Shown here one piece after another: positions 1 to 64,000 of a DNA stretch of 64,000 bases. How positions within the stretch are numbered: position 1 is the stretch's first letter; every line of letters begins with the position of its first letter. The position numbers and the translations under genes were made by a program. This DNA comes from Escherichia phage MIZ4: sequence record OR167180; one strand, given 5' to 3'. Under the pieces are notes generated by a model, which did not search any database, was not told the origin of the DNA, and was given only the letters and a program-made list of their open reading frames with translations.

Positions 1-14
1 TTTATGCAATAAAA

Positions 15-34
15 AAGCCGACACTAAGGTCGGC
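15..34 (-). terminator. hairpin agccgac/gtcggct followed by T-run on minus strand, downstream of CDS 43..351
   Basis: inverted repeat read directly; minus strand continues TTTTTATTG. Confidence 0.4.
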
Positions 35-42
35 TAATAAAA

Positions 43-351
43 TCATTTAGACAAATAATCATTCTGTGCAATCCGGTCGGCGTATGCTGGTGTTATGTCA
101 ATCGCCAGCACTTTAACGCGTGCTTTCTTGCGACCTGGGTTTTCTCGTAACCAGTGCTCATGACCGTGAACATTTTTATACTTTGATGCTGTTTCGAAAG
201 TACGGATCGGACCTGGGTAATCAGCGTAAAGGATCTCTAGATCTTCGGTGATGTAAAAATATACATCGTAATTGCTGTTCTCTAGCTTAAGCAGAGACTT
301 TCGGAACATTGGGAGATTTTCGCGGGTAAATTCAAAGATATTATCTTTCAT
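43..351 (-). CDS. small early protein, HxHW/LA(V/I)D(V/I) paralog family member 1 of 6
   Basis: ORF track; motif HGHEHW ... VLAIDI shared with 5 neighbouring ORFs. Confidence 0.55.
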   Translation of the reverse strand: MKDNIFEFTRENLPMFRKSLLKLENSNYDVYFYITEDLEILYADYPGPIRTFETASKYKNVHGHEHWLRENPGRKKARVKVLAIDITPAYADRIAQNDYLSK

Positions 352-377
352 AGTATTATCCTCAATAGTTGGATGAA

Positions 378-397
378 AAGGGGCGTTAACGCCCCCA
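378..397 (-). terminator. hairpin GGGGCGTTAACGCCCC followed by TTTTC on minus strand, downstream of CDS 402..689
   Basis: perfect palindrome read directly. Confidence 0.35.
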
Positions 398-401
398 TAT
401 A

Positions 402-689
402 TTAAAACAGTCCTTCCTGTACACCGTAGTAGAGTTCGTCGCTGATAATTTCATTAATGCGACGGTGTGTATATTCCTGATTTGCGAAGTTGTCAGCAAG
501 TTCTACTTTAGTTTCGCCGTCATGAGTCCATTTAGTGATAACTTTACCATCTGCAAATTTGAAGTTGAACTCTTTAGCTACTGCATCGCGTACCAGACGT
601 GCAAACTTATTGTTGCGGATTGCATTGTCGGTTTCGTGTGCAGCGTGAGCAAATTTGTTAACTTTCAGAGTGATAGTGATGTATGCCAT
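402..689 (-). CDS. hypothetical small early protein; paralog of CDS 3712..4023
   Basis: ORF track; shared segment R(L/E)VR(D/K)A(V/L)AKEFN. Confidence 0.5.
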   Translation of the reverse strand: MAYITITLKVNKFAHAAHETDNAIRNNKFARLVRDAVAKEFNFKFADGKVITKWTHDGETKVELADNFANQEYTHRRINEIISDELYYGVQEGLF

Positions 690-728
690 AATTTGATTCT
701 CCTAGTTAGAAAGTGTATCTCGTTTCGA

Positions 729-764
729 TGGGTGTATTATGCTATACACCCGATCCGTTGTCAA
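729..764 (-). promoter_or_regulatory. sigma70-like early promoter with palindrome (PeSL-like cassette)
   Basis: minus strand TTGACA (759-764), CATAAT (736-741); palindrome GGGTGTAT/ATACACCC 729-750; RBS and start of CDS 402..689 downstream. Confidence 0.5.
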
Positions 765-770
765 CACTTT

Positions 771-1064
771 TTATAAAATAATTTTTTGATATTTTTCTAT
801 GATGTTTGTGTAGGTCACATCAACCGCTAGCACCGTTGCTTCGAATCCACCGTTTAGCCAATGGCTATGATCATGATCGTGAAAGAAACCTAGACCAGTA
901 CGAAGACCTTCTTTATATTCGGCGCGTACATTCAGTTTGTCGTCGATAAACAGATAAAACCATGAATTTTTACTAGGATTGATGATACAACCTTTCAGAT
1001 TAGGGAGAATATCACGACTAAGAATAAACTTATCACCTACTTTGAACATAATATTAGTCCTCAC
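771..1064 (-). CDS. HxHW family paralog 2
   Basis: ORF track; FFHDHDHSHW ... VLAVDV. Confidence 0.55.
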   Translation of the reverse strand: MRTNIMFKVGDKFILSRDILPNLKGCIINPSKNSWFYLFIDDKLNVRAEYKEGLRTGLGFFHDHDHSHWLNGGFEATVLAVDVTYTNIIEKYQKIIL

Positions 1065-1374
1065 TTATAAGGTCAAACCAATTGTTTTTAGCATAATGCT
1101 TAATGCGTGCTTGATCTGCTTCCGCTGGTGATAGATTCCATGCAACCACTACAACTTCTGACGCATCGTCATCAGTTTCTGATACCCAATGATTGTGATT
1201 CATACAGTTATTTGCTATCGAGTGAGCAAATGATTTCATCACTGGAGACGTATAATCATAGTAACGGATTTTCAGATTTTCATCAACATACAAGTAGATC
1301 GTATACGGCTTATATTCAGTAACCAGTAACAGACAGTTACGCAATTCTGGGAAAATCTTTTTAGTTAATTTCAT
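1054..1374 (-). CDS. HxHW family paralog 3 (divergent C-terminal motif)
   Basis: ORF track; YLYVDENL ... NHNHW. Confidence 0.5.
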   Translation of the reverse strand: MKLTKKIFPELRNCLLLVTEYKPYTIYLYVDENLKIRYYDYTSPVMKSFAHSIANNCMNHNHWVSETDDDASEVVVVAWNLSPAEADQARIKHYAKNNWFDLISED

Positions 1375-1576
1375 ATTCTAGTTCTCCGTAATACACGGTA
1401 ATCCATTTTTCTTCATACTTTGTATCTTTCCAACACACAATCCCGTTTACTGTGCAATCTTTGGAATTGACGAATGATTCATATTGTTCCGCATCTTCCA
1501 TCATTTCATGAGCGGTCTTTTCATCGAATATATCGCAGATCGCTTTATATGCTCGATAATCTTTAAATTTGCTCAT
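1361..1576 (-). CDS. hypothetical small protein, tandem paralog of 1579..1788
   Basis: ORF track; both begin MSKFKDY(R/K)AY and share MMEDA, GIV(C/S)WK(D/E)T; start trimmed to the Met matching the paralog. Confidence 0.5.
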   Translation of the reverse strand: MSKFKDYRAYKAICDIFDEKTAHEMMEDAEQYESFVNSKDCTVNGIVCWKDTKYEEKWITVYYGELEYEIN

Positions 1577-1578
1577 AA

Positions 1579-1788
1579 TTAACACCACTCAAGAGTTTTT
1601 GAAAACACATCTATCCATTGTTGAGTATATGCGGTTTCTTTCCATGATACAATACCAGTCGAATAATGGTTTTTGTTTCCAGAAAAGGACGGGCATTTTG
1701 ATGCATCTTCCATCATCTTTTCGGCGAACTCTGGTTCGTATACTCGCAAGATCTGTTGATATGCTTTGTAGTCTTTAAATTTGCTCAT
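1579..1788 (-). CDS. hypothetical small protein, tandem paralog of 1361..1576
   Basis: ORF track. Confidence 0.5.
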   Translation of the reverse strand: MSKFKDYKAYQQILRVYEPEFAEKMMEDASKCPSFSGNKNHYSTGIVSWKETAYTQQWIDVFSKTLEWC

Positions 1789-2053
1789 AATCGTTAACTA
1801 CCTTATCAGCTTCTTTTATTGTTTTTACATCAACTGCGATAATACGTAAAGGTTCGTCGAATGTCCACCAATGATCGTGAATATCAGCTTGTGATTTATC
1901 ACCAAAGGAATCACGAATATCATTTTTACATTTATAGCTAATGTGACCGTTATAGTCAACATAAAGGTAATTATCGAAAATCGGCGTTTTTAAGATCATA
2001 CCGAAAAATCTTTCTTTGTGTGTCTTATCCAGCGTTGCAGTAATTCGCATCAT
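1775..2053 (-). CDS. HxHW family paralog 4
   Basis: ORF track; YLYVDYNG ... IHDHWW ... IIAVDV. Confidence 0.55.
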   Translation of the reverse strand: MMRITATLDKTHKERFFGMILKTPIFDNYLYVDYNGHISYKCKNDIRDSFGDKSQADIHDHWWTFDEPLRIIAVDVKTIKEADKVVNDYEQI

Positions 2054-2065
2054 AATATATTCCTC

Positions 2066-2245
2066 TTAGAAAGGGATGGTCATTTCTTGAGCTTGTACAT
2101 TCTCGTTAGGATTAAACTTCATCCAACCGATATTGTCTACCAGCATATGCACATTTTTATCATATCCTACGTGAGTAGTCAACACTAAATGTGCTTTGCC
2201 TTCAACGATGATTTCCATGTACTTCTGAACTTCGATAGATTTCAT
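2066..2245 (-). CDS. hypothetical small protein (59 aa), below ORF-track cutoff
   Basis: hand-translated minus-strand ORF MKSIEVQKYMEIIVEGKAHL...; GGAGA RBS upstream; sits directly downstream of promoter cassette 2272..2306. Confidence 0.4.
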   Translation of the reverse strand: MKSIEVQKYMEIIVEGKAHLVLTTHVGYDKNVHMLVDNIGWMKFNPNENVQAQEMTIPF

Positions 2246-2271
2246 TTTGATTCTCCGTTTGTTGTCTTGGT

Positions 2272-2306
2272 GGGAGTATCTTACTACTCCCTTTAATCAT
2301 TGTCAA
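2272..2306 (-). promoter_or_regulatory. early promoter with palindrome GGGAGTA-N6-TACTCCC
   Basis: minus strand TTGACA (2301-2306), N17, TAAGAT (2278-2283); palindrome spans the -10. Confidence 0.5.
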
Positions 2307-2309
2307 CGA

Positions 2310-2477
2310 TTATTTGTTAATTTCTGGTGCGTTGCTAGGATAGTAACCTTCTTTAACACCCAGATATTTTGCAACCATTCCGGTGATCTTCTGTGCTACT
2401 ACGATATCGAATTTCAGGTAGTCTTCACCGTGGTTTGCTACAATGTATGCTTCGCATTCTGCTTTAGTCTGGAACAT
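2310..2477 (-). CDS. hypothetical small protein (55 aa)
   Basis: ORF track 2310..2543 trimmed to internal ATG 2475-2477 with AGGAGA RBS; the track N-terminus reads through the promoter cassette. Confidence 0.45.
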   Translation of the reverse strand: MFQTKAECEAYIVANHGEDYLKFDIVVAQKITGMVAKYLGVKEGYYPSNAPEINK

Positions 2478-2511
2478 TTTTGATTCTCCTATATCTCGTT
2501 GGTATGTGTGT

Positions 2512-2540
2512 AGTATAGGGGATCGGTGATCCCCTGTCAA
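2512..2540 (-). promoter_or_regulatory. early promoter, spacer is the palindrome GGGGATCACCGATCCCC
   Basis: minus strand TTGACA (2535-2540), 17-nt palindromic spacer, TATACT (2512-2517). Confidence 0.55.
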
Positions 2541-2548
2541 CAACTTTT

Positions 2549-2857
2549 TTATTCTTCATCTTCATTTTTATCTTTATATGCGTACTTCATAAATTTGTCT
2601 GCTACTTTGTCCGCGTTTTCAGGTTCTACGTCTGACGCTAGGACAACAGCTAGTTCGGTTTTGTCGTTTCCATCATACCAATGATTATGAGTGTCGTTTT
2701 CTTCGATATAAAACGAATCATTTGGAGTTGTGCGACAATATACGTCTAAATTCCCATCGATATAAAAGATCCAATCCGAATACAAAATGATTGCTTTAGC
2801 CAGATTTTTATTGTCTCTTACAAAAGGTTCCGCGACAAATAGCTTAGTTTGTTCCAT
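2549..2857 (-). CDS. HxHW family paralog 5
   Basis: ORF track 2549..2914 trimmed to Met with GAGGA RBS; FYIDGNL ... THNHW ... LAVVLASDV. Confidence 0.5.
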   Translation of the reverse strand: MEQTKLFVAEPFVRDNKNLAKAIILYSDWIFYIDGNLDVYCRTTPNDSFYIEENDTHNHWYDGNDKTELAVVLASDVEPENADKVADKFMKYAYKDKNEDEE

Positions 2858-2873
2858 AATATTTTCCTCAAAA

Positions 2874-3065
2874 TTATACAGCTTCGTAAACTTCCCAATG
2901 TTCAGCGCCAACACGCTTAACGAAAAGGTTTTCTTTGATGTTATTCATAAACGCCTGGATGGATTTAATGCGGTTGGAAGGTTTCCAGTCTTCGTTGGCA
3001 TTGCGGCGATACATAATAACATTACCAGTTCGCTTATATTCAGCAACCATTTTAAGACCACACAT
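2874..3065 (-). CDS. hypothetical small protein (63 aa)
   Basis: ORF track; GAGGA RBS upstream. Confidence 0.45.
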   Translation of the reverse strand: MCGLKMVAEYKRTGNVIMYRRNANEDWKPSNRIKSIQAFMNNIKENLFVKRVGAEHWEVYEAV

Positions 3066-3122
3066 AATATTATCCTCAATTTGTGGGAGAGTATTACCCC
3101 TCCCAATGAATGTTATGTTATA

Positions 3123-3443
3123 TCACACAAAATGGCGTGTCAATGCTTCTTTTGCGGTTCCGCTAAGACTTTCGATCTCGCCTGGCATAACATCAACCGC
3201 CAGAACTTCTACAACATCCTCGGACCCTAACCAGTGAGTATGACCTTTGTAGAACTTGATAACCAGACTACCTTCCTCGTCCCATTTAACGCTATCGCTA
3301 GCCCACCACACATCACCGTCGATAAAGTTGATGTAAAGCACACTACGCCACATTGAATTAATTACTTTCAATACTGCGCCTTTCATCTCTTCCACGGTAT
3401 GGTCTTCCATTTTGAAGACCTCACCTACCCGAACTTTTGCCAT
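3123..3443 (-). CDS. HxHW family paralog 6
   Basis: ORF track; YINFIDGDV ... GHTHW ... VLAVDV. Confidence 0.55.
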   Translation of the reverse strand: MAKVRVGEVFKMEDHTVEEMKGAVLKVINSMWRSVLYINFIDGDVWWASDSVKWDEEGSLVIKFYKGHTHWLGSEDVVEVLAVDVMPGEIESLSGTAKEALTRHFV

Positions 3444-3460
3444 TTAGTCACCTCTCTTTA

Positions 3461-3640
3461 TTACATAACAATCACGCCAGCCGTTGAAAGTTGATGTTTC
3501 AACTGAGCATTTTCTGCTACCGTCAAATCAATGATTTCTTGTGACGCTGCAATCATATATCCATTGGTGATATTGTTTTGCATCAGTTCAATGGTTTCTT
3601 CGTTGTAGCGGATTTTAGCGATGATTTCGTTGAAGTTCAT
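3461..3640 (-). CDS. hypothetical small protein (59 aa)
   Basis: ORF track 3461..3706 trimmed to internal ATG 3638-3640 with AGGAGA RBS; track N-terminus lies in the promoter cassette. Confidence 0.45.
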   Translation of the reverse strand: MNFNEIIAKIRYNEETIELMQNNITNGYMIAASQEIIDLTVAENAQLKHQLSTAGVIVM

Positions 3641-3674
3641 GATTGATTCTCCTAGTTCGTTTCGGTATGTGTGT

Positions 3675-3703
3675 AGTATAGGGGATCGGTGATCCCCTGT
3701 CAA
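3675..3703 (-). promoter_or_regulatory. early promoter, palindromic spacer GGGGATCGGTGATCCCC
   Basis: identical to cassette 2512..2540. Confidence 0.55.
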
Positions 3704-3711
3704 CAACTTTT

Positions 3712-4023
3712 TTAAAGTTTTTCCATGATAACGGTCATAATTACATCTTCTGCGCGAGCGGTCAGATTATCAGCGTCAGGATGTGGGCGGTTGGTTGTTA
3801 CAGAGATAACACCGTTGCGCACTGGTTTGATATTGATATCAAGATGATCCGCGAAACGTTCGCCATTTACAGAATGAATTTTGGTGTTAAATTCTTTTGC
3901 CAGTGCCTTGCGAACTTCACGAATCAGGGTAGCGTTTTTCAGTTGGTTCTCCGCGCTCATGGTCTTCTGGGTGTTCATGGTTCCGTCGAAGTCAATCATT
4001 GGCAGCGTTACGATGTATTTCAT
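3712..4023 (-). CDS. hypothetical small early protein; paralog of 402..689
   Basis: ORF track. Confidence 0.5.
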   Translation of the reverse strand: MKYIVTLPMIDFDGTMNTQKTMSAENQLKNATLIREVRKALAKEFNTKIHSVNGERFADHLDINIKPVRNGVISVTTNRPHPDADNLTARAEDVIMTVIMEKL

Positions 4024-4069
4024 TTTTGATTCTCCGTTTAAGAAAGTGTGTTTCGTTTTGATGTGTGTA

Positions 4070-4098
4070 TTATAAGGGGATCACCGATCCCCTGTCAA
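4070..4098 (-). promoter_or_regulatory. early promoter, palindromic spacer (third copy of GGGGATC-N3-GATCCCC)
   Basis: minus TTGACA (4093-4098), palindrome 4076-4092, TTATAA (4070-4075). Confidence 0.5.
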
Positions 4099-4110
4099 CA
4101 ACTTTTTGGA

Positions 4111-4587
4111 TTATTTTTCTTGATGCTCGCGCTCATACTTTTCGAAATAAAATTCTACTGGCTGATCGTGGATTGAAAGCAAGCCAAAGCGTTTAGCCGC
4201 TCGCAATCCCATATTGCGCTGAATGTACTTCTGGAAGTTCTCTCGTATACACTTACGCCAGTATTCTAAGCCCATACAGCTTTTATAAAGATTGCATTGT
4301 ACACACGCCGGATTCATGTTATCAAGTATATCATGTTCCGGTTTATGCATTCCTACAACCTTATACTTCCACGATCCATCATCATTACGGGCAATTCGTC
4401 CATTTTCATCATAGACTACCTTTGAGCGTCGCAATACTGGTTTGATGTGGTCTGCGTGCCAGCGATCCCCTAGTTCCTCGCCACAATAGGCACAACGTCC
4501 ACCGTATTTCATTTTCAGGATCTGGCGTTGCTCTTTCTTTGACAATTTTTTAGGTTTAGGGGCTTTCGCCCCTTCATTATCACACAT
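4111..4587 (-). CDS. HNH endonuclease (free-standing, homing-endonuclease-like)
   Basis: ORF track; CAYCGEEL..HADHIKPV ... N..CVQCN..K His-Me finger pattern. Confidence 0.7.
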   Translation of the reverse strand: MCDNEGAKAPKPKKLSKKEQRQILKMKYGGRCAYCGEELGDRWHADHIKPVLRRSKVVYDENGRIARNDDGSWKYKVVGMHKPEHDILDNMNPACVQCNLYKSCMGLEYWRKCIRENFQKYIQRNMGLRAAKRFGLLSIHDQPVEFYFEKYEREHQEK

Positions 4588-6082
4588 CGAATACCTCTTT
4601 TACTGTATTTGCTGTGGTCTTGTCGTAGCGAATACGTTTGATGATTGGGAGAAATAAAGAGAACTCCGGTTCATCTTCTTTACGTGATTTGCTGCGAATG
4701 TACCCGTTGCATGTCATCTCAATGACTTTTCCAATCAGGTTATGACGGTCAGCCCATAACATTTCTCGGTCGAGTTCATTTCGACGATCGAACGGAATTA
4801 CACGTTCGATACCATCATCACCTTTTTCGGTTGTGGTGTCGGTTAATCCCGATCCGGTATTAGTCATCATTCGTCCGCACGCACTACGGACAGTAAAACC
4901 GCCTACCTTATTAGGATCTTTACTATGCGGATATACATCAACAATTTCCGCGTCGAAGTCAATAACTTCTTTAAATTTAACCTGATCTTTACTACGGCGA
5001 TCTTCAAATACACCATGTAAATTTTTAAGGATAATACCTTCTAAGCCCATGTTGACATAACGATGATATACTTCGCGAGCTTCATCGATATTGTTAACTA
5101 CGGTATTTTCGATTATCTGAACACGAGGATCGTTAAGTTCTTCAACAATCTGTTTTAGTTCTTCGAATCGATCTTTATATTGCTTCGTTGCTTTCTCGTT
5201 TCCGTAATACACATCACGGTCGATAACATCCCAGACAGTGTAAACAATACATTGGGCTTCTTCTTTTGGAATAGTTCCTTTCAGTGATTTGTTGAGGATA
5301 CCATTTCCGGTCTGACGATCTGCAACAACGGATTCTTTCACCGCTTCCGCTACTGGCGTTAATGGCATTTCCTCTTCTTCAAATATCCATGACAGAGTAC
5401 CATCATAAACGCTCTCAACGAAGTTCTGCGCTGGTGTTTGCGAAAGGGTAGGCATATATACCAATTCGCCATCTAGAACAATTCCACGGCCTCGTAGACG
5501 CTCTAAAACCGCAAACAAATCATCAAGCCCTTGATAGGTATTACCTGAACGGGTATAGATTGATAATGTTTCCCCGTCAATATCAGCCATACCACGAGCG
5601 CCATCGCTTTTAAGTTGTGCATACGCCGGATACTTGATATTAGCAATAGTCTTATCAGAACATGACGATGCCAGGTGGCACGGTTGCTGGGGGATCAGTT
5701 TCTTCCATACCTTGTTTGCAGTGGTAGCGGAACAACCGCATTCCAGGTCACGATTCAGGACCATCATTGCAACTTTAGCATCATCCTCTGACAAGCAAGT
5801 CAGAGTATCGGTAACTAGCTGTAATGCTGCGTTGCCAGTTACTTGACGCGTGGCAAGTTTATTTTTAAAGACCTGTAATGCACCGGATAAAGACAATACA
5901 GACGAATAACGCGATGGTTTATCGTATTTCTTTACGCCAAACGTAACCTGTTTGCAATATGCCAGATAAAAGCATTCTTTCAGCGTTTCATTGCTCGCGG
6001 ATTCTTTCAGAATCTTTTCTTTCAGCGATGTTTTGTCTGTTGCTGCAAGCTGATTAATGATATTAAGAATTGACATTTTCAC
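4580..6082 (-). CDS. 30: ATP-dependent DNA ligase
   Basis: ORF track; KSDGAR adenylation motif; collinear by eye with T4 gp30 (GLEGIILKN, KFKEVID, NTFEDVF-like C-terminus). Confidence 0.92.
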   Translation of the reverse strand: MKMSILNIINQLAATDKTSLKEKILKESASNETLKECFYLAYCKQVTFGVKKYDKPSRYSSVLSLSGALQVFKNKLATRQVTGNAALQLVTDTLTCLSEDDAKVAMMVLNRDLECGCSATTANKVWKKLIPQQPCHLASSCSDKTIANIKYPAYAQLKSDGARGMADIDGETLSIYTRSGNTYQGLDDLFAVLERLRGRGIVLDGELVYMPTLSQTPAQNFVESVYDGTLSWIFEEEEMPLTPVAEAVKESVVADRQTGNGILNKSLKGTIPKEEAQCIVYTVWDVIDRDVYYGNEKATKQYKDRFEELKQIVEELNDPRVQIIENTVVNNIDEAREVYHRYVNMGLEGIILKNLHGVFEDRRSKDQVKFKEVIDFDAEIVDVYPHSKDPNKVGGFTVRSACGRMMTNTGSGLTDTTTEKGDDGIERVIPFDRRNELDREMLWADRHNLIGKVIEMTCNGYIRSKSRKEDEPEFSLFLPIIKRIRYDKTTANTVKEVFDV

Positions 6083-6542
6083 CTCGTTTTGTTAAACGTT
6101 CACGAATATCATTGAGGATACTACAAAATTCCGATTCAGTCAATATAGTCTTTAACGGATCAGTTCCACCTATACTATGACGCAATTTCTTATTTCCGGT
6201 AGCGAGTAATGCTTTACAAAATTCTGGGTTATTCCGTGCCATCGTAACAAATGCCAGATGTACCAGTCTGTAATAATGCTCACTCATTCGATGAATCGGG
6301 CGACCCTGAAAATATAACATGTGATTCTCTATCTTTTCGGTCCTTCCGGTTCTTTTTGCTTTGCCACCGTGCATCAAAAAGATTTCTCTTTGCTTTTCTG
6401 GATTCTTGAATCTTAATCCCTGTAAAAATCCTTCTGTGCTGTTAATATCGCAACCAAATAGACGGAATGGTCTTTTATTGAAATTGCTCAATTCACCCGA
6501 TGGATAAGGTCCACCCGCATAGATATCAATTTCAGAAGTCAT
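6063..6542 (-). CDS. hypothetical protein, possibly NADAR (YbiA-like) domain
   Basis: ORF track; LSNF ... EGFLQGLRF pattern resembles NADAR core; weak. Confidence 0.35.
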   Translation of the reverse strand: MTSEIDIYAGGPYPSGELSNFNKRPFRLFGCDINSTEGFLQGLRFKNPEKQREIFLMHGGKAKRTGRTEKIENHMLYFQGRPIHRMSEHYYRLVHLAFVTMARNNPEFCKALLATGNKKLRHSIGGTDPLKTILTESEFCSILNDIRERLTKRGENVNS

Positions 6543-6696
6543 TGAAACTAATCTCGCTAATCAGAGAGAACGGATCATAATCGTCACTAGGAATATCGAT
6601 AGTAATCGAGTGAGGGTTTACCCATACACCAAACTGGTCTTCTTCGGTGAATACTTCTGTATGGATTTCGTGGATGTTTACATTCATAGTTTTCAT
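6532..6696 (-). CDS. hypothetical small protein (54 aa), below ORF-track cutoff
   Basis: hand-translated MKTMNVNIHEIHTEVFTEEDQFGVW...; RBS AGGAA; overlaps next start. Confidence 0.35.
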   Translation of the reverse strand: MKTMNVNIHEIHTEVFTEEDQFGVWVNPHSITIDIPSDDYDPFSLISEISFNDF

Positions 6697-6747
6697 AATA
6701 AAATTCCTTAATAATCAATAACTTACAAAATCATATAGCCAAAATAT

Positions 6748-6768
6748 AGGCGGGATTATTACCCGCCG
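6748..6768 (-). terminator. hairpin ggcggg/cccgcc then T-rich run on minus strand downstream of gene 31
   Basis: read directly. Confidence 0.45.
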
Positions 6769-6779
6769 TTTAAAAATCA

Positions 6780-7103
6780 TTAACCGTAAACTACCACAAT
6801 ATTCTGTTTGTGCGTTACAGTCCATTTCAGGTCGATCTCTTCTTCCTTCTTAACGCCGTTAATAACGTCTGGATGAGGAACTTTATTCATCTTTCCATGT
6901 GGCAGTAAAACAGTTTTACCCAGCAATTCTTTATCTACCGTCTCGCCAATATCAATAATCTTACCTACCAGCGGAATCTCACCCATAGTGCGCTTTTGCT
7001 CAATAATGATCCCCATAGAGCTTTTTACTTCGGTCCCTGCGCTTTCTGCTTTAGCTTCGATAATTACATAATCACCAAGTGCTTTAGGAGTTTTAACGGT
7101 CAT
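6780..7103 (-). CDS. 31: co-chaperonin (GroES-like) gp31
   Basis: ORF track; size and G(D/E)YV(I/L) ... VPHP pattern like T4 gp31; position next to cd. Confidence 0.75.
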   Translation of the reverse strand: MTVKTPKALGDYVIIEAKAESAGTEVKSSMGIIIEQKRTMGEIPLVGKIIDIGETVDKELLGKTVLLPHGKMNKVPHPDVINGVKKEEEIDLKWTVTHKQNIVVVYG

Positions 7104-7144
7104 AATTTTATTACCTCTTCAAATCAATACAGTTTAATGATGAA

Positions 7145-7465
7145 TTATTTATAAATTTCGACGATCTGCGCTGGAGTCAGCCCGTCTACATTAATCAGAC
7201 TATCAAGCCCAAAACTACGGAAACCTTCAACTGCAATTTCATATACTGGCAAAGATGTTTCTGATTCTTTACGCGGTTTTTCAACATTAGGAACTAACCA
7301 CTTTTCGTATGTTTCGAAAGGCATCAGTGCCGGATCTCGCGTGGCGATCATCTCGCGGACAGTACCATCTTTCTTAGTAAACTGCAAAGAGTAAGTACCG
7401 ACCGAAAACATTTTCTTTAGTGCTTCACGAAGTGCGATATTATCAATTTGTTCGGTCATTATCAA
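7145..7465 (-). CDS. hypothetical protein
   Basis: ORF track. Confidence 0.45.
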   Translation of the reverse strand: MIMTEQIDNIALREALKKMFSVGTYSLQFTKKDGTVREMIATRDPALMPFETYEKWLVPNVEKPRKESETSLPVYEIAVEGFRSFGLDSLINVDGLTPAQIVEIYK

Positions 7466-7958
7466 TACCCTTCAAATCAGTCAATAATGCTTTTGGAATA
7501 CGCGTAACCGTAATGTCGGCTTTATCCAAAATATCAGCCCAATCACGCCCACCATTTCGATCATATGTGTCGCAGTAATATATGTGTTTAATACCACTGT
7601 TTGCAATTGCTTTAGCGCAATCTGGACACGGTGAAGCAGTACACCACATACTAGCGCCTTCAATCGATACACCGCTACGGGCAGCAAACAAAATAGCATT
7701 TAATTCAGCGTGGATCTCGTTTTTCTGTGACCATGCACTATGCTCTGGTCGTTTTTCTGGGATCATTTTGCCGTCATCATCCAGCCAACCGCTTTTATGT
7801 GCATGACAGCTACAGTTTTCTTGCCCTGCTGGAGTGCCGTTAAATCCAGTAGAAATGATTCGCCCGTCTTTTTCGATCAGTGCGCCTACCTTCCACGAAA
7901 CACATTTAGAGTTCTTTGCTATTAGATAGGCGATCTGCATGTAAGTTTGTGACAACAT
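7443..7958 (-). CDS. cd: dCMP deaminase
   Basis: ORF track; HAE zinc-binding and PCxxC motifs (CSCHAHKSG ... HAELNAI ... ASPCPDCAKAI). Confidence 0.9.
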   Translation of the reverse strand: MLSQTYMQIAYLIAKNSKCVSWKVGALIEKDGRIISTGFNGTPAGQENCSCHAHKSGWLDDDGKMIPEKRPEHSAWSQKNEIHAELNAILFAARSGVSIEGASMWCTASPCPDCAKAIANSGIKHIYYCDTYDRNGGRDWADILDKADITVTRIPKALLTDLKGIDNDRTN

Positions 7959-7979
7959 AATATAATCCTCACATATTAA

Positions 7980-8183
7980 TTAACCGTATACGCGAAAGTA
8001 TTCTACTGATCCGTCGCTATACTGTTTTACATTGAATGTATTCACACCATGATTATTTCTCATGATGACATATACACTGCGACGTTCATCGCTAAACGGC
8101 ATAACTGGCGCGGGTTCAATGTCAACACTAAAACCACGTTTAGCAAGTGCTTCTCCTAATTGCTTGAGTTTATCGGTAAACAT
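7980..8183 (-). CDS. hypothetical small protein
   Basis: ORF track. Confidence 0.45.
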   Translation of the reverse strand: MFTDKLKQLGEALAKRGFSVDIEPAPVMPFSDERRSVYVIMRNNHGVNTFNVKQYSDGSVEYFRVYG

Positions 8184-9082
8184 TAAAAGTCTCCGTAGTT
8201 AACCTGAAAACATTCTACACCAATTGAGCGGTACATGTCAACCACTTGATCACGGTCATCTACCGCCAAAACAACATGATAACGCGGTGCAATTTCAGAG
8301 AAGAAAATCTCTTTCTTCACTTCATGATCAGGACGACGATCATTAGTTTCACGTTGAAAGTGATCACTAGGTTCAATACCCTGTTCACGCAGCCATTGCA
8401 GAGTATCTTCTTCGCAAACATCCTCACGCCCTGAGCATGTAATGATACGATAACCATTATCACGATACAGTTTAAGCATTTCGATCACTTGCGGACGCGG
8501 TTTATCTTCTTTGACCTTTGTCCAGTCAAACGGATGACGACCGCCCTTATCCGCTAATGTCCCATCAATATCAAAGATCACTGCCTTTGGCAGCATGGTA
8601 TTCGGTTTGTATACTTCTTGACCCATATATTCCTGCATCAGATAAAATTGGTTACGCAAATGAGAAAGTGGAATTGCTTTCTCGCCGCGATAGAAATTAC
8701 GTTTCTTTAGTGTCTCAAACGGTTCATTGAACACTTGTTCAGTATACACCGCGTTAAATTCTTTTGCAAGTTCTTTATAGAATACACGATGTTTTTCTTT
8801 CAGGTTAGTATCAGAGATAATGATACTTAATCCGCGTGATAGAGTCTCACGAGCAATCATTCTCTGAATAGACTCTACCAGCTTTTCTTTTTCCTTAGTA
8901 TACTTGTATTTCAAATGTGAGTCAACACCAAACAACATAAGACGAAGGTCATCACGATTCACATTACGATAATTACTAAACCGTTTACATGTCTCCATAG
9001 CCCATGTAGTTTTACCGGACCCAGAACAACCAACGGTTAAAATCACTTCACATTTCGGCATTATTTCTCCTTCGGTTTGCAC
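8183..9082 (-). CDS. pseT: polynucleotide 5'-kinase/3'-phosphatase
   Basis: ORF track; P-loop GCSGSGKTT; HAD motif FDIDGTLA; C-terminal VECFQV..GDF like T4 Pnk. Confidence 0.92.
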   Translation of the reverse strand: MQTEGEIMPKCEVILTVGCSGSGKTTWAMETCKRFSNYRNVNRDDLRLMLFGVDSHLKYKYTKEKEKLVESIQRMIARETLSRGLSIIISDTNLKEKHRVFYKELAKEFNAVYTEQVFNEPFETLKKRNFYRGEKAIPLSHLRNQFYLMQEYMGQEVYKPNTMLPKAVIFDIDGTLADKGGRHPFDWTKVKEDKPRPQVIEMLKLYRDNGYRIITCSGREDVCEEDTLQWLREQGIEPSDHFQRETNDRRPDHEVKKEIFFSEIAPRYHVVLAVDDRDQVVDMYRSIGVECFQVNYGDF

Positions 9083-9513
9083 CGTTCCTCATTAAGTTCT
9101 TTTCGATAATAACACATGATCAACTTACTTTCAAGTGTATATCTCTTAATATCCGCAAGCCAGACTCTGAATTTTTGGGAGTCCTCCCACGACATAGAAA
9201 CTCTAGGTTTACCGTCTATTGTATCCACTTTCAGGTCAATGTCAACTTTTTCTATTGGTGCTGGTAGTGGAGGATGTAATTTCGGTTCCTGTGAATAATG
9301 GTCCATTGTACACGAAGAAAGCGCAAATACAATAGGCACAGCGAAGACATGGATTATGGCGGTCTGAAAATTCTTATGTGCTTTCTTAAACATCCAGTGT
9401 ATCACGAAAATTGAAAACACCATCAGGATAATAATGCTTGCACCTATCCACAGATAATCAACCAGATTAAAATGGCTTATCTGCTCTTGTGTAGGCAATA
9501 TTTCTATGCTCAT
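9061..9513 (-). CDS. membrane protein; possible o-spanin-like lipoprotein if an internal start is used
   Basis: ORF track; hydrophobic segments, candidate lipobox ALSSC followed by Pro-rich stretch and conserved Cys. Confidence 0.4.
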   Translation of the reverse strand: MSIEILPTQEQISHFNLVDYLWIGASIIILMVFSIFVIHWMFKKAHKNFQTAIIHVFAVPIVFALSSCTMDHYSQEPKLHPPLPAPIEKVDIDLKVDTIDGKPRVSMSWEDSQKFRVWLADIKRYTLESKLIMCYYRKELNEERCKPKEK

Positions 9514-9833
9514 TTAGTAGCCTCCTTTAATTCTTCGGTAAACTCCTTAAATGAATCATTAAGCTGTTTCTCTACCAACTTGGGTTTTTGTGCTACTACG
9601 TAGCCTCGTGTAGCGTCTTTCATTGCTTTGTTTTGTTCTTCTGTAAACTTAGTTCTTATTCCGTACATCTCCTTTTGTAGTGAGTCTACGACCTTCATCT
9701 TTTCATCGGTCTTTTTCTTATACTCTGTAAATTCCTGATTCAGTCGATCTACCTCCTTTTTATTTTCCCACCACATATTGCCACCTACCCCCAGCAACGC
9801 AGATATGATAACAATGTATATCAGCTTTGACAT
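9510..9833 (-). CDS. membrane-anchored protein with charged helical periplasmic domain; i-spanin-like
   Basis: ORF track 9510..9884 trimmed to ATG 9831-9833 (track N-terminus overlaps terminator hairpin); N-terminal TM then K/E-rich region. Confidence 0.4.
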   Translation of the reverse strand: MSKLIYIVIISALLGVGGNMWWENKKEVDRLNQEFTEYKKKTDEKMKVVDSLQKEMYGIRTKFTEEQNKAMKDATRGYVVAQKPKLVEKQLNDSFKEFTEELKEATK

Positions 9834-9852
9834 ATTACCCCCAACGACAAAA

Positions 9853-9872
9853 GGCGGGGAACTAGCCCCGCT
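9853..9872 (-). terminator. hairpin then TTTTGTCG on minus strand downstream of gene 63
   Basis: read directly. Confidence 0.4.
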
Positions 9873-9877
9873 TATTA

Positions 9878-11047
9878 TTACCAATCAATCTTATCAGCCG
9901 GAATCAGTTTCTTATAATTCCGTAGATAGTAAGTTTTCATTGAATCCAGAATACGGTCATAATCAAGACCATCAAATGCAATCATCAGACACATGAAAAT
10001 ATATGCTTGTGCATCACCATGTTTACGCGATTCGATAGTCGCATTGGACGCATATGTCTTTCTGTCTTCTCCCGCGTGTGCGTTATAAAATTCTGTTGCT
10101 GTCGTAAAGGCATTGCGAAGAATAGACCTGAATGCTTCCTCGAATAGCTCGATTCGTTCCAGTGCTTCCGGTTCTCCTTCATATGCAGCACGCAAATCAT
10201 CGGTTTCGCTTTCTACGACATAGTAGATCAGGTTATTAGGAAACATCGATGTGTTTTTAATGTTATGCACACCAATATACCATTCACTCTTCACTTTGAA
10301 CAGTTGACCGTCTTTAGTGCGTGCAACAATTCCTTCGATACCTTCTGCGGTCCGAACTTCATCAAGAATATTGCTAAAACGCGCTGAATCAACCTGTAAC
10401 GCATTTACCAGATGAGGACGTAGGATTGAATCGGCGAATAGCATTTGATGCGGTACATACTCTCCTGTGACGTTATGGCGTACATTCAGAAGTGTTAGCG
10501 ACGGTTCAGAATATTCTACAACAATTCGGTTGCTGGGTGCTGTATATTCAAAGTTGAAAGTATAATCAGACCCAATATCAGCAATCTTAGCGCGTAGATC
10601 CGCATACTTCTCGGAATACAGAAGACCGTTTGCTCTCTCTGCCTGGCTTGAGTACAAGGCCGCTTTAGACTTCAACTGAACATAGCCGTTATCAATGTAT
10701 GTGCTTACTAGACTACCGTCCATTTTGTCCATGACCATTTCCACATCTTCCGGCTTAAAGCGAGCGCGATCATTCTCACCCAAATTAAAAAACTTCTCCA
10801 TAGGACGAGATGCAATGCGGACAGGTCGGTCTTTATCATCGATTTCAAACATGATCCCGCGACACTCTAACGCATCCGGTTTATTCCATATTTCCGGTTT
10901 GCTCAAGTACAGATAACTAAAAATGCGCATACGGGTTTGCATCGCCGTAATTTCATCTTTGTAATAGAACGTATCAGATCCGTCACATAGTGCCATCAGA
11001 TTTTTGAACAATGCTAAAACTTTTTTGTTGTTTTCTTTTGTTGACAT
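9878..11047 (-). CDS. rnlA: RNA ligase 1
   Basis: ORF track; collinear with T4 gp63 (ALECRGIMFE, VRIASRPMEKFFNL, DGSLVSTY adenylation lysine motif, RKTYA). Confidence 0.92.
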   Translation of the reverse strand: MSTKENNKKVLALFKNLMALCDGSDTFYYKDEITAMQTRMRIFSYLYLSKPEIWNKPDALECRGIMFEIDDKDRPVRIASRPMEKFFNLGENDRARFKPEDVEMVMDKMDGSLVSTYIDNGYVQLKSKAALYSSQAERANGLLYSEKYADLRAKIADIGSDYTFNFEYTAPSNRIVVEYSEPSLTLLNVRHNVTGEYVPHQMLFADSILRPHLVNALQVDSARFSNILDEVRTAEGIEGIVARTKDGQLFKVKSEWYIGVHNIKNTSMFPNNLIYYVVESETDDLRAAYEGEPEALERIELFEEAFRSILRNAFTTATEFYNAHAGEDRKTYASNATIESRKHGDAQAYIFMCLMIAFDGLDYDRILDSMKTYYLRNYKKLIPADKIDW

Positions 11048-11444
11048 AATTTGTGTTCCATTCTGGTTTAAATTTGGTGATCAAAACAGGTTCTTCGATA
11101 TCGGCAGTGCTTATAATATCCTTACCCGTTGGATTCTCAATATATAACTCAAAACACTGGCGGTAATAGAATGTTACTGTCTTACCTTCCTCTAGCGCAT
11201 TATGAATATTCTTACTCTTGCGAGTATCCGCTGTTGGTGTTTGTCTGTTAATGCTAGTCCGGTAATAATTGATCCGCTTTCTGAGATTGACAGTCTGACC
11301 AATGTATACCAGTTCATCATCAACCGCAATAGCGTAAAGAACATTTAAACGGTTTTTCTGAGGCGGTAGAATCACGTCACCATCTTTACACTCTAAACAT
11401 GAATATTTAACGAATCCATAGTTTTCTATTAGCTCATTAATCAT
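10983..11444 (-). CDS. denA: endonuclease II (GIY-YIG family)
   Basis: ORF track; VLYAIAVDDELVYIGQTVNLRKRINYYRT nearly identical in pattern to T4 EndoII. Confidence 0.9.
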   Translation of the reverse strand: MINELIENYGFVKYSCLECKDGDVILPPQKNRLNVLYAIAVDDELVYIGQTVNLRKRINYYRTSINRQTPTADTRKSKNIHNALEEGKTVTFYYRQCFELYIENPTGKDIISTADIEEPVLITKFKPEWNTNYVNKRKQQKSFSIVQKSDGTM

Positions 11445-11494
11445 TATCCTTTCCTCACGTCACAACAAAGGCGGGATTTCTCCCGCCCACCTTA

Positions 11495-11893
11495 TTAACT
11501 TTCCAGAATATCGCGAGCTTCGTTACGCTCCTTGATGATTTTCAGGACAAATTCCAGTTTTTCTTTGTTTAGTGTTCCGTTTTCCATTGCTTCTTTGACG
11601 GTAAACACTCCGCCACCTTGCCCGTATACAGTGACAGTGATTTCACCTAACATCGTGGTATGAAAACCGCCAATTTTCGGTGATTCGAAAGAAACAATTA
11701 CCTCGCGGACAGTATTACCGTCGTTGATTTCTGAGAGGGTAATGTCGTTTTTGTAGGCGGTTGCTTTAACCATACGGATCAGCATAGTCTGATCTGGGGA
11801 GATGGTCATTTTGTCCATTGCATGTTGCAATGCAGCGTAACCGAAAACTTTAACGAAGTCCAGAACGTCTTTGCGAGTTTGAAATTTAATCAT
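11495..11893 (-). CDS. hypothetical protein
   Basis: ORF track; AGGAG RBS. Confidence 0.5.
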   Translation of the reverse strand: MIKFQTRKDVLDFVKVFGYAALQHAMDKMTISPDQTMLIRMVKATAYKNDITLSEINDGNTVREVIVSFESPKIGGFHTTMLGEITVTVYGQGGGVFTVKEAMENGTLNKEKLEFVLKIIKERNEARDILES

Positions 11894-11920
11894 CTTGATA
11901 CTCCTTAGTTGTTTTGGTAT

Positions 11921-11955
11921 GGGAGTATCTTACTACTCCCGTGATATGCTGTCAA
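11921..11955 (-). promoter_or_regulatory. early promoter with palindrome GGGAGTA-N6-TACTCCC
   Basis: minus TTGACA (11950-11955), N17, TAAGAT (11927-11932). Confidence 0.5.
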
Positions 11956-11963
11956 CTGCTTTT

Positions 11964-12113
11964 TTATGCAACCGCAAACATCAACATTTGAACATTCTTG
12001 GCTGTCTGGCTTTCAAAGTTCTGACATTCTTTGATAATGTCCTCTACTTTCTCGCCGGAGATCTCCGCGTAAGTTTCGATTGCCATTTTCAGTACCGCGT
12101 CAAAGTTGCTCAT
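11964..12113 (-). CDS. hypothetical small protein (49 aa), below ORF-track cutoff
   Basis: hand-translated MSNFDAVLKMAIETYAEISGEKVEDIIKECQNFESQTAKNVQMLMFAVA; AAGGAG RBS. Confidence 0.4.
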   Translation of the reverse strand: MSNFDAVLKMAIETYAEISGEKVEDIIKECQNFESQTAKNVQMLMFAVA

Positions 12114-12140
12114 TTGATTCTCCTTAAAGTGTATTTCGTT

Positions 12141-12180
12141 TCGATGGGGGTATATTACTACCCCCGTTTCATGCTGTCAA
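12141..12180 (-). promoter_or_regulatory. early promoter with palindrome GGGGGTA-N6-TACCCCC
   Basis: minus TTGACA (12175-12180), N17, TAATAT (12152-12157). Confidence 0.5.
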
Positions 12181-12399
12181 CTACTTTTTAATGACAAGTT
12201 CGAATTTTGCTACCTTGCGTCCGCGTTTATTGAAAGCAACCCACGGACGGTTTTCAATGTAGAACAATTCTTCACCAATAATGAATACTGGCTGATTGTA
12301 AAGGCGACCCATCAGGTCACGCTGGCGAATGGTAGTAGATTCGTATACTTCGCCCACTACAAAGTGTTTGTTGATAGAGTCGGTGCAAGTAAATTTCAT
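12181..12399 (-). CDS. hypothetical small protein
   Basis: ORF track. Confidence 0.45.
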   Translation of the reverse strand: MKFTCTDSINKHFVVGEVYESTTIRQRDLMGRLYNQPVFIIGEELFYIENRPWVAFNKRGRKVAKFELVIKK

Positions 12400-12422
12400 T
12401 TTGATTCTCCTTTGTTTCGTTT

Positions 12423-12461
12423 AGATGGGAGTATCTTACTACCCCCGCTATTCAGTGTCAA
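12423..12461 (-). promoter_or_regulatory. early promoter with palindrome
   Basis: minus TTGACA (12456-12461), N17, TAAGAT (12433-12438). Confidence 0.5.
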
Positions 12462-12468
12462 CTACTTT

Positions 12469-12687
12469 TTACTTGTTGTATTCATTCCACCATTGAGTGA
12501 GCTTATCAATTATTTTTGTGTTTCTATCCAACTTATCCCACCGTTTTCGAGGGTTTATCAACCGGAATAGGTAAGGTGTACTTGTTAAGTGAACTCGGTC
12601 AATGTAGTGATTGATGTACTGCTTTTCAATTCTAATTTTCATCTTTTTACGATGAAAATATGCAATGACTTGTTCTTCTGTTTCCAT
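12469..12687 (-). CDS. hypothetical small protein
   Basis: ORF track. Confidence 0.45.
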   Translation of the reverse strand: METEEQVIAYFHRKKMKIRIEKQYINHYIDRVHLTSTPYLFRLINPRKRWDKLDRNTKIIDKLTQWWNEYNK

Positions 12688-12699
12688 ATGTTCCTCCGT

Positions 12700-12740
12700 T
12701 TCGATGTGCGTATTATGCTATGGTAAGATCCTATTGTCAA
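12700..12740 (-). promoter_or_regulatory. early promoter (TTGACA-N17-CATAAT)
   Basis: read directly on minus strand. Confidence 0.4.
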
Positions 12741-12750
12741 CACCCAATAA

Positions 12751-12777
12751 CAAAAAAGTCGCCACTATGGGCGACTT
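12751..12777 (-). terminator. rho-independent terminator: hairpin agtcgcc/ggcgact plus TTTTTT (minus strand)
   Basis: read directly; downstream of CDS 12788..13264. Confidence 0.55.
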
Positions 12778-12787
12778 TGAACAAACA

Positions 12788-13264
12788 TTAATCATGACCG
12801 TGATTTGCAATATCCGCTCGCGTCTTGTCTTTGTGATTTCCTACGTCAAAGACACGATAACCATTTTCACGAAGAACTTTAATCACTTCTGGGTTATCCT
12901 CAAAGACTCCGACAACTTCATCTTTATCAAAGGATTTAATTACCTCTAATTTGATGTGATAGTCTTTACGGGAATCGGTACGGCCTCTCATAAAGATTTT
13001 ATCAAAACACACCCCGTTAGAAATTAACCAATCAATTGTTTCCATGTAAGCATGTGAACTTCGTCCGGTTAGGATGTAAATCAAATGCCCGTTGTCGGAA
13101 AGAGCATTAATAACACGAATTACATCGTAAATGGGGGAATCTCCCCCACATGCCTTGTTATATTCGATCCATGACTCGACTTTATCAAGATTTTCGGTTG
13201 GCATCTTTGCTAGTCGATGCGTTGGATCTGTGATCGTAAAATCTAAATCGACAAAATATATCAT
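12788..13264 (-). CDS. HAD-superfamily phosphatase (putative nucleotidase)
   Basis: ORF track; DLDFT motif I, ILTGRS motif II, FEDNPE motif IV. Confidence 0.55.
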   Translation of the reverse strand: MIYFVDLDFTITDPTHRLAKMPTENLDKVESWIEYNKACGGDSPIYDVIRVINALSDNGHLIYILTGRSSHAYMETIDWLISNGVCFDKIFMRGRTDSRKDYHIKLEVIKSFDKDEVVGVFEDNPEVIKVLRENGYRVFDVGNHKDKTRADIANHGHD

Positions 13265-14421
13265 AGATATTTCCCGAATCGGTTGTAGTCGTCGTCTGTT
13301 AAATCGGTATTAACCTGAGATACCAGATACATAATCTCTACTTCCTGCGCTGCATTCTGTACTTCGTCAGAGTTCAACCATTTACGCATCCACGGTAACG
13401 GATGACGACGAACACTAAACGGGCTTTTCAGTCCGGCAGCACGCATACGGGAATCTGCCAGGTATTCTACATAGGTTTTCAGAATTTCCGGTGACAGGTT
13501 AGGAATTGCCCCCATTGCGAATAGGTGGTCTACCCATTCTTTTTCTTGCTCGACAACATCCAGAAAGATTTTCGTTGCTTCGCCTTCAAGTTCTTCCGCA
13601 ATCTGTTTCCACTCATCACCATCAACCCCCGTTTGCCATTGACGAATAATGTATTGTGTTCCTTTTAAGTGAAGTTGTTCATCACGCGCAATAAATTTCA
13701 TGATCTTCGCGTTACCTTCCAGTAAACCACGTTCGGCAAAGCTGAAAGTACATGCAAAGGACACATAAAAACGGATTGCTTCCAGTGCATTTACGCAGTG
13801 TGCACACAGATAAATCGAAGCCATCAGATCTCGTTTTGTATCTTCAAAAAATCTTCTTGCATCATCTAATGCTGTCTGGTCGTCTCGTTCTTCCCAATAG
13901 CGGAGATCTTCTTTTGCATTCTCATACTTACGAATCCAATAAAGAACATCATCATAATATTTCCCGATAGATTCCGCTCGCTTCATGATAGCAGGGTTAT
14001 CGATGATCTGGTCGAACTCACTAGCCGGATCAATGAAACAGTTACGCATAATGTGTGTATAGCTTCGGCTATGAATCGTTTCGCTGAATGTCCATGTTTG
14101 CAACCATGTATCGAGAGTTGGATCAGATACAATTGGACCAAATGCTGCGGACGGTGCGCGACCTTGAATAGAATCAAGTAATGTCTGATACTTCAAGTTT
14201 TCAGTAAAGAAACGCTTTTCAACGTCACCCATATTAAGATATTGAATGCGGTCGGTTGCAAGTGAAATTTCTTCTGGACGCCAGAAAAATGACAATTGCT
14301 TTTCGATCAGTTCTTCAAATACTTGATGACGCTGAATATCATAGCGAGCGATACCCAACCCACTACCCAGAAACATCGGTTCGTTCATAATATCAACATG
14401 TTCGCGGTTAAATACGCTCAT
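13261..14421 (-). CDS. nrdB: ribonucleotide reductase small subunit (class Ia beta)
   Basis: ORF track; uninterrupted 386-aa ORF, diiron ligand patterns (E..H pairs); adjacent to nrdA. Confidence 0.9.
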   Translation of the reverse strand: MSVFNREHVDIMNEPMFLGSGLGIARYDIQRHQVFEELIEKQLSFFWRPEEISLATDRIQYLNMGDVEKRFFTENLKYQTLLDSIQGRAPSAAFGPIVSDPTLDTWLQTWTFSETIHSRSYTHIMRNCFIDPASEFDQIIDNPAIMKRAESIGKYYDDVLYWIRKYENAKEDLRYWEERDDQTALDDARRFFEDTKRDLMASIYLCAHCVNALEAIRFYVSFACTFSFAERGLLEGNAKIMKFIARDEQLHLKGTQYIIRQWQTGVDGDEWKQIAEELEGEATKIFLDVVEQEKEWVDHLFAMGAIPNLSPEILKTYVEYLADSRMRAAGLKSPFSVRRHPLPWMRKWLNSDEVQNAAQEVEIMYLVSQVNTDLTDDDYNRFGKYL

Positions 14422-14436
14422 TAATTCACCTCACTA

Positions 14437-14604
14437 TCACTTTTTAACACAAAAGAACTTAGTATTTCTGTTTACTTCGCTATCCTGCTGCAATTCCTGC
14501 ACAGCTTCAAAACAATTTTGATGTGATGAAAACTCTACGCTGGTAACAGTTCCTTTATTATATACGCCTACGCTAACGGAAAGTAATAACCATAATGTAG
14601 TCAT
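14437..14604 (-). CDS. small secreted/membrane peptide, tandem paralog of 14604..14777
   Basis: hand-translated MTTLWLLLSVSVGVYNKGTVTSVEF...FFCVKK; below ORF-track cutoff. Confidence 0.35.
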   Translation of the reverse strand: MTTLWLLLSVSVGVYNKGTVTSVEFSSHQNCFEAVQELQQDSEVNRNTKFFCVKK

Positions 14605-14777
14605 TAGTTCACCTTTTGTTTTTCAACGCAATATAGATTCATAAAGCGTTTATTGTCTTCGCTGATAATCTCGCGAGCTTTAACGCAATCCTGCTTTGTT
14701 GCAAACTCAATGCTTGACATATTTCCGTAATTATACATTGAATTGCTTATTGCAATCAATAACCATACAGTAGCCAT
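14604..14777 (-). CDS. small secreted/membrane peptide, tandem paralog of 14437..14604
   Basis: hand-translated MATVWLLIAISNSMYNYGNMSSIEF...LYCVEK. Confidence 0.35.
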   Translation of the reverse strand: MATVWLLIAISNSMYNYGNMSSIEFATKQDCVKAREIISEDNKRFMNLYCVEKQKVN

Positions 14778-14944
14778 TATCCGACAACCTCAAAACATTT
14801 ATCATCAGGAAGAATCGCCCATTCTACACCGTATTCATCCTCGACGTAGTAGCAAGTCCCATCATGTCGAGCATCATATTCATCACCAACAACAAAGCTA
14901 TCAGCTAGTTCAAAATCTACAGCAACACATTTTAATTTGGTCAT
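14777..14944 (-). CDS. hypothetical small protein (55 aa)
   Basis: ORF track 14777..15007 trimmed to internal Met (MTKLKCVAVDF...); track N-terminus lies in promoter cassette. Confidence 0.4.
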   Translation of the reverse strand: MTKLKCVAVDFELADSFVVGDEYDARHDGTCYYVEDEYGVEWAILPDDKCFEVVG

Positions 14945-14969
14945 AATAAAATCCTCACTTGTTTTTGAT

Positions 14970-15004
14970 GGTTGTATTATAGCGGGGATTTCTCCCCGCG
15001 TCAA
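14970..15004 (-). promoter_or_regulatory. early promoter, palindromic spacer GCGGGGA-N4-TCCCCGC
   Basis: minus TTGACG (14999-15004), palindromic 17-nt spacer, TATAAT (14976-14981). Confidence 0.5.
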
Positions 15005-15012
15005 CACTTATT

Positions 15013-17256
15013 TTACAGCTTGCAAGATGAGCACTCGCTAGCGTCTTCCGTACCATCAGCACCATCACGCACGTTAGCGTAATACAGGGTTTTCAGACCG
15101 TAATGTTGAGCGAACAACATATCATCTAACACATCAGCAATATCGACCTTACCAGTCTTATAAGTGCTTGGATCATAGGATGTATTGGAACTAATCGCCT
15201 GATCTACAAACTTCTGCATGATCGCTGCCAGTGTCAGATAGGGCTTGTTACCTTTCTTGATCAGTGTCCAAAGCAGGTCAATAACATCAGCATTATTCTC
15301 TACGTTCGGAATAACCTGATTAAATTGTCCTTCTTTCGATCCTTTAACCGATACAATCCCGCGAGGCGGTTCAATACCGTTTGTGCTGTTAGACACCTGA
15401 GAAGATGACTCACAGGGCATCAGCGCCGAAAGCGTACTGTTACGAATGCCATATTTTTTCAGGTCTTCGCGCAGTTCTTCCCAATCCATCTCATACACCG
15501 GATCAACCAGTTCATCTACTGTCTTTTTGTACCAGTCGATAGGAAGTTCACCGCGACCATAGCGTGTTTCGTGCATCAGTTCGCAAGCACCCTTCTCTTT
15601 AGCCAGTCGCACACTAGCCTTAATCAGAGCATATTGCAAGCGTTCAAACGTTTTATGCGTAAACTCGTTAGCGTCTTCATATGTGAAGAAATTATCTGCT
15701 AGATATGATGCAAAGTTAGTAACACCAACACCCAGAGAGCGACGTTTTTTGGCTGTCAGAGCTTGTTCTACAGGATAATCCTGATAATCTAACAGGTTGT
15801 CAAGTGCACGCACCATAACCATAGCAATGCGTTCTACTTCTTCCATATTTTCGATATCGAAATTACCTAAAACATATGCTGCCAAAGTACATAGGCTAAT
15901 TTCTGAATCATCACGACCCATCGGTTTAGTAGGCAGTGCAATTTCACAACACAGGTTAGATTGTTTAATCGGTGCTACATTACGAATAAACGCCCCGTGA
16001 TTGTTCATGTTGTCTGTGAACGTTGGGTAGATTCGACCAGTGTTAAAACGTTCAATTGCCACCGCTAAAAACAGGTCTTCGGCTTTAACACGAGTTTTAC
16101 GAACACTCGGATCTTTTTCCAGTTTTTCGTAAAGCTGGCGGAAACCTTCCTCATCTCGGAAGTACAGATCCCACAACAAGCCACCCGCAACATCTGGACT
16201 AAACAGAGTAATGTAATCCCGTTTAAGGAATCGCTCTACCATCAGGTTATTAATCTGTACGCCGTAGTCAAGATGACGAATGCGGTTATCTTCCACGCCC
16301 TTATTGTTCTTTAACACAATCAGACTTTCAAACTCTAAATGCCACATTGGGTAATAGAGTGTCGCTGCCCCGCCACGAATACCGCCTTGTGAGCATGACT
16401 TAACGGCAGTCTGAAAATGTTTCCAGAATGGGATAACGCCAGTATGACGAACTTCACCATGCCCGATCTTAGATCCTTCCGCGCGAATCATACCAGCATT
16501 GATACCGATACCAGCACGCTTGCTAATATACTTGATGATTGCATTTGCTGTTTCGTTGATGCCCTGCAATGAGTCATCACTTTCAATCACCACACACGAA
16601 CTAAATTGGCGTGTTGGGGTACGCACACCTGCCATAATCGGAGTAGGCAGAGAGATTTGCTTATTCGCAACAGCATTATAAAAATCAATCACATGTTCAA
16701 GTCGATTTTCTGTCTCTTCTTGATGCAAGCACATACCGATCAGCATATACGCAAATTGCGGTGTTTCGATGATTTTCTTAGTGCTGCGATCCTGAACAAG
16801 ATATTTCTCTTTTAACTGCATCGCACCAGCATAGGTCATTTTAAAATCAAGTTTATGGTCGATGAATTTCTCCAGATATTCCACTTCTTCACGGGAATAC
16901 TTTTGCAGAATTTCACGATCATATTTTCCGGTTGCAATATTACGCTCAATATGGCTGTAAAAATCAATCGGTTGGAATTGACCGTATACTGATTTGCGAA
17001 GCGCGAACATTGCAAGGTTACTTGCTACATATTGATAATCGGGTGTTTCTACAGTAATGTTATCTGCTGCGACCTTAATCAATACTTTCTGGATATCATT
17101 GGTAGACATACCTTCTGTCAGAAGTGGTTCAACCATATCAAACAATTCATATGGATCAACGTTATGACCTTCGGCTGCCGCTTCCAGAATTTTCATTACT
17201 TTTTCTTTTTCAAACGGAACAGTCAGGCCGGAAGACTTAACAACATTTTTAATCAT
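15013..17256 (-). CDS. nrdA: ribonucleotide reductase large subunit (class Ia alpha)
   Basis: ORF track; N-terminal ATP-cone, catalytic-site patterns, C-terminal CxxC tail (ECSSCKL). Confidence 0.95.
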   Translation of the reverse strand: MIKNVVKSSGLTVPFEKEKVMKILEAAAEGHNVDPYELFDMVEPLLTEGMSTNDIQKVLIKVAADNITVETPDYQYVASNLAMFALRKSVYGQFQPIDFYSHIERNIATGKYDREILQKYSREEVEYLEKFIDHKLDFKMTYAGAMQLKEKYLVQDRSTKKIIETPQFAYMLIGMCLHQEETENRLEHVIDFYNAVANKQISLPTPIMAGVRTPTRQFSSCVVIESDDSLQGINETANAIIKYISKRAGIGINAGMIRAEGSKIGHGEVRHTGVIPFWKHFQTAVKSCSQGGIRGGAATLYYPMWHLEFESLIVLKNNKGVEDNRIRHLDYGVQINNLMVERFLKRDYITLFSPDVAGGLLWDLYFRDEEGFRQLYEKLEKDPSVRKTRVKAEDLFLAVAIERFNTGRIYPTFTDNMNNHGAFIRNVAPIKQSNLCCEIALPTKPMGRDDSEISLCTLAAYVLGNFDIENMEEVERIAMVMVRALDNLLDYQDYPVEQALTAKKRRSLGVGVTNFASYLADNFFTYEDANEFTHKTFERLQYALIKASVRLAKEKGACELMHETRYGRGELPIDWYKKTVDELVDPVYEMDWEELREDLKKYGIRNSTLSALMPCESSSQVSNSTNGIEPPRGIVSVKGSKEGQFNQVIPNVENNADVIDLLWTLIKKGNKPYLTLAAIMQKFVDQAISSNTSYDPSTYKTGKVDIADVLDDMLFAQHYGLKTLYYANVRDGADGTEDASECSSCKL

Positions 17257-17302
17257 ATTACCTCACTTCATATTTTAGCAGGAACAAGTTTATCCTCCAT
17301 AT

Positions 17303-17318
17303 TGGGGGCTTTCGCCCC
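17303..17318 (-). promoter_or_regulatory. intercistronic hairpin GGGGGC-GAAA-GCCCCC (minus-strand sense) between td and nrdA
   Basis: perfect 6-bp GC stem with GNRA loop; same hairpin occurs on plus strand at 29188..29203. Confidence 0.4.
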
Positions 17319-17324
17319 CTTTGT

Positions 17325-18557
17325 TTATACTGCCATTTGAGCTGTGATTGCTGGATGGCTTTGATAGTTGTGAATTTTAAAGTCTTTCGGAGTCTTTGTC
17401 AATACCTCATCTAAAGATTTAAATTCCGGCAACTCAATTGTTGGTTTATCAAACGGAACACGGCTTAACTGTTCCATAACTTGATCAAAATGGTTTTTGT
17501 AAATGTGAGTATCTCCACCAGAGAAAATCAGTTCTCCTACCTCAAGATCACACATTTTCGCTATGATGTGAGTTAACAGCGCATAGCTGGCAACATTAAA
17601 GGGCAAGCCCAAAAAGCTGTCTACGCTTCGCTGAAACCACATACAAGACAATTTACCTTCATTGACATAGAATTGCACGAAAGGATGACATACACCTAAT
17701 ACAGCATTATGTGTTCCTTGTACGTTCCATGAGTCAATAATGATCCGGCGATCCGTTGGATTGTTTTTAATTTGTTCAATCACGTTTTGTAACTGGTCTT
17801 CCCAAATCTTCGGGCGATAGACATATTCTTCATCGTCTTTAGTGCTCGATGTGTCTACGTCCATACTAGCAAAGATCGTGGTATCTGGTGCTAAAATATC
17901 CCCACCCAGATAATCACTATCAAGTAGATAACCGAAATAACCATCATCTACCCATTCCTGGAATCCCCACAAGCAATATGCATCATTAACAAAATTAGAT
18001 TGAGTCTTCCAGTGATCTGCTACTAAGAATTGATTATATTCAGAATCAAACTCTTCATAACGCATACCACGCCAGATAGCACATAAACGGTCTTCTGTTT
18101 CATTGGTTGGAGTAAAGTCTTCTACCCACGGGTGCTTAAATGTATGTGTATATTTGCTCTTAACGCGCTTAATTTTGATTTCACCGTGTGGATGAATCGG
18201 TTTGCGTCGCCACGCCATACCATACATATTGCCGACATTATAACCATTGAATCGCAAAGGATTCTTTTCTTTCATATCAAGACAGTTACCGCGCCAAATG
18301 TCGAAGGCTTCTTCGTCAAACTGTCCGCGTGTAATTTCCTGTAAGCGACGGCGGTCAAGTGATCCCTCCATAAACCATAGCAATTCGCCAATTACAGAGG
18401 CTGTAGCCATCTTTTTAGTTGTCAGTAATGGAAAACCCTTGCTTAAGTCAATTCGCATCTCTGCGCCGAATTTAGAGAGCGTACCTACCCCCGTGCGGTC
18501 TTCACGAGGCCAGCCATTATCAAGAACATCACGCAATAGTTTCAAATATTCTTTCAT
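17325..18557 (-). CDS. td: thymidylate synthase family protein with ~125-aa insertion in the small domain; no intron
   Basis: ORF track; DRTGVGT, catalytic CHPFVQFYV, RSVDSFLGLPFNVASYALLTH; insertion between YGMAWR and DQLQNV. Confidence 0.85.
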   Translation of the reverse strand: MKEYLKLLRDVLDNGWPREDRTGVGTLSKFGAEMRIDLSKGFPLLTTKKMATASVIGELLWFMEGSLDRRRLQEITRGQFDEEAFDIWRGNCLDMKEKNPLRFNGYNVGNMYGMAWRRKPIHPHGEIKIKRVKSKYTHTFKHPWVEDFTPTNETEDRLCAIWRGMRYEEFDSEYNQFLVADHWKTQSNFVNDAYCLWGFQEWVDDGYFGYLLDSDYLGGDILAPDTTIFASMDVDTSSTKDDEEYVYRPKIWEDQLQNVIEQIKNNPTDRRIIIDSWNVQGTHNAVLGVCHPFVQFYVNEGKLSCMWFQRSVDSFLGLPFNVASYALLTHIIAKMCDLEVGELIFSGGDTHIYKNHFDQVMEQLSRVPFDKPTIELPEFKSLDEVLTKTPKDFKIHNYQSHPAITAQMAV

Positions 18558-18798
18558 CCCACATCACCTTTTTCTTATTGATTGCTTTCTTACGCAGTTT
18601 TGCTACTGTCTCGTCAATATCGATAAAGACAACGCCACGGTCGAATATAGTAGCAGGTCTTGAGATATCGCTATTTTCTTGCACAGGAAGCCATGATGCG
18701 CTCGCTTCATCATAGAGATATTGTAAACCGTAATAATCTACGGCTACTGCGTAGTTTTCACTGGTAGCCGTCCATAATTGAATAATACCGACTTTCAT
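18529..18798 (-). CDS. hypothetical protein (89 aa)
   Basis: ORF track 18529..18825 trimmed to ATG 18796-18798. Confidence 0.4.
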   Translation of the reverse strand: MKVGIIQLWTATSENYAVAVDYYGLQYLYDEASASWLPVQENSDISRPATIFDRGVVFIDIDETVAKLRKKAINKKKVMWDERIFETIA

Positions 18799-18800
18799 TA

Positions 18801-18890
18801 TTGTTCCCGTCCGCAATGTAAGCACCGACTACCAGCAAACATCAAAGATTCACCACAATGTTTGCACTCATAATCTGTAAGAATTTTCAT
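18801..18890 (-). CDS. zinc-ribbon mini-protein (30 aa)
   Basis: hand-translated MKILTDYECKHCGESLMFAGSRCLHCGREQ; two CxxC pairs; below ORF-track cutoff. Confidence 0.3.
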
Positions 18891-18891
18891 G

Positions 18892-19473
18892 TTACGCCTT
18901 CTTACGTTCTAAAATTTGTTCGCTGATCAGGTAATTATCAAGGAAGTAATTATGTTCTTCTTTGGTTACAAAGTCAAAATACAATTCCTGAATCATTTCC
19001 TTAGAGATACCAACATCATATTCAAATGGATCGTTGATCCCTGAACGTTGAACATACGTTAACACAATACGGTCCGCAAAGTCAACCGCTTTTTCAATCA
19101 GGGAAGGTCCGCCAATAACGCTTACCAAACCTTGCAATTTCTCTATGACTTCTAATAATTCCTTCAATCCACCATCATTAGTAATCGCGGTATACACATC
19201 TGGTTGGTCGCCGTTTTTTGCTTTCGGTGCTGGCTTACTGGTATCGGTGCTAACAACCACATTCACACGACCTTCCAGTGCTTTAGGGAGACTTTCAAAG
19301 GTATTACGTCCCATTACAACCGCCGCAAGTTCAACATCTCCCATAGTGCGCATTTTAAAGTTTTCCATGTCCTTTTTAATTGGACGCCCCCAGGGTAAAC
19401 CGCCTTTAAAACCAAAAGCCCAATTTTCATCTGACATTTTAGTGTCACCAATAGCAAATACACATTGAATCAT
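18892..19473 (-). CDS. frd: dihydrofolate reductase
   Basis: ORF track; GGLPWGR and VVMGRNTFESLP motifs; 193 aa as in T4. Confidence 0.9.
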   Translation of the reverse strand: MIQCVFAIGDTKMSDENWAFGFKGGLPWGRPIKKDMENFKMRTMGDVELAAVVMGRNTFESLPKALEGRVNVVVSTDTSKPAPKAKNGDQPDVYTAITNDGGLKELLEVIEKLQGLVSVIGGPSLIEKAVDFADRIVLTYVQRSGINDPFEYDVGISKEMIQELYFDFVTKEEHNYFLDNYLISEQILERKKA

Positions 19474-19488
19474 AATATAAATCTCCCA

Positions 19489-19818
19489 TCAAATCAGTTT
19501 GAAATAGTTTTCGTTTACATTTTCTTCTGTGATTGCTGTCTTAAATTCTTGACCGTTATCCGGTGTGATGAAATAACGGTCAGAATAATCACGAAAACGT
19601 TTTAAGTGAGATACCCCAACATTAACACCATTTTCCCAAAAACGAAAGGTAATCATTTTTGGTTCATATCGATAGTCGCTGGTTAACACAGTACCATCCC
19701 CGCGACGGGCTTCATAAACCGTAATACATTCACGGTTAGCGGCTTTAAGGCATTCTTCAATAGTTCCGCACGAGATAATACTTACTTTTTCATCTACGAT
19801 TTGTTCTACAGTCCACAT
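19489..19818 (-). CDS. hypothetical protein
   Basis: ORF track 19489..19851 trimmed to ATG with GAGGA RBS. Confidence 0.45.
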   Translation of the reverse strand: MWTVEQIVDEKVSIISCGTIEECLKAANRECITVYEARRGDGTVLTSDYRYEPKMITFRFWENGVNVGVSHLKRFRDYSDRYFITPDNGQEFKTAITEENVNENYFKLI

Positions 19819-19840
19819 AATATAATCCTCTCTTTGTTTC

Positions 19841-19877
19841 GATATGTGCATTATACACTATTGCGTTACGCTGTCAA
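19841..19877 (-). promoter_or_regulatory. early promoter (TTGACA / TATAAT-like)
   Basis: read directly on minus strand. Confidence 0.4.
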
Positions 19878-20423
19878 CTCTTTTTCAAAAGATTTTACGA
19901 TATACATTAAATTTCTAATTTCGGACGGTGGGATTGTCTCTGTCCACCCGTCCGGCATAACTTTTTGCGATACGTGGTGTGTTTTATTACTAAGTTTTTG
20001 TCGAACAATACCCTCTAATTTTAGGGGTATGTTTCCATCTTTAGTTGTTAGCGTATGGAATATAAAGTGACGAACGGAAGACACGCTGGATTGCTGTTTC
20101 ATCCTTTCCTCGGCTTTTTTGTTGGTGATTCCGAACTTATACCCGACAATACAGCCCCAATTATCAACCAGTTTTTGTATATAAAAGGTTCCTGGTTTTC
20201 TTTTATCATAACCTCCTTTTTGAGTGGGACATTTCGGACACTGCATATCATCTAAAGATGCGACATATTTGCCATGAACGCAGCAATCCATACTTAGATT
20301 CTTTTCTCTTGCATTAATATACCCATTAATAAATCCATTGGATTTTACTTTTTCATTATGAGAACAAAATTCATCAATTCGTATATTTGCTGATATAACA
20401 TTTTTTCTTCTCATTCGTTCCAT
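19866..20423 (-). CDS. zinc-finger protein with T5orf172/GIY-YIG-like motif
   Basis: ORF track; Cys/His cluster N-terminally, then GTFYIQKL...GYKFGITNKKAEERM. Confidence 0.45.
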   Translation of the reverse strand: MERMRRKNVISANIRIDEFCSHNEKVKSNGFINGYINAREKNLSMDCCVHGKYVASLDDMQCPKCPTQKGGYDKRKPGTFYIQKLVDNWGCIVGYKFGITNKKAEERMKQQSSVSSVRHFIFHTLTTKDGNIPLKLEGIVRQKLSNKTHHVSQKVMPDGWTETIPPSEIRNLMYIVKSFEKELTA

Positions 20424-20701
20424 CCAACATTCTTGGCAACCACCTCCCCCATTTTTAAGTATATCGATCGTGGTTAATTTTTTGCTTGTGATTTGGATTT
20501 AATCCACAAGCAATTTTAATTTTAGATCGTACACCGGACCACTCATAGAATCCCAAATATATCATATCTCCGCTTTTTATTTTTGGTGAATTTAATGCTT
20601 CATTTCAATCTCAATTGGAGATTTTGAATTATAGTAATGGATATATTCTATATCTTTAGCAAATCTGGTGTTCATTTTGTCCTCCGTTGTTTCGATGTGT
20701 G

Positions 20702-20730
20702 TATTATACATTACCACATCAGCACGTCAA
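20702..20730 (-). promoter_or_regulatory. early promoter-like cassette (TTGACG) with no clear downstream gene
   Basis: read directly; only a 27-codon ORF follows. Confidence 0.3.
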
Positions 20731-20792
20731 CACCTTTTTCATAAAATTTTAGGCAATAAAAAAGCCTCCCCGAAGGGAGGCTATAAAATTCA

Positions 20793-21767
20793 TTACATCG
20801 CTAACAGAGAGTCCAGGTCATCCAGATCAGAAGCGGAGGAAGTACCGCCACCCAGGTCCAGAGATGCCATCAGGTCATCAGCGGAAGAATCTAACGCAGT
20901 GCTAGCTGCGTTAATACCAACTACAGTGCTAGCTGCGGTAGTACCAGCGTCGAATGCATTCATCTGTGCGTCAAAATCATCAAGCTGGCTGTTAATCGCT
21001 GCCGCAGCACTGGAAGCCGCAGCACCAGCTACCATAGAAACGCCCATAGTTTTCTTAAATTTGGTTTCCAGTTCATCGAACGGTTTAAACTGGCTAGGCG
21101 CTACAATCTCACTCAGATCAACCATGTTTTCCATCAGATATTTCTGATATGCTTCGTCTTCAATCTTCGGAAGCTGTGATTGCTGCATGAAACGAGAATC
21201 ATCATAGTTCTGGTGTTTATCAACCTTCTTAGCTTTCAGGAGGAAGTTAGCACCGGAGAACACACAAGTTACATCTACCGGAACTTCGCCCATGTCGGTA
21301 TTCACGTTCACCATTGCAACGATCTTATCATAAATTTTCTGACCGAAGCGGAATTTGAATACTTTACCTTCATTTTCTGGTGCTTGAGGATCTTTCAGTA
21401 CCAGAATGTTTGCGTAGTAAGACGCTTTACGCTTAATCAGTTGCCATTCGGTTTTATCGGTATTGTATAGGTCTTTTTCGTTAATATATTTGCACACAGG
21501 GCAAGAATCAAAATCACCGTGGGTGCTTGAGCAGTTTTCCCAATACCATTTGCCATTAACTTTGAAGGAATGGTTTACCAGTTTCACAATCGGCAGACCG
21601 TCTTCTGTCTTAGACGGCAGGAAGCGAATCAGGGCTTCACCGTTACCTGCTGCATCAGTCTTAATCTTCCACTCTTTCGGATCTTCTTTGGAGAAACCGT
21701 TGCCACCTTTCAGTGCGGCCAGTTGAGCTTGCAGTTTGGAGCTATCTTGACGACGAAACATGTTCAT
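20793..21767 (-). CDS. 32: single-stranded DNA-binding protein
   Basis: ORF track; ALIRFLPSK, zinc-binding H/C cluster ([16 protein letters not shown]), acidic C-terminus. Confidence 0.93.
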
Positions 21768-21827
21768 AATTATACCTCTTTATACATTAACTATTGATTA
21801 ATTTACGTTTTATACTATATCAGATAC

Positions 21828-22424
21828 TTAATTGCTTGTCAATACTTTATCAATTATATCTAACAGTTTTGGCTTTCTATTTTCAAATTCTAACATCTCT
21901 TCGGGAGAAATGTCAACTACTTCTGTTTTGTTGAAAAAGTTTGGGTCTATAGCATCAGCAACAAAGTTTCTCGCAAGTGCTGCCGCTTTCTCATGAACAT
22001 ATATTCCCAAATATATCAACTTCTTTCTTTCGACCTGAATATTGGCAACATATTTACCATCTCGTTTATAAAGACTAACACCGATATATTCAGACGATCG
22101 ACCTTTCTGTTTACCCATATTTCTTGAGTTTTGTTGCTCGTTCGCATCTCTCAAGTTTTCAATCCGATTATCTGTTATAATTCGGTTAACATGGTCAACG
22201 TATTTTGGCATGTATCCATGATGCATAAAGAAAATTATTCTATGCTCTTTATGATGTTTACCATCGATACACACCAATCTGTATCCATGACTAGGATTAA
22301 CTCCACCCGCTCTAGATCCGACTTTATGCTTTCTGTTTGTCGATATCTTGCGAATCAGCTTACCGTTATCATATTTAAAGAGTTCATGACAACGAGCATA
22401 CAATTCAGGATCATATGTTTTCAC
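21828..22424 (-). CDS. HNH (HNH_3-type) + AP2-domain homing endonuclease
   Basis: ORF track; GYRLVCIDGKHHKEHRIIF...VDHVNRIITDNRIENLR; AP2-like SEYIGVSLYKRDGKYVANI; sits between 32 and 59. Confidence 0.7.
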   Translation of the reverse strand: MKTYDPELYARCHELFKYDNGKLIRKISTNRKHKVGSRAGGVNPSHGYRLVCIDGKHHKEHRIIFFMHHGYMPKYVDHVNRIITDNRIENLRDANEQQNSRNMGKQKGRSSEYIGVSLYKRDGKYVANIQVERKKLIYLGIYVHEKAAALARNFVADAIDPNFFNKTEVVDISPEEMLEFENRKPKLLDIIDKVLTSN

Positions 22425-23088
22425 CTTTTAACCTCGATATTTCTTTACACTCTTTAACTACTTTAACAAATAATGCTCTTGCTTTTGCGGCGTCAATAAC
22501 AAGTAGTTTCTTGTACGCCTTCATTTTAACACTATAAGTTTGCCAAATCAAGTCTTTGGCTACCTTGTCGTGTTCGTCGATTATATTTAGAAAGCTATCT
22601 AACAACATAAACGACTCAAACGATATAATCCGATTTTGCAGTAGTTTAAAGATACCGCTAGTTTCGGTTGCAGGATTATATGTAATTAGCTCTTTAAGAG
22701 TAACCCCGCGTTTCTCGGAGAAGTATACCAGACTTTTAATGTCATCGTCAAATCTTGTTGCTGCATCGGTTATCTTTCCTATGTATTCCATATAAAAGCC
22801 GTATGCGTCAACATCAGTGATTTCCCCTACCCATGCATCGGTATTAGCTGCCAGATTGCTTAGGAATAGGAAGTATAGTTCTCTTAGATTGTACTTTTCC
22901 GCTAATTTTGCGAAATAATACTTATCTCTGCGTTTATTGAATGCGGCATCAGACAACCGCATCCTCCAATTGTATTTTACGCAATCATAACGCCCGTTCA
23001 TATGAGCTTTCATCATGCAATATAACATATACACAGATTTAGCATTAATTCGCATATCTGGATCTGGAGGAAGACGGTTTCTGATCAT
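22411..23088 (-). CDS. 59: helicase loader
   Basis: ORF track; collinear with T4 gp59 (SVYMLYCMMKAHMNGRYDCVKYNW, ISFESFMLLDSFLNIIDEHD). Confidence 0.92.
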   Translation of the reverse strand: MIRNRLPPDPDMRINAKSVYMLYCMMKAHMNGRYDCVKYNWRMRLSDAAFNKRRDKYYFAKLAEKYNLRELYFLFLSNLAANTDAWVGEITDVDAYGFYMEYIGKITDAATRFDDDIKSLVYFSEKRGVTLKELITYNPATETSGIFKLLQNRIISFESFMLLDSFLNIIDEHDKVAKDLIWQTYSVKMKAYKKLLVIDAAKARALFVKVVKECKEISRLKGENI

Positions 23089-23097
23089 ACATACCCC

Positions 23098-23367
23098 TTA
23101 AATATCGAGAGTGTTGGTCGGTTCGTCGATCACTCCCTTCCTGAGCGTTCTATTTACTATACATTCTTGTGTGATCTTGTCAATAATGGACACCGGAATA
23201 TACTTCTGATAGTGACCATATTCTATAGAGTTTTCCTCTACAAACTGAGTTGTCGCTTCAAGATAAGTCAATCCCTCTTCAACAACCAGTTTTTCGATTG
23301 CAAGACCGTTTGCTGTTTTGTTCGCGGCTTTTACCGCATGTTCATTAAGCATTGAACACCCGATCAT
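23098..23367 (-). CDS. 33: late transcription accessory protein gp33 (synteny-based)
   Basis: ORF track; position between 59 and dsbA. Confidence 0.5.
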   Translation of the reverse strand: MIGCSMLNEHAVKAANKTANGLAIEKLVVEEGLTYLEATTQFVEENSIEYGHYQKYIPVSIIDKITQECIVNRTLRKGVIDEPTNTLDI

Positions 23368-23620
23368 AGAGTTCTACCGCTTCATCGCGTTCTGCTTCGA
23401 AGGTTTCGCGCTGTTGCTGGTGATACAGTTTAAACAGAATGCCCCACATTTTACCATCTACGCCTAATTCTTCTTTAGCACGCTGCTTGATCTCTTTGAT
23501 CTTATCGCCATATGCTTCTTGAATGGTTTTCTGATCGCTGGCTTCTTTAATCAGTTGTGCCAGGGTATTTCCGTGCACTGCTTCGTCAAATACTACTTTT
23601 TCTTTTTTCTGTTCAGTCAT
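23345..23620 (-). CDS. dsbA: dsDNA-binding protein DsbA (synteny-based)
   Basis: ORF track; size and position. Confidence 0.5.
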   Translation of the reverse strand: MTEQKKEKVVFDEAVHGNTLAQLIKEASDQKTIQEAYGDKIKEIKQRAKEELGVDGKMWGILFKLYHQQQRETFEAERDEAVELYDRVFNA

Positions 23621-23624
23621 AATA

Positions 23625-24221
23625 TTAACCCTCTTTCGTCATTAATTGAAAACCACGTTCAGCTTTTGAGATTTCGCTAGGACGTAAATCGTCACCCACA
23701 TATTCTAGCATCATTTCTCGTATAATGTCAAGTGCTTTTTCATCACCTGATTTTAACTCGAACTCAAGTTCATAGTGAGCATCTCCCATGACTTCGCCGA
23801 CTTTGCAATAATAGAAAGTGTCTTTGCACATTTCCACTATAGCACCCTCAAGGTCAAGTGTCAATGACTTGCGGTATGTCATTACTTGCAATAAAGGAAC
23901 GATAAGGTCGGAGTTTACGCCTAGACTATCAACATAGTGATAGAAATCATCCATTGTTGAAAAGGTAATTTCTTCTCGGTTGAATAGTCCAGATTCACTA
24001 TCACCTATTTTGACCATGATCAATGATCTATTAACGTCAAGTCGAGCATAAATTCCTTTTCGACGCAGTGCATGATCTTCGGTATCATAATAAAATTCGT
24101 GTTTTATAATGTTATCACGGTCTACGATATTATAACCGTCATACATTGCCACCCACAAATCACAGATGGTTTCGACGCCAATTTGTGAGTGTGCATAGTA
24201 TTTTAATTCAAGTTCTTTCAT
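23625..24221 (-). CDS. CYTH-like (triphosphate tunnel metalloenzyme / class IV adenylate cyclase-like) protein
   Basis: ORF track; N-terminal ELELKY (ExExK) and C-terminal YELEFELK strands with intervening conserved R/E. Confidence 0.5.
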   Translation of the reverse strand: MKELELKYYAHSQIGVETICDLWVAMYDGYNIVDRDNIIKHEFYYDTEDHALRRKGIYARLDVNRSLIMVKIGDSESGLFNREEITFSTMDDFYHYVDSLGVNSDLIVPLLQVMTYRKSLTLDLEGAIVEMCKDTFYYCKVGEVMGDAHYELEFELKSGDEKALDIIREMMLEYVGDDLRPSEISKAERGFQLMTKEG

Positions 24222-24231
24222 GTGTCAACCC

Positions 24232-25179
24232 TTAGAACTCACCAATTTTCTGCAACATTTTAACTAACGCATTTGTTACAAAATAGTTATAAATTTTACC
24301 GCGTGGTGCTGGTTTAGATTTTTCCCATGACTCCAGAATCTGATTCTGAATATCATCTGGGATGTAATCGAAATCAATAAGTTCGCGGTTTTCGTCAAAT
24401 CGTCGTGCTTCTTCCTCTGTCATCAAAGACTTTGGGTCTTCGGCATCGAAAATTTGCTCTAACCATTTGGTTGCAACTGGTTTAGCTCGTTCCCCTTCCA
24501 GTCGAGAGATAATGAAATCACTACGACACTTGACAGAAGCCACACCGTCTTTTGCGTCACCCTTAACACATTTTACCATAAGGTCTTTGTAAGGGCTACC
24601 ATATTTGCATTTCTTCCATGCTTTCTGTACTGGCGCCCACTGTTTCACGTTTTTGTATTTGTGCAACTGTGTGTAGTCACCATCACCTGAGTTGATCAGC
24701 ACCTGGCGACCTTCGACAGAAAACTTTTTAGTTAATACAGCGATTATATCATCTGCTTCAACTTTGTCAACCTTAATAACGTGATAAGGCATGTTCTCTT
24801 TAAACTCTTCGGTGATCTTATTGATCGCAGCAAAGATCATCTCCCAATCACGAGGATCTGCGTCTCGCTTTTCCTTACGGTTGCGTTTATAGTAAGGGGC
24901 GATATCACGTCGCCAGTAACCTTTGCTTGAATCAAAAGCAAGTACCGTAATAGGGTATTGCTCTTTGAATTTTGTCATATTATAACGCATGGTGTCAAGG
25001 ATAAGATGACGGATCATGCCTTCATTAATAGGATCTTCCGGTTTAAAGGTATGCGAGATAGTAGCAATCATAAGCTGCGACATATCAATCAAATGCACAC
25101 CTTCCGGCAGTTTATCTTCTGGATCATCGAAGAAATCATTAAGTGTAGCGGTAGTTTTTGTAAACGGGTTATACGTCAT
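24232..25179 (-). CDS. rnh: RNase H (5'-3' exonuclease, FEN family)
   Basis: ORF track; collinear with T4 RNase H (VKVDKVEADDIIAVL, INSGDGDYTQLHKY, ASVKCRSDF). Confidence 0.92.
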   Translation of the reverse strand: MTYNPFTKTTATLNDFFDDPEDKLPEGVHLIDMSQLMIATISHTFKPEDPINEGMIRHLILDTMRYNMTKFKEQYPITVLAFDSSKGYWRRDIAPYYKRNRKEKRDADPRDWEMIFAAINKITEEFKENMPYHVIKVDKVEADDIIAVLTKKFSVEGRQVLINSGDGDYTQLHKYKNVKQWAPVQKAWKKCKYGSPYKDLMVKCVKGDAKDGVASVKCRSDFIISRLEGERAKPVATKWLEQIFDAEDPKSLMTEEEARRFDENRELIDFDYIPDDIQNQILESWEKSKPAPRGKIYNYFVTNALVKMLQKIGEF

Positions 25180-25181
25180 AA

Positions 25182-25367
25182 TTAAGTTCTCTCCACTCTC
25201 ACAACAACATATTCGCCAAACGAGTTAGATACTTCACGATCATACCCGTATTTCTCCATAACTCGCAGAATTGCATTGTTTAATTCGGCGCGGAAATAAT
25301 TGTAATCCTTATCAGGGATTCTGTCAACTACCCATTTTGCACCGTCTGACAAATCAACTTTAACCAT
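25182..25367 (-). CDS. hypothetical small protein
   Basis: ORF track. Confidence 0.4.
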   Translation of the reverse strand: MVKVDLSDGAKWVVDRIPDKDYNYFRAELNNAILRVMEKYGYDREVSNSFGEYVVVRVERT

Positions 25368-25405
25368 AATATATCATCCTCTTTTGTTTCTATCAAGCCT
25401 TATTT

Positions 25406-25413
25406 TATAAATA
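25406..25413 (+). promoter_or_regulatory. T4-type late promoter TATAAATA upstream of gene 34
   Basis: exact TATAAATA 29 nt upstream of the gene 34 ATG; AAGGAG RBS follows. Confidence 0.7.
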
Positions 25414-25441
25414 TGAACATACTATAAAAGGAGACCCAATA

Positions 25442-28400
25442 ATGGCAGATTTTTCTCAACATTTCAAGGCCACATTTGGCTTTGACGCTGGTAATGAAAA
25501 GGTCGTCAATGTAGCATACGCAGATAAAAACACATCAACGGATGCGGTCAACGTTGAATTTTTCAATTACCATAATGGTATTACTCAGTATGACACAACT
25601 CGCGGTTATGATCAATACGGCACTACAATCTATCAAAACCGTCCGTATTATGCAAAAGAAGATATCGCAAAACCAGCAGGTGACTTTGACCCGACTAAAT
25701 GGCAAGCACTGCGCACGGACCCACGTTGGGATTATGTTGCAGCAACTTCCGGCGATACTCCTTTAAAGTCCGGTGATTATATCGCAGCGGACTGTCAGTT
25801 TGCAAACTTGACATTCTCAATGCCTACTAATCCTGTAGAGGGCGACACTATAACAGTAAAAGATATCGGTGGCAAGTGCGGTGTTAATGAGTTATCGTTC
25901 CTTTCGGTTGGTCATGAGTTCTATCATAATGGTGTGGTAAACAACCGCAAATGGTACTGTACTACCCCTTATGCAATGAACTACTTCATTTTTGTTCGCA
26001 ATCGCTGGCACGTTTACCAGACGGGAACGGAGCCACGCGGGGTATATGCACAACCATCTATCGACCCGATCCAGATGCAAAACGGTGATCAGGTATTCCG
26101 CCGTAGTTCTTTGGGTAACATTGTTTTGATGCTTCCTAAGTTTGCTAATAACGGTGATATGATCCAGACTACCGATCTTGACGGATTGACTGCAACCAAC
26201 CATGTTACGGTAAAAGTGCATGAAGGTGCGCAAGAACAATCGATCGGTACTTTCGGGGTAAAAGAAATTGTTGGTAAGCGTAGCGGTCATGGTGTATTCA
26301 TATTTGACAAACCGGAAAACTTATGGCGTTTGTGGGATGGTGATCAGTCTGTTCGCTTGAATCCTATCATTAGTGATACTCAATTATCCCCTAATAGCTA
26401 TGTTGCAGTATTTGGTGATCGTGATGTTACCTTGACTTTACCGACCAATGTCGAGCCGGGTGATCGCATTCAAGTTTCTATGCAGTATATGCACGGAAAC
26501 CAGACTTGCCGAATCATTACCTCAGAAGAGGATACAAAAATCCTTATGCAGAAAAACATGGTTCAGTTTCCTAAGCGTAGCGAGTACCCATTCAATGGGA
26601 CCGATACATGGATGGGAGTGTCTGAATTGTCTTTCAACGCTGCAAATGATTATGTACCTTATCTGGAGTTCTCTTATTCAGAAGGTGATGATGGTAAGAA
26701 ATACTGGTTGGTGGCACATGCTTACCCGATTGTAGAACGAGTAGATCCGACTCGTAAAGATCGTGTTGGTGTAATTGCACTGGCTACCCAGGATGAAACA
26801 AACAAAAACCATGAAGATAATCCTAGCGACGAAGTTGCGGTGACTCCAAAGGTTCTGGCTAATAAAACAGCCAACGAAACTCGACGCGGTATTGCTCGCA
26901 TTGCAACTCAAGCGGAAACGCATCAAGATACTGGTTCCAACTTCCTGGATGATGTTATCGTTACGCCTAAAAAGTTAAATGACTGTGTTGCTACCGAAGC
27001 CCGTCGTGGTGTGATGGAAATTGCAACCCAGCGCGAAACCAATGAAGGTTTAGACGATACCCGCGCTATTACTCCTAAGAAATTAGAAGAACGTCGCGCT
27101 TCCGAAGACCTCGCTGGTATTGCTGAAATTGTTCAGGTCGGCGGTAGTGCTGCCGCTCGACGTGGCGAAGCTGGTACAGGGATCTATAACATCAATGACC
27201 ATGCTAAAATTGTTACGCCAAAAAACATCAACGAAGTCAAGGCGACCGAAACTTCCCGTGGTGTTGGCTATCTGGCAACTGACGCGGAAGTGCAAGGGGC
27301 TACAGAATCAACCCCGCAAGATGCTTTACTAATCACGACTCGCACGCTAACGAAACGTACTGCTACCGAATCGCGCACTGGTATCGCTGAAATTGCAACT
27401 CAGGAAGAAACAAACTTAGGTCAAAGTGATAACCATATCATCACGCCCAAAAAGCTGCATACTCGCCGCGCAACGGAAACTTTACACGGTTTAGCAGAAA
27501 TTGCAACTCAGCCGGAATTTGACTCAGGTCTTGACGATGCTCGCATTTCTACCCCATTGAAGATTAAAACCTTCTTTGAGAATGCACAGCGTTTGAAAGT
27601 AGATCCGACTCAGGGGCTTAACCTTACTGGTGATTTGTGGCAAGGTATCATGATCCGCGGTCTGGACGCAACCGAAGACACAAAAGGTGTCGCTAAAGTT
27701 GCTACTACTCAGCTTACTGACGCTGGTCAAGATGATACTACAATCATCACGCCTAAAAAGCTGCAAGGCAAAAAGGCAACCGAAGGTAAAGAAGGTATTA
27801 TCCGAGTTGGTACTCAAGCCGAAACCGTGGCTGGTGCACTGGCTAATGTAGCAATTTCTCCGAAGAACTTCAAATATGTTGTTCAGACAGAGGATACATG
27901 GAAAGCAACCGAAGCGCGTCGTGGATTCTTGAAAGTTGCTACTCAGGAAAACTGTTTTGTTGGTGATAATCTGCAAGGTTCTACTCAAGAACTAGGAAAC
28001 TACCAGCATGACGGAATTGCTGTTACCCCGAAAGGATTAAACTATGCACTTGCTAATTTCTTACCTAAGATGGCAACCGCTCAGAATAGTTTGAAATTGG
28101 GTAACGTAGAGGCCGCTAAATGGGCGCGTAGAGACATTGACCAGACCATAGAGAGCAATTACACGTTTAATAAAAACGTTAACGTGAAGGGCGATTTGGG
28201 GTGCTTAAAATCTGGTTCCTTTGAAACTCTGTTTGTGACTAAGAACTCTACTGATGTTCCGAGTAATGGTCATTTGGTGTTGGGTGAGCGTGGAGTTGAC
28301 GGTCACACCGGAATTACTCTACATGGCACAACCGCATCGGAAGGCATGAAAAACTCGTGGTCTATTATCGTTGGTGGTACTGGAACAGCGCAAGTTGTTG

Positions 28401-29182
28401 ATAGTGATGCTATCGCTTTCGGTCAAATCAATGATGGTGGAGTCGTCGAGCATTACGCCTTTGCTATGGAACACAATGGCGACGCGACAGCATATAGAGA
28501 CTTTATTGCAGGTCGTAACCTGTATGCGAAACAAGGCGGTTTATACATTGTTGACCAGTCTAATCCGGCAATGACTCGTTCCCCAGATGGTATGCTGAAT
28601 ATCGGTCACGGTGGAAGTGTTAACATCAAGGCAGGTAATCAAACGTTAACTACAGAGATCGCCGGACAGAAATATCAGATCGTACACGCAGGAAACGCTG
28701 ACGAAGTTCTTAACCGTCAGTTTGTTAAGAATGCTGGCGATACAATGGTCGGTAAGCTGACTATGGATAATGCGCCTATTGTTTCTGTTAAGCATGAAGC
28801 TAGCGCGGCAACCGCTCCGGCAATCGGTAACATCGGTTTCTGGAATATGCGAGTTACTACCCAGAACATCAAAGAAACTTATCCAGAGAAGAAAAACGGT
28901 ACTCTGATGCAATGGGGTACTGACGCGGACGGGCTTACCCAGCTTTGGTCCCCTGATGGTACTCATAAACATTATATCCGTTCCGGTACTGGTGGTCAAT
29001 GGACCGCATGGGGTGAAATTTACACCAAACAGAATAAGCCTACCGCTCAGGAAATCGGGGCAGTAGTTGCAGAAGGTGGTTTAATGAACTCTATGACGGT
29101 TCGTGATTGGATCAAAGTTGGTAATGTTAAAATCATCGCCAATAATCTGACTCGTACCGTAGACTTTATCTGGGAAGACTAA
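25442..29182 (+). CDS. 34: long tail fibre proximal subunit
   Basis: ORF track; 1246 aa, internal TPKKL...ATE..RG(I/V)AEIATQ repeats; position after rnh. Confidence 0.88.
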   Translation: MADFSQHFKATFGFDAGNEKVVNVAYADKNTSTDAVNVEFFNYHNGITQYDTTRGYDQYGTTIYQNRPYYAKEDIAKPAGDFDPTKWQALRTDPRWDYVAATSGDTPLKSGDYIAADCQFANLTFSMPTNPVEGDTITVKDIGGKCGVNELSFLSVGHEFYHNGVVNNRKWYCTTPYAMNYFIFVRNRWHVYQTGTEPRGVYAQPSIDPIQMQNGDQVFRRSSLGNIVLMLPKFANNGDMIQTTDLDGLTATNHVTVKVHEGAQEQSIGTFGVKEIVGKRSGHGVFIFDKPENLWRLWDGDQSVRLNPIISDTQLSPNSYVAVFGDRDVTLTLPTNVEPGDRIQVSMQYMHGNQTCRIITSEEDTKILMQKNMVQFPKRSEYPFNGTDTWMGVSELSFNAANDYVPYLEFSYSEGDDGKKYWLVAHAYPIVERVDPTRKDRVGVIALATQDETNKNHEDNPSDEVAVTPKVLANKTANETRRGIARIATQAETHQDTGSNFLDDVIVTPKKLNDCVATEARRGVMEIATQRETNEGLDDTRAITPKKLEERRASEDLAGIAEIVQVGGSAAARRGEAGTGIYNINDHAKIVTPKNINEVKATETSRGVGYLATDAEVQGATESTPQDALLITTRTLTKRTATESRTGIAEIATQEETNLGQSDNHIITPKKLHTRRATETLHGLAEIATQPEFDSGLDDARISTPLKIKTFFENAQRLKVDPTQGLNLTGDLWQGIMIRGLDATEDTKGVAKVATTQLTDAGQDDTTIITPKKLQGKKATEGKEGIIRVGTQAETVAGALANVAISPKNFKYVVQTEDTWKATEARRGFLKVATQENCFVGDNLQGSTQELGNYQHDGIAVTPKGLNYALANFLPKMATAQNSLKLGNVEAAKWARRDIDQTIESNYTFNKNVNVKGDLGCLKSGSFETLFVTKNSTDVPSNGHLVLGERGVDGHTGITLHGTTASEGMKNSWSIIVGGTGTAQVVDSDAIAFGQINDGGVVEHYAFAMEHNGDATAYRDFIAGRNLYAKQGGLYIVDQSNPAMTRSPDGMLNIGHGGSVNIKAGNQTLTTEIAGQKYQIVHAGNADEVLNRQFVKNAGDTMVGKLTMDNAPIVSVKHEASAATAPAIGNIGFWNMRVTTQNIKETYPEKKNGTLMQWGTDADGLTQLWSPDGTHKHYIRSGTGGQWTAWGEIYTKQNKPTAQEIGAVVAEGGLMNSMTVRDWIKVGNVKIIANNLTRTVDFIWED
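26830..28050 (+). repeat. tandem degenerate ~40-aa repeats inside gene 34
   Basis: about 10 iterations of (I/V)TPKKL-x-ATE-x-RG-x-(A/V)-(E/K)-(I/V)-AT-Q-(E/A)-ET read from the translation. Confidence 0.6.
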
Positions 29183-29187
29183 TTAAA

Positions 29188-29203
29188 GGGGGGCGAAAGC
29201 CCC
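29188..29203 (+). promoter_or_regulatory. hairpin GGGGGC-GAAA-GCCCCC between genes 34 and 35
   Basis: read directly; identical to minus-strand hairpin at 17303..17318. Confidence 0.4.
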
Positions 29204-29216
29204 CTATGGGGTTATT

Positions 29217-30356
29217 ATGACACAAGAGATAGAATTACGCAACACTGGAATTAGGTTTGCGCATTTCGACGAAGACTCTGCGACATTTACCAGCATTTCA
29301 GAAAACAACTCTGTGATGTATAAGCTGGAAGTGCGCGGATCTAATGCGGATTCTTCCAAACCAGCAAGGATTAGATTTAATGGAGTGGAGATCGTCGGGA
29401 CTGGCTATGAGACTGGTCTAAACTTTAAAGTTTTTACTCCAACTGGACAATTGCACGAAGAAAAGGTATTCTATGGTCGTGGTGCTGTTTTGGCAATGCG
29501 TGATTATCTTTCTTTATTGAATGGTGATTATATCATTGCGATAGCAACGCATGGAGAATTGTTTGCAGACCCGGTAAGTGATGATATATTTTCTAAGCTG
29601 GGATCTGTATCATTCCCGAATCACATTTTGTTACAGCAAATGCCTCGTGTGTCCTATGCTGCAATTTATTCTACTAAAATGGGTAAAATTGTGTGCGAAG
29701 GGATGCAAGCAACGCACGGGGAAGGACAAGATTCGTCTATACAAATTGAGAAAGTTTATGATACTATAGACGATCTTGCAATAACAGGAACACCACAACG
29801 ATTTTTAGATTATCCGGTTGAATATGTTAGCGAAGATGCCGAACATTTCGAGCTAATACAATGGCCTCATGATGAGATCAGCGCACCACTTGAATATTTT
29901 AACATAAAGGCAGGTGACAAACTATCAATATCCTTTGAATTGTTCCGTGATAGTGCCGCAGCCGAAGCCAACGTAACAGCGCGTTTCTATCACAACTACT
30001 TCACTGATGGACAATATCAAACTGGCGTTCGTTATAATGCCAGCCAGAAAGATCAATGGGAAAAGTTTGAAGCCGTCTATACCGTACCGGAAGGAGTTGA
30101 TAGTGTTACCACTGGTTGTATCAGATATCCAACCAACTCCAATGAAGGTGTTGTTAAGGTTAGAAACATACTAATAACGCCGATCAGTGGAGTCGTCAAA
30201 ACTACTGGTCCTACTTCCTTTGGTGTTAACGGTGTTAGAACAACTCACATTCAGGATAACGGTGATTTTACTAACCCTGTAATGAGTCTTCTTAAATTAC
30301 CTAGAGACAATAAACATATCACATCCAACAACTTTAAAGAGTTCGATGTTGATTAA
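29217..30356 (+). CDS. 35: long tail fibre hinge protein (synteny-based)
   Basis: ORF track; 379 aa; position. Confidence 0.6.
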   Translation: MTQEIELRNTGIRFAHFDEDSATFTSISENNSVMYKLEVRGSNADSSKPARIRFNGVEIVGTGYETGLNFKVFTPTGQLHEEKVFYGRGAVLAMRDYLSLLNGDYIIAIATHGELFADPVSDDIFSKLGSVSFPNHILLQQMPRVSYAAIYSTKMGKIVCEGMQATHGEGQDSSIQIEKVYDTIDDLAITGTPQRFLDYPVEYVSEDAEHFELIQWPHDEISAPLEYFNIKAGDKLSISFELFRDSAAAEANVTARFYHNYFTDGQYQTGVRYNASQKDQWEKFEAVYTVPEGVDSVTTGCIRYPTNSNEGVVKVRNILITPISGVVKTTGPTSFGVNGVRTTHIQDNGDFTNPVMSLLKLPRDNKHITSNNFKEFDVD

Positions 30357-30367
30357 CATTTTTAACA

Positions 30368-30405
30368 AGCCGATCCTCGTGGTCGGCTTTATTTTTATAC
30401 AGTTG
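30368..30405 (+). terminator. rho-independent terminator: hairpin aagccgatc/ggtcggctt plus TATTTTTAT
   Basis: read directly. Confidence 0.55.
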
Positions 30406-30517
30406 GTTAAAACATAACCAAAACGAAGAAAGATCTTTAGAATAATAGAAAATTTGTTTCGGTTAAAAAGTAGTCAGTGCCTACGGCACGTCGCAAAGCG
30501 ATATTTTGTTAACATTC

Positions 30518-30525
30518 TATAAATA
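30518..30525 (+). promoter_or_regulatory. T4-type late promoter TATAAATA upstream of gene 36
   Basis: exact TATAAATA 34 nt upstream of the ATG. Confidence 0.65.
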
Positions 30526-30558
30526 CTCGGAACTATAACTAATTTTTGAGGTTACTTT

Positions 30559-32049
30559 ATGGCAGATTTGAAACATGGATCTACTGTAGGCGGATCTCCC
30601 ATTTGGACGCAAGGAAACTTGACGATCCAGCCAGCGGGTGATCAGCTTTTCTACAAAGGTCATAAAATCTATACCGCTTTTGATAAACCTTCGGCTGCCG
30701 ATTTTGATGCTGTTAGTGCATCCGAAGGCGGGACATTTCAGAAACTGGTCCATTTTGAAGAAGGTTTAAGCGTAGGTAGCGCATCCGGTGGAGAAACCAA
30801 AAAGAACGGGATCTTTAAAGGAAATAGTGATGCGGCTAACTTTGATGGTGTAAGTTGGGGTTTGCATTCGTGGAAATCTATTGGTTTTGTTAATGCTCGT
30901 GATGATGTTATCATGGCTTATATTGACACTACCACAGGTGATTTTAAAACTAAAGGGACCATCGAAGGGACAACCATTAAAGACACTGGTCAACGCGTCT
31001 ATAGCCCTGTTAATAAGCCGACAAACAATGATTTGGATTTGGTTTCCAGACAAGGCGATACAATCACCGGAACTTATAATTTAAACACGGTTAATTTTAA
31101 ATTGTCGGTTGATTCTAAGCTGGTTGCGAGGGATCGGGATTTTATTACTTTCGATGCTGAAAACATTTATTATGGAAACGTTCTTGATACTTTAGTATTT
31201 CGTAGCAAGAACGAGCCTAAAATTTTTGTTAACGGTAGTGAAGGTAATTTTTATCATACCAACAACAAGCCTACTAAAGCCGACGTAGGATTGGGTAATG
31301 TCACCAATGACGCGCAAGTTAAGCGTGCTGGTGACATTATGGAAGGTAATTTGCAAGCGCCCAAAATGCTTGTGACAACCGATCCATCTGGACCTAATGA
31401 TCTGGTTAGATTGAGCTACTTTGAGAAAAAAGCAATGGTAGCTAGTCCAACTATCATTGGAAATGTTGATTGGAATACCCTTATTAATCGCGGTATGTTC
31501 AGTGTGGAGAATGCCGAAGCCGGACAAAATAAACCATCTGATAGCTATTATAACGGTGTTTTGATGGTATATCGACCGGAAGATGCGGTTGGTACTGTTC
31601 GAGTTGTTCAGGTCTATTACCCTGAATCAATTAATCATCCTGTTTGCTGGCGTTCTTGTTCCGGTAACTCGTGGACCGCATGGAACTATGTAGATCACCG
31701 TAAATTGGCTGATGCTCGCTATGTTAATGTGACTGGCGATACCATGACTGGGGCGTTGACGGTTCCTGCTGCGAACGGCGTTCATACCACAGAAGCTAAC
31801 TATAATGGTGATAATTGCTACGCTGGACTTAATAGCTTAAATGGTACAGCAATGATTCATCGTGTTAGTGATATTAAAGCGCACGAGAAACTAGGAATCA
31901 CACATGATTCTAAAATTATTTTCGTTAAATCCCGTGACAATACTCAAGATACAGACACTTTCGAAATATACCACGAAGGACATAAACCAACTCCTGATGA
32001 GGTTGGCGCGGTTCCGCTCAATGCGGTAATTGATTTTGGTACTTTCTAA
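30559..32049 (+). CDS. 36: long tail fibre protein (gp36 position; 496 aa)
   Basis: ORF track; position between 35 and 37. Confidence 0.55.
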   Translation: MADLKHGSTVGGSPIWTQGNLTIQPAGDQLFYKGHKIYTAFDKPSAADFDAVSASEGGTFQKLVHFEEGLSVGSASGGETKKNGIFKGNSDAANFDGVSWGLHSWKSIGFVNARDDVIMAYIDTTTGDFKTKGTIEGTTIKDTGQRVYSPVNKPTNNDLDLVSRQGDTITGTYNLNTVNFKLSVDSKLVARDRDFITFDAENIYYGNVLDTLVFRSKNEPKIFVNGSEGNFYHTNNKPTKADVGLGNVTNDAQVKRAGDIMEGNLQAPKMLVTTDPSGPNDLVRLSYFEKKAMVASPTIIGNVDWNTLINRGMFSVENAEAGQNKPSDSYYNGVLMVYRPEDAVGTVRVVQVYYPESINHPVCWRSCSGNSWTAWNYVDHRKLADARYVNVTGDTMTGALTVPAANGVHTTEANYNGDNCYAGLNSLNGTAMIHRVSDIKAHEKLGITHDSKIIFVKSRDNTQDTDTFEIYHEGHKPTPDEVGAVPLNAVIDFGTF

Positions 32050-32054
32050 TATTA

Positions 32055-32078
32055 GCGGGGATTCTCCCCGCTTTTCTA
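32055..32078 (+). terminator. hairpin gcgggga-ttc-tccccgc plus TTTT
   Basis: read directly. Confidence 0.5.
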
Positions 32079-32117
32079 AATAATATTATTCTAATAACCG
32101 TTTAAGGATTTTATAAA

Positions 32118-34886
32118 ATGGCAGATTTAAACAGAATCCAGTTTAAACGCACTAGCGCAGCCGGACGTAAACCGGATGCTGGTACGATGAATCCGGGAGA
32201 GTTGGCAATTAACTTAGCAGACCAATATCTGCTTACAAAAAATGATGGTGGGCAAATTGTTAATTTAAGTTGCCCACCAGTTTATGACAAGAGCGTTAAT
32301 GTAAAAGGTCGTGTGGTTGCAGATGACCTTATGTGGAGTAATACCGCAAACTATTTCGATGACCCAACCGCACGAAATCTTGATAAATTTGGGGCATTTC
32401 GTACTAATGATATGGATGGTCATCTAGCACTTGCTTTGCATATTCCCCATCCTAGCGGTATAAATCATGCTCGTGGGTTTGATTTTACTTATGGTTCTAA
32501 CGTTGTTCCTACTGTAAAAACCTATGGTTATAACGCTGATGGTGTATTGGCATATTCATATCGCATGTATCACGAAGGTGATAAGCCTAGTCCGTCAGAA
32601 TTAAATGTGTACAGCAAACAAGAAGTAGATCGGATGTTCCAGAAGACACTTGATTTTGGAATTGAGTCCGGTTGGTTTAAAATCGCTACAGTATATCTAC
32701 CACAACAATATGGGCGTAGTGCTAAAATTAGATTGGTTGGTGGTAATGGTTATAATGTAGGACAGACCGGGCAAGCTAATATTATTGAATTGGTTCTGCG
32801 TAGCGGGAATGGAAATCCGGTTGGTGTTGTGTTTAACGCTTATATGACCATCTGGTATATAGACCAGAAGTTTTGTGCTATTCCTACTGGTGGTGACTCT
32901 TATGATATATACGGTAGCTATTCCGGTCATAGTGGATTTGTGTTGGCTGAATACCAGACTAGCCCTGATGTTAACCTGACTTTATATGATAAACCACAAT
33001 TTATAGGAAGTCAATTACCGGAAGCTGAAACAAAGTTCGATGCTTATACAATCACTTCATTTAGTAATTATCGCAACCGCGGGACATTAAATTTTGGTGC
33101 TAATTCTCAAGGCCAATATGACATTGAGCATTTGAACGAACAACCGACAAATGCTAAAAAGATGTTGCGTCGCTTCCGTAGTTGTGCTCCTGCCACTATC
33201 TGGCATGAGACAGTTGATGATAACTCATATCGTCTTGCTACTGGATACGAAGATACAAATCAGGAATTATTGCTTTCGGCTGTAACCGGGTTACATGTCA
33301 AGAGATTAACATTGGATGGCGGTGTTGGTAATGCCGGTATTGACATTCGTCGAGGACCAAACGAAGCAAGCCATTTTAATTTCATGGACTATCGCACTGG
33401 ACAAGATGTTCGTAATGGCTGGTTTGGCTTCGGTGATGGTCAGACCAAAGATTTTATTTGGTGGAACGATAACGGTCAAAACTCGATAAACCTGATTGAA
33501 GATGGTGAATTGCATATTACTGGAGGTAAAGGGCAGAAAATTGTAATGAATAGCGAAGTTGCATTATCCGAAAATGCTCGTTTGGCTGTCAAAGGCGGTA
33601 ACTATGGTTTGATTTTACGCAATGATGGTTCTGGTTTCCATATTCTTACTACCAACTTAAAAGATTCTTTTGGTAGTTGGAATAATCGCAGACCATTCAG
33701 TTATGATTTTGCGGACGGTGGATTATATTTAGGTGGTACTGAAACCGCTCGTTGTTTGCATCTTGGAATTGATGGTAGCACTCGTCTTGAAGACAACCTG
33801 TTCTTTAAAGCTGGTTCTCGTCAATCTATGGACTATATGGAACTCGTCCATTGGGGGGCAAGCAATACAGGTCGAAATAACGTTTTAAGTCTTCGTGACT
33901 CAAAAGGATTTTTAGCAGAATTTGAACGATTGGGTGATAATACCATTAAAAACACCTTCTTCGGGAAACTGAAAGTTAATCGTGGTTCTGACGCTATTAC
34001 CATTAATGCCGAAACGGGAGATTCGTCGGTATATTTGTTGGGTACGTGTGCCGATAATAACAACTGGTATATCGGTAAAGGTGGTGCGGATAATGGATTA
34101 GCGTTCTATAGTTATGCTACTAATGCTGCTGTAAACATTACAAACGGAGGGGATATCGCACTAAGTCCAAAAGGCATCGAAATGACTCATGTCAATAACG
34201 TTCGATTCTATGTTCATGGTGAACGTTGGACTGCTAGCCAATCTGGAGGTTGGAACGACCAATGGGGATTAGAAGCGCCGATATTTGTTGACCACGGCTA
34301 TGTTGGACCAGACAGTTATTATCCGATTATCAAAGGAAGAAGTTTAATCACCAATCAAGGATATACAACTGCCGTTGATCTTGGTATTCGTCGTGTCCCT
34401 AACAATTGGGGGCAAGCAATTATTCGTGTTGGATCTGCGGAGGCATCGCCAGCGGCTGGTCACCCTCAAGCTGTATTCGAGTTCCATCATGATGGTACTT
34501 TCTATTCTCCTGGTAATGGTAACTTTAACGATGTTTATATTCGTTCTGATGATCGTCTTAAGATTAATAAAGAAGAGTTAGAATATGGAGCACTTGAAAA
34601 AGTATGCCGTCTGAAAGTTTATACTTACGATAAAGTTAAGTCTATTAAAGACCGTAGTGTTATTAAACGTGAAGCTGGTATTATTGCTCAGGATCTTGAA
34701 AAAGAACTACCGGAAGCTGTATCTAAAGTTGAAGTTGATGGATCTGATGTTCTGACAATTTCTAACTCGGCAGTGAATGCTCTTTTAATTAAGGCTATTC
34801 AGGAAATGAGTGAAGAAATTAAAGAATTGAAAACTCCTTTCTTTACTAAAATTGCTCGCAAAATTAGTAAATATTTTAAATTCTAA
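32118..34886 (+). CDS. 37: long tail fibre distal subunit with C-terminal intramolecular-chaperone-like domain
   Basis: ORF track; C-terminal RSDDRLK ... GIIAQDLEKELPEAV resembles self-cleaving chaperone domains of fibre/spike proteins. Confidence 0.75.
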   Translation: MADLNRIQFKRTSAAGRKPDAGTMNPGELAINLADQYLLTKNDGGQIVNLSCPPVYDKSVNVKGRVVADDLMWSNTANYFDDPTARNLDKFGAFRTNDMDGHLALALHIPHPSGINHARGFDFTYGSNVVPTVKTYGYNADGVLAYSYRMYHEGDKPSPSELNVYSKQEVDRMFQKTLDFGIESGWFKIATVYLPQQYGRSAKIRLVGGNGYNVGQTGQANIIELVLRSGNGNPVGVVFNAYMTIWYIDQKFCAIPTGGDSYDIYGSYSGHSGFVLAEYQTSPDVNLTLYDKPQFIGSQLPEAETKFDAYTITSFSNYRNRGTLNFGANSQGQYDIEHLNEQPTNAKKMLRRFRSCAPATIWHETVDDNSYRLATGYEDTNQELLLSAVTGLHVKRLTLDGGVGNAGIDIRRGPNEASHFNFMDYRTGQDVRNGWFGFGDGQTKDFIWWNDNGQNSINLIEDGELHITGGKGQKIVMNSEVALSENARLAVKGGNYGLILRNDGSGFHILTTNLKDSFGSWNNRRPFSYDFADGGLYLGGTETARCLHLGIDGSTRLEDNLFFKAGSRQSMDYMELVHWGASNTGRNNVLSLRDSKGFLAEFERLGDNTIKNTFFGKLKVNRGSDAITINAETGDSSVYLLGTCADNNNWYIGKGGADNGLAFYSYATNAAVNITNGGDIALSPKGIEMTHVNNVRFYVHGERWTASQSGGWNDQWGLEAPIFVDHGYVGPDSYYPIIKGRSLITNQGYTTAVDLGIRRVPNNWGQAIIRVGSAEASPAAGHPQAVFEFHHDGTFYSPGNGNFNDVYIRSDDRLKINKEELEYGALEKVCRLKVYTYDKVKSIKDRSVIKREAGIIAQDLEKELPEAVSKVEVDGSDVLTISNSAVNALLIKAIQEMSEEIKELKTPFFTKIARKISKYFKF

Positions 34887-34894
34887 CAACAAGG

Positions 34895-34912
34895 GGGCAA
34901 CGCCCCCTTTGG
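34895..34912 (+). promoter_or_regulatory. hairpin GGGGGC-AACG-CCCCC between 37 and 38
   Basis: read directly. Confidence 0.35.
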
Positions 34913-34922
34913 AGTATAAATT

Positions 34923-35705
34923 ATGGCAGTAGTTGGTGTTCCTGGTTGGATTGGAAGTTCAGCCGCAAATGAAACAGGGCAACGATGGATGAGTCAAGCG
35001 GCTGGTCAACTAAGATTGGGTGTTCCTTGCTGGATGAGTCAATTTTCAGGTCGCTCGCGAGAAATTATTCATACACTTGGTGCAGACCATAACTTCAATG
35101 GTCAGTGGTTCCGTGATAGATGCTTTGAGGCAGGTAGTACACCTATAGTGTTTAATATTACAGGTGATTTAGTATCATATTCTAAAGATGTTCCTTTATT
35201 CTTCATGTACGGGGATACACCAAATGAATATGTTCAGTTGAATATACATGGCGTAACGATGTATGGTCGTGGCGGGAATGGCGGTAGCAATGGTCCTGGA
35301 TCAGCCGGGGGGCATTGTATTCAAAATGATATTGGTGGGAGGCTAAGAATTAATAATGGCGGTGCTATCGCTGGCGGCGGTGGCGGTGGCGGTGGCGGGT
35401 ATTATTCTCCTTTTTCACAAATGAGATTAACCTTTGGCGGTGGCGGTGGGCGTCCGTTTGGTGCGCCCGGCGGATCTATTGATATGCAATCAGGCGCAAC
35501 TGCTGGTACTCTTTATGCGCCCGGATCGGGGTCCGTGAACGGTATCTATAATGGCGGAAGCGGTGGTGAGGTAGGCGCCGCAGGAGGTAGATGTAATATT
35601 CGTGGTCAAGGATCTGAATATAATGGCGGCGATTCTGGATATGCTGTTATAGGGTCTTCTCCAACGTGGCAAAATCGCGGAGCTATTTACGGACCGGCTG
35701 TTTAG
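34923..35705 (+). CDS. 38: tail fibre adhesin, T2-type gp38 with glycine-rich motifs
   Basis: ORF track; several poly-Gly motifs ([26 protein letters not shown]) separated by variable segments. Confidence 0.8.
35374..35459 (+). repeat. GGC/GGT trinucleotide tracts encoding poly-Gly in gene 38
   Basis: ggcggcggtggcggtggcggtggcggg and ggcggtggcggtggg read directly. Confidence 0.7.
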
Positions 35706-35769
35706 ATGTAATTATAAAAAGAATTAAGGAAAACTCCCACGGAAGGGGAACTACTAAGGAGAAACGGCT

Positions 35770-36009
35770 ATGGTCTATAATATCGTCATTGGTGCTTTGT
35801 CTAATTTCGGAATGAAACTATTGTCAAAGTTAATTAGTGAAAAGATGCTCACTAAAATTTTCTTCTATTGCGCTCGTCGTCTTGCGGCTTATACCAATAC
35901 GCCAATTGATGATCGTTTTGTGGAAGAACTTTATAAGGAGTTTAATAAAGATCAGTCAGAAGATAGTAACGAGCAAGATAAACCTAGTGATAGTCAAGTA
36001 CCTAAATAA
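35770..36009 (+). CDS. hypothetical small protein between adhesin and holin
   Basis: ORF track; strong AAGGAG RBS; hydrophobic N-terminal half, acidic C-terminus. Confidence 0.5.
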   Translation: MVYNIVIGALSNFGMKLLSKLISEKMLTKIFFYCARRLAAYTNTPIDDRFVEELYKEFNKDQSEDSNEQDKPSDSQVPK

Positions 36010-36042
36010 GAGTACACTGTCATAGTTATCTTAGGGCATTAT

Positions 36043-36699
36043 ATGCAAGTTTCTGAAAAAGGGAAAGACTTTGCTATCTCAAATGTCCTGCGCGCTATTT
36101 TCACAACTAAAAGCACGGAGTTGCTCGTACTTCGTGTTTTTGCTGCCGTCGTGTTGTCCATATTAGCATTTGTCGTTTATAGTAAAAACGAGTTATTTGC
36201 GCTTTATAAAGAGACTCGTTATGAGACTTATGCTCACGTTCTCCAGGTAGAGAAAGACCGCAATTTTGATAATGCAGCACAGGAGCAGTTACAGATAGTT
36301 CATGTGTCGGCTGATGCCGATTTTTCTGCTGTTTTTAGTTTTCGTCCGAAAAACCTAAACTATTTTGTTGATTTGGTGGCATATGAAGGAAAGTTACCGC
36401 ATACAATCGATGAAAAAAATTTAGGCGGATTCCCTATCAATAAAACGAGTGAAGAATATCGTAGGCATCTTTTAGGTAAATCCTATTTTACCGATAAAGA
36501 TTTCCAGTATATTCCATCAAGAGAAAAGAAATTAGAGAGTATCGATATAGGGGTTATGTATTCTTGTCCTATATTCAATCTCGACAATGTCTATTCTGGT
36601 AGTATCTCCATTGCATGGAAGAATAAACCGGATATTGACATTGAGAATTTAGATACTCTTTGCAATCAATCTGCCAGAATCCTCGGAAGGATTAGATAA
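36043..36699 (+). CDS. t: holin
   Basis: ORF track; 218 aa, N-terminal TM, EQLQIVH(V/I)S..ADFSAV(F/Y)SFRPKNLNYFVD nearly identical to T4 T. Confidence 0.93.
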   Translation: MQVSEKGKDFAISNVLRAIFTTKSTELLVLRVFAAVVLSILAFVVYSKNELFALYKETRYETYAHVLQVEKDRNFDNAAQEQLQIVHVSADADFSAVFSFRPKNLNYFVDLVAYEGKLPHTIDEKNLGGFPINKTSEEYRRHLLGKSYFTDKDFQYIPSREKKLESIDIGVMYSCPIFNLDNVYSGSISIAWKNKPDIDIENLDTLCNQSARILGRIR

Positions 36700-36704
36700 C
36701 TTAA

Positions 36705-36740
36705 AGGGGAAGCCTTTCGGCCTCCCCTTCTTTTTTATTG
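36705..36740. terminator. bidirectional terminator between convergent genes: aggggaagcc-tttc-ggcctcccct with flanking T-runs
   Basis: read directly. Confidence 0.6.
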
Positions 36741-36983
36741 GCGCATAGAAGCCCCTGAATCACATTTTGACGCTGTATGATGAAAACATGTAGCGTACCA
36801 GTCATCGGCTTGTTTGTCTTCGTCAGAGAACGCATAATTTCGTTGTATACCGTTTTCTACTTTGACCAGTGCAATAGCTGTTTCTGGAAGATCAATCAAT
36901 CGGACAAAATCACCATCTTCCCACTCTACACGAGCAATATCATAACCCATCTCAAAATATACAATCGCTTGTTCTAATTTCAT
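36735..36983 (-). CDS. hypothetical small protein
   Basis: ORF track. Confidence 0.45.
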   Translation of the reverse strand: MKLEQAIVYFEMGYDIARVEWEDGDFVRLIDLPETAIALVKVENGIQRNYAFSDEDKQADDWYATCFHHTASKCDSGASMRQ

Positions 36984-37312
36984 TCTGGAAACTTCCCGTA
37001 AATGTTCTCTGCCAACATACGCGCATCGCTAATGATATCTTTCATGCTATGACCGTAGTGTTCAGTCATTGAGTTGACACAATCAACAAAGAAATTATAA
37101 CGGCGACGGTTTAAGATTTCTTCTCTGTTATAGTTTTCATACTTGACGGTCGAGTGTGCTTTCTCGATTGCCTTAATCGCTATATTGACTTCATTAATAA
37201 TGGTTTTAGCATTATATGCGCCACGACGGATCAGGATATTTGTCAATTCTCTTGCAATATCTTGCAATTCTTCATATTCATGTTCAAACATAATCAACCT
37301 CTCAAAATACAA
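36980..37312 (-). CDS. hypothetical protein
   Basis: ORF track. Confidence 0.45.
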   Translation of the reverse strand: MYFERLIMFEHEYEELQDIARELTNILIRRGAYNAKTIINEVNIAIKAIEKAHSTVKYENYNREEILNRRRYNFFVDCVNSMTEHYGHSMKDIISDARMLAENIYGKFPE

Positions 37313-37315
37313 TCC

Positions 37316-37660
37316 TTACAGATGAAAACCCGTTACGATCACCGCATCGATCATACCGCTAGGGATAAACGGTTCACCCTCTTTTATCTCAACTTTGAAT
37401 TGATGCCATTTCGCTAATACTTCTTCCGGTACACCCAGCGATTCGGCGTCTGCTTTAGTTTCATCCATAATCCAGCTAGGCTGCATGAGAGCATAGTTTA
37501 CATAGTCCATTTCTGGGGTCATGTCATCAATGTTAATATATTTGCAGTTGACGCGTTTCAGAATTTCAAATTCTTTATCATCAACCTGTACCATGTACAA
37601 TTCGGTAGTTTCTGGAATCAGTTCCCATACAATCAGTACATTTTTCATAATTAGCCTCAC
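37316..37660 (-). CDS. hypothetical protein
   Basis: ORF track. Confidence 0.45.
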   Translation of the reverse strand: MRLIMKNVLIVWELIPETTELYMVQVDDKEFEILKRVNCKYINIDDMTPEMDYVNYALMQPSWIMDETKADAESLGVPEEVLAKWHQFKVEIKEGEPFIPSGMIDAVIVTGFHL

Positions 37661-38025
37661 TTAACAAAGATTTTCTTTAATGCTTTCAGGATAGTTGCTT
37701 CCGGTGATTCTTCCGGTGGAGGAAGCAATTCTACCACTTCCTCTTCCAACTCGATATAGTCTACCAGATATTCTACATAGAATGCAAGTGCTTCCATGAA
37801 ATTAGATGCTACATCCGATTCACCACAAGCGCCTACATGCATTGTATAAACATCACTGCGATCAAGTTTGTGGATGCTTCCCAGATAGTTTCGGTTATAC
37901 CAGACTTCCCACACTTTCAGCTTTCCGGTTTTGGTTGCTGTTTTATAATCGGTTTCGTAATGATGCAATTGACGTTGCAAATCATTGATAATAACACATT
38001 TTTCGTAATTGTTTTGAATTTCCAT
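37657..38025 (-). CDS. hypothetical protein
   Basis: ORF track. Confidence 0.45.
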   Translation of the reverse strand: MEIQNNYEKCVIINDLQRQLHHYETDYKTATKTGKLKVWEVWYNRNYLGSIHKLDRSDVYTMHVGACGESDVASNFMEALAFYVEYLVDYIELEEEVVELLPPPEESPEATILKALKKIFVK

Positions 38026-38035
38026 GATGTAATCC

Positions 38036-38227
38036 TCACTTATCGTTAAGAAGTTCTAAAACTTTCTGTCGTACTTTGTCAATATTAGTTGATTCAAAAA
38101 CTGTACGGTATCCCCAGCTTTGACCGTATGATCGCGAGCAATCCCCATATCCCCATTGTTCAACCTGATAGTATTCAAGGAATGGGTGCTGCCGAACTAT
38201 GATACCATCGCGATTAAAAATTACCAT
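38036..38227 (-). CDS. hypothetical small protein
   Basis: ORF track. Confidence 0.4.
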   Translation of the reverse strand: MVIFNRDGIIVRQHPFLEYYQVEQWGYGDCSRSYGQSWGYRTVFESTNIDKVRQKVLELLNDK

Positions 38228-38250
38228 AATATAATCCTCACGTCAACAAC

Positions 38251-38538
38251 TTATTTTCGGTTGTGGTCACGATATGTTTTAAAATATCCCTCGTACCACG
38301 GTAAAACATCTGGATTTTTACCACTATACAGACCTTTAACCATCATGTCAATAAGGCCATCTGGTGTTTGATAGTTTCCAGCTTTTATAAGCTCTCTGAT
38401 TAAAATCTCTCTGTATATGTCTTTCGGATCTTCGTAATCAACTTGTATTGTGGTTGTGGTCTCATTCAATTTGGTTTCTGGAGTATCTCGCATTGCATCC
38501 CACCAATCTTTTGTGATCTTCATGTTATTGAATTGCAT
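38251..38538 (-). CDS. hypothetical protein
   Basis: ORF track. Confidence 0.45.
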   Translation of the reverse strand: MQFNNMKITKDWWDAMRDTPETKLNETTTTIQVDYEDPKDIYREILIRELIKAGNYQTPDGLIDMMVKGLYSGKNPDVLPWYEGYFKTYRDHNRK

Positions 38539-38549
38539 AATTTAACCTC

Positions 38550-39308
38550 TTACTTGCACACGTATTGATCTACATCAATTGCGCCACCGAATGTAGGATG
38601 ACGTTTTTCAAATCGAATCGTTCCGTCGTTTGGTTCGAAAACGGAGTATTCATATAGATCTTTCTTGCCAACATTCTTATAAAACCCGCCTTTAGTCATA
38701 ACGGTTTCTTGTACGTTTGCTTTGTGTACGTTGTATTCGTCAATGTATACAAAATCAACCATCTTCCCATTTTTAATGGTTACTTTAAGATCTCCTGGTT
38801 GGTTTCCATATTTTGCATACAGTGGAGCTTCTTTAATTTTGGTGGAAATTCCATCTTTCATACTCCACTCATAACGAACGGTGCATTGATAGGTAAAAGT
38901 TTCGACCTTCGGTTCTTCCACCACTTTTTCTTCCTGTTTCGGTTGTTCTTCTTCAACCTTCGCAGAAGTCTCTGAATCGCTTTCTGACGCGGTTTCTTCT
39001 TTAGGTAATACATTCATCAAGTTTTGGATTTGAGCGTTGTATACAGCCTCCAGTGGCTGAATCTGCCCGATATTGATCATTGTATCACGAACAGTTTTAT
39101 TCCAGTTGCGTTGCTCTTGTTTAAGAGACGGATCAATCTTAACAGCCTTAACATATACTTCATGAAGTTTCGAATCCAGTGCGGAGATTGACTCATTAGC
39201 ACAAATAAACTTCTCTGATTTGGTAGTGGCTTTAGCGCAATCAAAGGACGCAGCATTAGCACCGAAAGCAGTAGCGGAAAGAACGATAGCAGCGATAATG
39301 TTTTTCAT
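38550..39308 (-). CDS. secreted protein with LprI-like (DUF1311) N-terminal domain, acidic linker and C-terminal domain
   Basis: ORF track; signal peptide MKNIIAAIVLSATAFGANA; SFDCAKATTKSEKFICANESISALDSKLHEVY; E/K/S-rich linker. Confidence 0.55.
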   Translation of the reverse strand: MKNIIAAIVLSATAFGANAASFDCAKATTKSEKFICANESISALDSKLHEVYVKAVKIDPSLKQEQRNWNKTVRDTMINIGQIQPLEAVYNAQIQNLMNVLPKEETASESDSETSAKVEEEQPKQEEKVVEEPKVETFTYQCTVRYEWSMKDGISTKIKEAPLYAKYGNQPGDLKVTIKNGKMVDFVYIDEYNVHKANVQETVMTKGGFYKNVGKKDLYEYSVFEPNDGTIRFEKRHPTFGGAIDVDQYVCK

Positions 39309-39337
39309 AATATATTCCTCAATGTTTTGTCTTGATG

Positions 39338-39371
39338 GGAGTATCTTACTACTCCCTTAATCCGGTGTCAA
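39338..39371 (-). promoter_or_regulatory. early promoter with palindrome GGGAGTA-N6-TACTCCC
   Basis: minus TTGACA (39366-39371), N17, TAAGAT (39343-39348). Confidence 0.5.
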
Positions 39372-39378
39372 CTACTTT

Positions 39379-39591
39379 TTAATTTTTACCCGCTCGTGCA
39401 TTAATACGCATTTTCTGCATAGCCATGATCTGGTTTACTGCTTCTTCTTTACGTTCTTGCGTGATAACGTGACTAGATTCAGCAAACTCTCCCGCAACTT
39501 CTTCGACGATCTCGCGAACTTGAGAACGTCCAAAGATGCGGTTTCCTTCGTAGCTCATAAATTCAGTCACTACTTGCTCAATAGATTTCAT
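39379..39591 (-). CDS. hypothetical small protein
   Basis: ORF track. Confidence 0.45.
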   Translation of the reverse strand: MKSIEQVVTEFMSYEGNRIFGRSQVREIVEEVAGEFAESSHVITQERKEEAVNQIMAMQKMRINARAGKN

Positions 39592-39617
39592 GTGATTCTC
39601 CTTCTTTCGTTTCGGTG

Positions 39618-39653
39618 TGGGAGTATGTTAATACTCCCATTTCTTTACGTCAA
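39618..39653 (-). promoter_or_regulatory. early promoter with palindrome GGGAGTAT-N4-ATACTCCC
   Basis: minus TTGACG (39648-39653); palindrome 39618-39637. Confidence 0.45.
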
Positions 39654-39660
39654 CCAGTTT

Positions 39661-39903
39661 TTAGAAATTTTTCGCTTCTTCTTCGGTCATCATCACCGCG
39701 CATTCGTGCATAACTTTGAAAACCGGGTCAATCATATCGAATGCTTCGCGGGACAGTTTACGAGAAGCGATTTTGATTGCTTCAACGTCTTCTACTACAG
39801 GAACAAAAACAGTTTTCAGTTCGTCGAGCATGGCAGCTTCTTTTTCATTCAGGAAGATTCCAGCGTCGTACAATGCAACTTCGATAACATTAACTTTAAC
39901 CAT
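39661..39903 (-). CDS. hypothetical small protein (80 aa)
   Basis: ORF track 39661..39966 trimmed to Met with GGAGG RBS. Confidence 0.45.
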   Translation of the reverse strand: MVKVNVIEVALYDAGIFLNEKEAAMLDELKTVFVPVVEDVEAIKIASRKLSREAFDMIDPVFKVMHECAVMMTEEEAKNF

Positions 39904-39927
39904 TTTTATTTCCTCCAGTTCGTTTCG

Positions 39928-39966
39928 GTATGGGAGTATAATACTACCGATGACCTTTGGCGTCAA
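39928..39966 (-). promoter_or_regulatory. early promoter (TTGACG) with partial palindrome
   Basis: read directly. Confidence 0.4.
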
Positions 39967-40167
39967 CTAGTTTTTGTTATTTTCGTGAAAATTTTTAGTC
40001 GCCTCATGTGCTTTTCGCTGGGCTTCTTGTTGTGCTTGCTGGCGTGCTGCCTCTTGTGAAGCCATAACGGAAGCATTTGCAGCAGTTACAGCCGCTACCA
40101 TCGCTGCGGTATTAGCATTTACAGTACATGCACTAGCCAGCAAAGCAATTGCAATCATTTTCTTCAT
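39967..40167 (-). CDS. small secreted Ala/Gln-rich protein
   Basis: ORF track; signal peptide MKKMIAIALLASACTVNA. Confidence 0.5.
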   Translation of the reverse strand: MKKMIAIALLASACTVNANTAAMVAAVTAANASVMASQEAARQQAQQEAQRKAHEATKNFHENNKN

Positions 40168-40334
40168 AGTTTCCCCTTTAGGTTATTTTCGACCTTCATC
40201 CATTCCGCGTATTCTTGTGCGGCTACTTTCGGATCTAGTCCGTCTTCGTACATTGCATCAAGTAATTCTTTGTCGGTGGGCTTATATCCTAGATAAGCCT
40301 CCACCCGATTTTTCCAAATTTTATACCAGTTCAT
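40164..40334 (-). CDS. hypothetical small protein (56 aa)
   Basis: ORF track 40164..40403 trimmed to internal Met to avoid overlap. Confidence 0.35.
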   Translation of the reverse strand: MNWYKIWKNRVEAYLGYKPTDKELLDAMYEDGLDPKVAAQEYAEWMKVENNLKGKL

Positions 40335-40338
40335 ATTA

Positions 40339-40611
40339 TCACCAATCAAGAGCGCGTGTCTCTGCGTCTTCCCATGCTTGATCCATAACAGCCTTGAAAA
40401 CATATTCTAAAGTATCATCTTTAGAGAATCCGAAGACCTTAGACGGGATATCTTCAATTGCTACTCCAGCAACTTCTGCATTACGCGCTTGGCAATAATG
40501 CAACTCTAAGTTATCGAGATAGCGACCGCCTAATTTCTCCATATCATCCCAGCATTTCCAGTAACCTACTTTATTTGCAATTGCTAACACTTTGCTGTTT
40601 TCGTTGCACAT
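40339..40611 (-). CDS. hypothetical protein (90 aa)
   Basis: ORF track 40339..40674 trimmed to ATG 40609-40611; track N-terminus lies in promoter cassette. Confidence 0.45.
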   Translation of the reverse strand: MCNENSKVLAIANKVGYWKCWDDMEKLGGRYLDNLELHYCQARNAEVAGVAIEDIPSKVFGFSKDDTLEYVFKAVMDQAWEDAETRALDW

Positions 40612-40630
40612 CTTTGATTCTCCTTTTGTT

Positions 40631-40670
40631 TGGTATGTGTGTATTATGCGAGGCTGGATTCGTGAAGTCA
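40631..40670 (-). promoter_or_regulatory. early promoter (TTGACT-N17-CATAAT)
   Basis: read directly. Confidence 0.4.
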
Positions 40671-40721
40671 ACAACTTTTTAAAATAAAAAAGCCGACCAC
40701 AAGGATCGGCTTAATAATCAG

Positions 40722-41117
40722 TTACTTACTAAATTTCTTTTTGGCTTCGTCTACCGCATGAGATGCCAGTACCGCAGCCGCATGTGCACTTTTATCTGTG
40801 TTGCAGAGAACGCCCAGATAAACATCACGCCAAAGTTTAATCATCTCGTAGATCATATCAATATCATTTTCTTGTTTGTTGGCGATGCTATTCGTTGTTA
40901 TCTGGTAAGGTAACGGCTTAATCTGTACTGGTTCCGCCATAGGGCTAATCGGTTGCGGATCAGTCATAATAGGTGCTGTTGTGGGTGGTGTTTTCCATAC
41001 GCCATTATTCCACGGTTTAATCGTTGTATCGTAAAGTTTATAAGGATTTTTGTCTGGGTCAACCATCCAGGCATGATGAGTACCCAAACCATTTGAAGTA
41101 ATGCGTCGTTCAGTCAT
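40722..41117 (-). CDS. hypothetical protein
   Basis: ORF track. Confidence 0.45.
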   Translation of the reverse strand: MTERRITSNGLGTHHAWMVDPDKNPYKLYDTTIKPWNNGVWKTPPTTAPIMTDPQPISPMAEPVQIKPLPYQITTNSIANKQENDIDMIYEMIKLWRDVYLGVLCNTDKSAHAAAVLASHAVDEAKKKFSK

Positions 41118-41319
41118 ACTTTCCCTCCAAAAATTCTTTCATCAAATAGTCTATCGTTGCTCTGTGTTCTGGTGTGTTTGTTATCTCTGCTAACTTGTTC
41201 AGAGATTCAATAGTGATCCGGTTGGCTTCTTCCATAGTCTCAACGACCATTGGTACAATCTTTTTATTGTTGTACACGAAAGCCACATAACCGCCTTCTG
41301 GATATTCTTTCATAATCAA
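41110..41319 (-). CDS. hypothetical small protein
   Basis: ORF track. Confidence 0.45.
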   Translation of the reverse strand: MIMKEYPEGGYVAFVYNNKKIVPMVVETMEEANRITIESLNKLAEITNTPEHRATIDYLMKEFLEGKYD

Positions 41320-42695
41320 CCCTTCTTAAGTTCTTTAAGATCTTTCTTATATTCCTTCATTGCGGTCGTCTTTGTCCAATACTCATATTCACTATGATGT
41401 TTATCGGCATCTTTGACCAGTCGATCATACTCTTCTTGAGTAACGCTATACAATGGCATAGAAACTAGCTTATCGGCGTATGGACGCAGTTTTTCATGTC
41501 CATTGATGGATTGCATTACCTCGGCCTTTTTCTTGCCCTGTAGCTCGATTTCGCCCTTAATTACGCGATCGATAAATTCAGCTTTAGCCATTGCATAATT
41601 GTATGCTTCCAGCGTTTCCGCTTGCATCAATTCAATTCGTTTATCTACATACCCTAATCGGATTTCGACGAATCGACGGATCAGATCGCTCGCTTTCTCG
41701 AATACTTCTACTAAACCACGTTCATTAACCACTACGATATTCTGGGCTACTAACTGTGTTAGTTTAAAATCCTTCATGATTTGCTCATGTCGAGCGGATT
41801 CATCTTCGCTTTTGAAATAATCGCGTTTCAGTGTTACTTCAAATCTGAATCCATCCTTAGAGCAACGGTCATTATACGATACAATCAGATCTTTTTCTTC
41901 CAGTGCATCCAGTACCGCTACATATTCTTCACGGTCGAACTTATAAGGAACTTCTGATATTGTCAGCTTAGTCTTGCCGTTTAGTTCATATGTACCCTCA
42001 AGAATCACACCATCGCGGTCATCACGAGGGATAACTTTACCCGTGAATTTCGGGAATTGAACACTAGGTTCTTTATCCAGTTTTCCGGCGAGTGCTAGCT
42101 CTGTGCATTCAATAAGGCTTTCCAGTGAATGCGGTAAAATGTCAGTTTTATACCCTGTAGCAATACCACTAATACCATTAGCCAATACCATTGGCACAAC
42201 TGGCAAGTAGAACGCTGGCGGGATGTGTTCCAGATCTTCGTGCTTAGGTGCGCAATTCATATCTTTATAGATTTTAAAGAAGTTTTCATGCACACGAGCA
42301 AAAATATAACGTGCTGCACCTGCTTTCTGGACTAAACGCGATCCGAAGTTACCTTGACCGTCAAGCAGTGGAGTATTATTGCTCCATGTATTCGCCATGA
42401 GTGATCCGGCTTCTACGGCATTAGTTTCCCCGTGGTGATACCCCAACTCAGCGACACCAGATCCAATATCTGCCATCTTACGGAATTTCTTACGGTCGCC
42501 TTTACTCTTTTGCAAAGCACATTCCATAACAAAGCGTTGCACTGGTTTAAGCCCATCCACTAATTGAGGAATCCCGCGTTCCTCGGCAGAATAGATCGCA
42601 TATTCCTTAGCTTCATTATGTACAATGCTTTCAAGGCTGCGGTAAGTAAATGTGTTTACAATTTGACTAATTTTATCCATCTTCACCTCATACAC
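41316..42695 (-). CDS. 52: DNA topoisomerase II medium subunit (GyrA-like)
   Basis: ORF track; GLKPVQRFVM N-terminal motif; 459 aa. Confidence 0.9.
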   Translation of the reverse strand: MYEVKMDKISQIVNTFTYRSLESIVHNEAKEYAIYSAEERGIPQLVDGLKPVQRFVMECALQKSKGDRKKFRKMADIGSGVAELGYHHGETNAVEAGSLMANTWSNNTPLLDGQGNFGSRLVQKAGAARYIFARVHENFFKIYKDMNCAPKHEDLEHIPPAFYLPVVPMVLANGISGIATGYKTDILPHSLESLIECTELALAGKLDKEPSVQFPKFTGKVIPRDDRDGVILEGTYELNGKTKLTISEVPYKFDREEYVAVLDALEEKDLIVSYNDRCSKDGFRFEVTLKRDYFKSEDESARHEQIMKDFKLTQLVAQNIVVVNERGLVEVFEKASDLIRRFVEIRLGYVDKRIELMQAETLEAYNYAMAKAEFIDRVIKGEIELQGKKKAEVMQSINGHEKLRPYADKLVSMPLYSVTQEEYDRLVKDADKHHSEYEYWTKTTAMKEYKKDLKELKKG

Positions 42696-43050
42696 GCTTA
42701 CAAATCACATTCTTTACTTTATCAGATTTATCAGCCCAATCCAATAGCCATTTTAACGGAAGGATTGACACAATAAACGGGGCAGCAATCAAAGCAAACA
42801 TGATACACCTGATAATCAGGAAAACGCAAGTGACAAAACTAGCGATAGAGATCCCGACAAAACAAAATACCATAGAAAACAGAGTAATGATATAGAAAGG
42901 CCAGAATACCCACTCCCGCATCTTAACGCCTTTGTATTCTCTGAATTGCTTAAAATCTACAAACAACTCTCGGATAGACGCGTACAGGACCGAAAAATCA
43001 TCTTTCATTGCTCTGAATGAGCAATCTTCTATTTTAGAATGACCTAGCAT
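42688..43050 (-). CDS. integral membrane protein
   Basis: ORF track; three hydrophobic helices. Confidence 0.5.
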   Translation of the reverse strand: MLGHSKIEDCSFRAMKDDFSVLYASIRELFVDFKQFREYKGVKMREWVFWPFYIITLFSMVFCFVGISIASFVTCVFLIIRCIMFALIAAPFIVSILPLKWLLDWADKSDKVKNVICKRV

Positions 43051-43052
43051 TA

Positions 43053-43346
43053 TTAACCGCCTTTAACCATTGATACCGGAATTGTTTTCTGATTTGTGTA
43101 TAATTGGCCTACTTCAATTTTTTCTTGAATCACCACGACGTTACAATATCCACTGTCTTTAAGTTTTCTGATAATAACTCGCTTTTGTTCGTCGGTGATA
43201 GGATTGACTGTTCTCACCAATTCACCGCAAATAATAGCACCATCTTTACAATTACCAGTAACTTTCATGCTACGACCGTGAACAACAACCGCATCACCGT
43301 AAATCACATTTTCGTCGTCGTATTTGGTAATAACCGTGACCGTCAT
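43053..43346 (-). CDS. hypothetical protein
   Basis: ORF track. Confidence 0.45.
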   Translation of the reverse strand: MTVTVITKYDDENVIYGDAVVVHGRSMKVTGNCKDGAIICGELVRTVNPITDEQKRVIIRKLKDSGYCNVVVIQEKIEVGQLYTNQKTIPVSMVKGG

Positions 43347-43391
43347 AATGTATTCCCTCTAAGAAAGGCCGCGCAAAGCGGCCTATGTTGA

Positions 43392-43718
43392 TTATTGTTC
43401 TACAGTATAGCCGTTGTTTTCAAGCCATGCAATAACAATCTTTTCGCCAATTTCATCGAGCATTTCATCAGCGCCATATTCTTTAATGAAAGTCGATGGA
43501 TCATTATTGCTTACTACGTGCTGGATCACAACATGTTCAGGAATTGCGTCTAGCAGTTCGCTATGATCATACTCATTAACGATATCTTCAACACTAACAT
43601 TATTAACCAAATCAACATCATCCATAGTCACAGTAACGCGACCGGACGGACGCAATGAATATTGGCTACTTTCAACTTCAACATGTGCACTTTCGCAAGT
43701 AACTTTCATATCAACCAT
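43392..43718 (-). CDS. hypothetical acidic protein
   Basis: ORF track. Confidence 0.45.
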   Translation of the reverse strand: MVDMKVTCESAHVEVESSQYSLRPSGRVTVTMDDVDLVNNVSVEDIVNEYDHSELLDAIPEHVVIQHVVSNNDPSTFIKEYGADEMLDEIGEKIVIAWLENNGYTVEQ

Positions 43719-43732
43719 AATTAATTCCTCTG

Positions 43733-44734
43733 TTAGTAATGGCTAAAACCTTCGGTTACATCTTCAACCACATAGTAACGATGACAGCGCATTTTGGCAT
43801 TCGCATAATCTTTCGGGATACTTACAACGTGACGCGGATCAACTTTACATTTAATGATTCGGCCTCGTCCACCGCCATAGTGCGGAATATAGTGTTTCGC
43901 TGCAACGTGGAGTCCATTAGAGCAAGTGCGATCATCATCTGGGTCCACGTCTTTACGCTTCATTTTAACCGTGCGCCCTGGGCTATTATCAAACGTATGC
44001 GTAAAGAAATCTTTATAATCAACATCAACACGTTTCCATGCATAGAAACAACCATCTTCCCCGATCTCAATGTCGTTGTGCTCTAAGAAGTCAAATAGAC
44101 GATCTACCGCCTTACGGCTAGGGTTTTTCTTGCACTTCTCAAAGAAGTTCAGATAGTGCGTATATGGCTTATTCTCTTTAATCGACTCCACAACTCGACG
44201 AGTCAGATTATTATCAAGAACAATATTATGATAATACACAATACCATTTTCGATACGGAAAGCGCCGTGATAATATACTTCAACCGCTTTCTTAATGTCA
44301 ATCAGCGTAATAGCTTTGATGAAATCATTATGTTTAATCACTTCCAGTGCTTCATTAAAGTTAACATGCGACGGATCAGCAGTATAAACAATGTCACCAC
44401 ATGTAATAGTAATAAACTTAGTTGAGGCTATTGCTACGATTTTTGAGGAAGTAGTCACGGGCTTTTTTGCGCGTTCACCTCCTTTTCCTTTACTGGTTTT
44501 ACGGCGTGCTTTACGTTTTTCTAGTGCCTTGCGACCTTCCGCTACTGCGTCTTTCTGAATCAGTAATACACGGGAAGCAGTACGACGAGATACCCCAAAT
44601 GCTGCCGCAAGTGCTTCGCGGGTAGTAAACTTACCTTCGCCCCACTGTTTAGCCAGTTTGATTTGTTTTTCAGAATCCAGGCATTGAACGTTACGGTCAG
44701 AGACGGTGATTTTTGCTTTAGTCATAGTATTCAT
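43733..44734 (-). CDS. rIIB: rIIB protein
   Basis: ORF track; collinear with T4 rIIB (VSRLFDFLEHNDIEI.EDG.FYAWK, FDNSPG..VKM.R, CSNGLHV, YEVVEDVTE). Confidence 0.92.
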   Translation of the reverse strand: MNTMTKAKITVSDRNVQCLDSEKQIKLAKQWGEGKFTTREALAAAFGVSRRTASRVLLIQKDAVAEGRKALEKRKARRKTSKGKGGERAKKPVTTSSKIVAIASTKFITITCGDIVYTADPSHVNFNEALEVIKHNDFIKAITLIDIKKAVEVYYHGAFRIENGIVYYHNIVLDNNLTRRVVESIKENKPYTHYLNFFEKCKKNPSRKAVDRLFDFLEHNDIEIGEDGCFYAWKRVDVDYKDFFTHTFDNSPGRTVKMKRKDVDPDDDRTCSNGLHVAAKHYIPHYGGGRGRIIKCKVDPRHVVSIPKDYANAKMRCHRYYVVEDVTEGFSHY

Positions 44735-44787
44735 TCCTCTATTAGTTGGGCGACTATCGCCGCCCGATTCACATCATTATACCAGAA

Positions 44788-44919
44788 TTATTTTGCTTCT
44801 ACAACCTTGCGGATTGTGCGGTCTGATACATTATAGATTCGTGCCAGTTCGCCTTTAGTCAAGCCGCGAGCGTATTGTTTACGGATGGTTTCTTTCTGGA
44901 TAGCGGTCAGTTTAGTCAT
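44788..44919 (-). CDS. stand-alone HTH mini-protein (43 aa) resembling the rIIB N-terminus
   Basis: hand-translated MTKLTAIQKETIRKQYARGLTKGELARIYNVSDRTIRKVVEAK; GAGGTGA RBS; below ORF-track cutoff. Confidence 0.5.
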   Translation of the reverse strand: MTKLTAIQKETIRKQYARGLTKGELARIYNVSDRTIRKVVEAK

Positions 44920-44930
44920 AATATCACCTC

Positions 44931-47039
44931 TTAAAATTTAACATTCTTAACCAGTTTCATAAAGTCTTGTGCGCGTTTGTCGTTATGCAGAATACGATAC
45001 CAGTTATCTACAATATCATACAGTAACGGGCTATTCTCTTTAAACTTCGCACAAACTGCTTTAATTCGTTCGTTTGCTGCCGTGAATTTTTCATCACAGA
45101 TCTTTTTAGTTTCTTCGTCCATAATCCAACGAGTATGAAGGAGTAACTTGGAAACCTCTTTATTATAATGACGACCGTACAGTCTGTCAATAAATTCTGG
45201 AACACAGCGTTCTAGTTCATCGTCATGAAACAACATAGTGATCACACCCAGATATTCGCCATACCCCAGATGATTGGTCTTAACCTTCTTAGCCAGACCA
45301 GCCAGCTTACCGCGAACAAATTCTAGCGCACATTCCAATTGTTCGTCAACGAGATATTTTTGTGTCTCGTTACGAGTAATAATATACTTTGTTACCCCGA
45401 AGTAGTCAAGCGCCGTGTGTAATGTATTTTCACTATAGATCGATTTACGACTACGGCTTTCGAATGCATCACCTACGCGGAACATGTGCAAGCCGGATAA
45501 CTCGCGAATCTCTGCCGATTTCATGTGATGGCTGGTTTTATGCCAACTGTCACCAATCTTTTCCATAATATACACGTTAGGCAGCTTAGGAGTCGCTTCA
45601 CGTTGTGTGCGCTCGGTCTTCTCCGGTTTAACTGCTTTAGCACGCAGATCATCGGCCTCAGACACTTTAATCACGGTCATTTCAGAATCATCATAATACT
45701 GTTTGATGTACTCGAAAGTCTCCATATGTTTTTCGTTGCGCTGACGGAACACAAGTACCTTTTTATTGATGCCGTATTCCTGGACCATACCGTTAAGAGT
45801 CAGTGCACGCAGTTTCGGTTTATCGGTATCATCAATAAGACACGTAATATCTTCTTTATGCATCCATACAAAATGCGTAATGTTGTATTGACTGCTAACG
45901 AAAGCAGGGCGCAATTTACTGATTGTGTGACGAGTACGATACAGAGTATACACCTGACCTTCTACGTCATTAGGCGAATCTTTACCCGCATTCACAAACT
46001 TATTATAGATTGCTACCGGATCATCCCACTTCCCGATCTTACCCATCTTGCTAATAATATTGCGTTGAGTCGATGAATACTCGCTCATAAATTGCGCAAG
46101 TTTACGCTCTGTTTTAATGTTGGCGATCTTTTCTTTAACCTTTTCCAACATCATTTCATTGATTTCTGCAATACGTTTTTCGATGTTTGCTTTAGTCTCA
46201 ATTGACAAGTGAACTTCTTCACGCGATGGCATCAGGTCCAGATCACCCAACTCAAAATTAATGTAAATGGTCTGGTGCTGGCGGTTTACAGCTTCTAACC
46301 ATGTTCCGCGAACATATTCATACGGGATCGGATACTGAATCTTACCCATGATTGCATATACTACCCAGGAATCGTTATCACGCCCATTACACACATAATA
46401 ATTATCAAAGCTAGGGAAATAATTAATTTCGATTGCATTGATATTAGGTTTATGTTCCCCAAAATGACGCAGTACAAATTGCGCTTCTCGATGCCATGTC
46501 TGAATATCTTTTTCTTTCACCGGAATAGTGATTTTCAGACCATTGTCTTCATAGGTCGGTTCGTCGAAAATCTGCACCATTTTCGGCATCGAGTTTTGCA
46601 CAAATGCCGTAAAGCCATAAGCGCGACCATTGTAATAGTTTACGATTGTAAAGGTGTCGGTATAGCTATAAGCAGACTTCGCACCCAAACCAAAAGACCC
46701 GATATAGTCATTAGTCTGGTCTTTTGTTGATTCAAAGTAAACCGTAAACAGTTGTTCTAATTCTTTCTTAGACGGAATACCAGTACCATAATCACGCACA
46801 GAAAAATACGGTTCGATTGCAGTCGGTAAATGAATATCAAACGGACGATCTAAGGTTCCGGCTTCTTTGTGAGTGTCGGTAGCATTGCACGAATACTCAC
46901 GGACGCAAGCACGCTCACAATATTGATAAGTGTTCTTAGAAAGCACCATAAAAGCCTTGCTACTTGCTTTCAGTGAAAAATCAACCGCACCGCTCAAGTC
47001 ACTGCCAAATACTTCTTCATTATCAATATGCATTTTCAT
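44931..47039 (-). CDS. rIIA: rIIA protein
   Basis: ORF track; 702 aa, GHKL-like ATPase N-terminus; position adjacent to rIIB. Confidence 0.88.
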   Translation of the reverse strand: MKMHIDNEEVFGSDLSGAVDFSLKASSKAFMVLSKNTYQYCERACVREYSCNATDTHKEAGTLDRPFDIHLPTAIEPYFSVRDYGTGIPSKKELEQLFTVYFESTKDQTNDYIGSFGLGAKSAYSYTDTFTIVNYYNGRAYGFTAFVQNSMPKMVQIFDEPTYEDNGLKITIPVKEKDIQTWHREAQFVLRHFGEHKPNINAIEINYFPSFDNYYVCNGRDNDSWVVYAIMGKIQYPIPYEYVRGTWLEAVNRQHQTIYINFELGDLDLMPSREEVHLSIETKANIEKRIAEINEMMLEKVKEKIANIKTERKLAQFMSEYSSTQRNIISKMGKIGKWDDPVAIYNKFVNAGKDSPNDVEGQVYTLYRTRHTISKLRPAFVSSQYNITHFVWMHKEDITCLIDDTDKPKLRALTLNGMVQEYGINKKVLVFRQRNEKHMETFEYIKQYYDDSEMTVIKVSEADDLRAKAVKPEKTERTQREATPKLPNVYIMEKIGDSWHKTSHHMKSAEIRELSGLHMFRVGDAFESRSRKSIYSENTLHTALDYFGVTKYIITRNETQKYLVDEQLECALEFVRGKLAGLAKKVKTNHLGYGEYLGVITMLFHDDELERCVPEFIDRLYGRHYNKEVSKLLLHTRWIMDEETKKICDEKFTAANERIKAVCAKFKENSPLLYDIVDNWYRILHNDKRAQDFMKLVKNVKF

Positions 47040-47053
47040 AATATAATCCTCAC

Positions 47054-47311
47054 TTAATTAAAATCTTCTTTGTCCATCTCTGCGTAGATTACATCCCACG
47101 CCCATAAATCAATAAACGCATTATATGTCACGGTGCAATCGTTGTCAATCACTTCTTTCGCATATTTCTTGATGTTTTCGTAGGAAACTTGCGGGTCAAT
47201 TTTGTGTTTACGAAGGTGCGCATATTCATATCTCAGACATTTCATAAATAGGTCCATCGATTTCTTTTCTCGATGACACTTGGCGATCATAAAATCAAAA
47301 CTTCGACTCAT
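47054..47311 (-). CDS. hypothetical protein
   Basis: ORF track. Confidence 0.45.
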   Translation of the reverse strand: MSRSFDFMIAKCHREKKSMDLFMKCLRYEYAHLRKHKIDPQVSYENIKKYAKEVIDNDCTVTYNAFIDLWAWDVIYAEMDKEDFN

Positions 47312-47322
47312 TTTTCTACTCC

Positions 47323-47517
47323 TTATACATTTTCAATTACCCATTGCAGATGGGCTTCTGCGTCAACCAGTTCAGCGCGGCTTTTCTCTAAGCACTTGCT
47401 GTATTCTTTACGTTCCCACTCGGCAATTTCGTTTTTCAGGACTTCTTCATAGTAAGCAATTACGCCTTTCAGGTCTGAAACTTTACGGCTTGCCAATTCG
47501 ATGTAATGGTTACGCAT
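47323..47517 (-). CDS. hypothetical small protein
   Basis: ORF track. Confidence 0.4.
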   Translation of the reverse strand: MRNHYIELASRKVSDLKGVIAYYEEVLKNEIAEWERKEYSKCLEKSRAELVDAEAHLQWVIENV

Positions 47518-47704
47518 TTTGATTCTCCTTTGTTACTAGATAACGAATTTGGTCTTGCATTGCGATCAGTTCCCAGCGTGCTACTTTCATCATGGAAACT
47601 GACTCTTTGAACATAATATTAGCTTTTTCCTTCTCCCCTGTCAAGTAGATTTCTGCAATTTTTTCACAAAATTTTTGAGTTTCTTCATTCTTAAACGGTT
47701 TCAT
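47510..47704 (-). CDS. hypothetical small protein
   Basis: ORF track 47510..47713 begins at TTG; trimmed to first ATG. Confidence 0.4.
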   Translation of the reverse strand: MKPFKNEETQKFCEKIAEIYLTGEKEKANIMFKESVSMMKVARWELIAMQDQIRYLVTKENQNA

Positions 47705-47729
47705 ATAAGTCAACCTTTTGTTTTCGATG

Positions 47730-47764
47730 GGGACATTATGATATATCCCCGATCCAGTGTCAAC
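47730..47764 (-). promoter_or_regulatory. early promoter with palindrome GGGGA...TCCCC
   Basis: minus TTGACA (47759-47764). Confidence 0.4.
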
Positions 47765-47770
47765 AGATTT

Positions 47771-48070
47771 TTAATCTTTTTTCAGTGCATCCATTACTCG
47801 CTCTGCGATCAGTTCTCGTAAGCACTGATAACCATGATATTTGATGGCAATGTCACGCAGATCATTAACCAGTTCCCGTACTTCATGGTCTTTCAGATCG
47901 TCTCTGTATTTCGATTTAACCGTGTCTTTAGGTGGATTGCGGATAACCTGAAAACCTTGTTCTGCAATCACTGCGGCTTCGCGCTGGCGTTCATGTTGTA
48001 CTGTATTTTTGATCAGGTCTGCTTCCATGAACTTTGCCATACTCATCATCATGTTATTCTTTTTGCTCAT
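47771..48070 (-). CDS. hypothetical protein (99 aa)
   Basis: ORF track 47771..48151 trimmed to Met with GAGGA RBS. Confidence 0.45.
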   Translation of the reverse strand: MSKKNNMMMSMAKFMEADLIKNTVQHERQREAAVIAEQGFQVIRNPPKDTVKSKYRDDLKDHEVRELVNDLRDIAIKYHGYQCLRELIAERVMDALKKD

Positions 48071-48104
48071 TATTAAATCCTCATAAAAGAAAAGGGAGAC
48101 TCCC

Positions 48105-48132
48105 ATTATAGAGAATCTCCCTTGTCTGTCAA
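48105..48132 (-). promoter_or_regulatory. early promoter TTGACA-N16-TATAAT
   Basis: both hexamers are exact consensus on the minus strand. Confidence 0.55.
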
Positions 48133-48135
48133 GTG

Positions 48136-49959
48136 TTATGATTGCATCCAAATTTTGCGCTGATCTGCATCTTCACTATAGAGCAAATCGAATAGCTCTT
48201 TATAGTTTTCCGGTAACGTGATGATCTCCATGACAGGATCGTTGATCACGCGATGATAGTCTGATTCTGTGAGCGATGCTAAACCTTTGATATATCGAAT
48301 GTTGTAACCTTTGATATTATCTCGGTCGTTCTCGAAATCTTCTAGGTCATAATACCATCGAACATCATCACCTTTCTTTGGTTCAGCAATGATAATAGGT
48401 GTTTTGATAAACCGGATTCGTCCATCTTCGAACAATTCAGGCCAACGTGCAAAGAAAGAGATCAGACTAGGTTTAATAGACCCGATCCCGTCAGTATCAG
48501 CGTCGGTCATAATCGCAATATTTTTGTATTGCATAACTTCCAATGCATCAACACCAAATTGCAAGCCAGTGATCGCCATGATGTTAAAAATTTCGGCGTT
48601 CTTAACGATCTTTGCCTCCGGTTGTTCCCACGTTGTAAGAGTTTTGCCTCGCAACGGGAAACCTCCATGTAAATCTTGATCGCGTACAGAGATCAGATAG
48701 TTGATCGCGGAATCACCTTCCGTCAAAAACAGGGTAGTTTCTGCGTCAGTTCCAATAAGGTTAGCTTTAACGTGTTTTGCCACCTTAGCCCGTTTCGCTG
48801 CCTTTGCTGCCTTAGTCGCTGCCGCTTTATCTGCTGCCTCTTTGCGTGCCAGGACTACAGCAATAATAGGCATGATAATGTTTTCTTTCTTAGCAATGAC
48901 TTTAGCCAGCTTTTTAAAATCAAGATCAATATGACGCTTGATATCACCAGTTGGATTAGTCAATCGTTCTTTTGTCTGTGAATCAAAACGGAGGTTTGGC
49001 AATTCACGAACAATAAGAATACAGGTCAATCCAGACTTAACCGCAGCTTTAGTAACATCAACCTTATATTCTTTCTTGATTCGTTTTACAATCTCTTCAC
49101 AAAGATCATCTGTCACATAATCAACGTGTGTTCCCCCGTTTTTGGTAAACAGACCATTAGCAAAGGATACTGATTTAAAACCTTCTCCCTCGACCGCAGG
49201 AACTAGGGCAAGTGAAAAGTTTTTATCTTCAATGACAAACGGATCATCATTGTATAGTTTAGCATAATCCTTGAACTTGCTGGTTATCTTTTTTCCATTA
49301 AACTTAAACGTGATCTTAGGAAAGATTACACTTAAGGAATACATACGGTCACAAATTACATCTGAAATTTCTTGTGACATGATCATACCTTCAAAATGAT
49401 CGAAATCGGGGCAGAACGTAACCTTAGTTCCTTTCAGTTTTGACGGCTTAGATGACCAGCTAATATTTTCTGCACCATTGGTACATTGAACGGTCAGTTC
49501 ATTCTCTCCGTCACACGTCACACCAGTAAACCAGGACGAGAAAAATGATGTGAGCGCGCTTCCGATCCCATTCATACCCATAGTAACACGATTTGTATCA
49601 TCAAAGTTAGACCCTGCTTTAGCTCGTGTCCATGCAGCAACTGGTTGTGGAATCTGTTTCCCTTCTGGCGTCGTAACAATATGTTGCGGAATACCGCGAC
49701 CATTATCTGTTACTGACACAATGTTATCTTTTATATCCACACTAATAACATTAGCGTACTCAAAATTAGTGCGGATCGCCTCGTCTACAGAATTGTCGAT
49801 AATTTCATCAATAATTTTAACTAGACCGGGAACGTATGAAACTTTGGTCCATTTTCCAAATAGGAAACGATTGTGTGATTCATAAGTCGTTGACCCGATG
49901 TACATTGAAGGTCTCTTAAGACAGTGAGCGCGATCATCCAACAGCAAAAATTCAGACAT
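48136..49959 (-). CDS. 39: DNA topoisomerase II large subunit (GyrB-like), single 607-aa ORF covering T4 39 plus 60
   Basis: ORF track; Bergerat ATPase VTDNGRGIP, Toprim; length fits a fused 39/60. Confidence 0.9.
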   Translation of the reverse strand: MSEFLLLDDRAHCLKRPSMYIGSTTYESHNRFLFGKWTKVSYVPGLVKIIDEIIDNSVDEAIRTNFEYANVISVDIKDNIVSVTDNGRGIPQHIVTTPEGKQIPQPVAAWTRAKAGSNFDDTNRVTMGMNGIGSALTSFFSSWFTGVTCDGENELTVQCTNGAENISWSSKPSKLKGTKVTFCPDFDHFEGMIMSQEISDVICDRMYSLSVIFPKITFKFNGKKITSKFKDYAKLYNDDPFVIEDKNFSLALVPAVEGEGFKSVSFANGLFTKNGGTHVDYVTDDLCEEIVKRIKKEYKVDVTKAAVKSGLTCILIVRELPNLRFDSQTKERLTNPTGDIKRHIDLDFKKLAKVIAKKENIIMPIIAVVLARKEAADKAAATKAAKAAKRAKVAKHVKANLIGTDAETTLFLTEGDSAINYLISVRDQDLHGGFPLRGKTLTTWEQPEAKIVKNAEIFNIMAITGLQFGVDALEVMQYKNIAIMTDADTDGIGSIKPSLISFFARWPELFEDGRIRFIKTPIIIAEPKKGDDVRWYYDLEDFENDRDNIKGYNIRYIKGLASLTESDYHRVINDPVMEIITLPENYKELFDLLYSEDADQRKIWMQS

Positions 49960-49965
49960 ATTATA

Positions 49966-50799
49966 TCATTCTCCGTCAGTTCGTTTCAGATATTCCAATG
50001 CCGCATATAATCTCTGAGGATCGTCTTTGAACATCCCTAATCCGGCATTACATTTTCCACAAAGAACACCTCTTATCTTACCAGTCTTATGATTATGGTC
50101 AAGATGTTTCCACTTTTGGCGTTTTCTCACGCCGCATCGTTCATTTATGAATTTTACACCGCATATCTCGCAATTGTCAACTCTGCCTAAAATTTCTAAC
50201 GCTTCTCTTTTTGATATTTTTATACCATTTTCGGCATGATGATATGGCCTATCTAGTTCTCGCTCTCGCTTCTCAAACAATCGACACTCATCAGAACAAT
50301 ACTTTTGAGATACGTTTATTGCAACAAATGGTTTACCACATTTAGCGCATTCTCGTTCAATCTTTATGTTTTGTGCTTGGTCCAACGATGCGCAACGAGA
50401 ACAGCAAAATTTATGATATCCTTTAGAGTATGTATGATAATTTACAGGATTTGGGCATCTTGCACATTTAACTATTCCTGTTATTCCGTGGCGCAATCTA
50501 TAAACAGCCTCGTTATATGGTTGTTGATTTCTGAGACCTCCATTACAGAACTTAAACTCATTCCTTATAATCTGAAATTCCGCAGGATACAATTTTTCCA
50601 TTTCTGGAATTTTATTTTCTTTAAAAAGATTTGAGTTTAGTCTATTTCCGCTTTTCGCCTCCAGAACATCAACAATAAACTTTTTGATGTTCACTTTTTC
50701 TCTCCAATACATAACATAACCATAACTTACTGCAACCGCCACAAAGACGGCTGCAACAATCATATTAAAAATTGAGTGATTGTCAAGTATATGACTCAT
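49966..50799 (-). CDS. membrane-anchored protein with zinc ribbons and endonuclease VII-like His-Cys box
   Basis: ORF track; N-terminal TM; C-terminal KHLDHNHKTGKIRGVLCGKCNAGLGMF resembles T4 endo VII catalytic motif. Confidence 0.55.
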   Translation of the reverse strand: MSHILDNHSIFNMIVAAVFVAVAVSYGYVMYWREKVNIKKFIVDVLEAKSGNRLNSNLFKENKIPEMEKLYPAEFQIIRNEFKFCNGGLRNQQPYNEAVYRLRHGITGIVKCARCPNPVNYHTYSKGYHKFCCSRCASLDQAQNIKIERECAKCGKPFVAINVSQKYCSDECRLFEKRERELDRPYHHAENGIKISKREALEILGRVDNCEICGVKFINERCGVRKRQKWKHLDHNHKTGKIRGVLCGKCNAGLGMFKDDPQRLYAALEYLKRTDGE

Positions 50800-50969
50800 G
50801 ACACGCGCACATTTTTATCATAGTACCCGCCATTAATCCCGCGCGGGGCAGTTAATCCCTGTTTGCATTCTTTACCACATTCAGGGCATTCTGCCTTTTC
50901 ACGCTCGGAAATTTTGCGGATTTTCTGAAATTGACCGTGTTCTTCACAAGAATAATCGTATAATGGCAT
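50796..50969 (-). CDS. zinc-ribbon protein (FmdB-like)
   Basis: ORF track 50796..51050 trimmed to MPLYDYSCEEHGQF...CPECG. Confidence 0.45.
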   Translation of the reverse strand: MPLYDYSCEEHGQFQKIRKISEREKAECPECGKECKQGLTAPRGINGGYYDKNVRVS

Positions 50970-50970
50970 A

Positions 50971-51639
50971 TTATCCCCTTTGTTTCTTAACTGAATTTGG
51001 ATCTGGATTTTCTGGTAGGTCTTCCAGACCCATAGCATAACGTTGTGCATAGATTAGCATAAGAATATCGCGAGCGCAATCATGAATTGCATCATGTGCG
51101 ATAAAACCATCTAGCGTACCCATTGGTAACGGACACTCACACATCCCGCGATGCATCAATGTACGCTCAATGGCGGTGCGAACATCTCGGATATTCCAGA
51201 ATCGCACAGGTTCAAGGCTGAACGTCTCTCGTGTATTGTGTGCACGGCGGATCATATCAACTAGTAACGGAATATCAAACGCATTACCGCGTGACCACAA
51301 TACGGATTTAACCGGATCTACTCCTACGGCTTCACAGAATGCGTTAAAACGCGCTAAACCTTCTTTAGTTGATACTTCCGTACCATTTGTGATTAATTGC
51401 TTTCTCATGCCTTCTGAGGCGGTATTCTTCCACCATTCAACCACACCATGATCAAACACCCTTACACCTTTCTGGGAAGGAATATCAAATTTTACCAGAA
51501 AGGAATTGTCAACCAGTTCTTTAAATGTAGGTGGATTGTGCGGATCTTCTTTAAATCCGATTGCCGCCATATTGATATCCGCCCCATCAGGCGGATAACC
51601 TAAACTTTCAAAGTCAATCATTAAATCCACTGGAAGCAT
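50971..51639 (-). CDS. dexA: exonuclease A (DEDDh 3'-5' exonuclease)
   Basis: ORF track 50971..51711 trimmed to Met with GGAGG RBS; collinear with T4 DexA (IDFE..G, VEWWKN, LEPVRFWNIRDVRT, TLDGF.AHD.IHDCA.DI, RYAMGLED). Confidence 0.88.
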   Translation of the reverse strand: MLPVDLMIDFESLGYPPDGADINMAAIGFKEDPHNPPTFKELVDNSFLVKFDIPSQKGVRVFDHGVVEWWKNTASEGMRKQLITNGTEVSTKEGLARFNAFCEAVGVDPVKSVLWSRGNAFDIPLLVDMIRRAHNTRETFSLEPVRFWNIRDVRTAIERTLMHRGMCECPLPMGTLDGFIAHDAIHDCARDILMLIYAQRYAMGLEDLPENPDPNSVKKQRG

Positions 51640-51640
51640 T

Positions 51641-51883
51641 TTAAATATCCTCCGCGATATGCCGGAACAACTCCAGATCGTTTTTATCCAGAATGAAACC
51701 GCTACAATCAATAATCCCGTTACCGTAATTATCGGTTAACAGTCGTTCCGTTGCCATGTATGCGCGTACTTTGTTGTTAAAATTCATTACATGTTGTGCA
51801 TAGTCACAATGAATCTTTTGACGGTTCCACGCGACAATTGATTGTAGATGTATTACATTAGCCACATTATTAATAACAACCAT
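51641..51883 (-). CDS. hypothetical small protein
   Basis: ORF track. Confidence 0.4.
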   Translation of the reverse strand: MVVINNVANVIHLQSIVAWNRQKIHCDYAQHVMNFNNKVRAYMATERLLTDNYGNGIIDCSGFILDKNDLELFRHIAEDI

Positions 51884-51884
51884 A

Positions 51885-52052
51885 TCAAAACCCTCGCTTA
51901 GTGAAATATTCGATCATTTTATTGATACATTCAGCTTCACTGTCGCCGGATACGTTCCATCCATAATGACCCCAACTAAAACACATGGTAACAGTTCCAT
52001 TGTGACGGCGTACCGTCACATCATCAAATTCTGGGATACTTCGCATAATCAT
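51885..52052 (-). CDS. hypothetical small protein (55 aa), below ORF-track cutoff
   Basis: hand-translated MIMRSIPEFDDVTVRRHNGTVTMCFSWGHYGWNV...; GAGGAA RBS. Confidence 0.35.
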   Translation of the reverse strand: MIMRSIPEFDDVTVRRHNGTVTMCFSWGHYGWNVSGDSEAECINKMIEYFTKRGF

Positions 52053-52062
52053 AATAATTTCC

Positions 52063-53454
52063 TCAAATATAGTCTACTCGATACCGCGCACGGGTAACAC
52101 CCACATATAATAACTGCATTGCCAATTCAAAGTCAACATTGTCTGTACACATGCAAGGAGTATACAGGAACACGCGGTCTACGCTGATCCCTTGTGACTT
52201 ATGAATGGTGCAAGCTGGTAATGCTTTTACATTCAAGAACATACGCTTCATCGTCCAGAATGAATCCCAATCTGGTTTAAATTTTGGATTCTCTTTCTTC
52301 ATTTCGCGATATTGTCCGGCGACCGTATTCAGATAGATAGAGAAAATGTTCTTCTGACGTTGTTCTGTCAGAATGTTGATTTCTACCAAATCCGGTTTAT
52401 CTGTAGTGATTCCGACTGCATCTAAACCTACTTTCTGATTTAGGATTTCTTTGTCTTCGTCATCATCGACGCTTTCCACTTTCAGAGTATATCCTAAAAC
52501 TGGTTGCGGATCTACCCCCGTGCAACGTAATGTAAATTCACGCGGGATGACCTCTTTAACTCGGATCATCTCACCATTGTTAAAAATAACATTGGGAATC
52601 TTCTTCCCGCGTTCATCTCGCAGATATTCGATCAATGGTTCCTGAGTAACCAGAATTTCATCTACAATCACTGGTTCATCGGTGTTATAAACGCGCTTAC
52701 GTACAATTTCATTGAGTTTTTCGACGCTCTTGTTAGTGTAGGCCAGAATACGGTTTTCTAGAAGGTCTTCCGGCGTTTTAACGGTTTCGAAATAATGCTT
52801 CATAAACTCCGGCAGAGTTGAGCTATGGAATACACCCTCGTTACCGCACTGCTTTTCGAATACCCATTTACCGTTACGGACAGCGGTCGCCACATCAATT
52901 ATTGGTGCATTGGACCGTTTAATCTCTGTGAGTTCTACATTCTGGAATCTTTCATCGGTGAAGAAAGGAGAGATCGACGTTGCACCGCTCGGATCAACTG
53001 GTCGTAACTGGTGCGGATCGCCAACTGCAATAACAACAATTCGACCGTTGATACTCTTCATGAGAATATCAAATAGTTTCTTATCGACCATACTCGCTTC
53101 ATCCACAATGATGATCTGAACATCATCTAGCTTAGGAGTATCTTTTTGTTCAAATACTTGAGTATCTTCATAGTTGGTCGGGTTTAGTCGCAGTAGTGCA
53201 TGTAAAGTAAATGCTTGACGACCTACCGCTTTACTCAAAACTTTTTTAGCCTGGTGTGTAGGCGTTGCCAAAACCACACCAGTTACACCACGGCGGACCA
53301 TTTCCTGAACAATGAATTTCATCATTGCGGTTTTACCAGTACCCGCCGCACCCCGGACAGTTGTATGCTTCTTTTGTTCAATGCGTTTCATTAGAACATC
53401 AAAAGCATGTTTTTGCCCGTCTGTTAACATATCGAAAGTTAATACTCTGCTCAT
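52063..53454 (-). CDS. dda: Dda DNA helicase (SF1)
   Basis: ORF track; Walker A GAAGTGKT; collinear with T4 Dda (LTEIKRSNAPIIDVAT.VRNGKW, LLYVGVTR). Confidence 0.92.
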   Translation of the reverse strand: MSRVLTFDMLTDGQKHAFDVLMKRIEQKKHTTVRGAAGTGKTAMMKFIVQEMVRRGVTGVVLATPTHQAKKVLSKAVGRQAFTLHALLRLNPTNYEDTQVFEQKDTPKLDDVQIIIVDEASMVDKKLFDILMKSINGRIVVIAVGDPHQLRPVDPSGATSISPFFTDERFQNVELTEIKRSNAPIIDVATAVRNGKWVFEKQCGNEGVFHSSTLPEFMKHYFETVKTPEDLLENRILAYTNKSVEKLNEIVRKRVYNTDEPVIVDEILVTQEPLIEYLRDERGKKIPNVIFNNGEMIRVKEVIPREFTLRCTGVDPQPVLGYTLKVESVDDDEDKEILNQKVGLDAVGITTDKPDLVEINILTEQRQKNIFSIYLNTVAGQYREMKKENPKFKPDWDSFWTMKRMFLNVKALPACTIHKSQGISVDRVFLYTPCMCTDNVDFELAMQLLYVGVTRARYRVDYI

Positions 53455-53768
53455 TATCCTAAAATCCTCACCTTGCGAACACAGATAGTATTGAGTTCTC
53501 GCCGTACCCGTTCTTTTTCATATTCAGGAATTTTGTATTCTATACCATCCCGAACAATTTCAGAAGACCGGATTATACCAAATTTTCTTTTAGGCACAAC
53601 CTTGTATTTCGGTTCACCTGCTAATAGACTCTCACAATAATCTATCTGATCACACATTGACGCTAACGCAGCATCATGTGTTTCGCAAGTTAGGACGCGA
53701 CCTTTCGCGTCCACTGAGTATTGAAAGAATCCGTCTTTATCACGATAACATACAGCAAATACATGCAT
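53454..53768 (-). CDS. hypothetical protein
   Basis: ORF track. Confidence 0.45.
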   Translation of the reverse strand: MHVFAVCYRDKDGFFQYSVDAKGRVLTCETHDAALASMCDQIDYCESLLAGEPKYKVVPKRKFGIIRSSEIVRDGIEYKIPEYEKERVRRELNTICVRKVRILG

Positions 53769-54523
53769 TATAAACCTACCTTCGCTTTCATCAATTCAAT
53801 CCACGACGCATCAATCGGAAGCCCGTATTTCACGCGTTCTTTTTGTGCTGGCGTTAAGTTCTCATACTTAGAAAGAGATTCAATCAAAACGCTGGTATAT
53901 TTTAGCACGATTTCGGTATTGTTTGCAATAGCCTTAAGTTTTTCTTCTTTCTTGTTGATTTCGCTAAGGGCTTGCTTGAGATCTGCAATTTTCTGATAAC
54001 GTTCTTCCATACGGAAGAGAGTATTTTTAATCGCTCGCTCGGCTGCCTCTGCTTTCTCCGGTTCGTTGTGCTTTTTGTGGCGCTCGATTGCTAATTTCTT
54101 TTCTTCGATTGCCAGTTCCTGATTTTTGATTCGATTCTCGTTAAGTTCGATCCACTCGATGTACTTCGCACGTAGGGCAATTTCATCATCAGAAAGTTTA
54201 CCGTTAGTTCCTAGTTCCTGGATCTCTTTAAGAGATTCGATAGTGTGATTGCCACGGAAAGAATTATATTTCAGTTTAACCGGAATTACATTGCCATCAA
54301 CATATCCCAGATTGCAATCAATGCGCTCTAAGGATAGTCCATCATCACCTTCACCGAAAGCCTCACCGGAATAGGCGCAATGAGTCTGTCGGTAAATGTT
54401 ACGCACAGTGACTAAGCTCATAGAGAAGTCTTTGTTGCGACGTGAAGCACCAGCCATGATAGAGTTCAGCCGGAAAACAACCAGCGCCAATTCTTCGTTA
54501 GATTTAAAAGCAAACAGTTTCAT
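53768..54523 (-). CDS. hypothetical protein with coiled-coil C-terminus (T4 srd position)
   Basis: ORF track; position downstream of dda; E/K-rich heptad-like C-terminal half. Confidence 0.4.
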   Translation of the reverse strand: MKLFAFKSNEELALVVFRLNSIMAGASRRNKDFSMSLVTVRNIYRQTHCAYSGEAFGEGDDGLSLERIDCNLGYVDGNVIPVKLKYNSFRGNHTIESLKEIQELGTNGKLSDDEIALRAKYIEWIELNENRIKNQELAIEEKKLAIERHKKHNEPEKAEAAERAIKNTLFRMEERYQKIADLKQALSEINKKEEKLKAIANNTEIVLKYTSVLIESLSKYENLTPAQKERVKYGLPIDASWIELMKAKVGL

Positions 54524-54540
54524 AATTGATTCTCCTTAGT

Positions 54541-54581
54541 TGGCATGTGTGTATTATTGTCTATCTGGTTTGTGCTGTCAA
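54541..54581 (-). promoter_or_regulatory. early promoter (TTGACA)
   Basis: read directly. Confidence 0.4.
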
Positions 54582-54584
54582 CAC

Positions 54585-55088
54585 TTAAATTAAAGAAAAT
54601 TTGTAAATCTCTATCAGATCGCCATTACACGCGTAAACTTCCTCGATCTCATCAAGGATCATGGTCGTCCCTGTCTTGTATATGCACTCGCGCTCATCTG
54701 CCAACATAGCATACAAAGACAGTCGAGTAGTCGGATTGTCATACTCTTTAGACACCACTCGGTCAATAGCATGTTCGTAATAATTCATGCAAGGCTTGGT
54801 AGGTTTTATTGCAATAATCTTTCCTGTTGCATAAACATCGGTTGCAAAGTCCTCTGCTGTTGATTGCAGTGGCGTAAAGCTCATAGGACGCTCTACAACG
54901 AAAGAATCACCTACAATTAAGGTATCCAGCTTACGACCTTCTCTTTTGCTCACACCGCGATACAAGGCTTCATGATGCACTAACCGCTCAGTCTTTTCAA
55001 TCAATCCATTAAGGATCGACATATCGATATTTTCTTTAGAGTTCATCACCTCATCAATGATGTTAAGTTCTTCTGGTGTAAATTGCAT
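54585..55088 (-). CDS. hypothetical protein; possible mono-ADP-ribosyltransferase (T4 modA/modB position)
   Basis: ORF track; candidate R (LYRG), S-T and ExE (DERE) motifs; weak. Confidence 0.3.
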   Translation of the reverse strand: MQFTPEELNIIDEVMNSKENIDMSILNGLIEKTERLVHHEALYRGVSKREGRKLDTLIVGDSFVVERPMSFTPLQSTAEDFATDVYATGKIIAIKPTKPCMNYYEHAIDRVVSKEYDNPTTRLSLYAMLADERECIYKTGTTMILDEIEEVYACNGDLIEIYKFSLI

Positions 55089-55121
55089 AATAAAAAAGCC
55101 TCCAATCTTTCGATGGGAGGC

Positions 55122-55150
55122 ATAATAAAACCATTATAGAGTAGTGTCAA
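55122..55150 (-). promoter_or_regulatory. early promoter (TTGACA-N17-TATTAT) followed by GCCTCC/GGAGGC hairpin
   Basis: read directly. Confidence 0.4.
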
Positions 55151-55157
55151 CTAATTT

Positions 55158-55682
55158 TTAGTAGCCGCGTTCTTGACGGGCGAAGTTTTCAGCATTTTTC
55201 AGATAGTACAGAATAAAGAGTTCTTGAGCGTCAATACCCAGCGGGATCATCTTTGACAGAATGAAGTGGATCGCGTCCACAAATTCAAATTTCACTTCAA
55301 GCTGATCTTCTGGTGACAGTTCAGAGAATTTACGCGCTCGCGCTTCTCCGTGGTTCTTTTTCCACATTTTCCAGATTGCACTTGCATCTTTACCATTGGA
55401 CATTCCACCCAGCGATGTGTAAAGCTCTCGTGTTTCGTCTGCGATAGCGTCATCCATCCGTTGCATCCAATCCAGCATTTCACCGCAAGTCTCTAGCTTA
55501 GTTGGATTTGGGACCCAATCAAATTTTTCGGATAATGCAACCTGCAAACCAGTTTGCATTTCGAGCATCACCTGAAACGGATCTTTACCTTCTGCAATCG
55601 CGTGATGATATGCGGCGATAGCCGCGTTAATATCTTTTTCGTTAACCAGACCAGCACAAGAATTAAATTCTGACATATTCAC
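55158..55682 (-). CDS. 56: dCTPase/dUTPase-like nucleotide pyrophosphatase
   Basis: ORF track; collinear with T4 gp56 (EKDPFQVMLEMQ, KLET.GE.LDWM, EMSPEDQLE.KFE.VD, LYYLKN.ENFARQ.RGY). Confidence 0.9.
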   Translation of the reverse strand: MNMSEFNSCAGLVNEKDINAAIAAYHHAIAEGKDPFQVMLEMQTGLQVALSEKFDWVPNPTKLETCGEMLDWMQRMDDAIADETRELYTSLGGMSNGKDASAIWKMWKKNHGEARARKFSELSPEDQLEVKFEFVDAIHFILSKMIPLGIDAQELFILYYLKNAENFARQERGY

Positions 55683-55690
55683 CTCATTAA

Positions 55691-56719
55691 TTAAAATTTA
55701 CAATATTTCATAAACCGCATTTTAGCCATCAGACCTTGTACGGTGTTCTCTTTGATGTATTCCATGATCTGGTCGCGTGTAGCGCCCTCGTCCTGAATCA
55801 TGGCGTTAACGTCTTTAGAATGCCACGGGCAACGATCCCACAATACAATCTTTTCCCCTGCATTGATAAACTTTTCCAGTCGGTGCATTGTATCGGCAGA
55901 CCGTGGTTCCGCATCAAGTACAAACACTCGCTGGTCTGGGAAAGGGATTTCATCTAATCCCAAAGTACCGCCAGTAATTGCACACCCGTTATCAATAAAC
56001 AATGAATCGATCGGACCTTCTAAGAAATACACTGGTTTACTCGGATCGGCGCGTTCAAGACCATAGACCTTACTCGCTAACTCATGAGTTTTAATCGTCA
56101 TATATTTGGTCTTTCCGTAATCCTTTCTCAATGCTCGCCCCTGAATGGATTCTATCTTGTTCTCGCGGTTAAAGATAGGAATCACTAAACGCGGTTCAGG
56201 TTGTGGATTCTTGAAAGTATCAGCCTTAATGTGATTTGCTACCTTTTGCCATTCTCTCGTGAAATACAGAAGATCCCATTTATCGTGAGGGATGCAACGA
56301 TCACTGACATACTTTATTATAGGATGATTAGCCGGAAGAGTATCTAATCTCTCGCAGAAAGGCAATGTTTGCACTTTCTTAATCTCCGGCTTTTCTACCT
56401 TTTTCAGTGGCTTGAACGTGGTGTTCTTGTGGTCGCCTTGTTCCTTCCGTCGTTCCATAAGCCATTCCCTGAATAGGTCCGGCTTATACTGTTTGAGAAA
56501 TTCACCTAACGGCTGATTGTAGTTACAGTTGAAACAGCCGCAACGCAAACTATCCTTATAGGTATAGATACGGAATCGCGCTTGAGTATGATTTTTCTTT
56601 GAGTCACCGCAGATCGGACAACTACAGACCAGCGTAAATGAACTAGTATGCAACCGTTTAAAATTTCGTTCGCCGTATATGGCTTTTTCCGCTATTTCAT
56701 AATCTGCGTAGTAAATCAT
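55691..56719 (-). CDS. 61: DNA primase
   Basis: ORF track; N-terminal zinc ribbon CSCPICGDSKKNHTQAR...CGCFNCNY; 342 aa. Confidence 0.9.
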   Translation of the reverse strand: MIYYADYEIAEKAIYGERNFKRLHTSSFTLVCSCPICGDSKKNHTQARFRIYTYKDSLRCGCFNCNYNQPLGEFLKQYKPDLFREWLMERRKEQGDHKNTTFKPLKKVEKPEIKKVQTLPFCERLDTLPANHPIIKYVSDRCIPHDKWDLLYFTREWQKVANHIKADTFKNPQPEPRLVIPIFNRENKIESIQGRALRKDYGKTKYMTIKTHELASKVYGLERADPSKPVYFLEGPIDSLFIDNGCAITGGTLGLDEIPFPDQRVFVLDAEPRSADTMHRLEKFINAGEKIVLWDRCPWHSKDVNAMIQDEGATRDQIMEYIKENTVQGLMAKMRFMKYCKF

Positions 56720-56728
56720 AATAACCTC

Positions 56729-56932
56729 TTATAGCTCAAATTTCATGAAAGTTCCTACACTTTCATTTTCATTCTCTCCGTTTTCATCTAAGCCAAATTT
56801 GTAGACACTACCATCTGGCGATGTGTAAGAGAATACACGAAAACGTCCTACTGGGTCAAGTTCTGTAAATTCATATTCTTTTCCGGCTTCAAAAAGTGCA
56901 TATGTGCTTTTAAGACATTTCATCGTAATCAT
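56729..56932 (-). CDS. hypothetical small protein
   Basis: ORF track. Confidence 0.4.
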   Translation of the reverse strand: MITMKCLKSTYALFEAGKEYEFTELDPVGRFRVFSYTSPDGSVYKFGLDENGENENESVGTFMKFEL

Positions 56933-57252
56933 TTAAGCGCCACCGACAACAGAATGAGAACTACACCAACATACATTGTGATCTCGGATAACTTTTCTGT
57001 TTTTGTTTTGTGTCCAGATAATCCGAAAACAACAACACCGATAATAGCGGACAGCAAGCCAACGATAAACATGATGATACTAAGCACCGTCTTTCTCCTT
57101 TTTGCGTTTTTCTTTACCCGCTACACTAGGTCCACGATTGGTAATAGATCCGCTCGTTTCACCTGCTGCGATCTTCTCAGGATTGCCGCCAGCATCGCCA
57201 GCGGTCATATCTTCTTTGAGTTTATTTTCTTCAACAAACTGTTTAAATCCAA

Positions 57253-57630
57253 TCATAGAATAATCTCTTTCAGTAAGTCAACAATCTGGTCTTTCGTCAG
57301 TTTATCCTGATTCTCTACAATCTTGATAACACAAGCATTAACATCTTTTCGAGTCACGCGGGAGATCGTTTTAATACGATGAAACGGTTCGTAGAAATAT
57401 ACTGCTTCATTATAGAGAGCGGATACTTTACGACGCATTTGATCTTTATCTGACAAGAAAACAAGTGCTGTTTTATGACCTTCTACACCCGCCACGTTAT
57501 ATAGTTCAGCAACACCCCAGCGACCTTCCGGTTCAATCATTCCGGCGTGTTTACCGTCGATAAAAATAAGAATATCTCCGTTGAATGCGGTTTTGAATGC
57601 TACATCTTCCGGCGTAATCATATTTTTCAT
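57253..57630 (-). CDS. hypothetical protein
   Basis: ORF track. Confidence 0.45.
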   Translation of the reverse strand: MKNMITPEDVAFKTAFNGDILIFIDGKHAGMIEPEGRWGVAELYNVAGVEGHKTALVFLSDKDQMRRKVSALYNEAVYFYEPFHRIKTISRVTRKDVNACVIKIVENQDKLTKDQIVDLLKEIIL

Positions 57631-57660
57631 AATATAGTCTCCTTAGAGTTTCATTATAGA

Positions 57661-58296
57661 TCAAGCGAATGTAGAAAGCAAATGTTTTGTTTCTTTCAGT
57701 TGTCGTTCAAGATCTTTGCGTTTCTCTTTAAGTTGCATTTTAGCATTATTTCGCTGTTTTTCAACATCTTTATCAATGCTCTTATTCCAGTTATCAATAT
57801 CAGAATAAGTTGGCATACCCAATTCTAGACCTAATGCGGTTGGATACAGGGTAACAGTCCATAAACCGCTAATCTTCTTAAATAGGTCTGGGTGTAGTGT
57901 ACTATCTACATCTTCCGGTGTCAACTCTTTTTCTTCTTTCGGTGGTGGGATCTCGTCATATGGTTCCAGTGCATTTACTTTAATATCAGATACCTCATCA
58001 AAGAATCCGCGTACATCCGCAGGAAATACACAAGCAATTTCCCAACCGTGATCACGCAGAGAAGTAATATTTTTCACTCCCCCACCATGTGTGATGATTG
58101 ATGTGACATTGCCATCGAGGTCCACCGAATTTACGAGAAATGGCTTATCGTCTGTCAGATCATTATAAAACTGTGCTTCGGCTGTAGTCATCTCCAGAAA
58201 CAGATCTCGGATCGGACGACCATCAGGTGCGTTACCTTCCTTGAGAGTATAAAAGCGACTTACGATCCATTTTGGCGGTAAAGCATTAGCGATCAT
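57661..58296 (-). CDS. hypothetical protein
   Basis: ORF track. Confidence 0.45.
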   Translation of the reverse strand: MIANALPPKWIVSRFYTLKEGNAPDGRPIRDLFLEMTTAEAQFYNDLTDDKPFLVNSVDLDGNVTSIITHGGGVKNITSLRDHGWEIACVFPADVRGFFDEVSDIKVNALEPYDEIPPPKEEKELTPEDVDSTLHPDLFKKISGLWTVTLYPTALGLELGMPTYSDIDNWNKSIDKDVEKQRNNAKMQLKEKRKDLERQLKETKHLLSTFA

Positions 58297-58346
58297 GTTA
58301 TATCTCCTATCAAATCATTCACCAGCGCCCCGCAGGGCGCGTTTTA

Positions 58347-59759
58347 TTAGAAAGTCATGTTATTTGCTAGCTCGTCGAGTTTTTCTCGTTTCTCGGCTTG
58401 CTGTGCGCTTTGTGGTTTAACTTGTGCATTCTCCTGATCTGCGATCTGGTTTGGTACTTCATACCAACGCTGATTGCCTTTCTTCACACCAACGTTAAAC
58501 CGTGAATAATAGTTCTTATCACCGTAACGAGACTTGATCTGCTTCATGAGTTGGACGCCCATTTTAGCCAGGTCTTCGGTTTCGATAACACCCAACATAA
58601 AGTCGGCAGTAGCCGGAAGACCTGCTGATTCAGCGGTATCACTCATGTTAAGGTCGGAAGCATCCCAACCCGCGCGGGTAGTCTGTGCCGCAGTCCAACC
58701 AACAACATCCCACTTAACAAAAAATCCTCGCAGTTCTTCCGCAATCGCCTTAACTAGTGTGTAACTATTTTCAGAGTATACACGCAAGCGAGACGATGCG
58801 CAAATCCCAAGATAGTCAACAATCACAACATCAGGTTTAAACTGTTTCTTGAGTCGCAATTCATTCATTAACGCCTCAAAGTGATTGGAGTTCGCGCCAC
58901 CAGTCGGATACTGCTTGATCATCAATTTTCCAACCGGACGATCTCCGATCTTCTTATTCTTAACACGCTTCATGCGTGCGGAATATTCCGCAAAAGAAAC
59001 ATTACCATTATCCAATTCATCTAATGTAATGTCAAGCAAGTTTGCGTCGATACGTTTGGCTACGACATGCTCTGCCATCTCCATTGAGATATACAATACA
59101 TCATAACCACATTCCATATAATCCGCAGCAAGAGAACACAATCCAAGCGATTTACCAACGTTTACACCAGCAAGCAACACATTTAGCGTTTTTCTTTCCG
59201 CCCCTCCTTTCGTGATTTTATTCAACATCGGCAGCTTAAACGGGATCTTATTCGCCTTAGTCTGATATAGCAAGAATCGTTTTTCAAAGTCATTAAACCA
59301 GTCATGACCTACATCAGAATCAAACGTAATGGATAGTGCTTCCTGCATGATCTCAGGAATAGCACCCTCACTAGGCAATTTCTTATTCTGTTTCTCTTTT
59401 GGTAGTTGTGCGTTCGCCTGAATCTCTAGCGCCCGTGACATTGCATTGTACATAGCACGGTCACGAATAAATTTTTCGGTTTCCTTCATTAACCAATCAA
59501 GGTCTTCCGGTGTATTCTCAAGCGAATCAAGAAGAGTTTTAGCCCCTTCATATGTTGTCTGATTGCCTCTCTCCTTGTCTAAAGCAATCTGTAATGCAGT
59601 TGGCGTAGGAATATTGGAATATTCGTCTACGTGCTTTTTAATCAGCTTATAAATCAGTTTTTCTTCGTCTTCGGTGAAGTAGTCCGCTTTAAGGTGAGGC
59701 CATACATTCGTAAAGAATGCGCCATTGTAAATCAACTGTGAAAAGATAGTTTTAATCAT
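58347..59759 (-). CDS. 41: replicative DNA helicase (DnaB-like)
   Basis: ORF track; Walker A AGVNVGKS; 470 aa. Confidence 0.92.
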   Translation of the reverse strand: MIKTIFSQLIYNGAFFTNVWPHLKADYFTEDEEKLIYKLIKKHVDEYSNIPTPTALQIALDKERGNQTTYEGAKTLLDSLENTPEDLDWLMKETEKFIRDRAMYNAMSRALEIQANAQLPKEKQNKKLPSEGAIPEIMQEALSITFDSDVGHDWFNDFEKRFLLYQTKANKIPFKLPMLNKITKGGAERKTLNVLLAGVNVGKSLGLCSLAADYMECGYDVLYISMEMAEHVVAKRIDANLLDITLDELDNGNVSFAEYSARMKRVKNKKIGDRPVGKLMIKQYPTGGANSNHFEALMNELRLKKQFKPDVVIVDYLGICASSRLRVYSENSYTLVKAIAEELRGFFVKWDVVGWTAAQTTRAGWDASDLNMSDTAESAGLPATADFMLGVIETEDLAKMGVQLMKQIKSRYGDKNYYSRFNVGVKKGNQRWYEVPNQIADQENAQVKPQSAQQAEKREKLDELANNMTF

Positions 59760-60073
59760 ACATAGCCCCCAACTACACGCATAACAAAGGTCTTGAGTTT
59801 ATACCAGAAAGTTTCTTTTTTCAACTTTTCTTCTGCTTCTTTGATTTGCGCGGTTAACGCCTTAATGACGTGTGGATATACCACATCACGATCTGACGGC
59901 GTGGAGTAGTCGACCACAATACCTTTAGTGTCTGGATCGTATTCAACATTATGAATATAGACAATATGATGTTCTCCCTCTTCATCAACAATTATCAATT
60001 CCTGAATAACTGTCTTCATTGCTTCTTGAATCAAGCTGTGTGCTTCTTCTAAACTTGTTGGTTTCTTATCCAT
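59756..60073 (-). CDS. 40: gp40 (synteny-based)
   Basis: ORF track; between uvsX and 41. Confidence 0.5.
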   Translation of the reverse strand: MDKKPTSLEEAHSLIQEAMKTVIQELIIVDEEGEHHIVYIHNVEYDPDTKGIVVDYSTPSDRDVVYPHVIKALTAQIKEAEEKLKKETFWYKLKTFVMRVVGGYV

Positions 60074-60095
60074 AATATAATCCTCTCTAGATATG

Positions 60096-60115
60096 AAAAA
60101 GGGGCACGTAGCCCC
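60096..60115 (-). terminator. hairpin GGGGC-tacgt-GCCCC plus TTTTT on minus strand downstream of uvsX
   Basis: read directly. Confidence 0.5.
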
Positions 60116-60128
60116 TTTACTACCATTG

Positions 60129-61199
60129 TTATGCTAACATATCTTCGATTTCTTTGTCAACTGCTTCGTCGCTGATCACTTGCCCCAGCTTATAATGATC
60201 GTTGATTGCTTCGTTAAACTTATCGTTTGTCAGAAGTGGTTTCCAGAACTCAATGCTATTGGTTTCTTTAGCACGGAACTTGCGTTCTTCTGTTTCCATC
60301 TCTCCGGTCTCGGTATTTAGGATTGAACGAGAATACCAGCCGTTTGACGGTTTCACTACCCAGCCTAACTCTACAGCCAATTCCAGCAAGCCGGAATAAG
60401 GATCGATGCCACCGCTAAATGTTACGCTAATCGGGAACTTCGATTTTTCTTTAACGGTTCGTGATTTTTCCGCATTCAGGATAAAATCATAACCAGTAAT
60501 TTCGGTTCCTTCTTTCTGCTGACGACGACCAATAATGAAAACTTCATTGGCTGAATACATCGCGCCCGTACCGCCGGACATAACGGTCTTACTAAACATT
60601 TCTTGCGTTTCGTAAGTGTGGTTAATAGCGATGCACGGGATATCATTCATAGTCAGATACGGCGTAACCATACGGAACAAGCCTTTAAGTGCTTTCGCTC
60701 GCGTCATATCCTGTGCGGATTTCTCATTAATCGCGTCTTCAACTTCTTTTTTACTTGCCAAGTTACCGATTGAGTCAATAAAGATGATCACTTTATCTTC
60801 ACGGGTAATTTGCTCAAGCTGGTTCATGATTTCAAATTTAAGTTCTTCGATGTTCTTGATTGGAACATGCACTACGCGATCAGGATCTACGCCCATAGAT
60901 TCCAGATAAGCGGGCGTAATACCGAACTCAGAATCAAAGAACAAACAAGCCGCATCGGGATTCTGTTTCATGTATGCACTAACACAAGTTAATCCCATGT
61001 TTGATTTAAAGTGCTTAGACGGACCAGCAAAGAAAATCAGACCAGATTGAAAGCCTTTTTTAAGATCACCGGAAAACGCAATATTCAGCATCGGGATCTT
61101 AGTGCGAGTATTTGTTTTTTCGTTAAAGAAGCTGGATTTAGACAGTACCGCAGTAGTTTTCAGGGTAGAGTTCTTTTTCAGTTTTTCCAGTACAGACAT
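60129..61199 (-). CDS. uvsX: recombinase UvsX (RecA-like)
   Basis: ORF track; collinear with T4 UvsX (KIPM.NIA.SG, GPSK.FKSN, NHTYETQEMFSKTVM.GGTG). Confidence 0.93.
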   Translation of the reverse strand: MSVLEKLKKNSTLKTTAVLSKSSFFNEKTNTRTKIPMLNIAFSGDLKKGFQSGLIFFAGPSKHFKSNMGLTCVSAYMKQNPDAACLFFDSEFGITPAYLESMGVDPDRVVHVPIKNIEELKFEIMNQLEQITREDKVIIFIDSIGNLASKKEVEDAINEKSAQDMTRAKALKGLFRMVTPYLTMNDIPCIAINHTYETQEMFSKTVMSGGTGAMYSANEVFIIGRRQQKEGTEITGYDFILNAEKSRTVKEKSKFPISVTFSGGIDPYSGLLELAVELGWVVKPSNGWYSRSILNTETGEMETEERKFRAKETNSIEFWKPLLTNDKFNEAINDHYKLGQVISDEAVDKEIEDMLA

Positions 61200-61210
61200 T
61201 ATTAATACCT

Positions 61211-61438
61211 CTATTCAGTTAATCCGTAATACTTTAATTGCTTCATTGTTATTCGACCTTTGTAGTGCTCTTGAATTAACTTTTTCATCGCATCAACATC
61301 GATCGTCACAAATACTTCGTTGCTGTGATTTCCGTGAACTTTCTTGAAATGCTCTATGCCTTCCTCACGTTCACGTTTAATCTTTTCAATGTCTCTCATA
61401 ATATATTTCTCACGTTGGCGGGTATCGTCACCCAACAC
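61211..61438 (-). CDS. hypothetical small protein
   Basis: ORF track. Confidence 0.4.
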   Translation of the reverse strand: MLGDDTRQREKYIMRDIEKIKREREEGIEHFKKVHGNHSNEVFVTIDVDAMKKLIQEHYKGRITMKQLKYYGLTE

Positions 61439-61460
61439 CCGCCATTATACACACTTTATC

Positions 61461-62939
61461 TTAAATGTCAAACAGGTCAGTCAGAGATGCCACTTTTTCA
61501 TATTGCAGCTTTGCAGCCGTGGTAATGTTCTCCAGTGGTTTGACGAAAGTCTTATTAAACAACAAAGGCCAGTCCAACCACTTCAACACCTCTGATTCAA
61601 TTTCTGGCGGAATACGAGTACCAGACAACCAACCAAAACAGATTTCACCAAACGGATTTCGATCTTTCAGCGGTACAATCATAACCTTCTCGCCCTCACG
61701 AATCGGATCTAGTCCGAATTTTCGAGCATTACGATTATAACACAATACACTCTTAACCGCATACGGACAACCCTTAATCGGATACCCGTTTGAATCGCTG
61801 TATTTCTGTAGGTTGTTTGCAGATGATACCGCAGCAACATCAAGATAGTCAAGTTTTCTAAATTCTTGCTCAAAAATACCGTAGTATTCCTGCAATGAAT
61901 CTTCACCTTCCTGCAACATACGGCGAATACATTCTTTCAGTGATTTCTGACATGCTTTAGGGGTGGAGCTACGTTGCGTTTCCAAGCCCATGATTTTTAG
62001 CTTAGGTTCAGCAAAGCGCGTTCCTTCCATATCCCAAACATTAAGAGCATACCGCTTTTTACCAGTCCAGAATCCACCGATACCCGCAGATTTCAACGGA
62101 GGACCAGCAATTGCCTCTCGGTCCATAAACATCAAGTGCTCATAGTTGTTCATGTACTCGCATAACTCGCGATATCCCTTGTCGATAATAGGTTCCATTC
62201 GATGTTTACCGAAATTATCAAGGAAGTCAACAAGTTTTTCGGTATCGTCGAAACGGTCTTCCCCGCCAACCTTATCAATAACATTGTTAACCAGCACATA
62301 AACGGAGTCAGTATCACAATAACGAACATATGCAAAATCAGTCGTTCCGCAAAGCTCGTTTAAGTATTCGTTAATCTTACGCTCAATCCACTGAATTGCA
62401 AGCTGACCGAACAGTGTGATCGCACTAGCGTTACGGAGATCATAAAAACGGAATTTAGGATTCCCCAACGCACCATAAAGGGAGTTGATCAAAACTTTTC
62501 GAGAAAGCTGGTTTGTATTGCACAAGATCGACTCGTCTTTACATTCTTCCAGCAATTTCTCTAAGGCATCTTTACTTAATTCAGAAAGCATCGATTTAAA
62601 CGCTTCATCAAAGTCGTGACGCACTTCAACGCTATAGCTAATGGTTCCCCCATAAACATGATTTTCATCGTGTAGAATCGCTTTACATAGTTCAGCATTG
62701 CGATCACATGCCAACATCATGTTTTTGTACTGCTTACGCTGATCGAATACCTTTTTAATCTCAATCGGTACGATACCATGAATATCTTTTCGATACATCC
62801 ATCCGTTAGGCGAGCAAGAATACTCATCACTAGGACGCGGTGCAGTTTTATTGATATACTCGTGCATCGGTGCAGCATCAAAAGATCCAGCGATTGTTTC
62901 AGGCGAAATATTAACCTGACGGATGATTGATGGATACCA
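61461..62939 (-). CDS. 43: DNA polymerase gp43, 3' exon (C-terminal ~490 aa); 5' exon lies beyond the window
   Basis: ORF track 61461..62867 extended in frame to the stop at 62940-62942; YPSIIRQVNISPETI (motif A), YCDTDS (motif C), KKRYALNVWDMEGTR. Confidence 0.85.
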   Translation of the reverse strand, partial: WYPSIIRQVNISPETIAGSFDAAPMHEYINKTAPRPSDEYSCSPNGWMYRKDIHGIVPIEIKKVFDQRKQYKNMMLACDRNAELCKAILHDENHVYGGTISYSVEVRHDFDEAFKSMLSELSKDALEKLLEECKDESILCNTNQLSRKVLINSLYGALGNPKFRFYDLRNASAITLFGQLAIQWIERKINEYLNELCGTTDFAYVRYCDTDSVYVLVNNVIDKVGGEDRFDDTEKLVDFLDNFGKHRMEPIIDKGYRELCEYMNNYEHLMFMDREAIAGPPLKSAGIGGFWTGKKRYALNVWDMEGTRFAEPKLKIMGLETQRSSTPKACQKSLKECIRRMLQEGEDSLQEYYGIFEQEFRKLDYLDVAAVSSANNLQKYSDSNGYPIKGCPYAVKSVLCYNRNARKFGLDPIREGEKVMIVPLKDRNPFGEICFGWLSGTRIPPEIESEVLKWLDWPLLFNKTFVKPLENITTAAKLQYEKVASLTDLFDI

Positions 62940-64000
62940 TTATGTTCAGCGCGGTTCGCTACTCCCGCGCCCGTTCTCTTGCGAACTGCTACATGTCACC
63001 ATGTAGATCAGACTATATCACATTCTCATAGAGAATCCTGCCATTTCGAATCGCTTGATTCTACTCTACTCGGTTCGTTACCCTTTCGATAGTCGTTGAA
63101 CAACTGCATCTTTAAGCTCATTTTGATCAAACGGTGTTCTCTTACAGTACCCGCTATAATTCTTGGCAAAAGGTTTCTTCTTACCAAAGATCTCTTTTCC
63201 TGAATTATGTGCTTCAACAAGAAAATTCACCATTTCATCAAATGTGAAACTTGTAAATTTAGCATAAGTTTCATTACGTTTTGACATTATTTTACTCATA
63301 ACTTCCGGTCGTTTAGACGCTGAATTTTCGCGCTTCTCGCCAGCATTAAATGATACTAACTCACCGGAAACATATCTAGGATCATCACAACTAACTCTAA
63401 ACCGATTTCCTTCCTTATCCTTAACGATAACAGTATTCTTTAGCTTTTCTGCCATAGAATCAAGACCTTTTCGTATAGTGTCCTCATCAGCCCCGAAATA
63501 TTTCTTTCCGCTCATATCGGTTCTGGCTTTTCCGGTCTTGTTTTCGGATATTTTCAGTCTAACTTCCTCTCGCTTGGCTGGGTTATTGTCTCCAGCGAAT
63601 GCATCTTTGGTTAACGCCTTCACTTTATCGTCATAAGATCCTCTAGAGATGAAAGCATATGCTCTCTTGCATTCACCGTTATTGAATATTAAGCACAATA
63701 ACCGATGCGCCTCGACGTGGTCTTCAAACTTAAGCCTAACAAGATTCCATTTATCTAACCGATATTCAGGGAACATTGACTTCGGGCATATATGATGCAC
63801 CTCGGAATATTCTTCACCCTGATACGGATTAGACACCAGTTTAATGTAGTCGTTTAATGCTTCCTCGTTATGTATTTCGTACTTTCTTAAAATGTCTTTC
63901 ATCTCGCGCCTCCAATGTATATCAATATTTATATACATTATAAGACACGTTAGCTCAAAATGCAACTGCTGCTGATTGTCTCCTTAGAGATTTCCCAGCA
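62940..64000 (-). mobile_element. intron-like insertion (probable group I intron, 3' part) in gene 43 carrying an HNH endonuclease ORF
   Basis: in-frame stop inside Pol-B motif A, ~140-nt structured noncoding segment, endonuclease ORF, no 5' exon before window end. Confidence 0.6.
63078..63902 (-). CDS. HNH homing endonuclease with NUMOD-like repeats (intron-encoded)
   Basis: ORF track 63078..63965 trimmed to ATG with GGAGG RBS; EVHHICPKSMFPEY...WNLVRLKFEDHVEAH; GDNNPAKREEVRLKISE and NSASKRPEVMSKIMSK. Confidence 0.7.
   Translation of the reverse strand: MKDILRKYEIHNEEALNDYIKLVSNPYQGEEYSEVHHICPKSMFPEYRLDKWNLVRLKFEDHVEAHRLLCLIFNNGECKRAYAFISRGSYDDKVKALTKDAFAGDNNPAKREEVRLKISENKTGKARTDMSGKKYFGADEDTIRKGLDSMAEKLKNTVIVKDKEGNRFRVSCDDPRYVSGELVSFNAGEKRENSASKRPEVMSKIMSKRNETYAKFTSFTFDEMVNFLVEAHNSGKEIFGKKKPFAKNYSGYCKRTPFDQNELKDAVVQRLSKG

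Follow-up and report, generated by a model that had tools for sequence, protein, structure and literature searches.

A 252-residue protein of an RB49-like Krischvirus, encoded at 38550..39308 of the 64-kb window (the whole stretch of DNA analyzed here; this and all features below lie on the minus strand unless stated otherwise), appears to join a constant N-terminal 'handle' to a beta-barrel that behaves as a swappable module, exchanged between virulent Krischviruses and a prophage inserted in the hicB gene of Escherichia coli. Modeling and comparison across phages strongly indicate a soluble exported protein that comprises a predicted signal peptide, a four-helix DUF1311 domain, a linker of ~35 residues, and a barrel of ~115 residues. 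The N-module is nearly invariant; the C-terminal domain comes in at least five classes (A-E) with ~20-45% identity, the class E barrel showing no detectable homology to classes A-D. The near-invariant N-module, the multiplicity of C-domain classes, and their sharing with the hicB prophage are new here. We propose, with a probability of roughly 35%, that the protein acts in the periplasm as a guard against wall-degrading enzymes that come in from outside and that it would thereby mediate superinfection exclusion.

The window corresponds to positions 32001-96000 of the genome of phage MIZ5 (OR167181.1, Krischvirus, RB49-like), to which it is 100% identical over 36700-41320. The interval of interest is bordered on the left by holin t (36043-36699, plus strand), which lies 2 kb from the 252-aa gene, and on the right by gene 52 (41316-42695). 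The 14 small genes that a preliminary description had placed between them are accounted for by 13 annotated coding sequences and one unannotated ORF of 56 codons. The same description had singled out two products with signal peptides, and these are indeed the only two of the 14 with such N-termini, as judged by a Kyte-Doolittle/AXA heuristic together with comparison between phages. Both the products of 38550-39308 and 39967-40167 start with a basic N-terminus followed by a hydrophobic 10-mer and an AXA-type site; their peak 10-mer hydrophobicities are 2.54 and 2.55, respectively, against values of at most 1.75 for the other 12 ORFs. Exported candidates are scarce throughout the genome, with only ~7 recovered in a heuristic scan.

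The 252-aa gene is the ortholog of RB49p262/phi1p262 and corresponds to MIZ5 CDS0102, which is annotated as a 'hypothetical protein'. It is found in ~58 Krischvirus records, and its product is matched over its full length by phrog_14799 (E 1.8e-156). Residues 1-19 (MKNIIAAIVLSATAFGANA↓AS; 39252..39308) look like a signal peptide of the signal peptidase I type, with an AXA-type site at ANA↓AS and no lipobox; residues 1-21 are modeled with pLDDT below 50. In four phage genera with otherwise differing signal peptides, the mature start 'ASFDC' comes directly after an AXA-type site. Since this start is retained behind the divergent signal peptides of Marfa, SSU5, and AS-sw, the signal peptide is predicted to be cleaved. 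Residues 20-101 (39006..39251) constitute the helical DUF1311/LprI domain, with the invariant Cys24 and Cys36. PF07007 recognizes it with 26.0 bits against a gathering score of 22 (E 1.3e-5), the match spanning residues 24-76 and profile positions 1-71 of 106, and the alleles of Phi1, P0007, P0013, and P0019 also pass this threshold. As is typical of DUF1311, the cysteines are conserved and the helical domain that holds them is predicted to be exported; over the whole protein, four Cys are arranged as two pairs, each internal to one domain, that are invariant in all 22 variants examined. The fold of the DUF1311 domain matches that of 3gi7 (P. putida PP0307, DUF1311). The earlier designation 'LprI-like' thus stands as regards the DUF1311 domain, but the name LprI itself overstates the case: the lysozyme inhibitor LprI of M. 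tuberculosis combines DUF1311 with an MliC domain, and inhibition is ascribed to the latter (PMC7933661). The long acidic linker noted earlier occupies residues 102-136 (38901..39005), with 13 D/E against 5 K/R and pLDDT below 50.

The beta-rich C-terminal domain that had been anticipated from the sequence is borne out by AlphaFold, which models residues 137-252 (38553..38900, a class A barrel) with ~9 strands. Modeled alone, the domain attains a mean pLDDT of 85 and a pTM of 0.77; its first strand contains Cys142 and its last Cys251. A Foldseek search with it against the PDB yielded no significant match, and a sequence search of the PDB retrieved no hits. An exhaustive profile search of 1.84 billion representatives marks it as a sequence orphan with one true relative cluster; the other matches are short, lie in giant repetitive proteins, and were regarded as spurious. 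A related stand-alone barrel, annotated as a lipoprotein, occurs in one Erwinia phage. Membership of the MliC family was considered and rejected, there being no PF09864 match at E<=0.1 and no significant Foldseek hit; the SxSGAxY and YxxxTKG motifs of MliC are absent from all nine variants tested. The modeled barrel resembles calycins only generically, through weak Foldseek matches (TM 0.3-0.5, E>=0.01). A calycin-like barrel could in principle sequester a lipid, cofactor, or signaling molecule in the periplasm, a role that we regard as highly improbable, given not only the weakness of all these matches but also that this barrel varies down to ~20-45% identity, and in one class beyond detectable homology, unlike ligand pockets, which tend to be conserved. 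Moreover, the cyclic-nucleotide signals of defense systems are cytoplasmic, whereas this protein is predicted to be exported.

The E. coli prophage inserted in hicB, encountered in 26 of 5,426 chromosomes and carried by gut and clinical isolates, has the N-module with 95-97% DNA identity, and there it forms part of the last gene of the prophage, adjoining the attachment site. Homology to the other alleles and to the prophage copies ends in the linker, with blastn breakpoints at window position 38907 and query positions 443-480. Two of the C-domain classes are common to lytic and temperate phages. This constant N-module with its swappable C-domain, together with the prophage sharing, went unremarked in the preliminary description and is to us the most interesting feature of the locus. 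The neighboring 95-aa ORF downstream (38251..38538; RB49p261; phrog_15915, function unknown; no Pfam match) lies within the tract that diverges between classes A and B (blastn 69.8% against a baseline of 96-97%) and has two alleles with 49% amino acid identity. It was considered as an obligate partner of the C-domain and discarded, since class B and C barrels are just 30% identical, yet their 95-aa ORFs are 95% identical. Co-evolution of the barrel with the phage's own gp5 lysozyme was likewise rejected, since the gp5 proteins of Krischviruses are at least 99% identical whichever of the two classes, A or B, the barrel belongs to. Nor does the barrel track the adhesin: at least two types of adhesin occur within class A, where MIZ5, FL04, FL15, KMB43, and LF73P4 have a Tequatrovirus-type gp38 that is missing from others, RB49 among them.

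These patterns bear on a different possibility, namely that the barrel binds an outer-membrane receptor, or some other component of the envelope, from within the periplasm and keeps other phages from adsorbing or their DNA from entering, in the manner of Cor and Llp, each class then corresponding to a receptor. The occurrence of the gene in both virulent and temperate phages and its moron-like position would fit this, the same distribution pattern being displayed by cor, which is found in T1-like and lambdoid phages; so would a polymorphic binding domain with a generic beta-barrel binder fold, as well as the lipoprotein annotation of the related Erwinia phage barrel. However, Cor and Llp are outer-membrane lipoproteins, whereas the 252-aa protein has neither a lipobox nor a membrane anchor. 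Further, the C-domain allele does not follow the adhesin, and receptor masking would leave the conserved DUF1311 module without a role. Hence, we consider it unlikely.

The promoter cassettes described earlier for this interval proved to be PeSL-type elements as defined by Arbiol et al., 2010 (PMC2839356), on the evidence of their sequence, a scan, and an alignment of four cassettes: each has an AT-rich tract, sigma-70 type -35 and -10 boxes with a 17-nt spacer, and a stem-loop, in an intergenic position within a hyperplastic region. That of the 252-aa gene (39337..39380) consists of an AAAAA tract, a -35 box TTGACA (39366-39371), the 17-nt spacer, and a -10 box TAAGAT (39343-39348) that overlaps the GGGAGTA/TACTCCC stem-loop (39337-39356). 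Its layout strongly indicates that the gene has its own sigma-70-type early promoter, from which it is predicted to be transcribed.

Farther upstream, the second signal-peptide candidate, a 66-aa Ala/Gln-rich ORF (39967..40167), is a genuine gene as had been supposed: it has an AGGGGA ribosome-binding site, an ATGA overlap with the upstream ORF, and DNA that is 95-100% identical in 27 Krischvirus records by blastn. It is absent from the RB49 reference and Phi1, and its product has no match in Pfam or PHROG. The predicted signal peptide covers residues 1-18 (40114-40167) and would release a 48-aa mature peptide at VNA↓NT. A lipobox-like LLASA↓C had made this peptide a candidate lipoprotein; we favor cleavage by signal peptidase I as the more likely alternative, because the homolog in P0023 has Phe in place of Cys14 while VNA↓NT is invariant. 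The overlapping ORF is the unannotated one of 56 codons (40164-40334), whose stop forms the ATGA with the start of the 66-aa gene; it is a homolog of RB49p265, with a blastn match to that region, and a 56-aa gene is called at the same place in L016. Directly downstream of the 66-aa gene, a PeSL-type promoter, TTGACG-17-TATTAT (39938..39966), is predicted to drive an 80-aa ORF (39661-39903). Strains have either both the 66-aa and the 80-aa ORF, as one block, or neither, and we infer that the former ORF encodes a separate, probably exported peptide on a mobile cassette.

The setting of the 252-aa gene is further characterized by what the genome lacks. The absence of a recognizable MotA and AsiA, noted earlier, holds: none of the 14 ORFs matches PF09114 or PF09158 (MotA) or PF09010 (AsiA), and genome-wide tblastn returned only E>=1.2 for either. 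This is already published and not new; neither a motA ortholog nor a middle-promoter consensus was found in RB49, and AsiA orthologs were named only in other phages (Nolan et al., 2006, PMC1524935), a study that had also given RB49ORF260c as a weak DUF1311 match. Of the T4 exclusion proteins, Spackle (PF25676) is matched by no MIZ5 ORF tested, against 150.9 bits for the T4 Sp control, and the best tblastn hit in the whole MIZ5 genome (E 0.05) falls in frame inside gp41; Imm (PF14373) likewise has no Pfam match and only noise in whole-genome tblastn (E>=4.5). The T4 positive controls for the MotA, AsiA, Spackle, and Imm searches were all detected as expected. As for enzymes acting on the wall, the gp5 of MIZ5 has a lysozyme domain, the endolysin is a Peptidase_M15_4 protein and not a muramidase, and other products of the phage include a secreted SLT-domain protein of 196 residues and an antiholin of the RI type.

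The last two components, with holin t nearby, raise the prospect that the 252-aa protein regulates a cell-wall hydrolase or the timing of lysis, its DUF1311 domain modulating a lytic transglycosylase, either host MltD or the phage SLT protein, or the protein feeding into holin/antiholin control. A precedent is ScwA of Salmonella, a DUF1311 protein of the periplasm that increases the level of MltD and whose overproduction leads to lysis (PMC7933661). Against this, a hypervariable domain and a prophage-moron site are not expected of a housekeeping regulator of a conserved enzyme, Pfam and PHROG searches revealed no similarity to RI or RIII, and the locus belongs to a hyperplastic region, in which position tells little (PMC2839356). 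We therefore deem such regulation improbable.

Under the guard reading, the 252-aa protein would occupy the periplasm, whether of an infected cell or of a lysogen, and there bind and neutralize wall-degrading enzymes arriving from outside. The main candidate targets are the lysozymes at the tail tips of rival phages, with T6SS muramidase effectors as a further possibility; the cell would thereby exclude superinfecting phages and withstand lysis from without. The choice of enemy enzyme would depend on the variable barrel, and the phage's own lysis would be spared because its endolysin is an M15 peptidase. The protein would thus be a functional analog, and not a homolog, of T4 Spackle, which the phage lacks. 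The findings are consistent with the earlier suggestion that periplasmic proteins at this locus might serve superinfection exclusion or lysis regulation. In favor of the guard, we counted the export signal, the invariant Cys pairs, the DUF1311 match with the fold match to 3gi7, and the early promoter of its own; the location at a prophage end beside the attachment site, typical of exclusion and conversion genes; the polymorphic C-domain on a constant N-module, as expected of a conflict interface; the lack of Spackle and Imm in a genome that pairs a gp5 lysozyme domain with an M15 endolysin; and the precedents for envelope protection by DUF1311 proteins, two of them experimental (LprI and Etsi4) and one from Pantoea. 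Specifically, EHEC Etsi4 (DUF1311) saves cells from Etse4, a T6SS effector directed at the periplasm (PMC12981562), and LprI-domain proteins of Pantoea are inferred to confer orphan immunity to lysozyme-like effectors (PMC9796082). On the opposite side, we counted the ascription of the LprI activity to its MliC domain and the finding that ScwA, with DUF1311 only, confers no lysozyme resistance (PMC7933661); the near identity of gp5 across barrel classes; the distant relationship to Etsi4 (18.7 bits, below the cut-off, without significant pairwise similarity, so that a close kinship was rejected); and the absence of detectable homology between the class E barrel and classes A-D. Also counted here is the Klebsiella phage Marfa, which weakens any strict complementarity between the two families: besides a DUF1311 protein, it has a product annotated 'spackle periplasmic' that matches Spackle weakly (E 1e-3).

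The Etsi4 and Pantoea precedents could also be marshaled for a benefit to the host alone, by which the protein would shield the lysogen, or for a short time the infected cell, from animal lysozyme or the T6SS peptidoglycan hydrolases of rival bacteria with no role between phages. Carriage by a prophage of gut and clinical E. coli would agree with this, as would the typically polymorphic nature of orphan immunity genes. However, nearly all virulent Krischviruses keep the gene behind an early promoter, where a gain within a short lytic cycle is less obvious, and no effector gene adjoins it in any context examined; accordingly, we hold a purely host-directed function to be very unlikely. Extending the guard reading, the constant DUF1311 module might dock on peptidoglycan or a hydrolase, with the swappable barrels recognizing incoming enzymes or envelope targets, as a modular polymorphic periplasmic exclusion system that would define 'exclusion groups' among coliphages and draw on one pool of specificities for lytic and lysogenic phages, the barrel cassettes moving between virulent T4-like phages and temperate prophages. 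We offer this broader formulation as speculative and rather doubtful.

Krischviruses, which are used in phage-therapy cocktails, have neither of the two classical genes for exclusion in T4, imm and sp, and the literature searched does not deal with the means by which they keep competitors out. A near-universal early exported protein with a polymorphic binding domain provides a concrete and easily testable candidate for exclusion, and, if the barrel classes set its specificity, they would foretell which phages interfere with one another within cocktails. The locus also illustrates, in a clean natural case, the recent passage of a gene module between a genus of virulent myoviruses and a temperate prophage of E. 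coli, with 95-97% nucleotide identity that stops in the linker, and it gives DUF1311, a family that is poorly understood, a branch in phages.

Several known systems illuminate different facets of this protein. As in the PeSL-flanked ORFan cassettes of RB49 and phi1, AAAAA-GTTGAC-17 nt-TAnnAT and a stem-loop stand ahead of the genes in this interval; in contrast to those cassettes, the upstream breakpoint of the C-domain swap lies inside the coding linker and not at a PeSL, and ORF262 is not mentioned by Arbiol et al., 2010 (PMC2839356). From the DUF1311/LprI family at large, it is set apart by being phage-encoded with an allele-swapped C-domain, and from the M. tuberculosis LprI architecture by the lack of both a lipobox and a second domain of the MliC family. 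With MliC/PliC, Neisseria ACP, and Brucella PhiA, the protein as modeled would share a small, exported antiparallel barrel whose first and last strands each contain a Cys; these inhibitors have ~8 strands, and in the MliC/PliC fold class a conserved beta1-beta8 disulfide, against ~9 modeled strands here, and none of them is in the Foldseek top 50 for the barrel. Given that ACP inhibits without the MliC motifs, which are therefore not needed for inhibition, the likeness to MliC/ACP-type inhibitors stays suggestive only.

T4 Spackle (gp61.3), which inhibits the tail lysozyme gp5 of superinfecting phages (PMC7650644), is similarly a phage-encoded protein exported to the periplasm, as is predicted for the 252-aa protein. 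In contrast, it is a single 97-aa protein with a fold that its authors called novel, and it has no sequence kinship to the 252-aa protein. A further parallel is with the polymorphic proteins of biological conflicts, such as orphan T6SS immunity arrays and tail-fiber adhesin modules, in which a conserved module is likewise combined with a divergent, recombining specificity module and alleles cross lineage boundaries; here, by contrast, no cognate toxin adjoins, and the theme is played out in a soluble exported phage protein.

Escherichia phage MIZ5 is an RB49-like Krischvirus isolated on E. coli B. Between 36700 and 41320 the window is 100% identical to the MIZ5 record (OR167181.1), about 60 other Krischvirus genomes show 92-97% identity over the same region, and the whole MIZ5 genome (165,508 bp, joined from four pieces) was used for genome-wide searches; the window spans positions 32001-96000 of that genome. 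Holin t (36043-36699, plus strand; Pfam Phage_holin_T, 3.4e-60) and gene 52 (41316-42695, minus strand; ORF and annotation) flank an interval in which the MIZ5 record annotates 13 CDS, each as 'hypothetical'; a 56-aa ORF missing from that annotation (40164-40334, minus strand), a homologue of RB49p265, completes the 14 small genes counted in the preliminary description. One gene of the interval is still linked to the T4 asiA-motA interval, namely a 122-aa ORF (37657-38025, minus strand) whose homologues are Phage_T4_Y16F in precomputed Pfam and whose RB49 record gives similarity to a 12.8-kDa T4 protein of the asiA-motA region. Beside holin t, an 82-aa ORF (36735-36983, minus strand) scores 27.9 bits (cut-off 25) with the Pfam Tad2-like family (PF11195, Thoeris anti-defence 2-like) and also matches phrog_1048; its homologues on two metagenomic Krischvirus contigs give the same weak Tad2-like match, a PDB sequence search returned no match, and it is possibly an anti-Thoeris sponge in RB49-like phages.

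In a heuristic scan of the 14, a basic N-terminus together with a strongly hydrophobic core was found only in the ORFs at 38550-39308 and 39967-40167 (both minus strand; 252 and 66 aa); their highest Kyte-Doolittle means over 10 residues are 2.54 and 2.55, and none of the other 12 exceeds 1.75. Both have an AXA-type site after the core, so the two signal peptides proposed for the interval stand. For the 252-aa protein, comparison adds to the heuristic: the mature start 'ASFDC' directly follows the AXA-type site in Krischvirus, Klebsiella phage Marfa, Salmonella phage SSU5 and Aeromonas phage AS-sw, and, because it is kept after signal peptides that differ among these phages, it supports the predicted cleavage. 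A crude genome-wide scan of MIZ5 yielded about seven exported candidates: these two, an RI-type antiholin, an i-spanin, one lipoprotein and two other secreted ORFs. Outside the window, a 196-aa ORF (L009:1823-2413, minus strand; MIZ5 genome 128822-129412) has both a signal-peptide-like N-terminus and an SLT lytic-transglycosylase domain (8e-6), and is therefore a predicted phage-encoded secreted wall hydrolase. The adjoining 119-aa ORF (L009:1456-1815, minus strand; MIZ5 genome 128455-128814, likewise outside) has a signal-peptide-like N-terminus that fits oddly with its annotation, 'valyl tRNA synthetase modifier'; a 161-aa MIZ5 ORF, also outside (L006:26996-27481, minus strand), has a clean lipobox (FMLTG↓C), adjoins ADP-ribosyltransferase genes and has no family match.

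The 66-aa gene is real and translationally coupled, its start overlapping the stop of the 56-aa ORF as ATGA. It shares its cassette (about 39675-40176) with an 80-aa ORF; 27 Krischvirus records carry this cassette, and the RB49 reference and Phi1 lack it. Homologues of the peptide form only four clusters, and neither Pfam nor PHROG gave a family match. Since the Cys of its lipobox-like LLASA↓C is replaced by Phe in the homologue P0023 and a V-N-A↓N-T site is invariant, signal peptidase I cleavage to a 48-aa peptide appears more likely than lipidation. The mature product is predicted to start with an Ala-rich segment and to continue as a polar Gln/Glu/Lys helix, in keeping with the secreted Ala/Gln-rich peptide first proposed.

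With Pfam LprI (PF07007) the 252-aa protein scores 26.0 bits, above the curated cut-off of 22. In its AlphaFold model, for which 15 sequences were aligned, a disordered signal peptide precedes four helices (residues 30-98), and a disordered linker (104-132) leads on to a beta domain (135-251, pLDDT about 88); modelled by itself, the C-domain reached a mean pLDDT of 85 and a pTM of 0.77. With 13 acidic and five basic residues in the linker (102-136), the protein thus has the LprI/DUF1311 N-terminal domain, long acidic linker and beta-rich C-terminal domain that had been read from its sequence. The domain call is not new, because RB49ORF260c was already given as a weak DUF1311 match (E 0.2; Nolan et al., 2006, PMC1524935) and the RB49 ortholog is entered in UniProt as 'Lysozyme inhibitor LprI-like N-terminal domain-containing protein'. 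Cys142 and Cys251 lie in the first and last strands of the C-terminal barrel, like the conserved beta1-beta8 disulfide of the eight-stranded MliC/PliC/ACP class (PMC5507604); this likeness is generic. We do not file the barrel under the MliC family, because Pfam MliC gave no match, the SxSGAxY and YxxxTKG motifs were found in none of the barrel classes, and Foldseek with the barrel by itself returned no match at E≤0.001. Its best Foldseek matches are FABPs, lipocalins and Cap15 (TM 0.3-0.5); that the protein is a small-ligand binder is very improbable.

The central observation is that this barrel is exchanged on a constant handle. In a homologue alignment from a 5.8-billion-protein collection, residues 1 to about 135 are almost invariant and the hypervariable C-domain is bounded by two invariant cysteines; all 22 of the 22 variants examined have exactly four Cys. 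Among isolated phages, the N-module (signal peptide, DUF1311 domain and linker) is at least 97% identical in 58 Krischvirus records, and the C-domain is bimodal, with 44 records at 95% or more (class A: RB49, MIZ5) and 12 at about 36% (class B: Phi1, GEC-3S, MIZ2/3/6). Metagenomic and IMG/VR loci supply class C (P0007 and L023 from Krischvirus contigs; P0003, L011, L012 and L032 from prophages), class D (P0013 from prophages, P0014 from a 175-kb contig) and class E (P0019, P0015, P0020), the last without homology to classes A-D detectable by profile comparison (probability 4.5%). MIZ5 and Phi1 DNA are 96.5% identical through promoter and N-module as far as position 38907, give no blastn match across the barrel, and are 70% identical over the next gene before returning to 97%. 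A classes A-D profile, run exhaustively against 1.84 billion representative proteins, found one true relative cluster; by such profile searching the barrel is an orphan in sequence, restricted to this group.

The N-module is also shared with E. coli. Of 5,426 complete genomes, 26 carry on the chromosome a gene, annotated 'lysozyme inhibitor LprI family protein', with 95-97% DNA identity to the phage gene, the match spanning the ribosome-binding site to the linker, where homology ends. This gene comes last in a prophage (terminase gpA, Rha regulator) that sits in hicB and truncates it, and in IMG/VR it lies at the extreme end of prophage contigs of about 23-36 kb, which is the classic moron position. 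At L011:9007-9777 and L012:9001-9771 on E. coli chromosomes, the hicB antitoxin gene is truncated and hicA intact. At the DNA level, these matches show that a virulent myovirus genus and a temperate phage have recently exchanged a module. Both this sharing and the constant-handle, variable-barrel plan appear to be undescribed in the searchable literature. That the gene serves as a conversion factor benefiting the host is quite improbable.

The 252-aa gene is preceded by a cassette of AAAAA, GTTGACA, a 17-nt spacer, TAAGAT and an overlapping GGGAGTA/TACTCCC stem-loop, with sister cassettes before three neighbouring genes. By promoter motif, all four match the PeSL elements of RB49 and phi1, strong sigma-70-like early promoters with terminator stem-loops mediating cassette shuffling (PMC2839356). 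Because promoter-like sites in the interval (12) show no excess over shuffled controls (13.3), the evidence for the gene-specific cassettes originally described, which it sustains, is the intergenic placement and mutual similarity of the four sites. The best sigma-70 consensus match in the interval (38323-38351, minus strand; TTGACA-17-TATAGT, 11/12) sits within the 95-aa ORF, with the 63-aa gene following about 100 nt downstream. A strong intrinsic-terminator-like hairpin (40690-40712, minus strand; nine pairs, then a T-run) immediately follows the 131-aa ORF, with a PeSL-type promoter a short distance downstream of it. MotA, AsiA, Spackle and Imm gave no Pfam match at E≤0.1 in any of the 14 ORFs, the same library strongly detecting T4's own proteins, and tblastn searches of the whole MIZ5 genome gave noise only for T4 MotA, AsiA, Imm and Sp (controls: gp52 3e-146, t 2e-66, Dmd 3e-10); the best Sp match (E 0.05) is in frame inside the gp41 helicase gene. 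Sp and Imm are thus absent, and the failure to recognise MotA or AsiA by eye holds genome-wide. The latter absence is already in the literature: neither a motA ortholog nor a middle-promoter consensus could be located in RB49, and AsiA orthologs were named only for other phages (Nolan et al., 2006, PMC1524935).

We tentatively propose, at a probability of about 0.35, that the 252-aa gene gives rise to an early, exported two-domain guard, presumably periplasmic, which would bind wall-degrading enzymes from outside, such as the tail lysozymes of heterologous phages and perhaps T6SS muramidases. Such binding would exclude superinfecting phages and make the cell resistant to lysis from without, and the swappable barrel would set the specificity; the earlier idea of exclusion or lysis regulation is reasonable but unproven. 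The MIZ5 endolysin belongs to Peptidase_M15_4 and gp5 carries a Phage_lysozyme domain; because the endolysin is an M15 peptidase, a periplasmic muramidase inhibitor would spare the phage's own lysis. This 129-aa endolysin (L009:6236-6625, minus strand; MIZ5 genome 133235-133624, outside the window; 1.4e-12) is not a T4L-type muramidase, in agreement with the listing of RB49ORF102c as a D-Ala-D-Ala carboxypeptidase (PMC1524935). Co-evolution of the barrel with the phage's own tail lysozyme was rejected, gp5 being at least 99% identical in all 59 Krischvirus records of classes A and B, as was the downstream 95-aa ORF as obligate partner, classes B and C sharing it at 95% with barrels 30% identical. 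Receptor or envelope masking is unlikely, and masking of the phage's own receptor was discarded because the classes do not track the adhesin: MIZ5, FL04, FL15, KMB43 and LF73P4 have a gp38 about 95% identical to Tequatrovirus gp38, and other class A phages, for example RB49, are absent among the 60 best gp38 matches (identity at least 93.5%). As only five Krischvirus records among those 60 best matches carry Tequatrovirus-like gp38, recent adhesin transfer between the genera is indicated. The MIZ5 gp38-type tail-fibre adhesin (34923-35705, plus strand; genome 66923-67705) has about 95% protein identity to those of many Tequatroviruses (RB14, IP008, SF2-1 and others).

Known DUF1311 proteins offer several precedents. 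M. tuberculosis LprI couples DUF1311 to MliC, the domain to which inhibition is ascribed; the periplasmic Salmonella ScwA, with DUF1311 and without MliC, does not confer lysozyme resistance; it increases the level of MltD, and its overproduction causes cell lysis (PMC7933661). There is a small chance that the phage protein regulates lytic transglycosylases or the timing of lysis in the manner of ScwA. Pantoea LprI-domain proteins have been inferred to be orphan immunity proteins against lysozyme-like T6SS effectors (PMC9796082), and EHEC Etsi4 (DUF1311) rescues cells from the periplasm-targeted effector Etse4 (PMC12981562). Etsi4, placed in the Sakai genome by gene order as ECs_0213, scores a weak 18.7 bits against the LprI profile and has no pairwise similarity to the 252-aa protein. 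Among phages, 904 records contain Spackle homologues; in Marfa a weak Spackle-like match (E 1e-3, annotated 'spackle periplasmic') occurs together with a DUF1311 protein, so one does not strictly exclude the other. Flanked by primase gene 61 and dCTPase gene 56, the Marfa DUF1311 gene (L018:1501-2259) encodes 252 aa with a two-Cys C-domain of another kind and is about 2 kb from the gene annotated spackle. Aeromonas phage 65 has DUF1311 by itself, whereas Marfa, SSU5 and AS-sw, like MIZ5, join a signal peptide, DUF1311 and a charged linker to a two-Cys C-domain, which is an unrelated one.

What the first reader, a model, noticed from the sequence alone, without database searches (positions are those of the whole stretch)
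44788..44919. Stand-alone copy of the rIIB N-terminal helix-turn-helix between rIIA and rIIB
A 43-codon ORF with a good RBS encodes MTKLTAIQKETIRKQYARGLTKGELARIYNVSDRTIRKVVEAK. By eye it aligns with the first ~45 residues of T4 rIIB (LTKNEQAEIVKLYSSGNYTQQELADWQGVSVDTIRRVLKN) at least as well as this phage's own rIIB N-terminus does. It may be a partial tandem duplication of the rIIB 5' end that now makes a separate small DNA-binding protein, or the remnant of an rIIB start rearrangement.
Basis: seen in the sequence. Interest (0 to 1): 0.5.

Follow-up and report, generated by a model that had tools for sequence, protein, structure and literature searches.

The report
Small free-standing HTH gene between rIIA and rIIB
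RB49-type (Krischvirus) phages carry a real, very strongly conserved 43-codon gene between rIIA and rIIB whose small DNA-binding helix-turn-helix protein belongs to the same module family as the head of rIIB, though sequence alone cannot show it was copied from rIIB.

Summary
The ORF is real: minus strand, 44788-44919, 43 codons, strong SD, 11 nt after the rIIA stop. The window is a Krischvirus (100% to phage MIZ5). All 58 Krischvirus genomes in the phage collection have the ORF, annotated only as 'hypothetical' (phrog_15481). Divergent metagenomic relatives keep it at 43-45 aa in the same slot. It is the best-conserved gene of the locus (72-86% identity vs 38-44% rIIA and 55-66% rIIB; dN/dS mostly 0.02-0.13), so it is not a remnant. 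AlphaFold gives a confident three-helix HTH (pLDDT 90.7) and the protein is very basic (pI 10.4).

Similarity to rIIB N-termini is significant. A leave-clade-out rIIB-N HMM scores the ORF at 39.5 bits and the phage's own rIIB HTH at 19.4; hhalign gives 98.9%. The relationship is not exclusive, though. In 1.84 billion proteins its closest modules are C-terminal HTHs of HNH/GIY-YIG homing endonucleases and free small HTHs. It lacks the rIIB 'V-K-C-L' lead-in, and it shares no DNA similarity with its own rIIB 5' end.

Verdict: a free-standing member of the rIIB-head HTH family, sitting exactly where T4's rIIB HTH starts. An old duplication and split is plausible but unproven. Function is untested.

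The parts
44788..44919 (-). Mini-ORF: 43 codons plus TAA. It encodes a 5.0-kDa, pI 10.4 three-helix HTH protein, MTKLTAIQKETIRKQYARGLTKGELARIYNVSDRTIRKVVEAK (predicted helices at residues 6-18, 22-28 and 33-41).
   Evidence: ORF; phrog_15481, E 3e-34; CENP-B_N 26 bits, above the 21.2 cut-off; dN/dS mostly 0.02-0.13; AF2 pLDDT 90.7; pI, charge
44924..44930 (-). Shine-Dalgarno GAGGTGA, directly after the rIIA stop codon. The equivalent GAGGTGA or GAGGTAA is kept in relatives L006, L008, L010 and L012.
44931..47039 (-). rIIA (702 aa), the upstream neighbour. Its stop codon lies 11 nt before the mini-ORF ATG.
   Evidence: (phrog_612, E 2.9e-187)
45162..45190 (-). Consensus sigma-70-type promoter (TTGACA-17-TATAAT, 12/12) inside the 3' end of rIIA, with its -35 hexamer 271 nt upstream of the mini-ORF ATG. 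A promoter is kept at -223 to -261 in L006, L008, L010 and L012. It would produce a mini-ORF + rIIB transcript.
   Evidence: pattern matches only; no transcript data
44776..44784 (-). Extended -10 element TGGTATAAT in the mini-ORF-rIIB spacer. Relatives L008/L009 have a full 12/12 promoter here, and L006 and L012 have 11/12.
   Evidence: read directly from the sequence
44748..44765 (-). GC-rich hairpin GGGCGGC-GATA-GTCGCCC between the mini-ORF and rIIB, with no T-run after it. A hairpin of -14 to -19 kcal/mol is present at this place in all 7 related loci, with different stem sequences.
   Evidence: (RNAfold)
43733..44725 (-). rIIB (330 aa from the annotated start; the longest ORF begins at 44734), the downstream neighbour.
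   Evidence: SD spacing and relatives' N-termini favour 44725
44561..44692 (-). rIIB's own attached N-terminal HTH (residues 15-58 of the 333-aa ORF). It is a diverged paralogous module that keeps the rIIB 'NVQCL' lead-in and is joined to the core by a long helix and a disordered basic linker.
   Evidence: 19.4 bits; AF2: H20-31, H38-44, H49-58 at pLDDT 94-97; residues 82-95 below 50

Best explanation
The ORF is a genuine third gene of the rII locus in the Krischvirus clade. It encodes a free-standing, very basic, 43-residue tri-helical helix-turn-helix module of the same family as the module that heads rIIB in T4-like phages.

Shown: it is a conserved, selected coding sequence with its own strong SD, fixed in the rIIA - mini-ORF - hairpin/promoter - rIIB order. 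It is predicted with high confidence to fold as a DNA-binding-type HTH. It matches the canonical rIIB N-terminal profile about twice as well (in bits) as the HTH still attached to this phage's rIIB. It begins 11 nt after the rIIA stop, exactly where rIIB's HTH begins in T4.

Inferred: it is translated early, from rIIA read-through transcripts and from a conserved promoter inside the rIIA 3' end. It contacts DNA through helix 3 (SDRTIRKVVE, invariant apart from one K/R change across all relatives) as a monomer-sized module. It supplies in trans the DNA-contact function that T4 carries on the rIIB N-terminus, while the attached copy has diverged.

Favoured origin, not proven: an old duplication of the HTH module at the head of rIIB, followed by a split into a separate cistron. 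The relative L005, whose rIIB carries three tandem HTH modules downstream of the free-standing copy, shows that this module does duplicate at this locus.
For: Real gene under selection:
- All 58 Krischvirus records carry it at >=97.7% aa identity.
- Five further clusters are all 43 aa, plus a 45-aa and a 43-aa member.
- Identity to the window is 72-86% for the mini-ORF, against 38-44% for rIIA and 55-66% for rIIB. NG86 dN/dS is 0.02-0.13 for the computable pairs among the 43-45-aa members and 0.33 against L005, with dS about 1-5.
- Within the genus there are 0-3 synonymous and 0-1 non-synonymous codon changes.
- Gap lengths to rIIA (4-16 nt) and rIIB (52-78 nt) vary and are not multiples of 3, so the three genes are translated separately.

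HTH fold:
- AF2 pLDDT 90.7 with three helices.
- Foldseek top matches are the IstA transposase N-HTH (TM 0.79, rmsd 1.0), gamma-delta resolvase, CENP-B and NarL DNA-binding domains.
- Pfam CENP-B_N scores 26 bits, above its 21.2 cut-off. Net charge is +7.

rIIB-head family:
- The best non-self tblastn hits in 50,697 phage genomes are rIIB N-termini (52.5% over 39-40 aa, residues 3-42 of Jiaodavirus rIIB).
- The rIIB-only HMM gives 43 bits. The leave-clade-out HMM gives 39.5 bits (E 1.8e-8 at Z=1e6) against 19.4 for the phage's own HTH.
- hhalign gives 98.9% probability, score 73.8.
- Only 3 of 148 of the mini-ORF's nearest neighbours world-wide score as high on the rIIB-N HMM, and none reaches the 46.1 bits of the L005 copy.

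Positional homology: the T4 and window junctions match (stop, 11 nt, ATG).

Module duplication at this locus: L005 rIIB has 3 HTHs, and HTH2/HTH3 share a 21-nt exact match. P0186 has 2.

Outgroups L013/L014 lack the ORF and have only a hairpin and promoter in the gap.

The attached HTH is an autonomous domain on a flexible tether.
Against: - There is no expression, DNA-binding or phenotype evidence of any kind.
- Origin from rIIB is not shown by sequence. There is no nucleotide similarity to the phage's own rIIB 5' end.
- The signature positions (K-L-T start, R16, R31, N34, S-D-R-T) match homing-endonuclease and free-standing HTHs rather than the canonical rIIB pattern (V-K-C-L, GVS-V-D-T).
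- The mini-ORF profile scores 111-125 against those modules and 73.8 against rIIB-N, while rIIB-N scores 67-79 against them.
- With the mini-ORF HMM the best rIIB N-terminus reaches only 32 bits, the median is 10, and about 20 non-rIIB clusters reach 39-49 bits.
- The NJ bootstrap never made rIIB modules the exclusive sister group. The non-rIIB modules were, however, pre-selected for similarity to the mini-ORF.
- A 43-aa HTH has no dimerisation surface, so sequence-specific DNA binding on its own may be weak.
Confidence: 0.55

Rival explanations
1. Captured module. The mini-ORF descends from the C-terminal DNA-binding HTH of a free-standing homing endonuclease (HNH or GIY-YIG), or from a mobile small HTH gene that landed between rIIA and rIIB and was domesticated. 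Its likeness to the rIIB head would then be only family-level, and it could act as an independent regulator.
For: - The best single-module matches in 1.84 billion proteins are NUMOD4+HNH_3+HTH (P0144, 48.8 bits), HNH_3+HTH (P0162, P0220, P0228), GIY-YIG+HTH (P0195) and free 49-60-aa HTHs.
- The K-L-T/R16/R31/N34/SDRT signature is shared with them.
- hhalign scores 111-125, against 73.8 for rIIB-N.
- The NJ sister group was all non-rIIB in 120 of 200 bootstraps.
- Such endonuclease genes are common in phages (942 records), and T4-like phages are known to carry many (established knowledge).
Against: - Those modules were chosen from a 1.84-billion-protein library for their similarity to the mini-ORF, so their closeness is partly ascertainment.
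- No nuclease remnant is present. Only 4-16 nt separate the rIIA stop from the ATG in all 7 loci.
- The best hit, P0144, sits in an unrelated non-T4-like phage, and the other free small HTHs have no rII context.
- Among isolated phage genomes the best non-self hits are rIIB heads, not endonucleases.
- The mini-ORF is at the extreme top of its neighbours on the rIIB-N HMM.
- The junction geometry is identical to T4's rIIB start.
Confidence: 0.3
2. Protein-interaction or decoy role. The small HTH does not act on DNA. It binds RIIA/RIIB or a host factor, for example shielding RIIB from host sensors or adjusting RII complex assembly.
For: - RIIB is sensed by Lysobacter/Pedobacter CARD-gasdermin systems and is toxic when expressed alone (10.1101/2023.05.28.542683), so there is selective pressure on anything that modulates RIIB.
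- Conservation exceeds that of both partners.
- The protein is too small to dimerise by itself.
Against: - The fold and the nearest structural matches are all DNA-contacting modules.
- The net charge is +7.
- The highest conservation is in the helix 2-helix 3 recognition unit.
Confidence: 0.08
3. Non-functional leftover of an rIIB start rearrangement, or a chance ORF with generic HTH-like composition.
For: It is short, every record annotates it only as 'hypothetical', and the pairwise similarity to the phage's own rIIB is weak (z 4.4).
Against: - dN/dS is mostly 0.02-0.13 with saturated dS.
- The 43-45-aa length, the SD and the position are kept while rIIA falls to 38-44% identity.
- The AF2 fold is confident.
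- Profile similarity to rIIB-N is E 1.8e-8.
Confidence: 0.02

Closest known systems
N-terminal HTH module of T4-type RIIB (T4 rIIB residues ~4-46, the classical 'B1' segment)
   Same: Same three-helix HTH module family: HMM 39.5-43 bits, hhalign 98.9%. Same place relative to the rIIA stop (11 nt, SD, ATG). Same length and helix layout.
   Different: It is not covalently attached to the rIIB core. It lacks the V-K-C-L lead-in and the GVS-V-D-T motif. It is much more basic (pI 10.4 vs 8.1). This phage's rIIB still has its own diverged HTH, so the mini-ORF is an extra copy rather than a displaced one.
C-terminal DNA-binding HTH of phage HNH (NUMOD4/HNH_3) and GIY-YIG homing endonucleases
   Same: Highest single-module sequence similarity (40-49 bits; about 55-58% identity by eye; hhalign 110.8) and shared signature residues.
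   Different: There is no nuclease domain and no room for a remnant (a 4-16 nt gap after rIIA). It stays at a fixed position in one phage clade rather than behaving as a mobile element.
Resolvase/invertase HTH_7, IS21 IstA N-terminal HTH, CENP-B N-domain (tri-helical 'homeodomain-like' DNA-binding modules)
   Same: Predicted fold: TM 0.72-0.79 and rmsd 1.0-1.6 A for the best matches. Pfam CENP-B_N is above its gathering score.
   Different: Those are domains of larger enzymes or regulators that provide dimerisation or catalysis. This is a stand-alone 43-mer. The Foldseek E-values are not significant because the query is so short.
phrog_15481 / Phi1 ORF274 (YP_001469618.1) 'hypothetical protein'
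   Same: It is this gene: E 3e-34 over the full 43-position profile, and 100% identical in Phi1.
   Different: The database entries give no function, no family assignment and no link to rIIB.

Membership tests
rIIB N-terminal HTH module | Significant profile similarity to rIIB N-termini of unrelated T4-like phages | tested here: met
   The leave-clade-out HMM gives 39.5 bits, E 1.8e-8 at Z=1e6. hhalign gives 98.9%, P 2.7e-17. Only rIIB and this ORF hit in the six-frame scan of the window.
rIIB N-terminal HTH module | rIIB-specific lead-in V-K-C-L (Cys in 77 of 123 modules) and the GVS-V-D-T motif | tested here: not met
   The mini-ORF has M-T-K-L-T and NVS-D-R-T. The attached HTH of the same phage keeps NVQCL.
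rIIB N-terminal HTH module | Covalent linkage to the rIIB core domain | tested here: not met
   It has its own stop codon. A 52-78 nt spacer with a hairpin and promoter precedes rIIB, and the frame relation is variable.
rIIB N-terminal HTH module | Starts immediately downstream of the rIIA stop codon | tested here: met
   The gap is 11 nt in the window and in T4, and 4-16 nt in relatives.
rIIB N-terminal HTH module | Closer to rIIB heads than to any other HTH lineage (exclusive common descent) | tested here: inconclusive
   rIIB heads are the best non-self hits among phage isolates. In 1.84 billion proteins, however, about 20 non-rIIB clusters are closer. hhalign gives 111-125 for those against 73.8 for rIIB-N, and the NJ tree is unresolved.
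Tri-helical HTH DNA-binding domain (Pfam CENP-B_N / HTH_7 / HTH_23 / HTH_28 group) | Pfam model hit above its gathering score | tested here: met
   CENP-B_N scores 26.0 bits against a cut-off of 21.2. Sigma70_r4, HTH_28, HTH_7 and HTH_23 are below their cut-offs.
Tri-helical HTH DNA-binding domain (Pfam CENP-B_N / HTH_7 / HTH_23 / HTH_28 group) | Three-helix fold with helix 2-turn-helix 3 | tested here: met
   AF2 pLDDT 90.7 with helices 6-18, 22-28 and 33-41. The IstA, resolvase and CENP-B domains are the top Foldseek matches at TM 0.72-0.79.
Tri-helical HTH DNA-binding domain (Pfam CENP-B_N / HTH_7 / HTH_23 / HTH_28 group) | Binds DNA | not testable with these tools
   Indirect only: net charge +7 and pI 10.4.
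Homing endonuclease (HNH_3 / GIY-YIG with C-terminal HTH) | Nuclease catalytic domain | tested here: not met
   The protein is 43 aa, there is no HNH or GIY-YIG hit, and no coding space lies upstream.
Homing endonuclease (HNH_3 / GIY-YIG with C-terminal HTH) | C-terminal HTH of the K-L-T type | tested here: met
   hhalign 110.8 against five endonuclease HTHs. Signature columns are shared.
Mor/C late activators, sigma-70 region 4 | Family model above threshold and the family's other regions present | tested here: not met
   Mor scores 17.6 bits (cut-off 24.9) and Sigma70_r4 scores 21.1 (cut-off 24.1). Only the HTH part aligns.

The most novel reading that the evidence does not exclude
The rII system of the Krischvirus clade is a three-component system. 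The detached HTH would be a dedicated trans-acting subunit, more constrained than RIIA or RIIB. It might direct the RII proteins to DNA or control their expression. Alternatively it might uncouple the DNA-contact function from the RIIB core so that the core and its attached HTH can diverge under pressure from host sensors such as the CARD/gasdermin systems that detect RIIB. If so, it would finally give a handle on what the 'dispensable' N-terminal segment of rIIB does.
Probability: 0.12. Interest if true: 0.7.

Novelty: new member of a known kind. Interest (0 to 1): 0.4.

Why it matters
rIIA and rIIB are among the most historically important genes in genetics, yet their mechanism is still unknown (PMC2993671). 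RIIB is now known both to counter RexAB and to trigger CARD/gasdermin defence (10.1101/2023.05.28.542683).

From general knowledge of the classical r1589 and Crick frameshift work (not checked in a paper here), the N-terminal HTH of T4 rIIB can be lost without losing rII function, and its role has never been explained.

In Krischvirus a module of the same family exists as a separate gene that is better conserved than either rII gene. It can therefore be deleted, tagged or supplied in trans without touching rIIB. That makes the function of this HTH directly testable in phages that are easy to grow (RB49, Phi1 and many recent isolates).

The finding also corrects a blind spot in annotation: 58 genomes list the gene as 'hypothetical'.

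Tried and rejected
1. Recent tandem duplication. blastn-short and a codon-aligned comparison of the mini-ORF with the phage's own rIIB 5' end found only 7-9-nt chance words and 43% nt identity. Rejected.
2. Decaying remnant. Rejected on dN/dS and length conservation.
3. Read-through or frameshift extension of rIIA, or an upstream exon of rIIB. Gap lengths vary and are not in frame. Rejected.
4. Spacer inverted repeat as an operator for the HTH. The stem sequences differ between relatives while the recognition helix is almost invariant (one K/R change), so an RNA or DNA structure is more likely than a conserved protein site. Not pursued further.
5. Intrinsic terminator after the mini-ORF. No T-run follows the hairpin, and the scanner did not call it.
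6. Solved structures by sequence. No PDB relative of the mini-ORF family (best E 0.2) or of rIIB. The rIIB model has no convincing Foldseek match.
7. Other free-standing HTHs that score high on the rIIB-N HMM (P0197, P0253) and the 5xHTH protein P0126. Their contigs have no rII genes, so the split arrangement does not extend beyond this clade.
8. Literature. Searches for rIIB with helix-turn-helix, RB49, r1589, anti-defence and Krischvirus RNA-seq found no description of this ORF and no expression data.
9. The NJ tree of 39-column modules is too weakly supported to decide the origin (mini-ORF monophyly in only 11 of 200 bootstraps).

Full report
WHAT IS THERE

The window is a Krischvirus (RB49 group). 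A 1.6-kb stretch around the finding is 100% identical to Escherichia phage MIZ5 and 98-99.7% identical to 57 other Krischvirus records.

The ORF lies on the minus strand at 44788..44919. It sits between rIIA (44931..47039, phrog_612 E 2.9e-187) and rIIB (43733..44725 as annotated; phrog_609 E 3e-106). The rIIA stop codon is followed by GAGGTGATATT and then ATG, which is a near-ideal SD with 4 nt (TATT) between it and the ATG.

Public records call the ORF 'hypothetical protein'; in Phi1 it is ORF274, YP_001469618.1. It matches phrog_15481 (unknown function) over the profile's whole 43 positions, E 3e-34.

IT IS A REAL GENE

- All 58 Krischvirus records encode it at >=97.7% aa identity.
- A search of 5.8 billion proteins found five clusters, every one exactly 43 aa, at 98, 86, 86, 77 and 69% identity.
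- The contigs carrying them keep the order rIIA - mini-ORF - rIIB (L005, L006, L008, L009).
- Two more distant rIIB relatives also have a 45-aa and a 43-aa copy in the same slot (L010, L012).

Against these relatives the conservation is:

| Gene | aa identity to the window |
|---|---|
| mini-ORF | 72-86% |
| rIIB | 55-66% |
| rIIA | 38-44% |

Nei-Gojobori dN/dS is 0.02-0.13 for the computable pairs among the 43-45-aa members, and 0.33 against L005, with synonymous sites saturated (dS about 1-5). Within the genus I saw 0-3 synonymous and 0-1 non-synonymous codon changes, against 15-22 synonymous and 4-8 non-synonymous in rIIB.

The gaps to rIIA (4-16 nt) and to rIIB (52-78 nt) vary and are not in frame, so the ORF is translated on its own. 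This rules out the 'remnant' reading.

WHAT THE PROTEIN IS

AlphaFold2 gives a confident compact three-helix bundle: pLDDT 90.7, with helices at 6-18, 22-28 and 33-41. The nearest solved folds are DNA-contacting tri-helical HTH modules:
- IstA transposase N-terminal HTH (TM 0.79, rmsd 1.0 A)
- gamma-delta resolvase
- CENP-B N-domain
- NarL/LuxR-type domains

The Foldseek E-values are not significant because the query is so short. Pfam CENP-B_N is above its gathering score (26.0 vs 21.2 bits); other HTH models fall just below theirs. The protein is 5.0 kDa with pI 10.4 and 11 K+R against 4 D+E. The invariant block across all relatives is TKGELAR-YNVSDRTIR-VVE, which covers helix 2, the turn and the recognition helix.

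IS IT RELATED TO THE rIIB HEAD? YES, SIGNIFICANTLY

1. Shuffle tests. Smith-Waterman against 2000 shuffles gave: T4 rIIB score 47, z 5.8, 0/2000; Jiaodavirus rIIB score 77, z 12.9; own rIIB score 40, z 4.4, 6/2000.
2. Phage genome search. In a tblastn of 50,697 phage genomes, the best hits outside Krischvirus are rIIB genes of Klebsiella T4-like phages (52.5% over 39-40 aa, E 0.02-0.06), followed by Serratia X20, CC31 and Bp7 rIIB. In Jiaodavirus the hit is rIIB residues 3-42.
3. rIIB-only HMM. An HMM built from the first 55 residues of rIIB proteins alone scores the mini-ORF family at 40-48 bits. In a six-frame scan of the 64-kb window only rIIB (50.4) and the mini-ORF (42.7) hit, and the next best is 6.4 bits.
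4. Leave-clade-out HMM. This used 21 rIIB heads from phages whose rIIB C-terminus is <50% identical to this one. It gives the mini-ORF 39.5 bits (E 1.8e-8 at Z=1e6), but only 19.4 bits to the HTH attached to this phage's own rIIB and 17-19 bits to those of its relatives.
5. hhalign agrees:

| Comparison | Probability | Score |
|---|---|---|
| mini-ORF family vs distant rIIB heads | 98.9% | 73.8 |
| clade's attached HTHs vs distant rIIB heads | 97.1% | 49.5 |
| mini-ORF family vs attached HTHs | 93.9% | 34.8 |

It is wrong on the raw pairwise score against T4 alone (47 vs 69).

IS IT SPECIFICALLY A COPY OF rIIB? NOT SHOWN

I searched 1.84 billion representative proteins with the mini-ORF family profile. 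Ranked by best single module, the top matches are not rIIB:
- a NUMOD4+HNH_3+HTH endonuclease (P0144, 48.8 bits)
- HNH_3+HTH proteins (P0162, P0220, P0228; 40-47 bits)
- a GIY-YIG+HTH protein (P0195)
- free 49-60-aa HTHs
- proteins made of 4-7 tandem HTH modules

On the same HMM the best rIIB head reaches 32.4 bits, the median is 10, T4 scores 11.4 and the phage's own HTH scores about 2.

Column signatures point the same way. Canonical rIIB heads have a V-K-C-L lead-in (Cys in 77 of 123) and GVS-V-D-T. The mini-ORF has K-L-T, R16, R31, N34 and S-D-R-T, like the endonuclease and free-standing modules. The attached HTH of this phage keeps NVQCL.

Local hhalign gives the mini-ORF 111-125 against those modules, and gives the rIIB-head profile 67-79 against them, which is as close as rIIB heads are to the mini-ORF. 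The NJ bootstrap never made rIIB modules the exclusive sister group. There is no nucleotide similarity between the mini-ORF and the phage's own rIIB 5' end.

Two caveats cut the other way. The non-rIIB modules were picked from a huge library for their likeness to the mini-ORF. And among those 148 nearest neighbours only 3 score as high as the mini-ORF on the rIIB-head HMM, while none reaches the 46.1 bits of the L005 copy.

P0144 is an ordinary homing endonuclease in an unrelated phage. The other free-standing HTHs have no rII genes near them.

My reading is that rIIB heads, the mini-ORF and the endonuclease HTHs form one module family, and that forty residues cannot resolve descent within it.

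POSITIONAL AND COMPARATIVE EVIDENCE FAVOURING A SPLIT AT THE HEAD OF rIIB

- In T4 the rIIA stop is followed by 11 nt (TAAGGAAAATT) and the rIIB ATG. In the window it is followed by 11 nt (GAGGTGATATT) and the mini-ORF ATG. In Jiaodavirus the two genes abut. In each case the HTH begins 2-5 residues after the Met.
- The relative L005 carries the free-standing copy and also an rIIB of 459 aa with three tandem HTH modules (about residues 1-43, 56-102 and 143-186). HTH2 and HTH3 share a 21-nt exact match, so module duplication does occur at this locus.
- P0186 is an rIIB-type protein with two HTH modules.
- Outgroups L013 and L014 (rIIB about 54% identical over the C-terminal two-thirds) have no mini-ORF. 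Their 84-87-nt gap holds a GGGGCTTCGGCCCC hairpin with a T-run, and a promoter.
- The AlphaFold model of this phage's rIIB shows the attached HTH (pLDDT 94-97) as an autonomous domain. It is joined to the core (98-332) through a long helix and a disordered basic linker (82-95), which is an architecture where a split is easy to tolerate.

EXPRESSION CONTEXT (PATTERN MATCHES ONLY)

- A 12/12 sigma-70 consensus lies upstream of rIIA (47148-47120).
- Another 12/12 site lies inside the rIIA 3' end (45190-45162), with its -35 hexamer 271 nt before the mini-ORF ATG. A site at -223 to -261 is present in L006, L008, L010 and L012.
- The spacer after the mini-ORF has an extended -10 (TGGTATAAT, 44784-44776) and a GC hairpin (44765-44748, no T-run).
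- All seven loci have a hairpin there (-14 to -19 kcal/mol) with different stem sequences. L006, L008, L009 and L012 have an 11-12/12 promoter whose -10 lies in the hairpin loop.

The mini-ORF is therefore the last cistron of the rIIA unit and the first complete cistron of an internal transcript that runs on into rIIB.

LITERATURE

Nothing I could search describes this ORF. The function of rIIA and rIIB is still called unknown (PMC2993671). One comparative study treats rIIB as a specific transcription factor (PMC7824862). RIIB counters RexAB, is toxic when expressed alone, and is sufficient to trigger Lysobacter CARD/gasdermin defence (10.1101/2023.05.28.542683; 10.1101/2025.11.20.689424). RB49 ORFs without T4 orthologues were simply numbered (PMC1524935). 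That the rIIB N-terminal segment is dispensable in T4 is my own recollection of the classical r1589 and frameshift work and was not verified here.

VERDICT

It is an old, strongly selected gene and not a remnant, and its derivation from rIIB by duplication is plausible (I put it near 0.5) but not demonstrated, with capture of an endonuclease-type or free HTH as the main rival (about 0.3). The function is untested. The mechanism I commit to is a trans-acting DNA-contact module working with the RII proteins. It is a new, previously unremarked member of a known kind of protein, of moderate interest mainly because it makes the role of the rIIB HTH experimentally accessible.

Noticed in passing
L005:4685-6064 (ENA ERZ27260015 k141_60519): The rIIB of this metagenomic relative is 459 aa and carries three tandem N-terminal HTH modules (about residues 1-43, 56-102 and 143-186), in addition to the free-standing 43-aa copy upstream. 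HTH2 and HTH3 share a 21-nt exact match, so that duplication is recent. HTH1 resembles the single HTH of outgroups L013/L014. It was the only one of 122 rIIB proteins sampled with more than one module.
   Followed up: partly
window 44748-44765 (-), and the equivalent spacers of L005, L006, L008, L009, L010 and L012: A GC-rich hairpin (-14 to -19 kcal/mol) lies between the mini-ORF and rIIB in every relative. The stem sequences differ while pairing is kept, and no T-run follows. In L006, L008, L009 and L012 the -10 hexamer of a near-consensus promoter sits in the hairpin loop. Its role (RNA stabiliser, processing site, or promoter occlusion) is unknown.
   Followed up: partly
window 45162-45190 (-): A perfect TTGACA-17-TATAAT promoter lies inside the rIIA coding sequence, about 240 nt before its stop. 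It is positionally conserved in four relatives. It would give a transcript whose first complete cistron is the mini-ORF.
   Followed up: partly
window 44725 vs 44734 (-): The longest rIIB ORF starts at 44734 (MNTMTK...), but the SD GAGGA abuts that ATG. The second ATG at 44725 (MTKAK...), which GenBank records use, has normal spacing and matches relatives' N-termini (MPRIGKITESDRNVQ). The 9 nt ATGACTAAA (M-T-K) are identical at the mini-ORF start and at this rIIB start, which is probably coincidence (E 0.11).
   Followed up: partly
P0186 (775 aa, from the representative search): An rIIB-type protein with two N-terminal HTH modules, a middle region of about 480 residues with no assignment, and a clear rIIB C-terminal domain (171.7 bits). 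It looks like an unusually large rIIB architecture.
   Followed up: no
P0126 (276 aa, L022:4073-4903), P0127, P0128 and others: Many proteins consist of 4-7 tandem copies of this HTH module. P0126 has five copies and a hydrophobic C-terminal tail, and P0128 has about eight near-identical repeats. Their function is unknown, and the P0126 contig has no rII genes.
   Followed up: partly
window 43733-44734 (-), model m6bd2ec84289b: The rIIB core (residues 98-332, mostly pLDDT above 80) has no convincing match among solved structures by Foldseek (best TM about 0.2) or by sequence. rIIA gives only weak sub-threshold GHKL ATPase hits (HATPase_c_3, 17.9 bits).
   Followed up: partly
L013:3913-4001 and L014:3916-4001: In outgroup phages without the mini-ORF, the rIIA-rIIB gap contains a GGGGCTTCGGCCCC (CUUCGG-loop) hairpin followed by a T-run and a TATATAAT/TATAAT promoter. 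This is a terminator-plus-promoter unit at the place where the Krischvirus clade has the mini-ORF followed by a hairpin and promoter.
   Followed up: no
P0159 (32 aa): A 32-residue protein, MTKLTAIQKETIRFHFSRGLTKCDVSRMYNFS, shares the first 13 residues exactly with the mini-ORF and then diverges. It could be a truncated contig-end variant, a sequencing error or a divergent allele.
   Followed up: no
phrog_609; L002:656-2824: The PHROG named 'RIIB lysis inhibitor' is a 1055-position profile. The window's rIIA matches its positions 23-320 and rIIB matches 741-1051, so it seems to be built on fused or merged rIIA+rIIB sequences. This probably explains why some records, such as Klebsiella phage ValerieMcCarty01, label rIIA as 'RIIB lysis inhibitor'.
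   Followed up: no

Follow-up and report, generated by a model that had tools for sequence, protein, structure and literature searches.

In the DNA of Escherichia phage MIZ4 (record OR167180), the recombinase gene uvsX and the DNA polymerase gene 43 are separated by a short interval that carries one small open reading frame headed by a promoter and a stem-loop, all on the minus strand. The stretch analysed, hereafter the window, spans 64,000 nucleotides. It is 100% identical to the genome of phage MIZ5 (OR167181.1, a RB49-like Krischvirus), from which it shows no difference and in which it corresponds to positions 32001-96000, that is 39% of a 165.5-kb genome; nucleotide identity to RB49 is about 98%. 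In particular, RB49 is 98.5% identical over 3.2 kb and colinear in the gene order 41-40-uvsX-ORF025c-43-regA-62-44, and the order 41-40-uvsX-ORF025c-43, together with the early promoter, is shared by RB49 and other Krischvirus members (phi1, JSE, ECD7, MIZ5). Judged by these nucleotide comparisons, the window is part of the genome of a Krischvirus, the RB49-type or "pseudo-T-even" phages. No tRNA gene was found in the window by ARAGORN, and RB49, phi1 and JSE are likewise listed with none (Petrov et al. 2010, Table 2, PMC2993671).

The uvsX gene (61199 to 60129, minus strand) encodes a RecA-like recombinase of 356 amino acids with 64% identity to T4 UvsX (tblastn, E = 5e-152), and it is annotated in MIZ5 and RB49. 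The small open reading frame next to it occupies 61211-61399 on the minus strand and corresponds to RB49ORF025c; its 62-amino acid product belongs to phrog_12120 (E = 8e-42, 62/62 residues), has no assigned function and matches no Pfam family. The original prediction had described a lone frame of 75 amino acids (61211-61438) between uvsX and gene 43. The frame does exist, but its length has to be revised and is probably 62 amino acids: the ATG at 61399 is the start annotated in MIZ5, RB49 (ORF025c), ECD7 and JSE, and the GTG at 61438 required for the longer version sits 6 nt past the -10 box, within a stem-loop. These upstream elements (61402-61471, minus strand), identified by consensus match and folding, consist of an early sigma-70 promoter followed by a 12-bp stem-loop. 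The promoter, TTGACA-16-TATAAT at 61471-61444, matches the consensus at 12 of 12 positions, overlaps the stop codon of gene 43 and was put at the same spot by the annotators of RB49. The stem-loop folds at -24.1 kcal/mol (z = -6.5), and none of 200 shuffled sequences was equally stable.

Such an arrangement recalls the PeSL elements reported for RB49 and phi1 (Arbiol et al. 2010, PMC2839356), with whose associated ORFan cassettes it shares a strong sigma-70 promoter, a G/C-rich stem-loop, a small orphan frame immediately downstream and a location in the plastic g43 region. No mention of the uvsX-43 element (ORF025) was found in that paper. We therefore describe the cassette as PeSL-like, with predicted promoter and terminator activity.

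The whole interval measures 261 bp, as against about 3.6 kb in T4, where the order is uvsX-segA-b-gt-42-imm-imm.1-43. The original prediction had accordingly been right in placing beta-gt, 42 and imm between uvsX and 43 of T4, with segA and imm.1 to be added. In principle, the interval might be short because one isolate has recently lost sequence or because its genome was misassembled, as the g43 region has been called plastic among T4-like phages (PMC2839356) and the interval itself carries a PeSL-like, recombination-prone element. However, the same 261 bp are present at full length and with 95-100% identity in 58 of 58 independently sequenced matching records, all of them E. coli or Shigella phages related to RB49 and including RB49 itself, JSE, ECD7 and GEC-3S, so that the interval is not peculiar to one isolate. 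Moreover, the genes missing outside this interval (alc, denB, alpha-gt and arn) belong to four separate loci. The probability left to an isolate-specific deletion or artefact is negligible.

On the other side of the cassette, gene 43 is present but is not contained whole in the region that had been assigned to it. The segment 61461-62937 (minus strand) is exon 2 only, corresponding to residues 413-897 of T4 gp43 (58% identity over 491 amino acids, tblastn) and matching nucleotides 1203-2679 of the uninterrupted RB49 gene 43 at 98.1% (blastn). The reading frame is broken at polymerase motif A by an insertion of 1114 nt, whose 3' part fills 62938-64000 (minus strand) and which extends past the window end to the window-equivalent position 64051. 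Its 3' splice site lies at 62937/62938, where the interval first marked out, ending at 62939, also stops. On the evidence of an Rfam match, the splice junctions and comparison with JSE, the interruption is a probable group I intron, predicted to splice. Specifically, the group I intron model RF00028 aligns over its full length to 62989-63249 with 32.8 bits (E = 3.4e-6), below the gathering score of 50. The junctions read ...UUCCCU|AAACUG...AUAAUG|GUAUCCA, the 5' exon ending in U and the intron in G, and removal of the intron restores the frame through CTG-TAT (L-Y) and the motif D-L-T-S-L-Y-P-S, exactly as in RB49 gene 43. Inside the intron, a frame of 274 amino acids (63078-63902, minus strand) encodes an HNH homing endonuclease (phrog_12434, E = 6e-131). 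In other words, the polymerase gene is uninterrupted in RB49, whereas here it holds an intron with its own HNH frame. For JSE, Petrov et al. 2010 (PMC2993671) pointed out a putative group I intron in its gene 43. It has the same insertion site and splice junctions and its 5' and 3' segments are 99% identical to the intron described here; it is only 464 nt long, as an internal deletion of 644 nt leaves a relic of the HNH frame, which is kept in full (274 amino acids) by MIZ5, ECD7, Cognac and others. The minimum free energy fold of the JSE intron region gives a z of only -1.8, which, given the tertiary structure of a group I intron, is not informative.

Of the genes that T4 carries between uvsX and 43, beta-gt and 42 are part of the network by which that phage makes and uses hydroxymethylcytosine, and at two further loci the window also lacks genes of T4. 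Between rIIB (43733-44725) and gene 52 (41316-42680), T4 has denB.1, denB, ndd.x, ndd, stp and ac, whereas the window has three small frames with no assigned function (120, 97 and 108 amino acids; 42688-43718, minus strand; phrog_16033, phrog_14759 and phrog_14049). The claim that no denB lies next to rIIB is thus borne out, these being the only frames between rIIB and 52, and neither denB nor ndd has a credible match genome-wide. Between pseT (8183-9061) and rnlA/63 (9878-10996) lies an Rz-like spanin pair (9061-9776, minus strand) homologous to pseT.2 and pseT.3 (tblastn E = 7e-19 and E = 7e-10; phrog_812 and phrog_739). These are the two membrane proteins that had been described as standing there instead of alc. 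Their presence and the lack of alc stand, but the idea of a substitution does not, since T4 carries pseT.2 and pseT.3 at the same place, followed by alc, so that only alc and pseT.1 are missing. In general, the flanks of all these loci are syntenic between T4 and MIZ5 (uvsX/43, pseT/spanins/rnlA/denA and rIIB/52).

It had been argued from the window that the modification state of the DNA could not be deduced, as the genes might be elsewhere or absent, and a search of the rest of the genome for 42, alpha- and beta-gt, alc and denB had been proposed. That limit was a fair one, and the whole genome resolves it in favour of absence. Genes of this kind could well have been sought elsewhere, as T4-like genomes are mosaic, the window is 39% of the genome and dam, for example, is present in MIZ5 outside it. 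The complete MIZ5 genome (165,508 bp, 267 annotated CDS) was searched in six frames by tblastn with 25 T4 proteins. The glucosyltransferases beta-gt and alpha-gt gave E > 0.5; imm, imm.1 and ndd gave no match at E <= 0.1, and the same holds for motA and asiA; alc (E = 0.26 at best) and denB (E = 0.14 at best) have no credible homologue; the sole match of arn is weak, 46 amino acids at E = 0.016; and gp42 matches only the thymidylate synthase td (E = 0.006, 23% identity). No hydroxymethylcytosine modification gene is annotated among the 267 CDS. In addition, 26 unassigned or vaguely named frames of 132-489 amino acids contain no glycosyltransferase, TET/JBP, dioxygenase or ThyA-like domain in Pfam, their matches being to DEAD-like P-loop, endonuclease VII, LprI, CYTH, SLT, Macro, RlaP, HAD and gp30.3; in particular, none of the unassigned frames with 143 amino acids or more matches a glycosyltransferase family, and a T2/T6-type TAGT glucosyltransferase, searched for via Pfam, was not found either. 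A six-frame search of the whole genome without homologues indicates that the modification genes are absent, not relocated, and published surveys agree. A location of 42, the glucosyltransferases, alc and denB elsewhere in the genome is consequently an extremely unlikely reading, and for recognisable homologues it is refuted by the search. Like the phage of the window, RB49 and the other Krischvirus genomes compared (phi1, JSE, ECD7, MIZ5) lack 42, gt, alc, denB, motA and asiA.

Two further candidates were considered and rejected. The genome has a single ThyA-superfamily gene, td (17325-18557, minus strand; 410 amino acids, Pfam PF00303, E = 1e-84), whose unusual length is due to an internal insertion of about 136 amino acids. 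It is not a dCMP hydroxymethylase in disguise: it passes the NCBIfam thymidylate synthase equivalog TIGR03284 (283.6 bits; cut-off, 108), and it has an Asn (PFN) aligned with Asp179 of T4 gp42. Similarly, a second DNA methyltransferase (genome positions 153348-154187) is excluded as the cytosine-C5 enzyme of a TET-type pathway by its NPPF amino-methyltransferase motif and its Eco57I/N6-type similarities.

T4 genes without a counterpart in MIZ5 thus include 42, the two glucosyltransferase genes, alc, denB, arn, imm and ndd. Common to both phages are 56, denA, cd, td, frd, nrdAB and an annotated dNMP kinase (gene 1). The dCMP deaminase gene cd (7443-7958, minus strand) is 55% identical to T4 Cd (tblastn, E = 1e-57). 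The gene 56 homologue (55158-55676, minus strand) encodes 172 amino acids of the dCTPase/dUTPase family, all-alpha NTP pyrophosphohydrolases (phrog_173), and is 49% identical to T4 gp56 at full length, over 173 amino acids (tblastn, E = 2e-50). The protein passes the Pfam model dUTPase_2 (PF08761) marginally (24.8 bits; cut-off, 22.9); no solved structure for gp56 is in the PDB, no enzymology of an RB49-type gp56 was found in the literature searched, and the annotation of the MIZ5 genome lists no further dUTPase. The denA homologue (10983-11444, minus strand; 153 amino acids) encodes a GIY-YIG endonuclease II with 50% identity to T4 DenA (tblastn, E = 2e-42). Its product scores 21.7 bits against the Pfam GIY-YIG model, just below the cut-off of 22.6, and matches the structure of T4 endonuclease II (PDB 2WSH) at E = 5e-39 (phmmer), with a conserved GIY-YIG region. 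Both its 'VLYAIAVDDELVYIGQT' motif and the Glu in 'DIEEP' align with 2WSH, the Glu falling at the position of the E118A mutation, that is the catalytic E118.

The original prediction was therefore right in reporting denA and 56 as present. It had also set their presence against the missing modification genes, and the paradox implied in this does not hold, as both genes are distributed far more widely than gene 42 (PMC2993671, Table 4). According to the same table, gene 56 occurs in all T4 relatives except the giant phages and denA in all except the Acinetobacter phages and cyanophages; gene 42 is not found in RB49-type phages, and for alc and denB the table gives the "same distribution as gene 42". 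Neither gene 56 nor denA is confined to the hydroxymethylcytosine system. The gene pattern of RB49-type phages has already been tabulated (Petrov et al. 2010, PMC2993671; Nikulin and Zimin 2021), and the same account of gene distribution in the RB49 group is given in PMC8056088 and PMC12115623. According to the literature, through which they are known here, RB43-type phages (Pseudotevenvirus) are also without enzymes for non-canonical bases, keep DenA and dCTPase/dUTPase homologues and transduce plasmids (PMC8056088, PMC12115623); ndd and a homologue of C5-cytosine methylase have also been reported from them, neither of which was found in MIZ5.

A different view of the two retained genes would regard them as relics of an ancestor that used hydroxymethylcytosine and then lost 42, alc, denB and the glucosyltransferases, leaving gp56 and DenA to be re-purposed or to decay. 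The hydroxymethylcytosine module is indeed widespread in T4 relatives of enterobacteria, Acinetobacter and Aeromonas (PMC2993671), and the identity of about 50% that gp56 and DenA retain to the T4 proteins is similar to that of core replication proteins. However, both genes are intact and of full length, with the catalytic Glu and a well-conserved GIY-YIG region in DenA when compared with T4 EndoII, and such a history needs losses at no fewer than five separate loci, while the 261-bp interval shows no pseudogene remnants. Furthermore, 56 and denA are found in many lineages without gene 42, including the RB43 type, and 56 also in cyanophages (PMC2993671), which favours both genes being older than the hydroxymethylcytosine module. 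A relic status of these genes is hence very improbable.

Direct analyses of DNA are available for several relatives. The DNA of RB49 is cut by HpaII and NheI and contains neither hmC nor ghmC (PMC4041780), and that of Krischvirus TB34 contains canonical nucleosides only, as determined by HPLC/MS (PMC13390438). A 2026 paper, however, reports for Krischvirus SAP about one third 5-hmdC and about two thirds alpha-gentiobiosyl-methyl-dC, in DNA that is cleaved by BrxU and with no identifiable pathway (PMC13390438). If the SAP modification is real, the lack of known genes is no guarantee of canonical cytosine. Such a report would be expected if cytosine were modified, in some or all Krischvirus members, through a cryptic route with no relation to gene 42 or the known glycosyltransferases, with gp56 and DenA keeping T4-like roles: there would then be a functional reason for retaining denA and a protein 49% identical to the T4 dCTPase, and many frames have no assigned function, among the small ones of which there may be a modification enzyme unlike any known family. 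On the other hand, SAP is 99.96% identical to TB34, whose cytosine is canonical, and SNP analysis gave no leads; seven Tequatrovirus phages from its collection show an identical modification profile (PMC13390438), so that in our judgement a mixed or swapped DNA sample is no less likely than a new pathway. In addition, RB49 DNA is unmodified, none of the unassigned MIZ5 frames of at least 250 amino acids is transferase-like or ThyA-like, and the genome lacks alc and denB, whose action in T4 relies on the DNA being modified. Taken together, these data make a cryptic pathway very unlikely. Its more explicit version, that Krischvirus swaps cytosine for hydroxymethyl- or glycosyl-cytosine by a non-homologous pathway toggled by a handful of nucleotide differences, with gp56 and DenA as its visible remnants, is just as hard to credit.

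In T4, active gp56 is incompatible with cytosine DNA. The occurrence of a homologue with 49% identity in a phage with cytosine DNA therefore calls for an explanation. The most satisfactory account, which we hold with high confidence, is that of a Krischvirus with ordinary cytosine, in which the hydroxymethylcytosine network is absent genome-wide, a small cassette occupies the uvsX-43 junction, and 56 and denA are kept as shared genes of nucleotide metabolism. RB49-type phages would then replicate using ordinary cytosine, and the T4 network for making and using hydroxymethylcytosine (42, the alpha- and beta-glucosyltransferases, alc, denB and arn), along with its neighbours imm and ndd, is truly lacking rather than displaced. 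At the uvsX-43 junction, the early promoter and stem-loop of the PeSL-like cassette would drive the 62-amino acid frame. Gene 56 and denA would be kept as part of a nucleotide-metabolism set widely common to T4 relatives, and not as a hydroxymethylcytosine module. Specifically, gp56 may work chiefly as the only dUTPase of the phage, and would supply dUMP, in addition to the dUMP derived from dCMP via Cd, to Td for dTMP in a genome of 60% A+T, while its depletion of dCTP would stop short of the lethal level reached in T4. DenA, in turn, would cleave host DNA to a limited extent and in a context-dependent manner, as a source of salvaged nucleotides. Plasmid transduction by RB49, at 1e-4 to 1e-6, fits an incomplete destruction of cytosine DNA.

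The absence of the hydroxymethylcytosine genes with retention of 56 and denA is, in conclusion, a correct, ordinary and already documented feature of RB49-type phages, and its recognition here re-derives from raw sequence the textbook difference between T-even and "pseudo-T-even" phages. For annotation, this means that gene 56 and denA must not be counted as evidence of hydroxymethylcytosine DNA. For the phages themselves, it means that those of the RB49 type should be susceptible to CRISPR and ordinary restriction and should transfer plasmids by transduction, which bears on the safety of phage therapy.

Every recognisable component that either makes or depends on hydroxymethylcytosine is missing from this phage. 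The original prediction had left the modification genes as located elsewhere or absent, and proposed searching the rest of the genome for homologues of gene 42, alpha- and beta-gt, alc and denB. The complete genome of the Krischvirus MIZ5 (Straboviridae; OR167181.1, 165,508 bp) allows this search, as its positions 32001-96000 are exactly the window; by megablast, it matches window 59700-64000 at full length with 100% identity, and RB49, JSE, ECD7 and about 60 further related coliphages match the same segment at 98-99%. Specifically, 25 T4 proteins translated from the T4 record were run by tblastn against the complete MIZ5 genome. Homologues were found of UvsX (64% identity), gp43 (52-58%), the dCMP deaminase Cd (55%), Dam (46%), PseT (44%), RnlA (42%) and RIIB (44%). 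The dCTPase/dUTPase gp56 (49%, E = 2e-50, full length) and the endonuclease II DenA (50%, E = 2e-42) were likewise detected, in agreement with the first reading of the window. Beta-gt, alpha-gt, imm, imm.1, alc, denB, ndd, motA and asiA gave nothing at E <= 0.1 anywhere in the genome, arn gave only a weak 46-aa match (E = 0.016), and the sole match of the dCMP hydroxymethylase gp42 was a 23%-identical stretch within thymidylate synthase (E = 0.006). To catch modification enzymes of unrelated type, Pfam was also run, across the whole MIZ5 genome, on 26 ORFs (132-489 aa) that had no assignment or only a vague annotation, and it returned no glycosyltransferase, TET/JBP dioxygenase or additional ThyA-like domain. 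Taken together, these genome-wide negatives indicate that the modification genes are absent rather than relocated. The lack of motA, asiA and ndd also fits reports that RB49-like phages do without T4-type middle-mode transcription. The window holds no tRNA genes.

One such absence lies between uvsX (60129-61199, minus strand) and gene 43, whose reading frame runs from 61461 on the minus strand. In T4 the order is uvsX, segA, b-gt, 42, imm, imm.1, 43, with about 3.6 kb separating uvsX from 43, and the map given in the original prediction was correct; here the spacing is 261 bp, with one small ORF (61211-61438, minus strand) and none of beta-gt, 42 and imm. The 261-bp interval is present at full length and 95-100% identity in 58 of the 58 matching records, so that it characterises the whole group and is not peculiar to a single isolate or assembly. 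On the minus strand it reads promoter, hairpin, ORF. The promoter (61471-61444) is a TTGACA-16 nt-TATAAT sigma-70 consensus, identical at 12/12 positions. Its -35 box overlaps the stop codon of gene 43, and it occupies the very spot of a hypothetical early promoter proposed by the RB49 annotators. It is followed by a G/C-rich 12-bp hairpin of -24.1 kcal/mol (z = -6.5; equalled in stability by 0 of 200 shuffles). The ORF had been read as 75 aa, but that GTG start (61438) sits within the hairpin, 6 nt past the -10 box, whereas all related records annotate 62 aa (RB49ORF025c) from the ATG at 61399; the ORF thus stands, probably at the shorter length. Among protein families it matches phrog_12120 alone, which is 62 residues long and without known function, and it matches nothing in Pfam. 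Promoter and hairpin (61402-61471, minus strand) ahead of this orphan ORF resemble the head of a promoter-early stem-loop (PeSL) cassette, since promoter, stem-loop and orphan ORF are the architecture of such cassettes in RB49 and phi1, and PeSL-like sequences have also been noted in the plastic g43 region (PMC2839356).

Two other loci complete the picture. The T4 record gives pseT, pseT.1, pseT.2, pseT.3, alc, rnlA (63) and denA, as well as denB, denB.1 and rIIB. Between pseT and gene 63 the absence of alc holds, but the two membrane proteins described as standing in its place are Rz-like spanins (phrog_812, phrog_739), homologous to PseT.2 and PseT.3 (E = 7e-19 and 7e-10 by tblastn); as T4 carries the same pair at the identical position, only alc and pseT.1 are missing. 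The stretch from rIIB to gene 52, which in T4 holds denB, ndd and a number of small genes, here contains three ORFs (108, 97 and 120 aa), all in PHROG families without known function, which bears out the reported lack of denB beside rIIB.

The thymidylate synthase gene td (17325-18557, minus strand) encodes 410 aa. Its product scores E = 1e-84 with the Pfam TS model and passes the NCBIfam thymidylate synthase equivalog with 283.6 bits (cut-off 108). In the ThyA superfamily the residue at the position of Asp179 of T4 gp42 switches pyrimidine specificity, and in this protein that position is occupied by the Asn of the PFN motif. Td owes its length to about 136 aa inserted in frame (residues 118-253), for which neither T4 Td nor the Pfam and NCBIfam models have an equivalent; the insertion may be an extra domain or the relic of a mobile element. 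A second DNA methyltransferase-like gene lies among the baseplate genes, outside the window (MIZ5 genome 153348-154187, plus strand). Its product bears an NPPF amino-methyltransferase motif of the Eco57I/MTS/HemK-like kind and is no C5 enzyme; the gene may be the "DNA-cytosine methyltransferase" mentioned for the RB49 group by Nikulin and Zimin 2021 (PMC8056088).

Position 62939, initially taken as the boundary of gene 43, is not the gene start. In tblastn, T4 gp43 falls on two distinct MIZ5 blocks, residues 4-412 on one and 413-897 on the other, as does the uninterrupted RB49 gene (nt 1-1191 and nt 1203-2679), and in MIZ5 the 1125 unaligned nt between the RB49 blocks comprise a probable group I intron of 1114 nt and 11 recoded exon nt. 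The intron (minus strand) extends from 62938 to 64000 and on to genome position 96051 (window-equivalent 64051), with junctions ...GAC CTT ACT TCC CT|AAACTG...CATAATG|G TAT CCA TCA, U being the last nt of the 5' exon and G that of the insert. Exon joining restores the PolB motif A D-L-T-S-L-Y-P-S (split DLTSL|YPS), identical to RB49. The Rfam group I intron model aligns at full length to the 3' part of the insert and reaches 32.8 bits (E = 3.4e-6), short of the gathering score of 50; a full-length HNH homing endonuclease ORF of 274 aa (63078-63902; phrog_12434) lies inside. JSE carries the same element with identical junctions, at 464 nt versus 1114 nt because of an internal ORF deletion; a putative intron with a truncated endonuclease gene was already noted there by Petrov et al. 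2010 (PMC2993671). Among the megablast matches, the full insert occurs in 11 records and the relic in 2 JSE records, the rest being free of it, and the GenBank records show two separate 'DNA polymerase' CDSs with no spliced gene. Immediately 5' of the insertion site, just outside the window (genome 96052-96062, window-equivalent 64052-64062), exon 1 has changed from TTAACAAGTCT to CTTACTTCCCT, that is, 7 of 11 nt synonymously altered with respect to intron-less RB49, which would fit a recoded homing-endonuclease target or P1 pairing requirements. Another possible homing-type nuclease, annotated as hypothetical, lies between gene 39 and the FmdB-like gene (49966-50799, MIZ5 genome 81966-82799, minus strand): this Cys-rich ORF of 277 aa has an endonuclease VII domain at its C-terminus (Pfam E = 7e-16). 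Outside the window, a minus-strand cluster of paralogous ORFs of 154-274 aa (MIZ5 genome 109090-111422 and 115245-115739) has an N-terminal motif, 'W-E-x-G-K-T-Y-x-W-K-D-V', in common, together with a coiled-coil-like C-terminus, with no convincing Pfam family and two sub-threshold matches in one member.

The observation is thus confirmed, and the caution of the original prediction was justified, absence being the one of its two alternatives that holds. The pattern had, however, been described before. In Petrov et al. 2010 (PMC2993671, Table 4), gene 42 is assigned to T-even, JS98, RB69, CC31, Acinetobacter and some Aeromonas phages but not to the RB49 type, alc and denB are said to have the 'same distribution as gene 42', and 56 and denA are classed as quasi-core 'auxiliary metabolism' genes. 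Nikulin and Zimin 2021, who had already posed the same question, credit the RB43 and RB49 groups with none of the known enzymes for non-canonical bases; in their words, these groups 'only have DenA and dCTPase-dUTPase homologs' (PMC8056088), as a 2025 paper restates for Krischvirus (PMC12115623). The DNA of close relatives of MIZ5 contains cytosine: HpaII and NheI cut RB49 DNA, with neither hmC nor ghmC present (PMC4041780), and the Krischvirus TB34 has canonical nucleosides only by HPLC/MS (PMC13390438). Our finding therefore re-derives a documented property. A new modification pathway in Krischvirus is a low-probability reading that rests on the report on the Krischvirus SAP, said to carry about 1/3 5-hmdC and 2/3 alpha-gentiobiosyl-methyl-dC and to be cleaved by BrxU (2026 Durham Collection paper, PMC13390438). 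SAP is 99.96% identical to TB34, neither a pathway nor an informative SNP came to light in that study, and seven Tequatrovirus phages from this collection show the same profile as SAP (PMC13390438); given this shared profile, a mixed sample, or a swapped one, seems to us no less likely than a new pathway.

Cytosine DNA would then coexist with gp56 and DenA. In T4, by contrast, cytosine DNA is obtained only once gene 56 is inactivated, by mutant combinations (PMC12115623). Here gp56 belongs to the dimeric dUTPase family, passes marginally as a Pfam dUTPase_2 member, has no relative with a solved structure and is the sole dUTPase annotated in the MIZ5 genome. Its most likely role, alongside Cd, Td, Frd and NrdAB, is to prevent uracil from entering DNA and to supply the dUMP from which dTMP is made, in a genome of 60% A+T; any dCTPase activity would be too weak to leave replication starved. 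DenA aligns to the T4 endonuclease II structure (PDB 2WSH, E = 5e-39), keeping the GIY-YIG region and a Glu at the catalytic E118 position, and would cut host DNA to a limited extent, 'limited cleavage' being the term used for it in Table 4 of PMC2993671; methylation has been suggested as a possible shield of the phage's DNA against it (PMC8056088). Plasmid transduction by RB49 at 1e-4 to 1e-6 (PMC12115623) fits such a weak destruction of cytosine DNA in phages that live without denB, ndd and alc.
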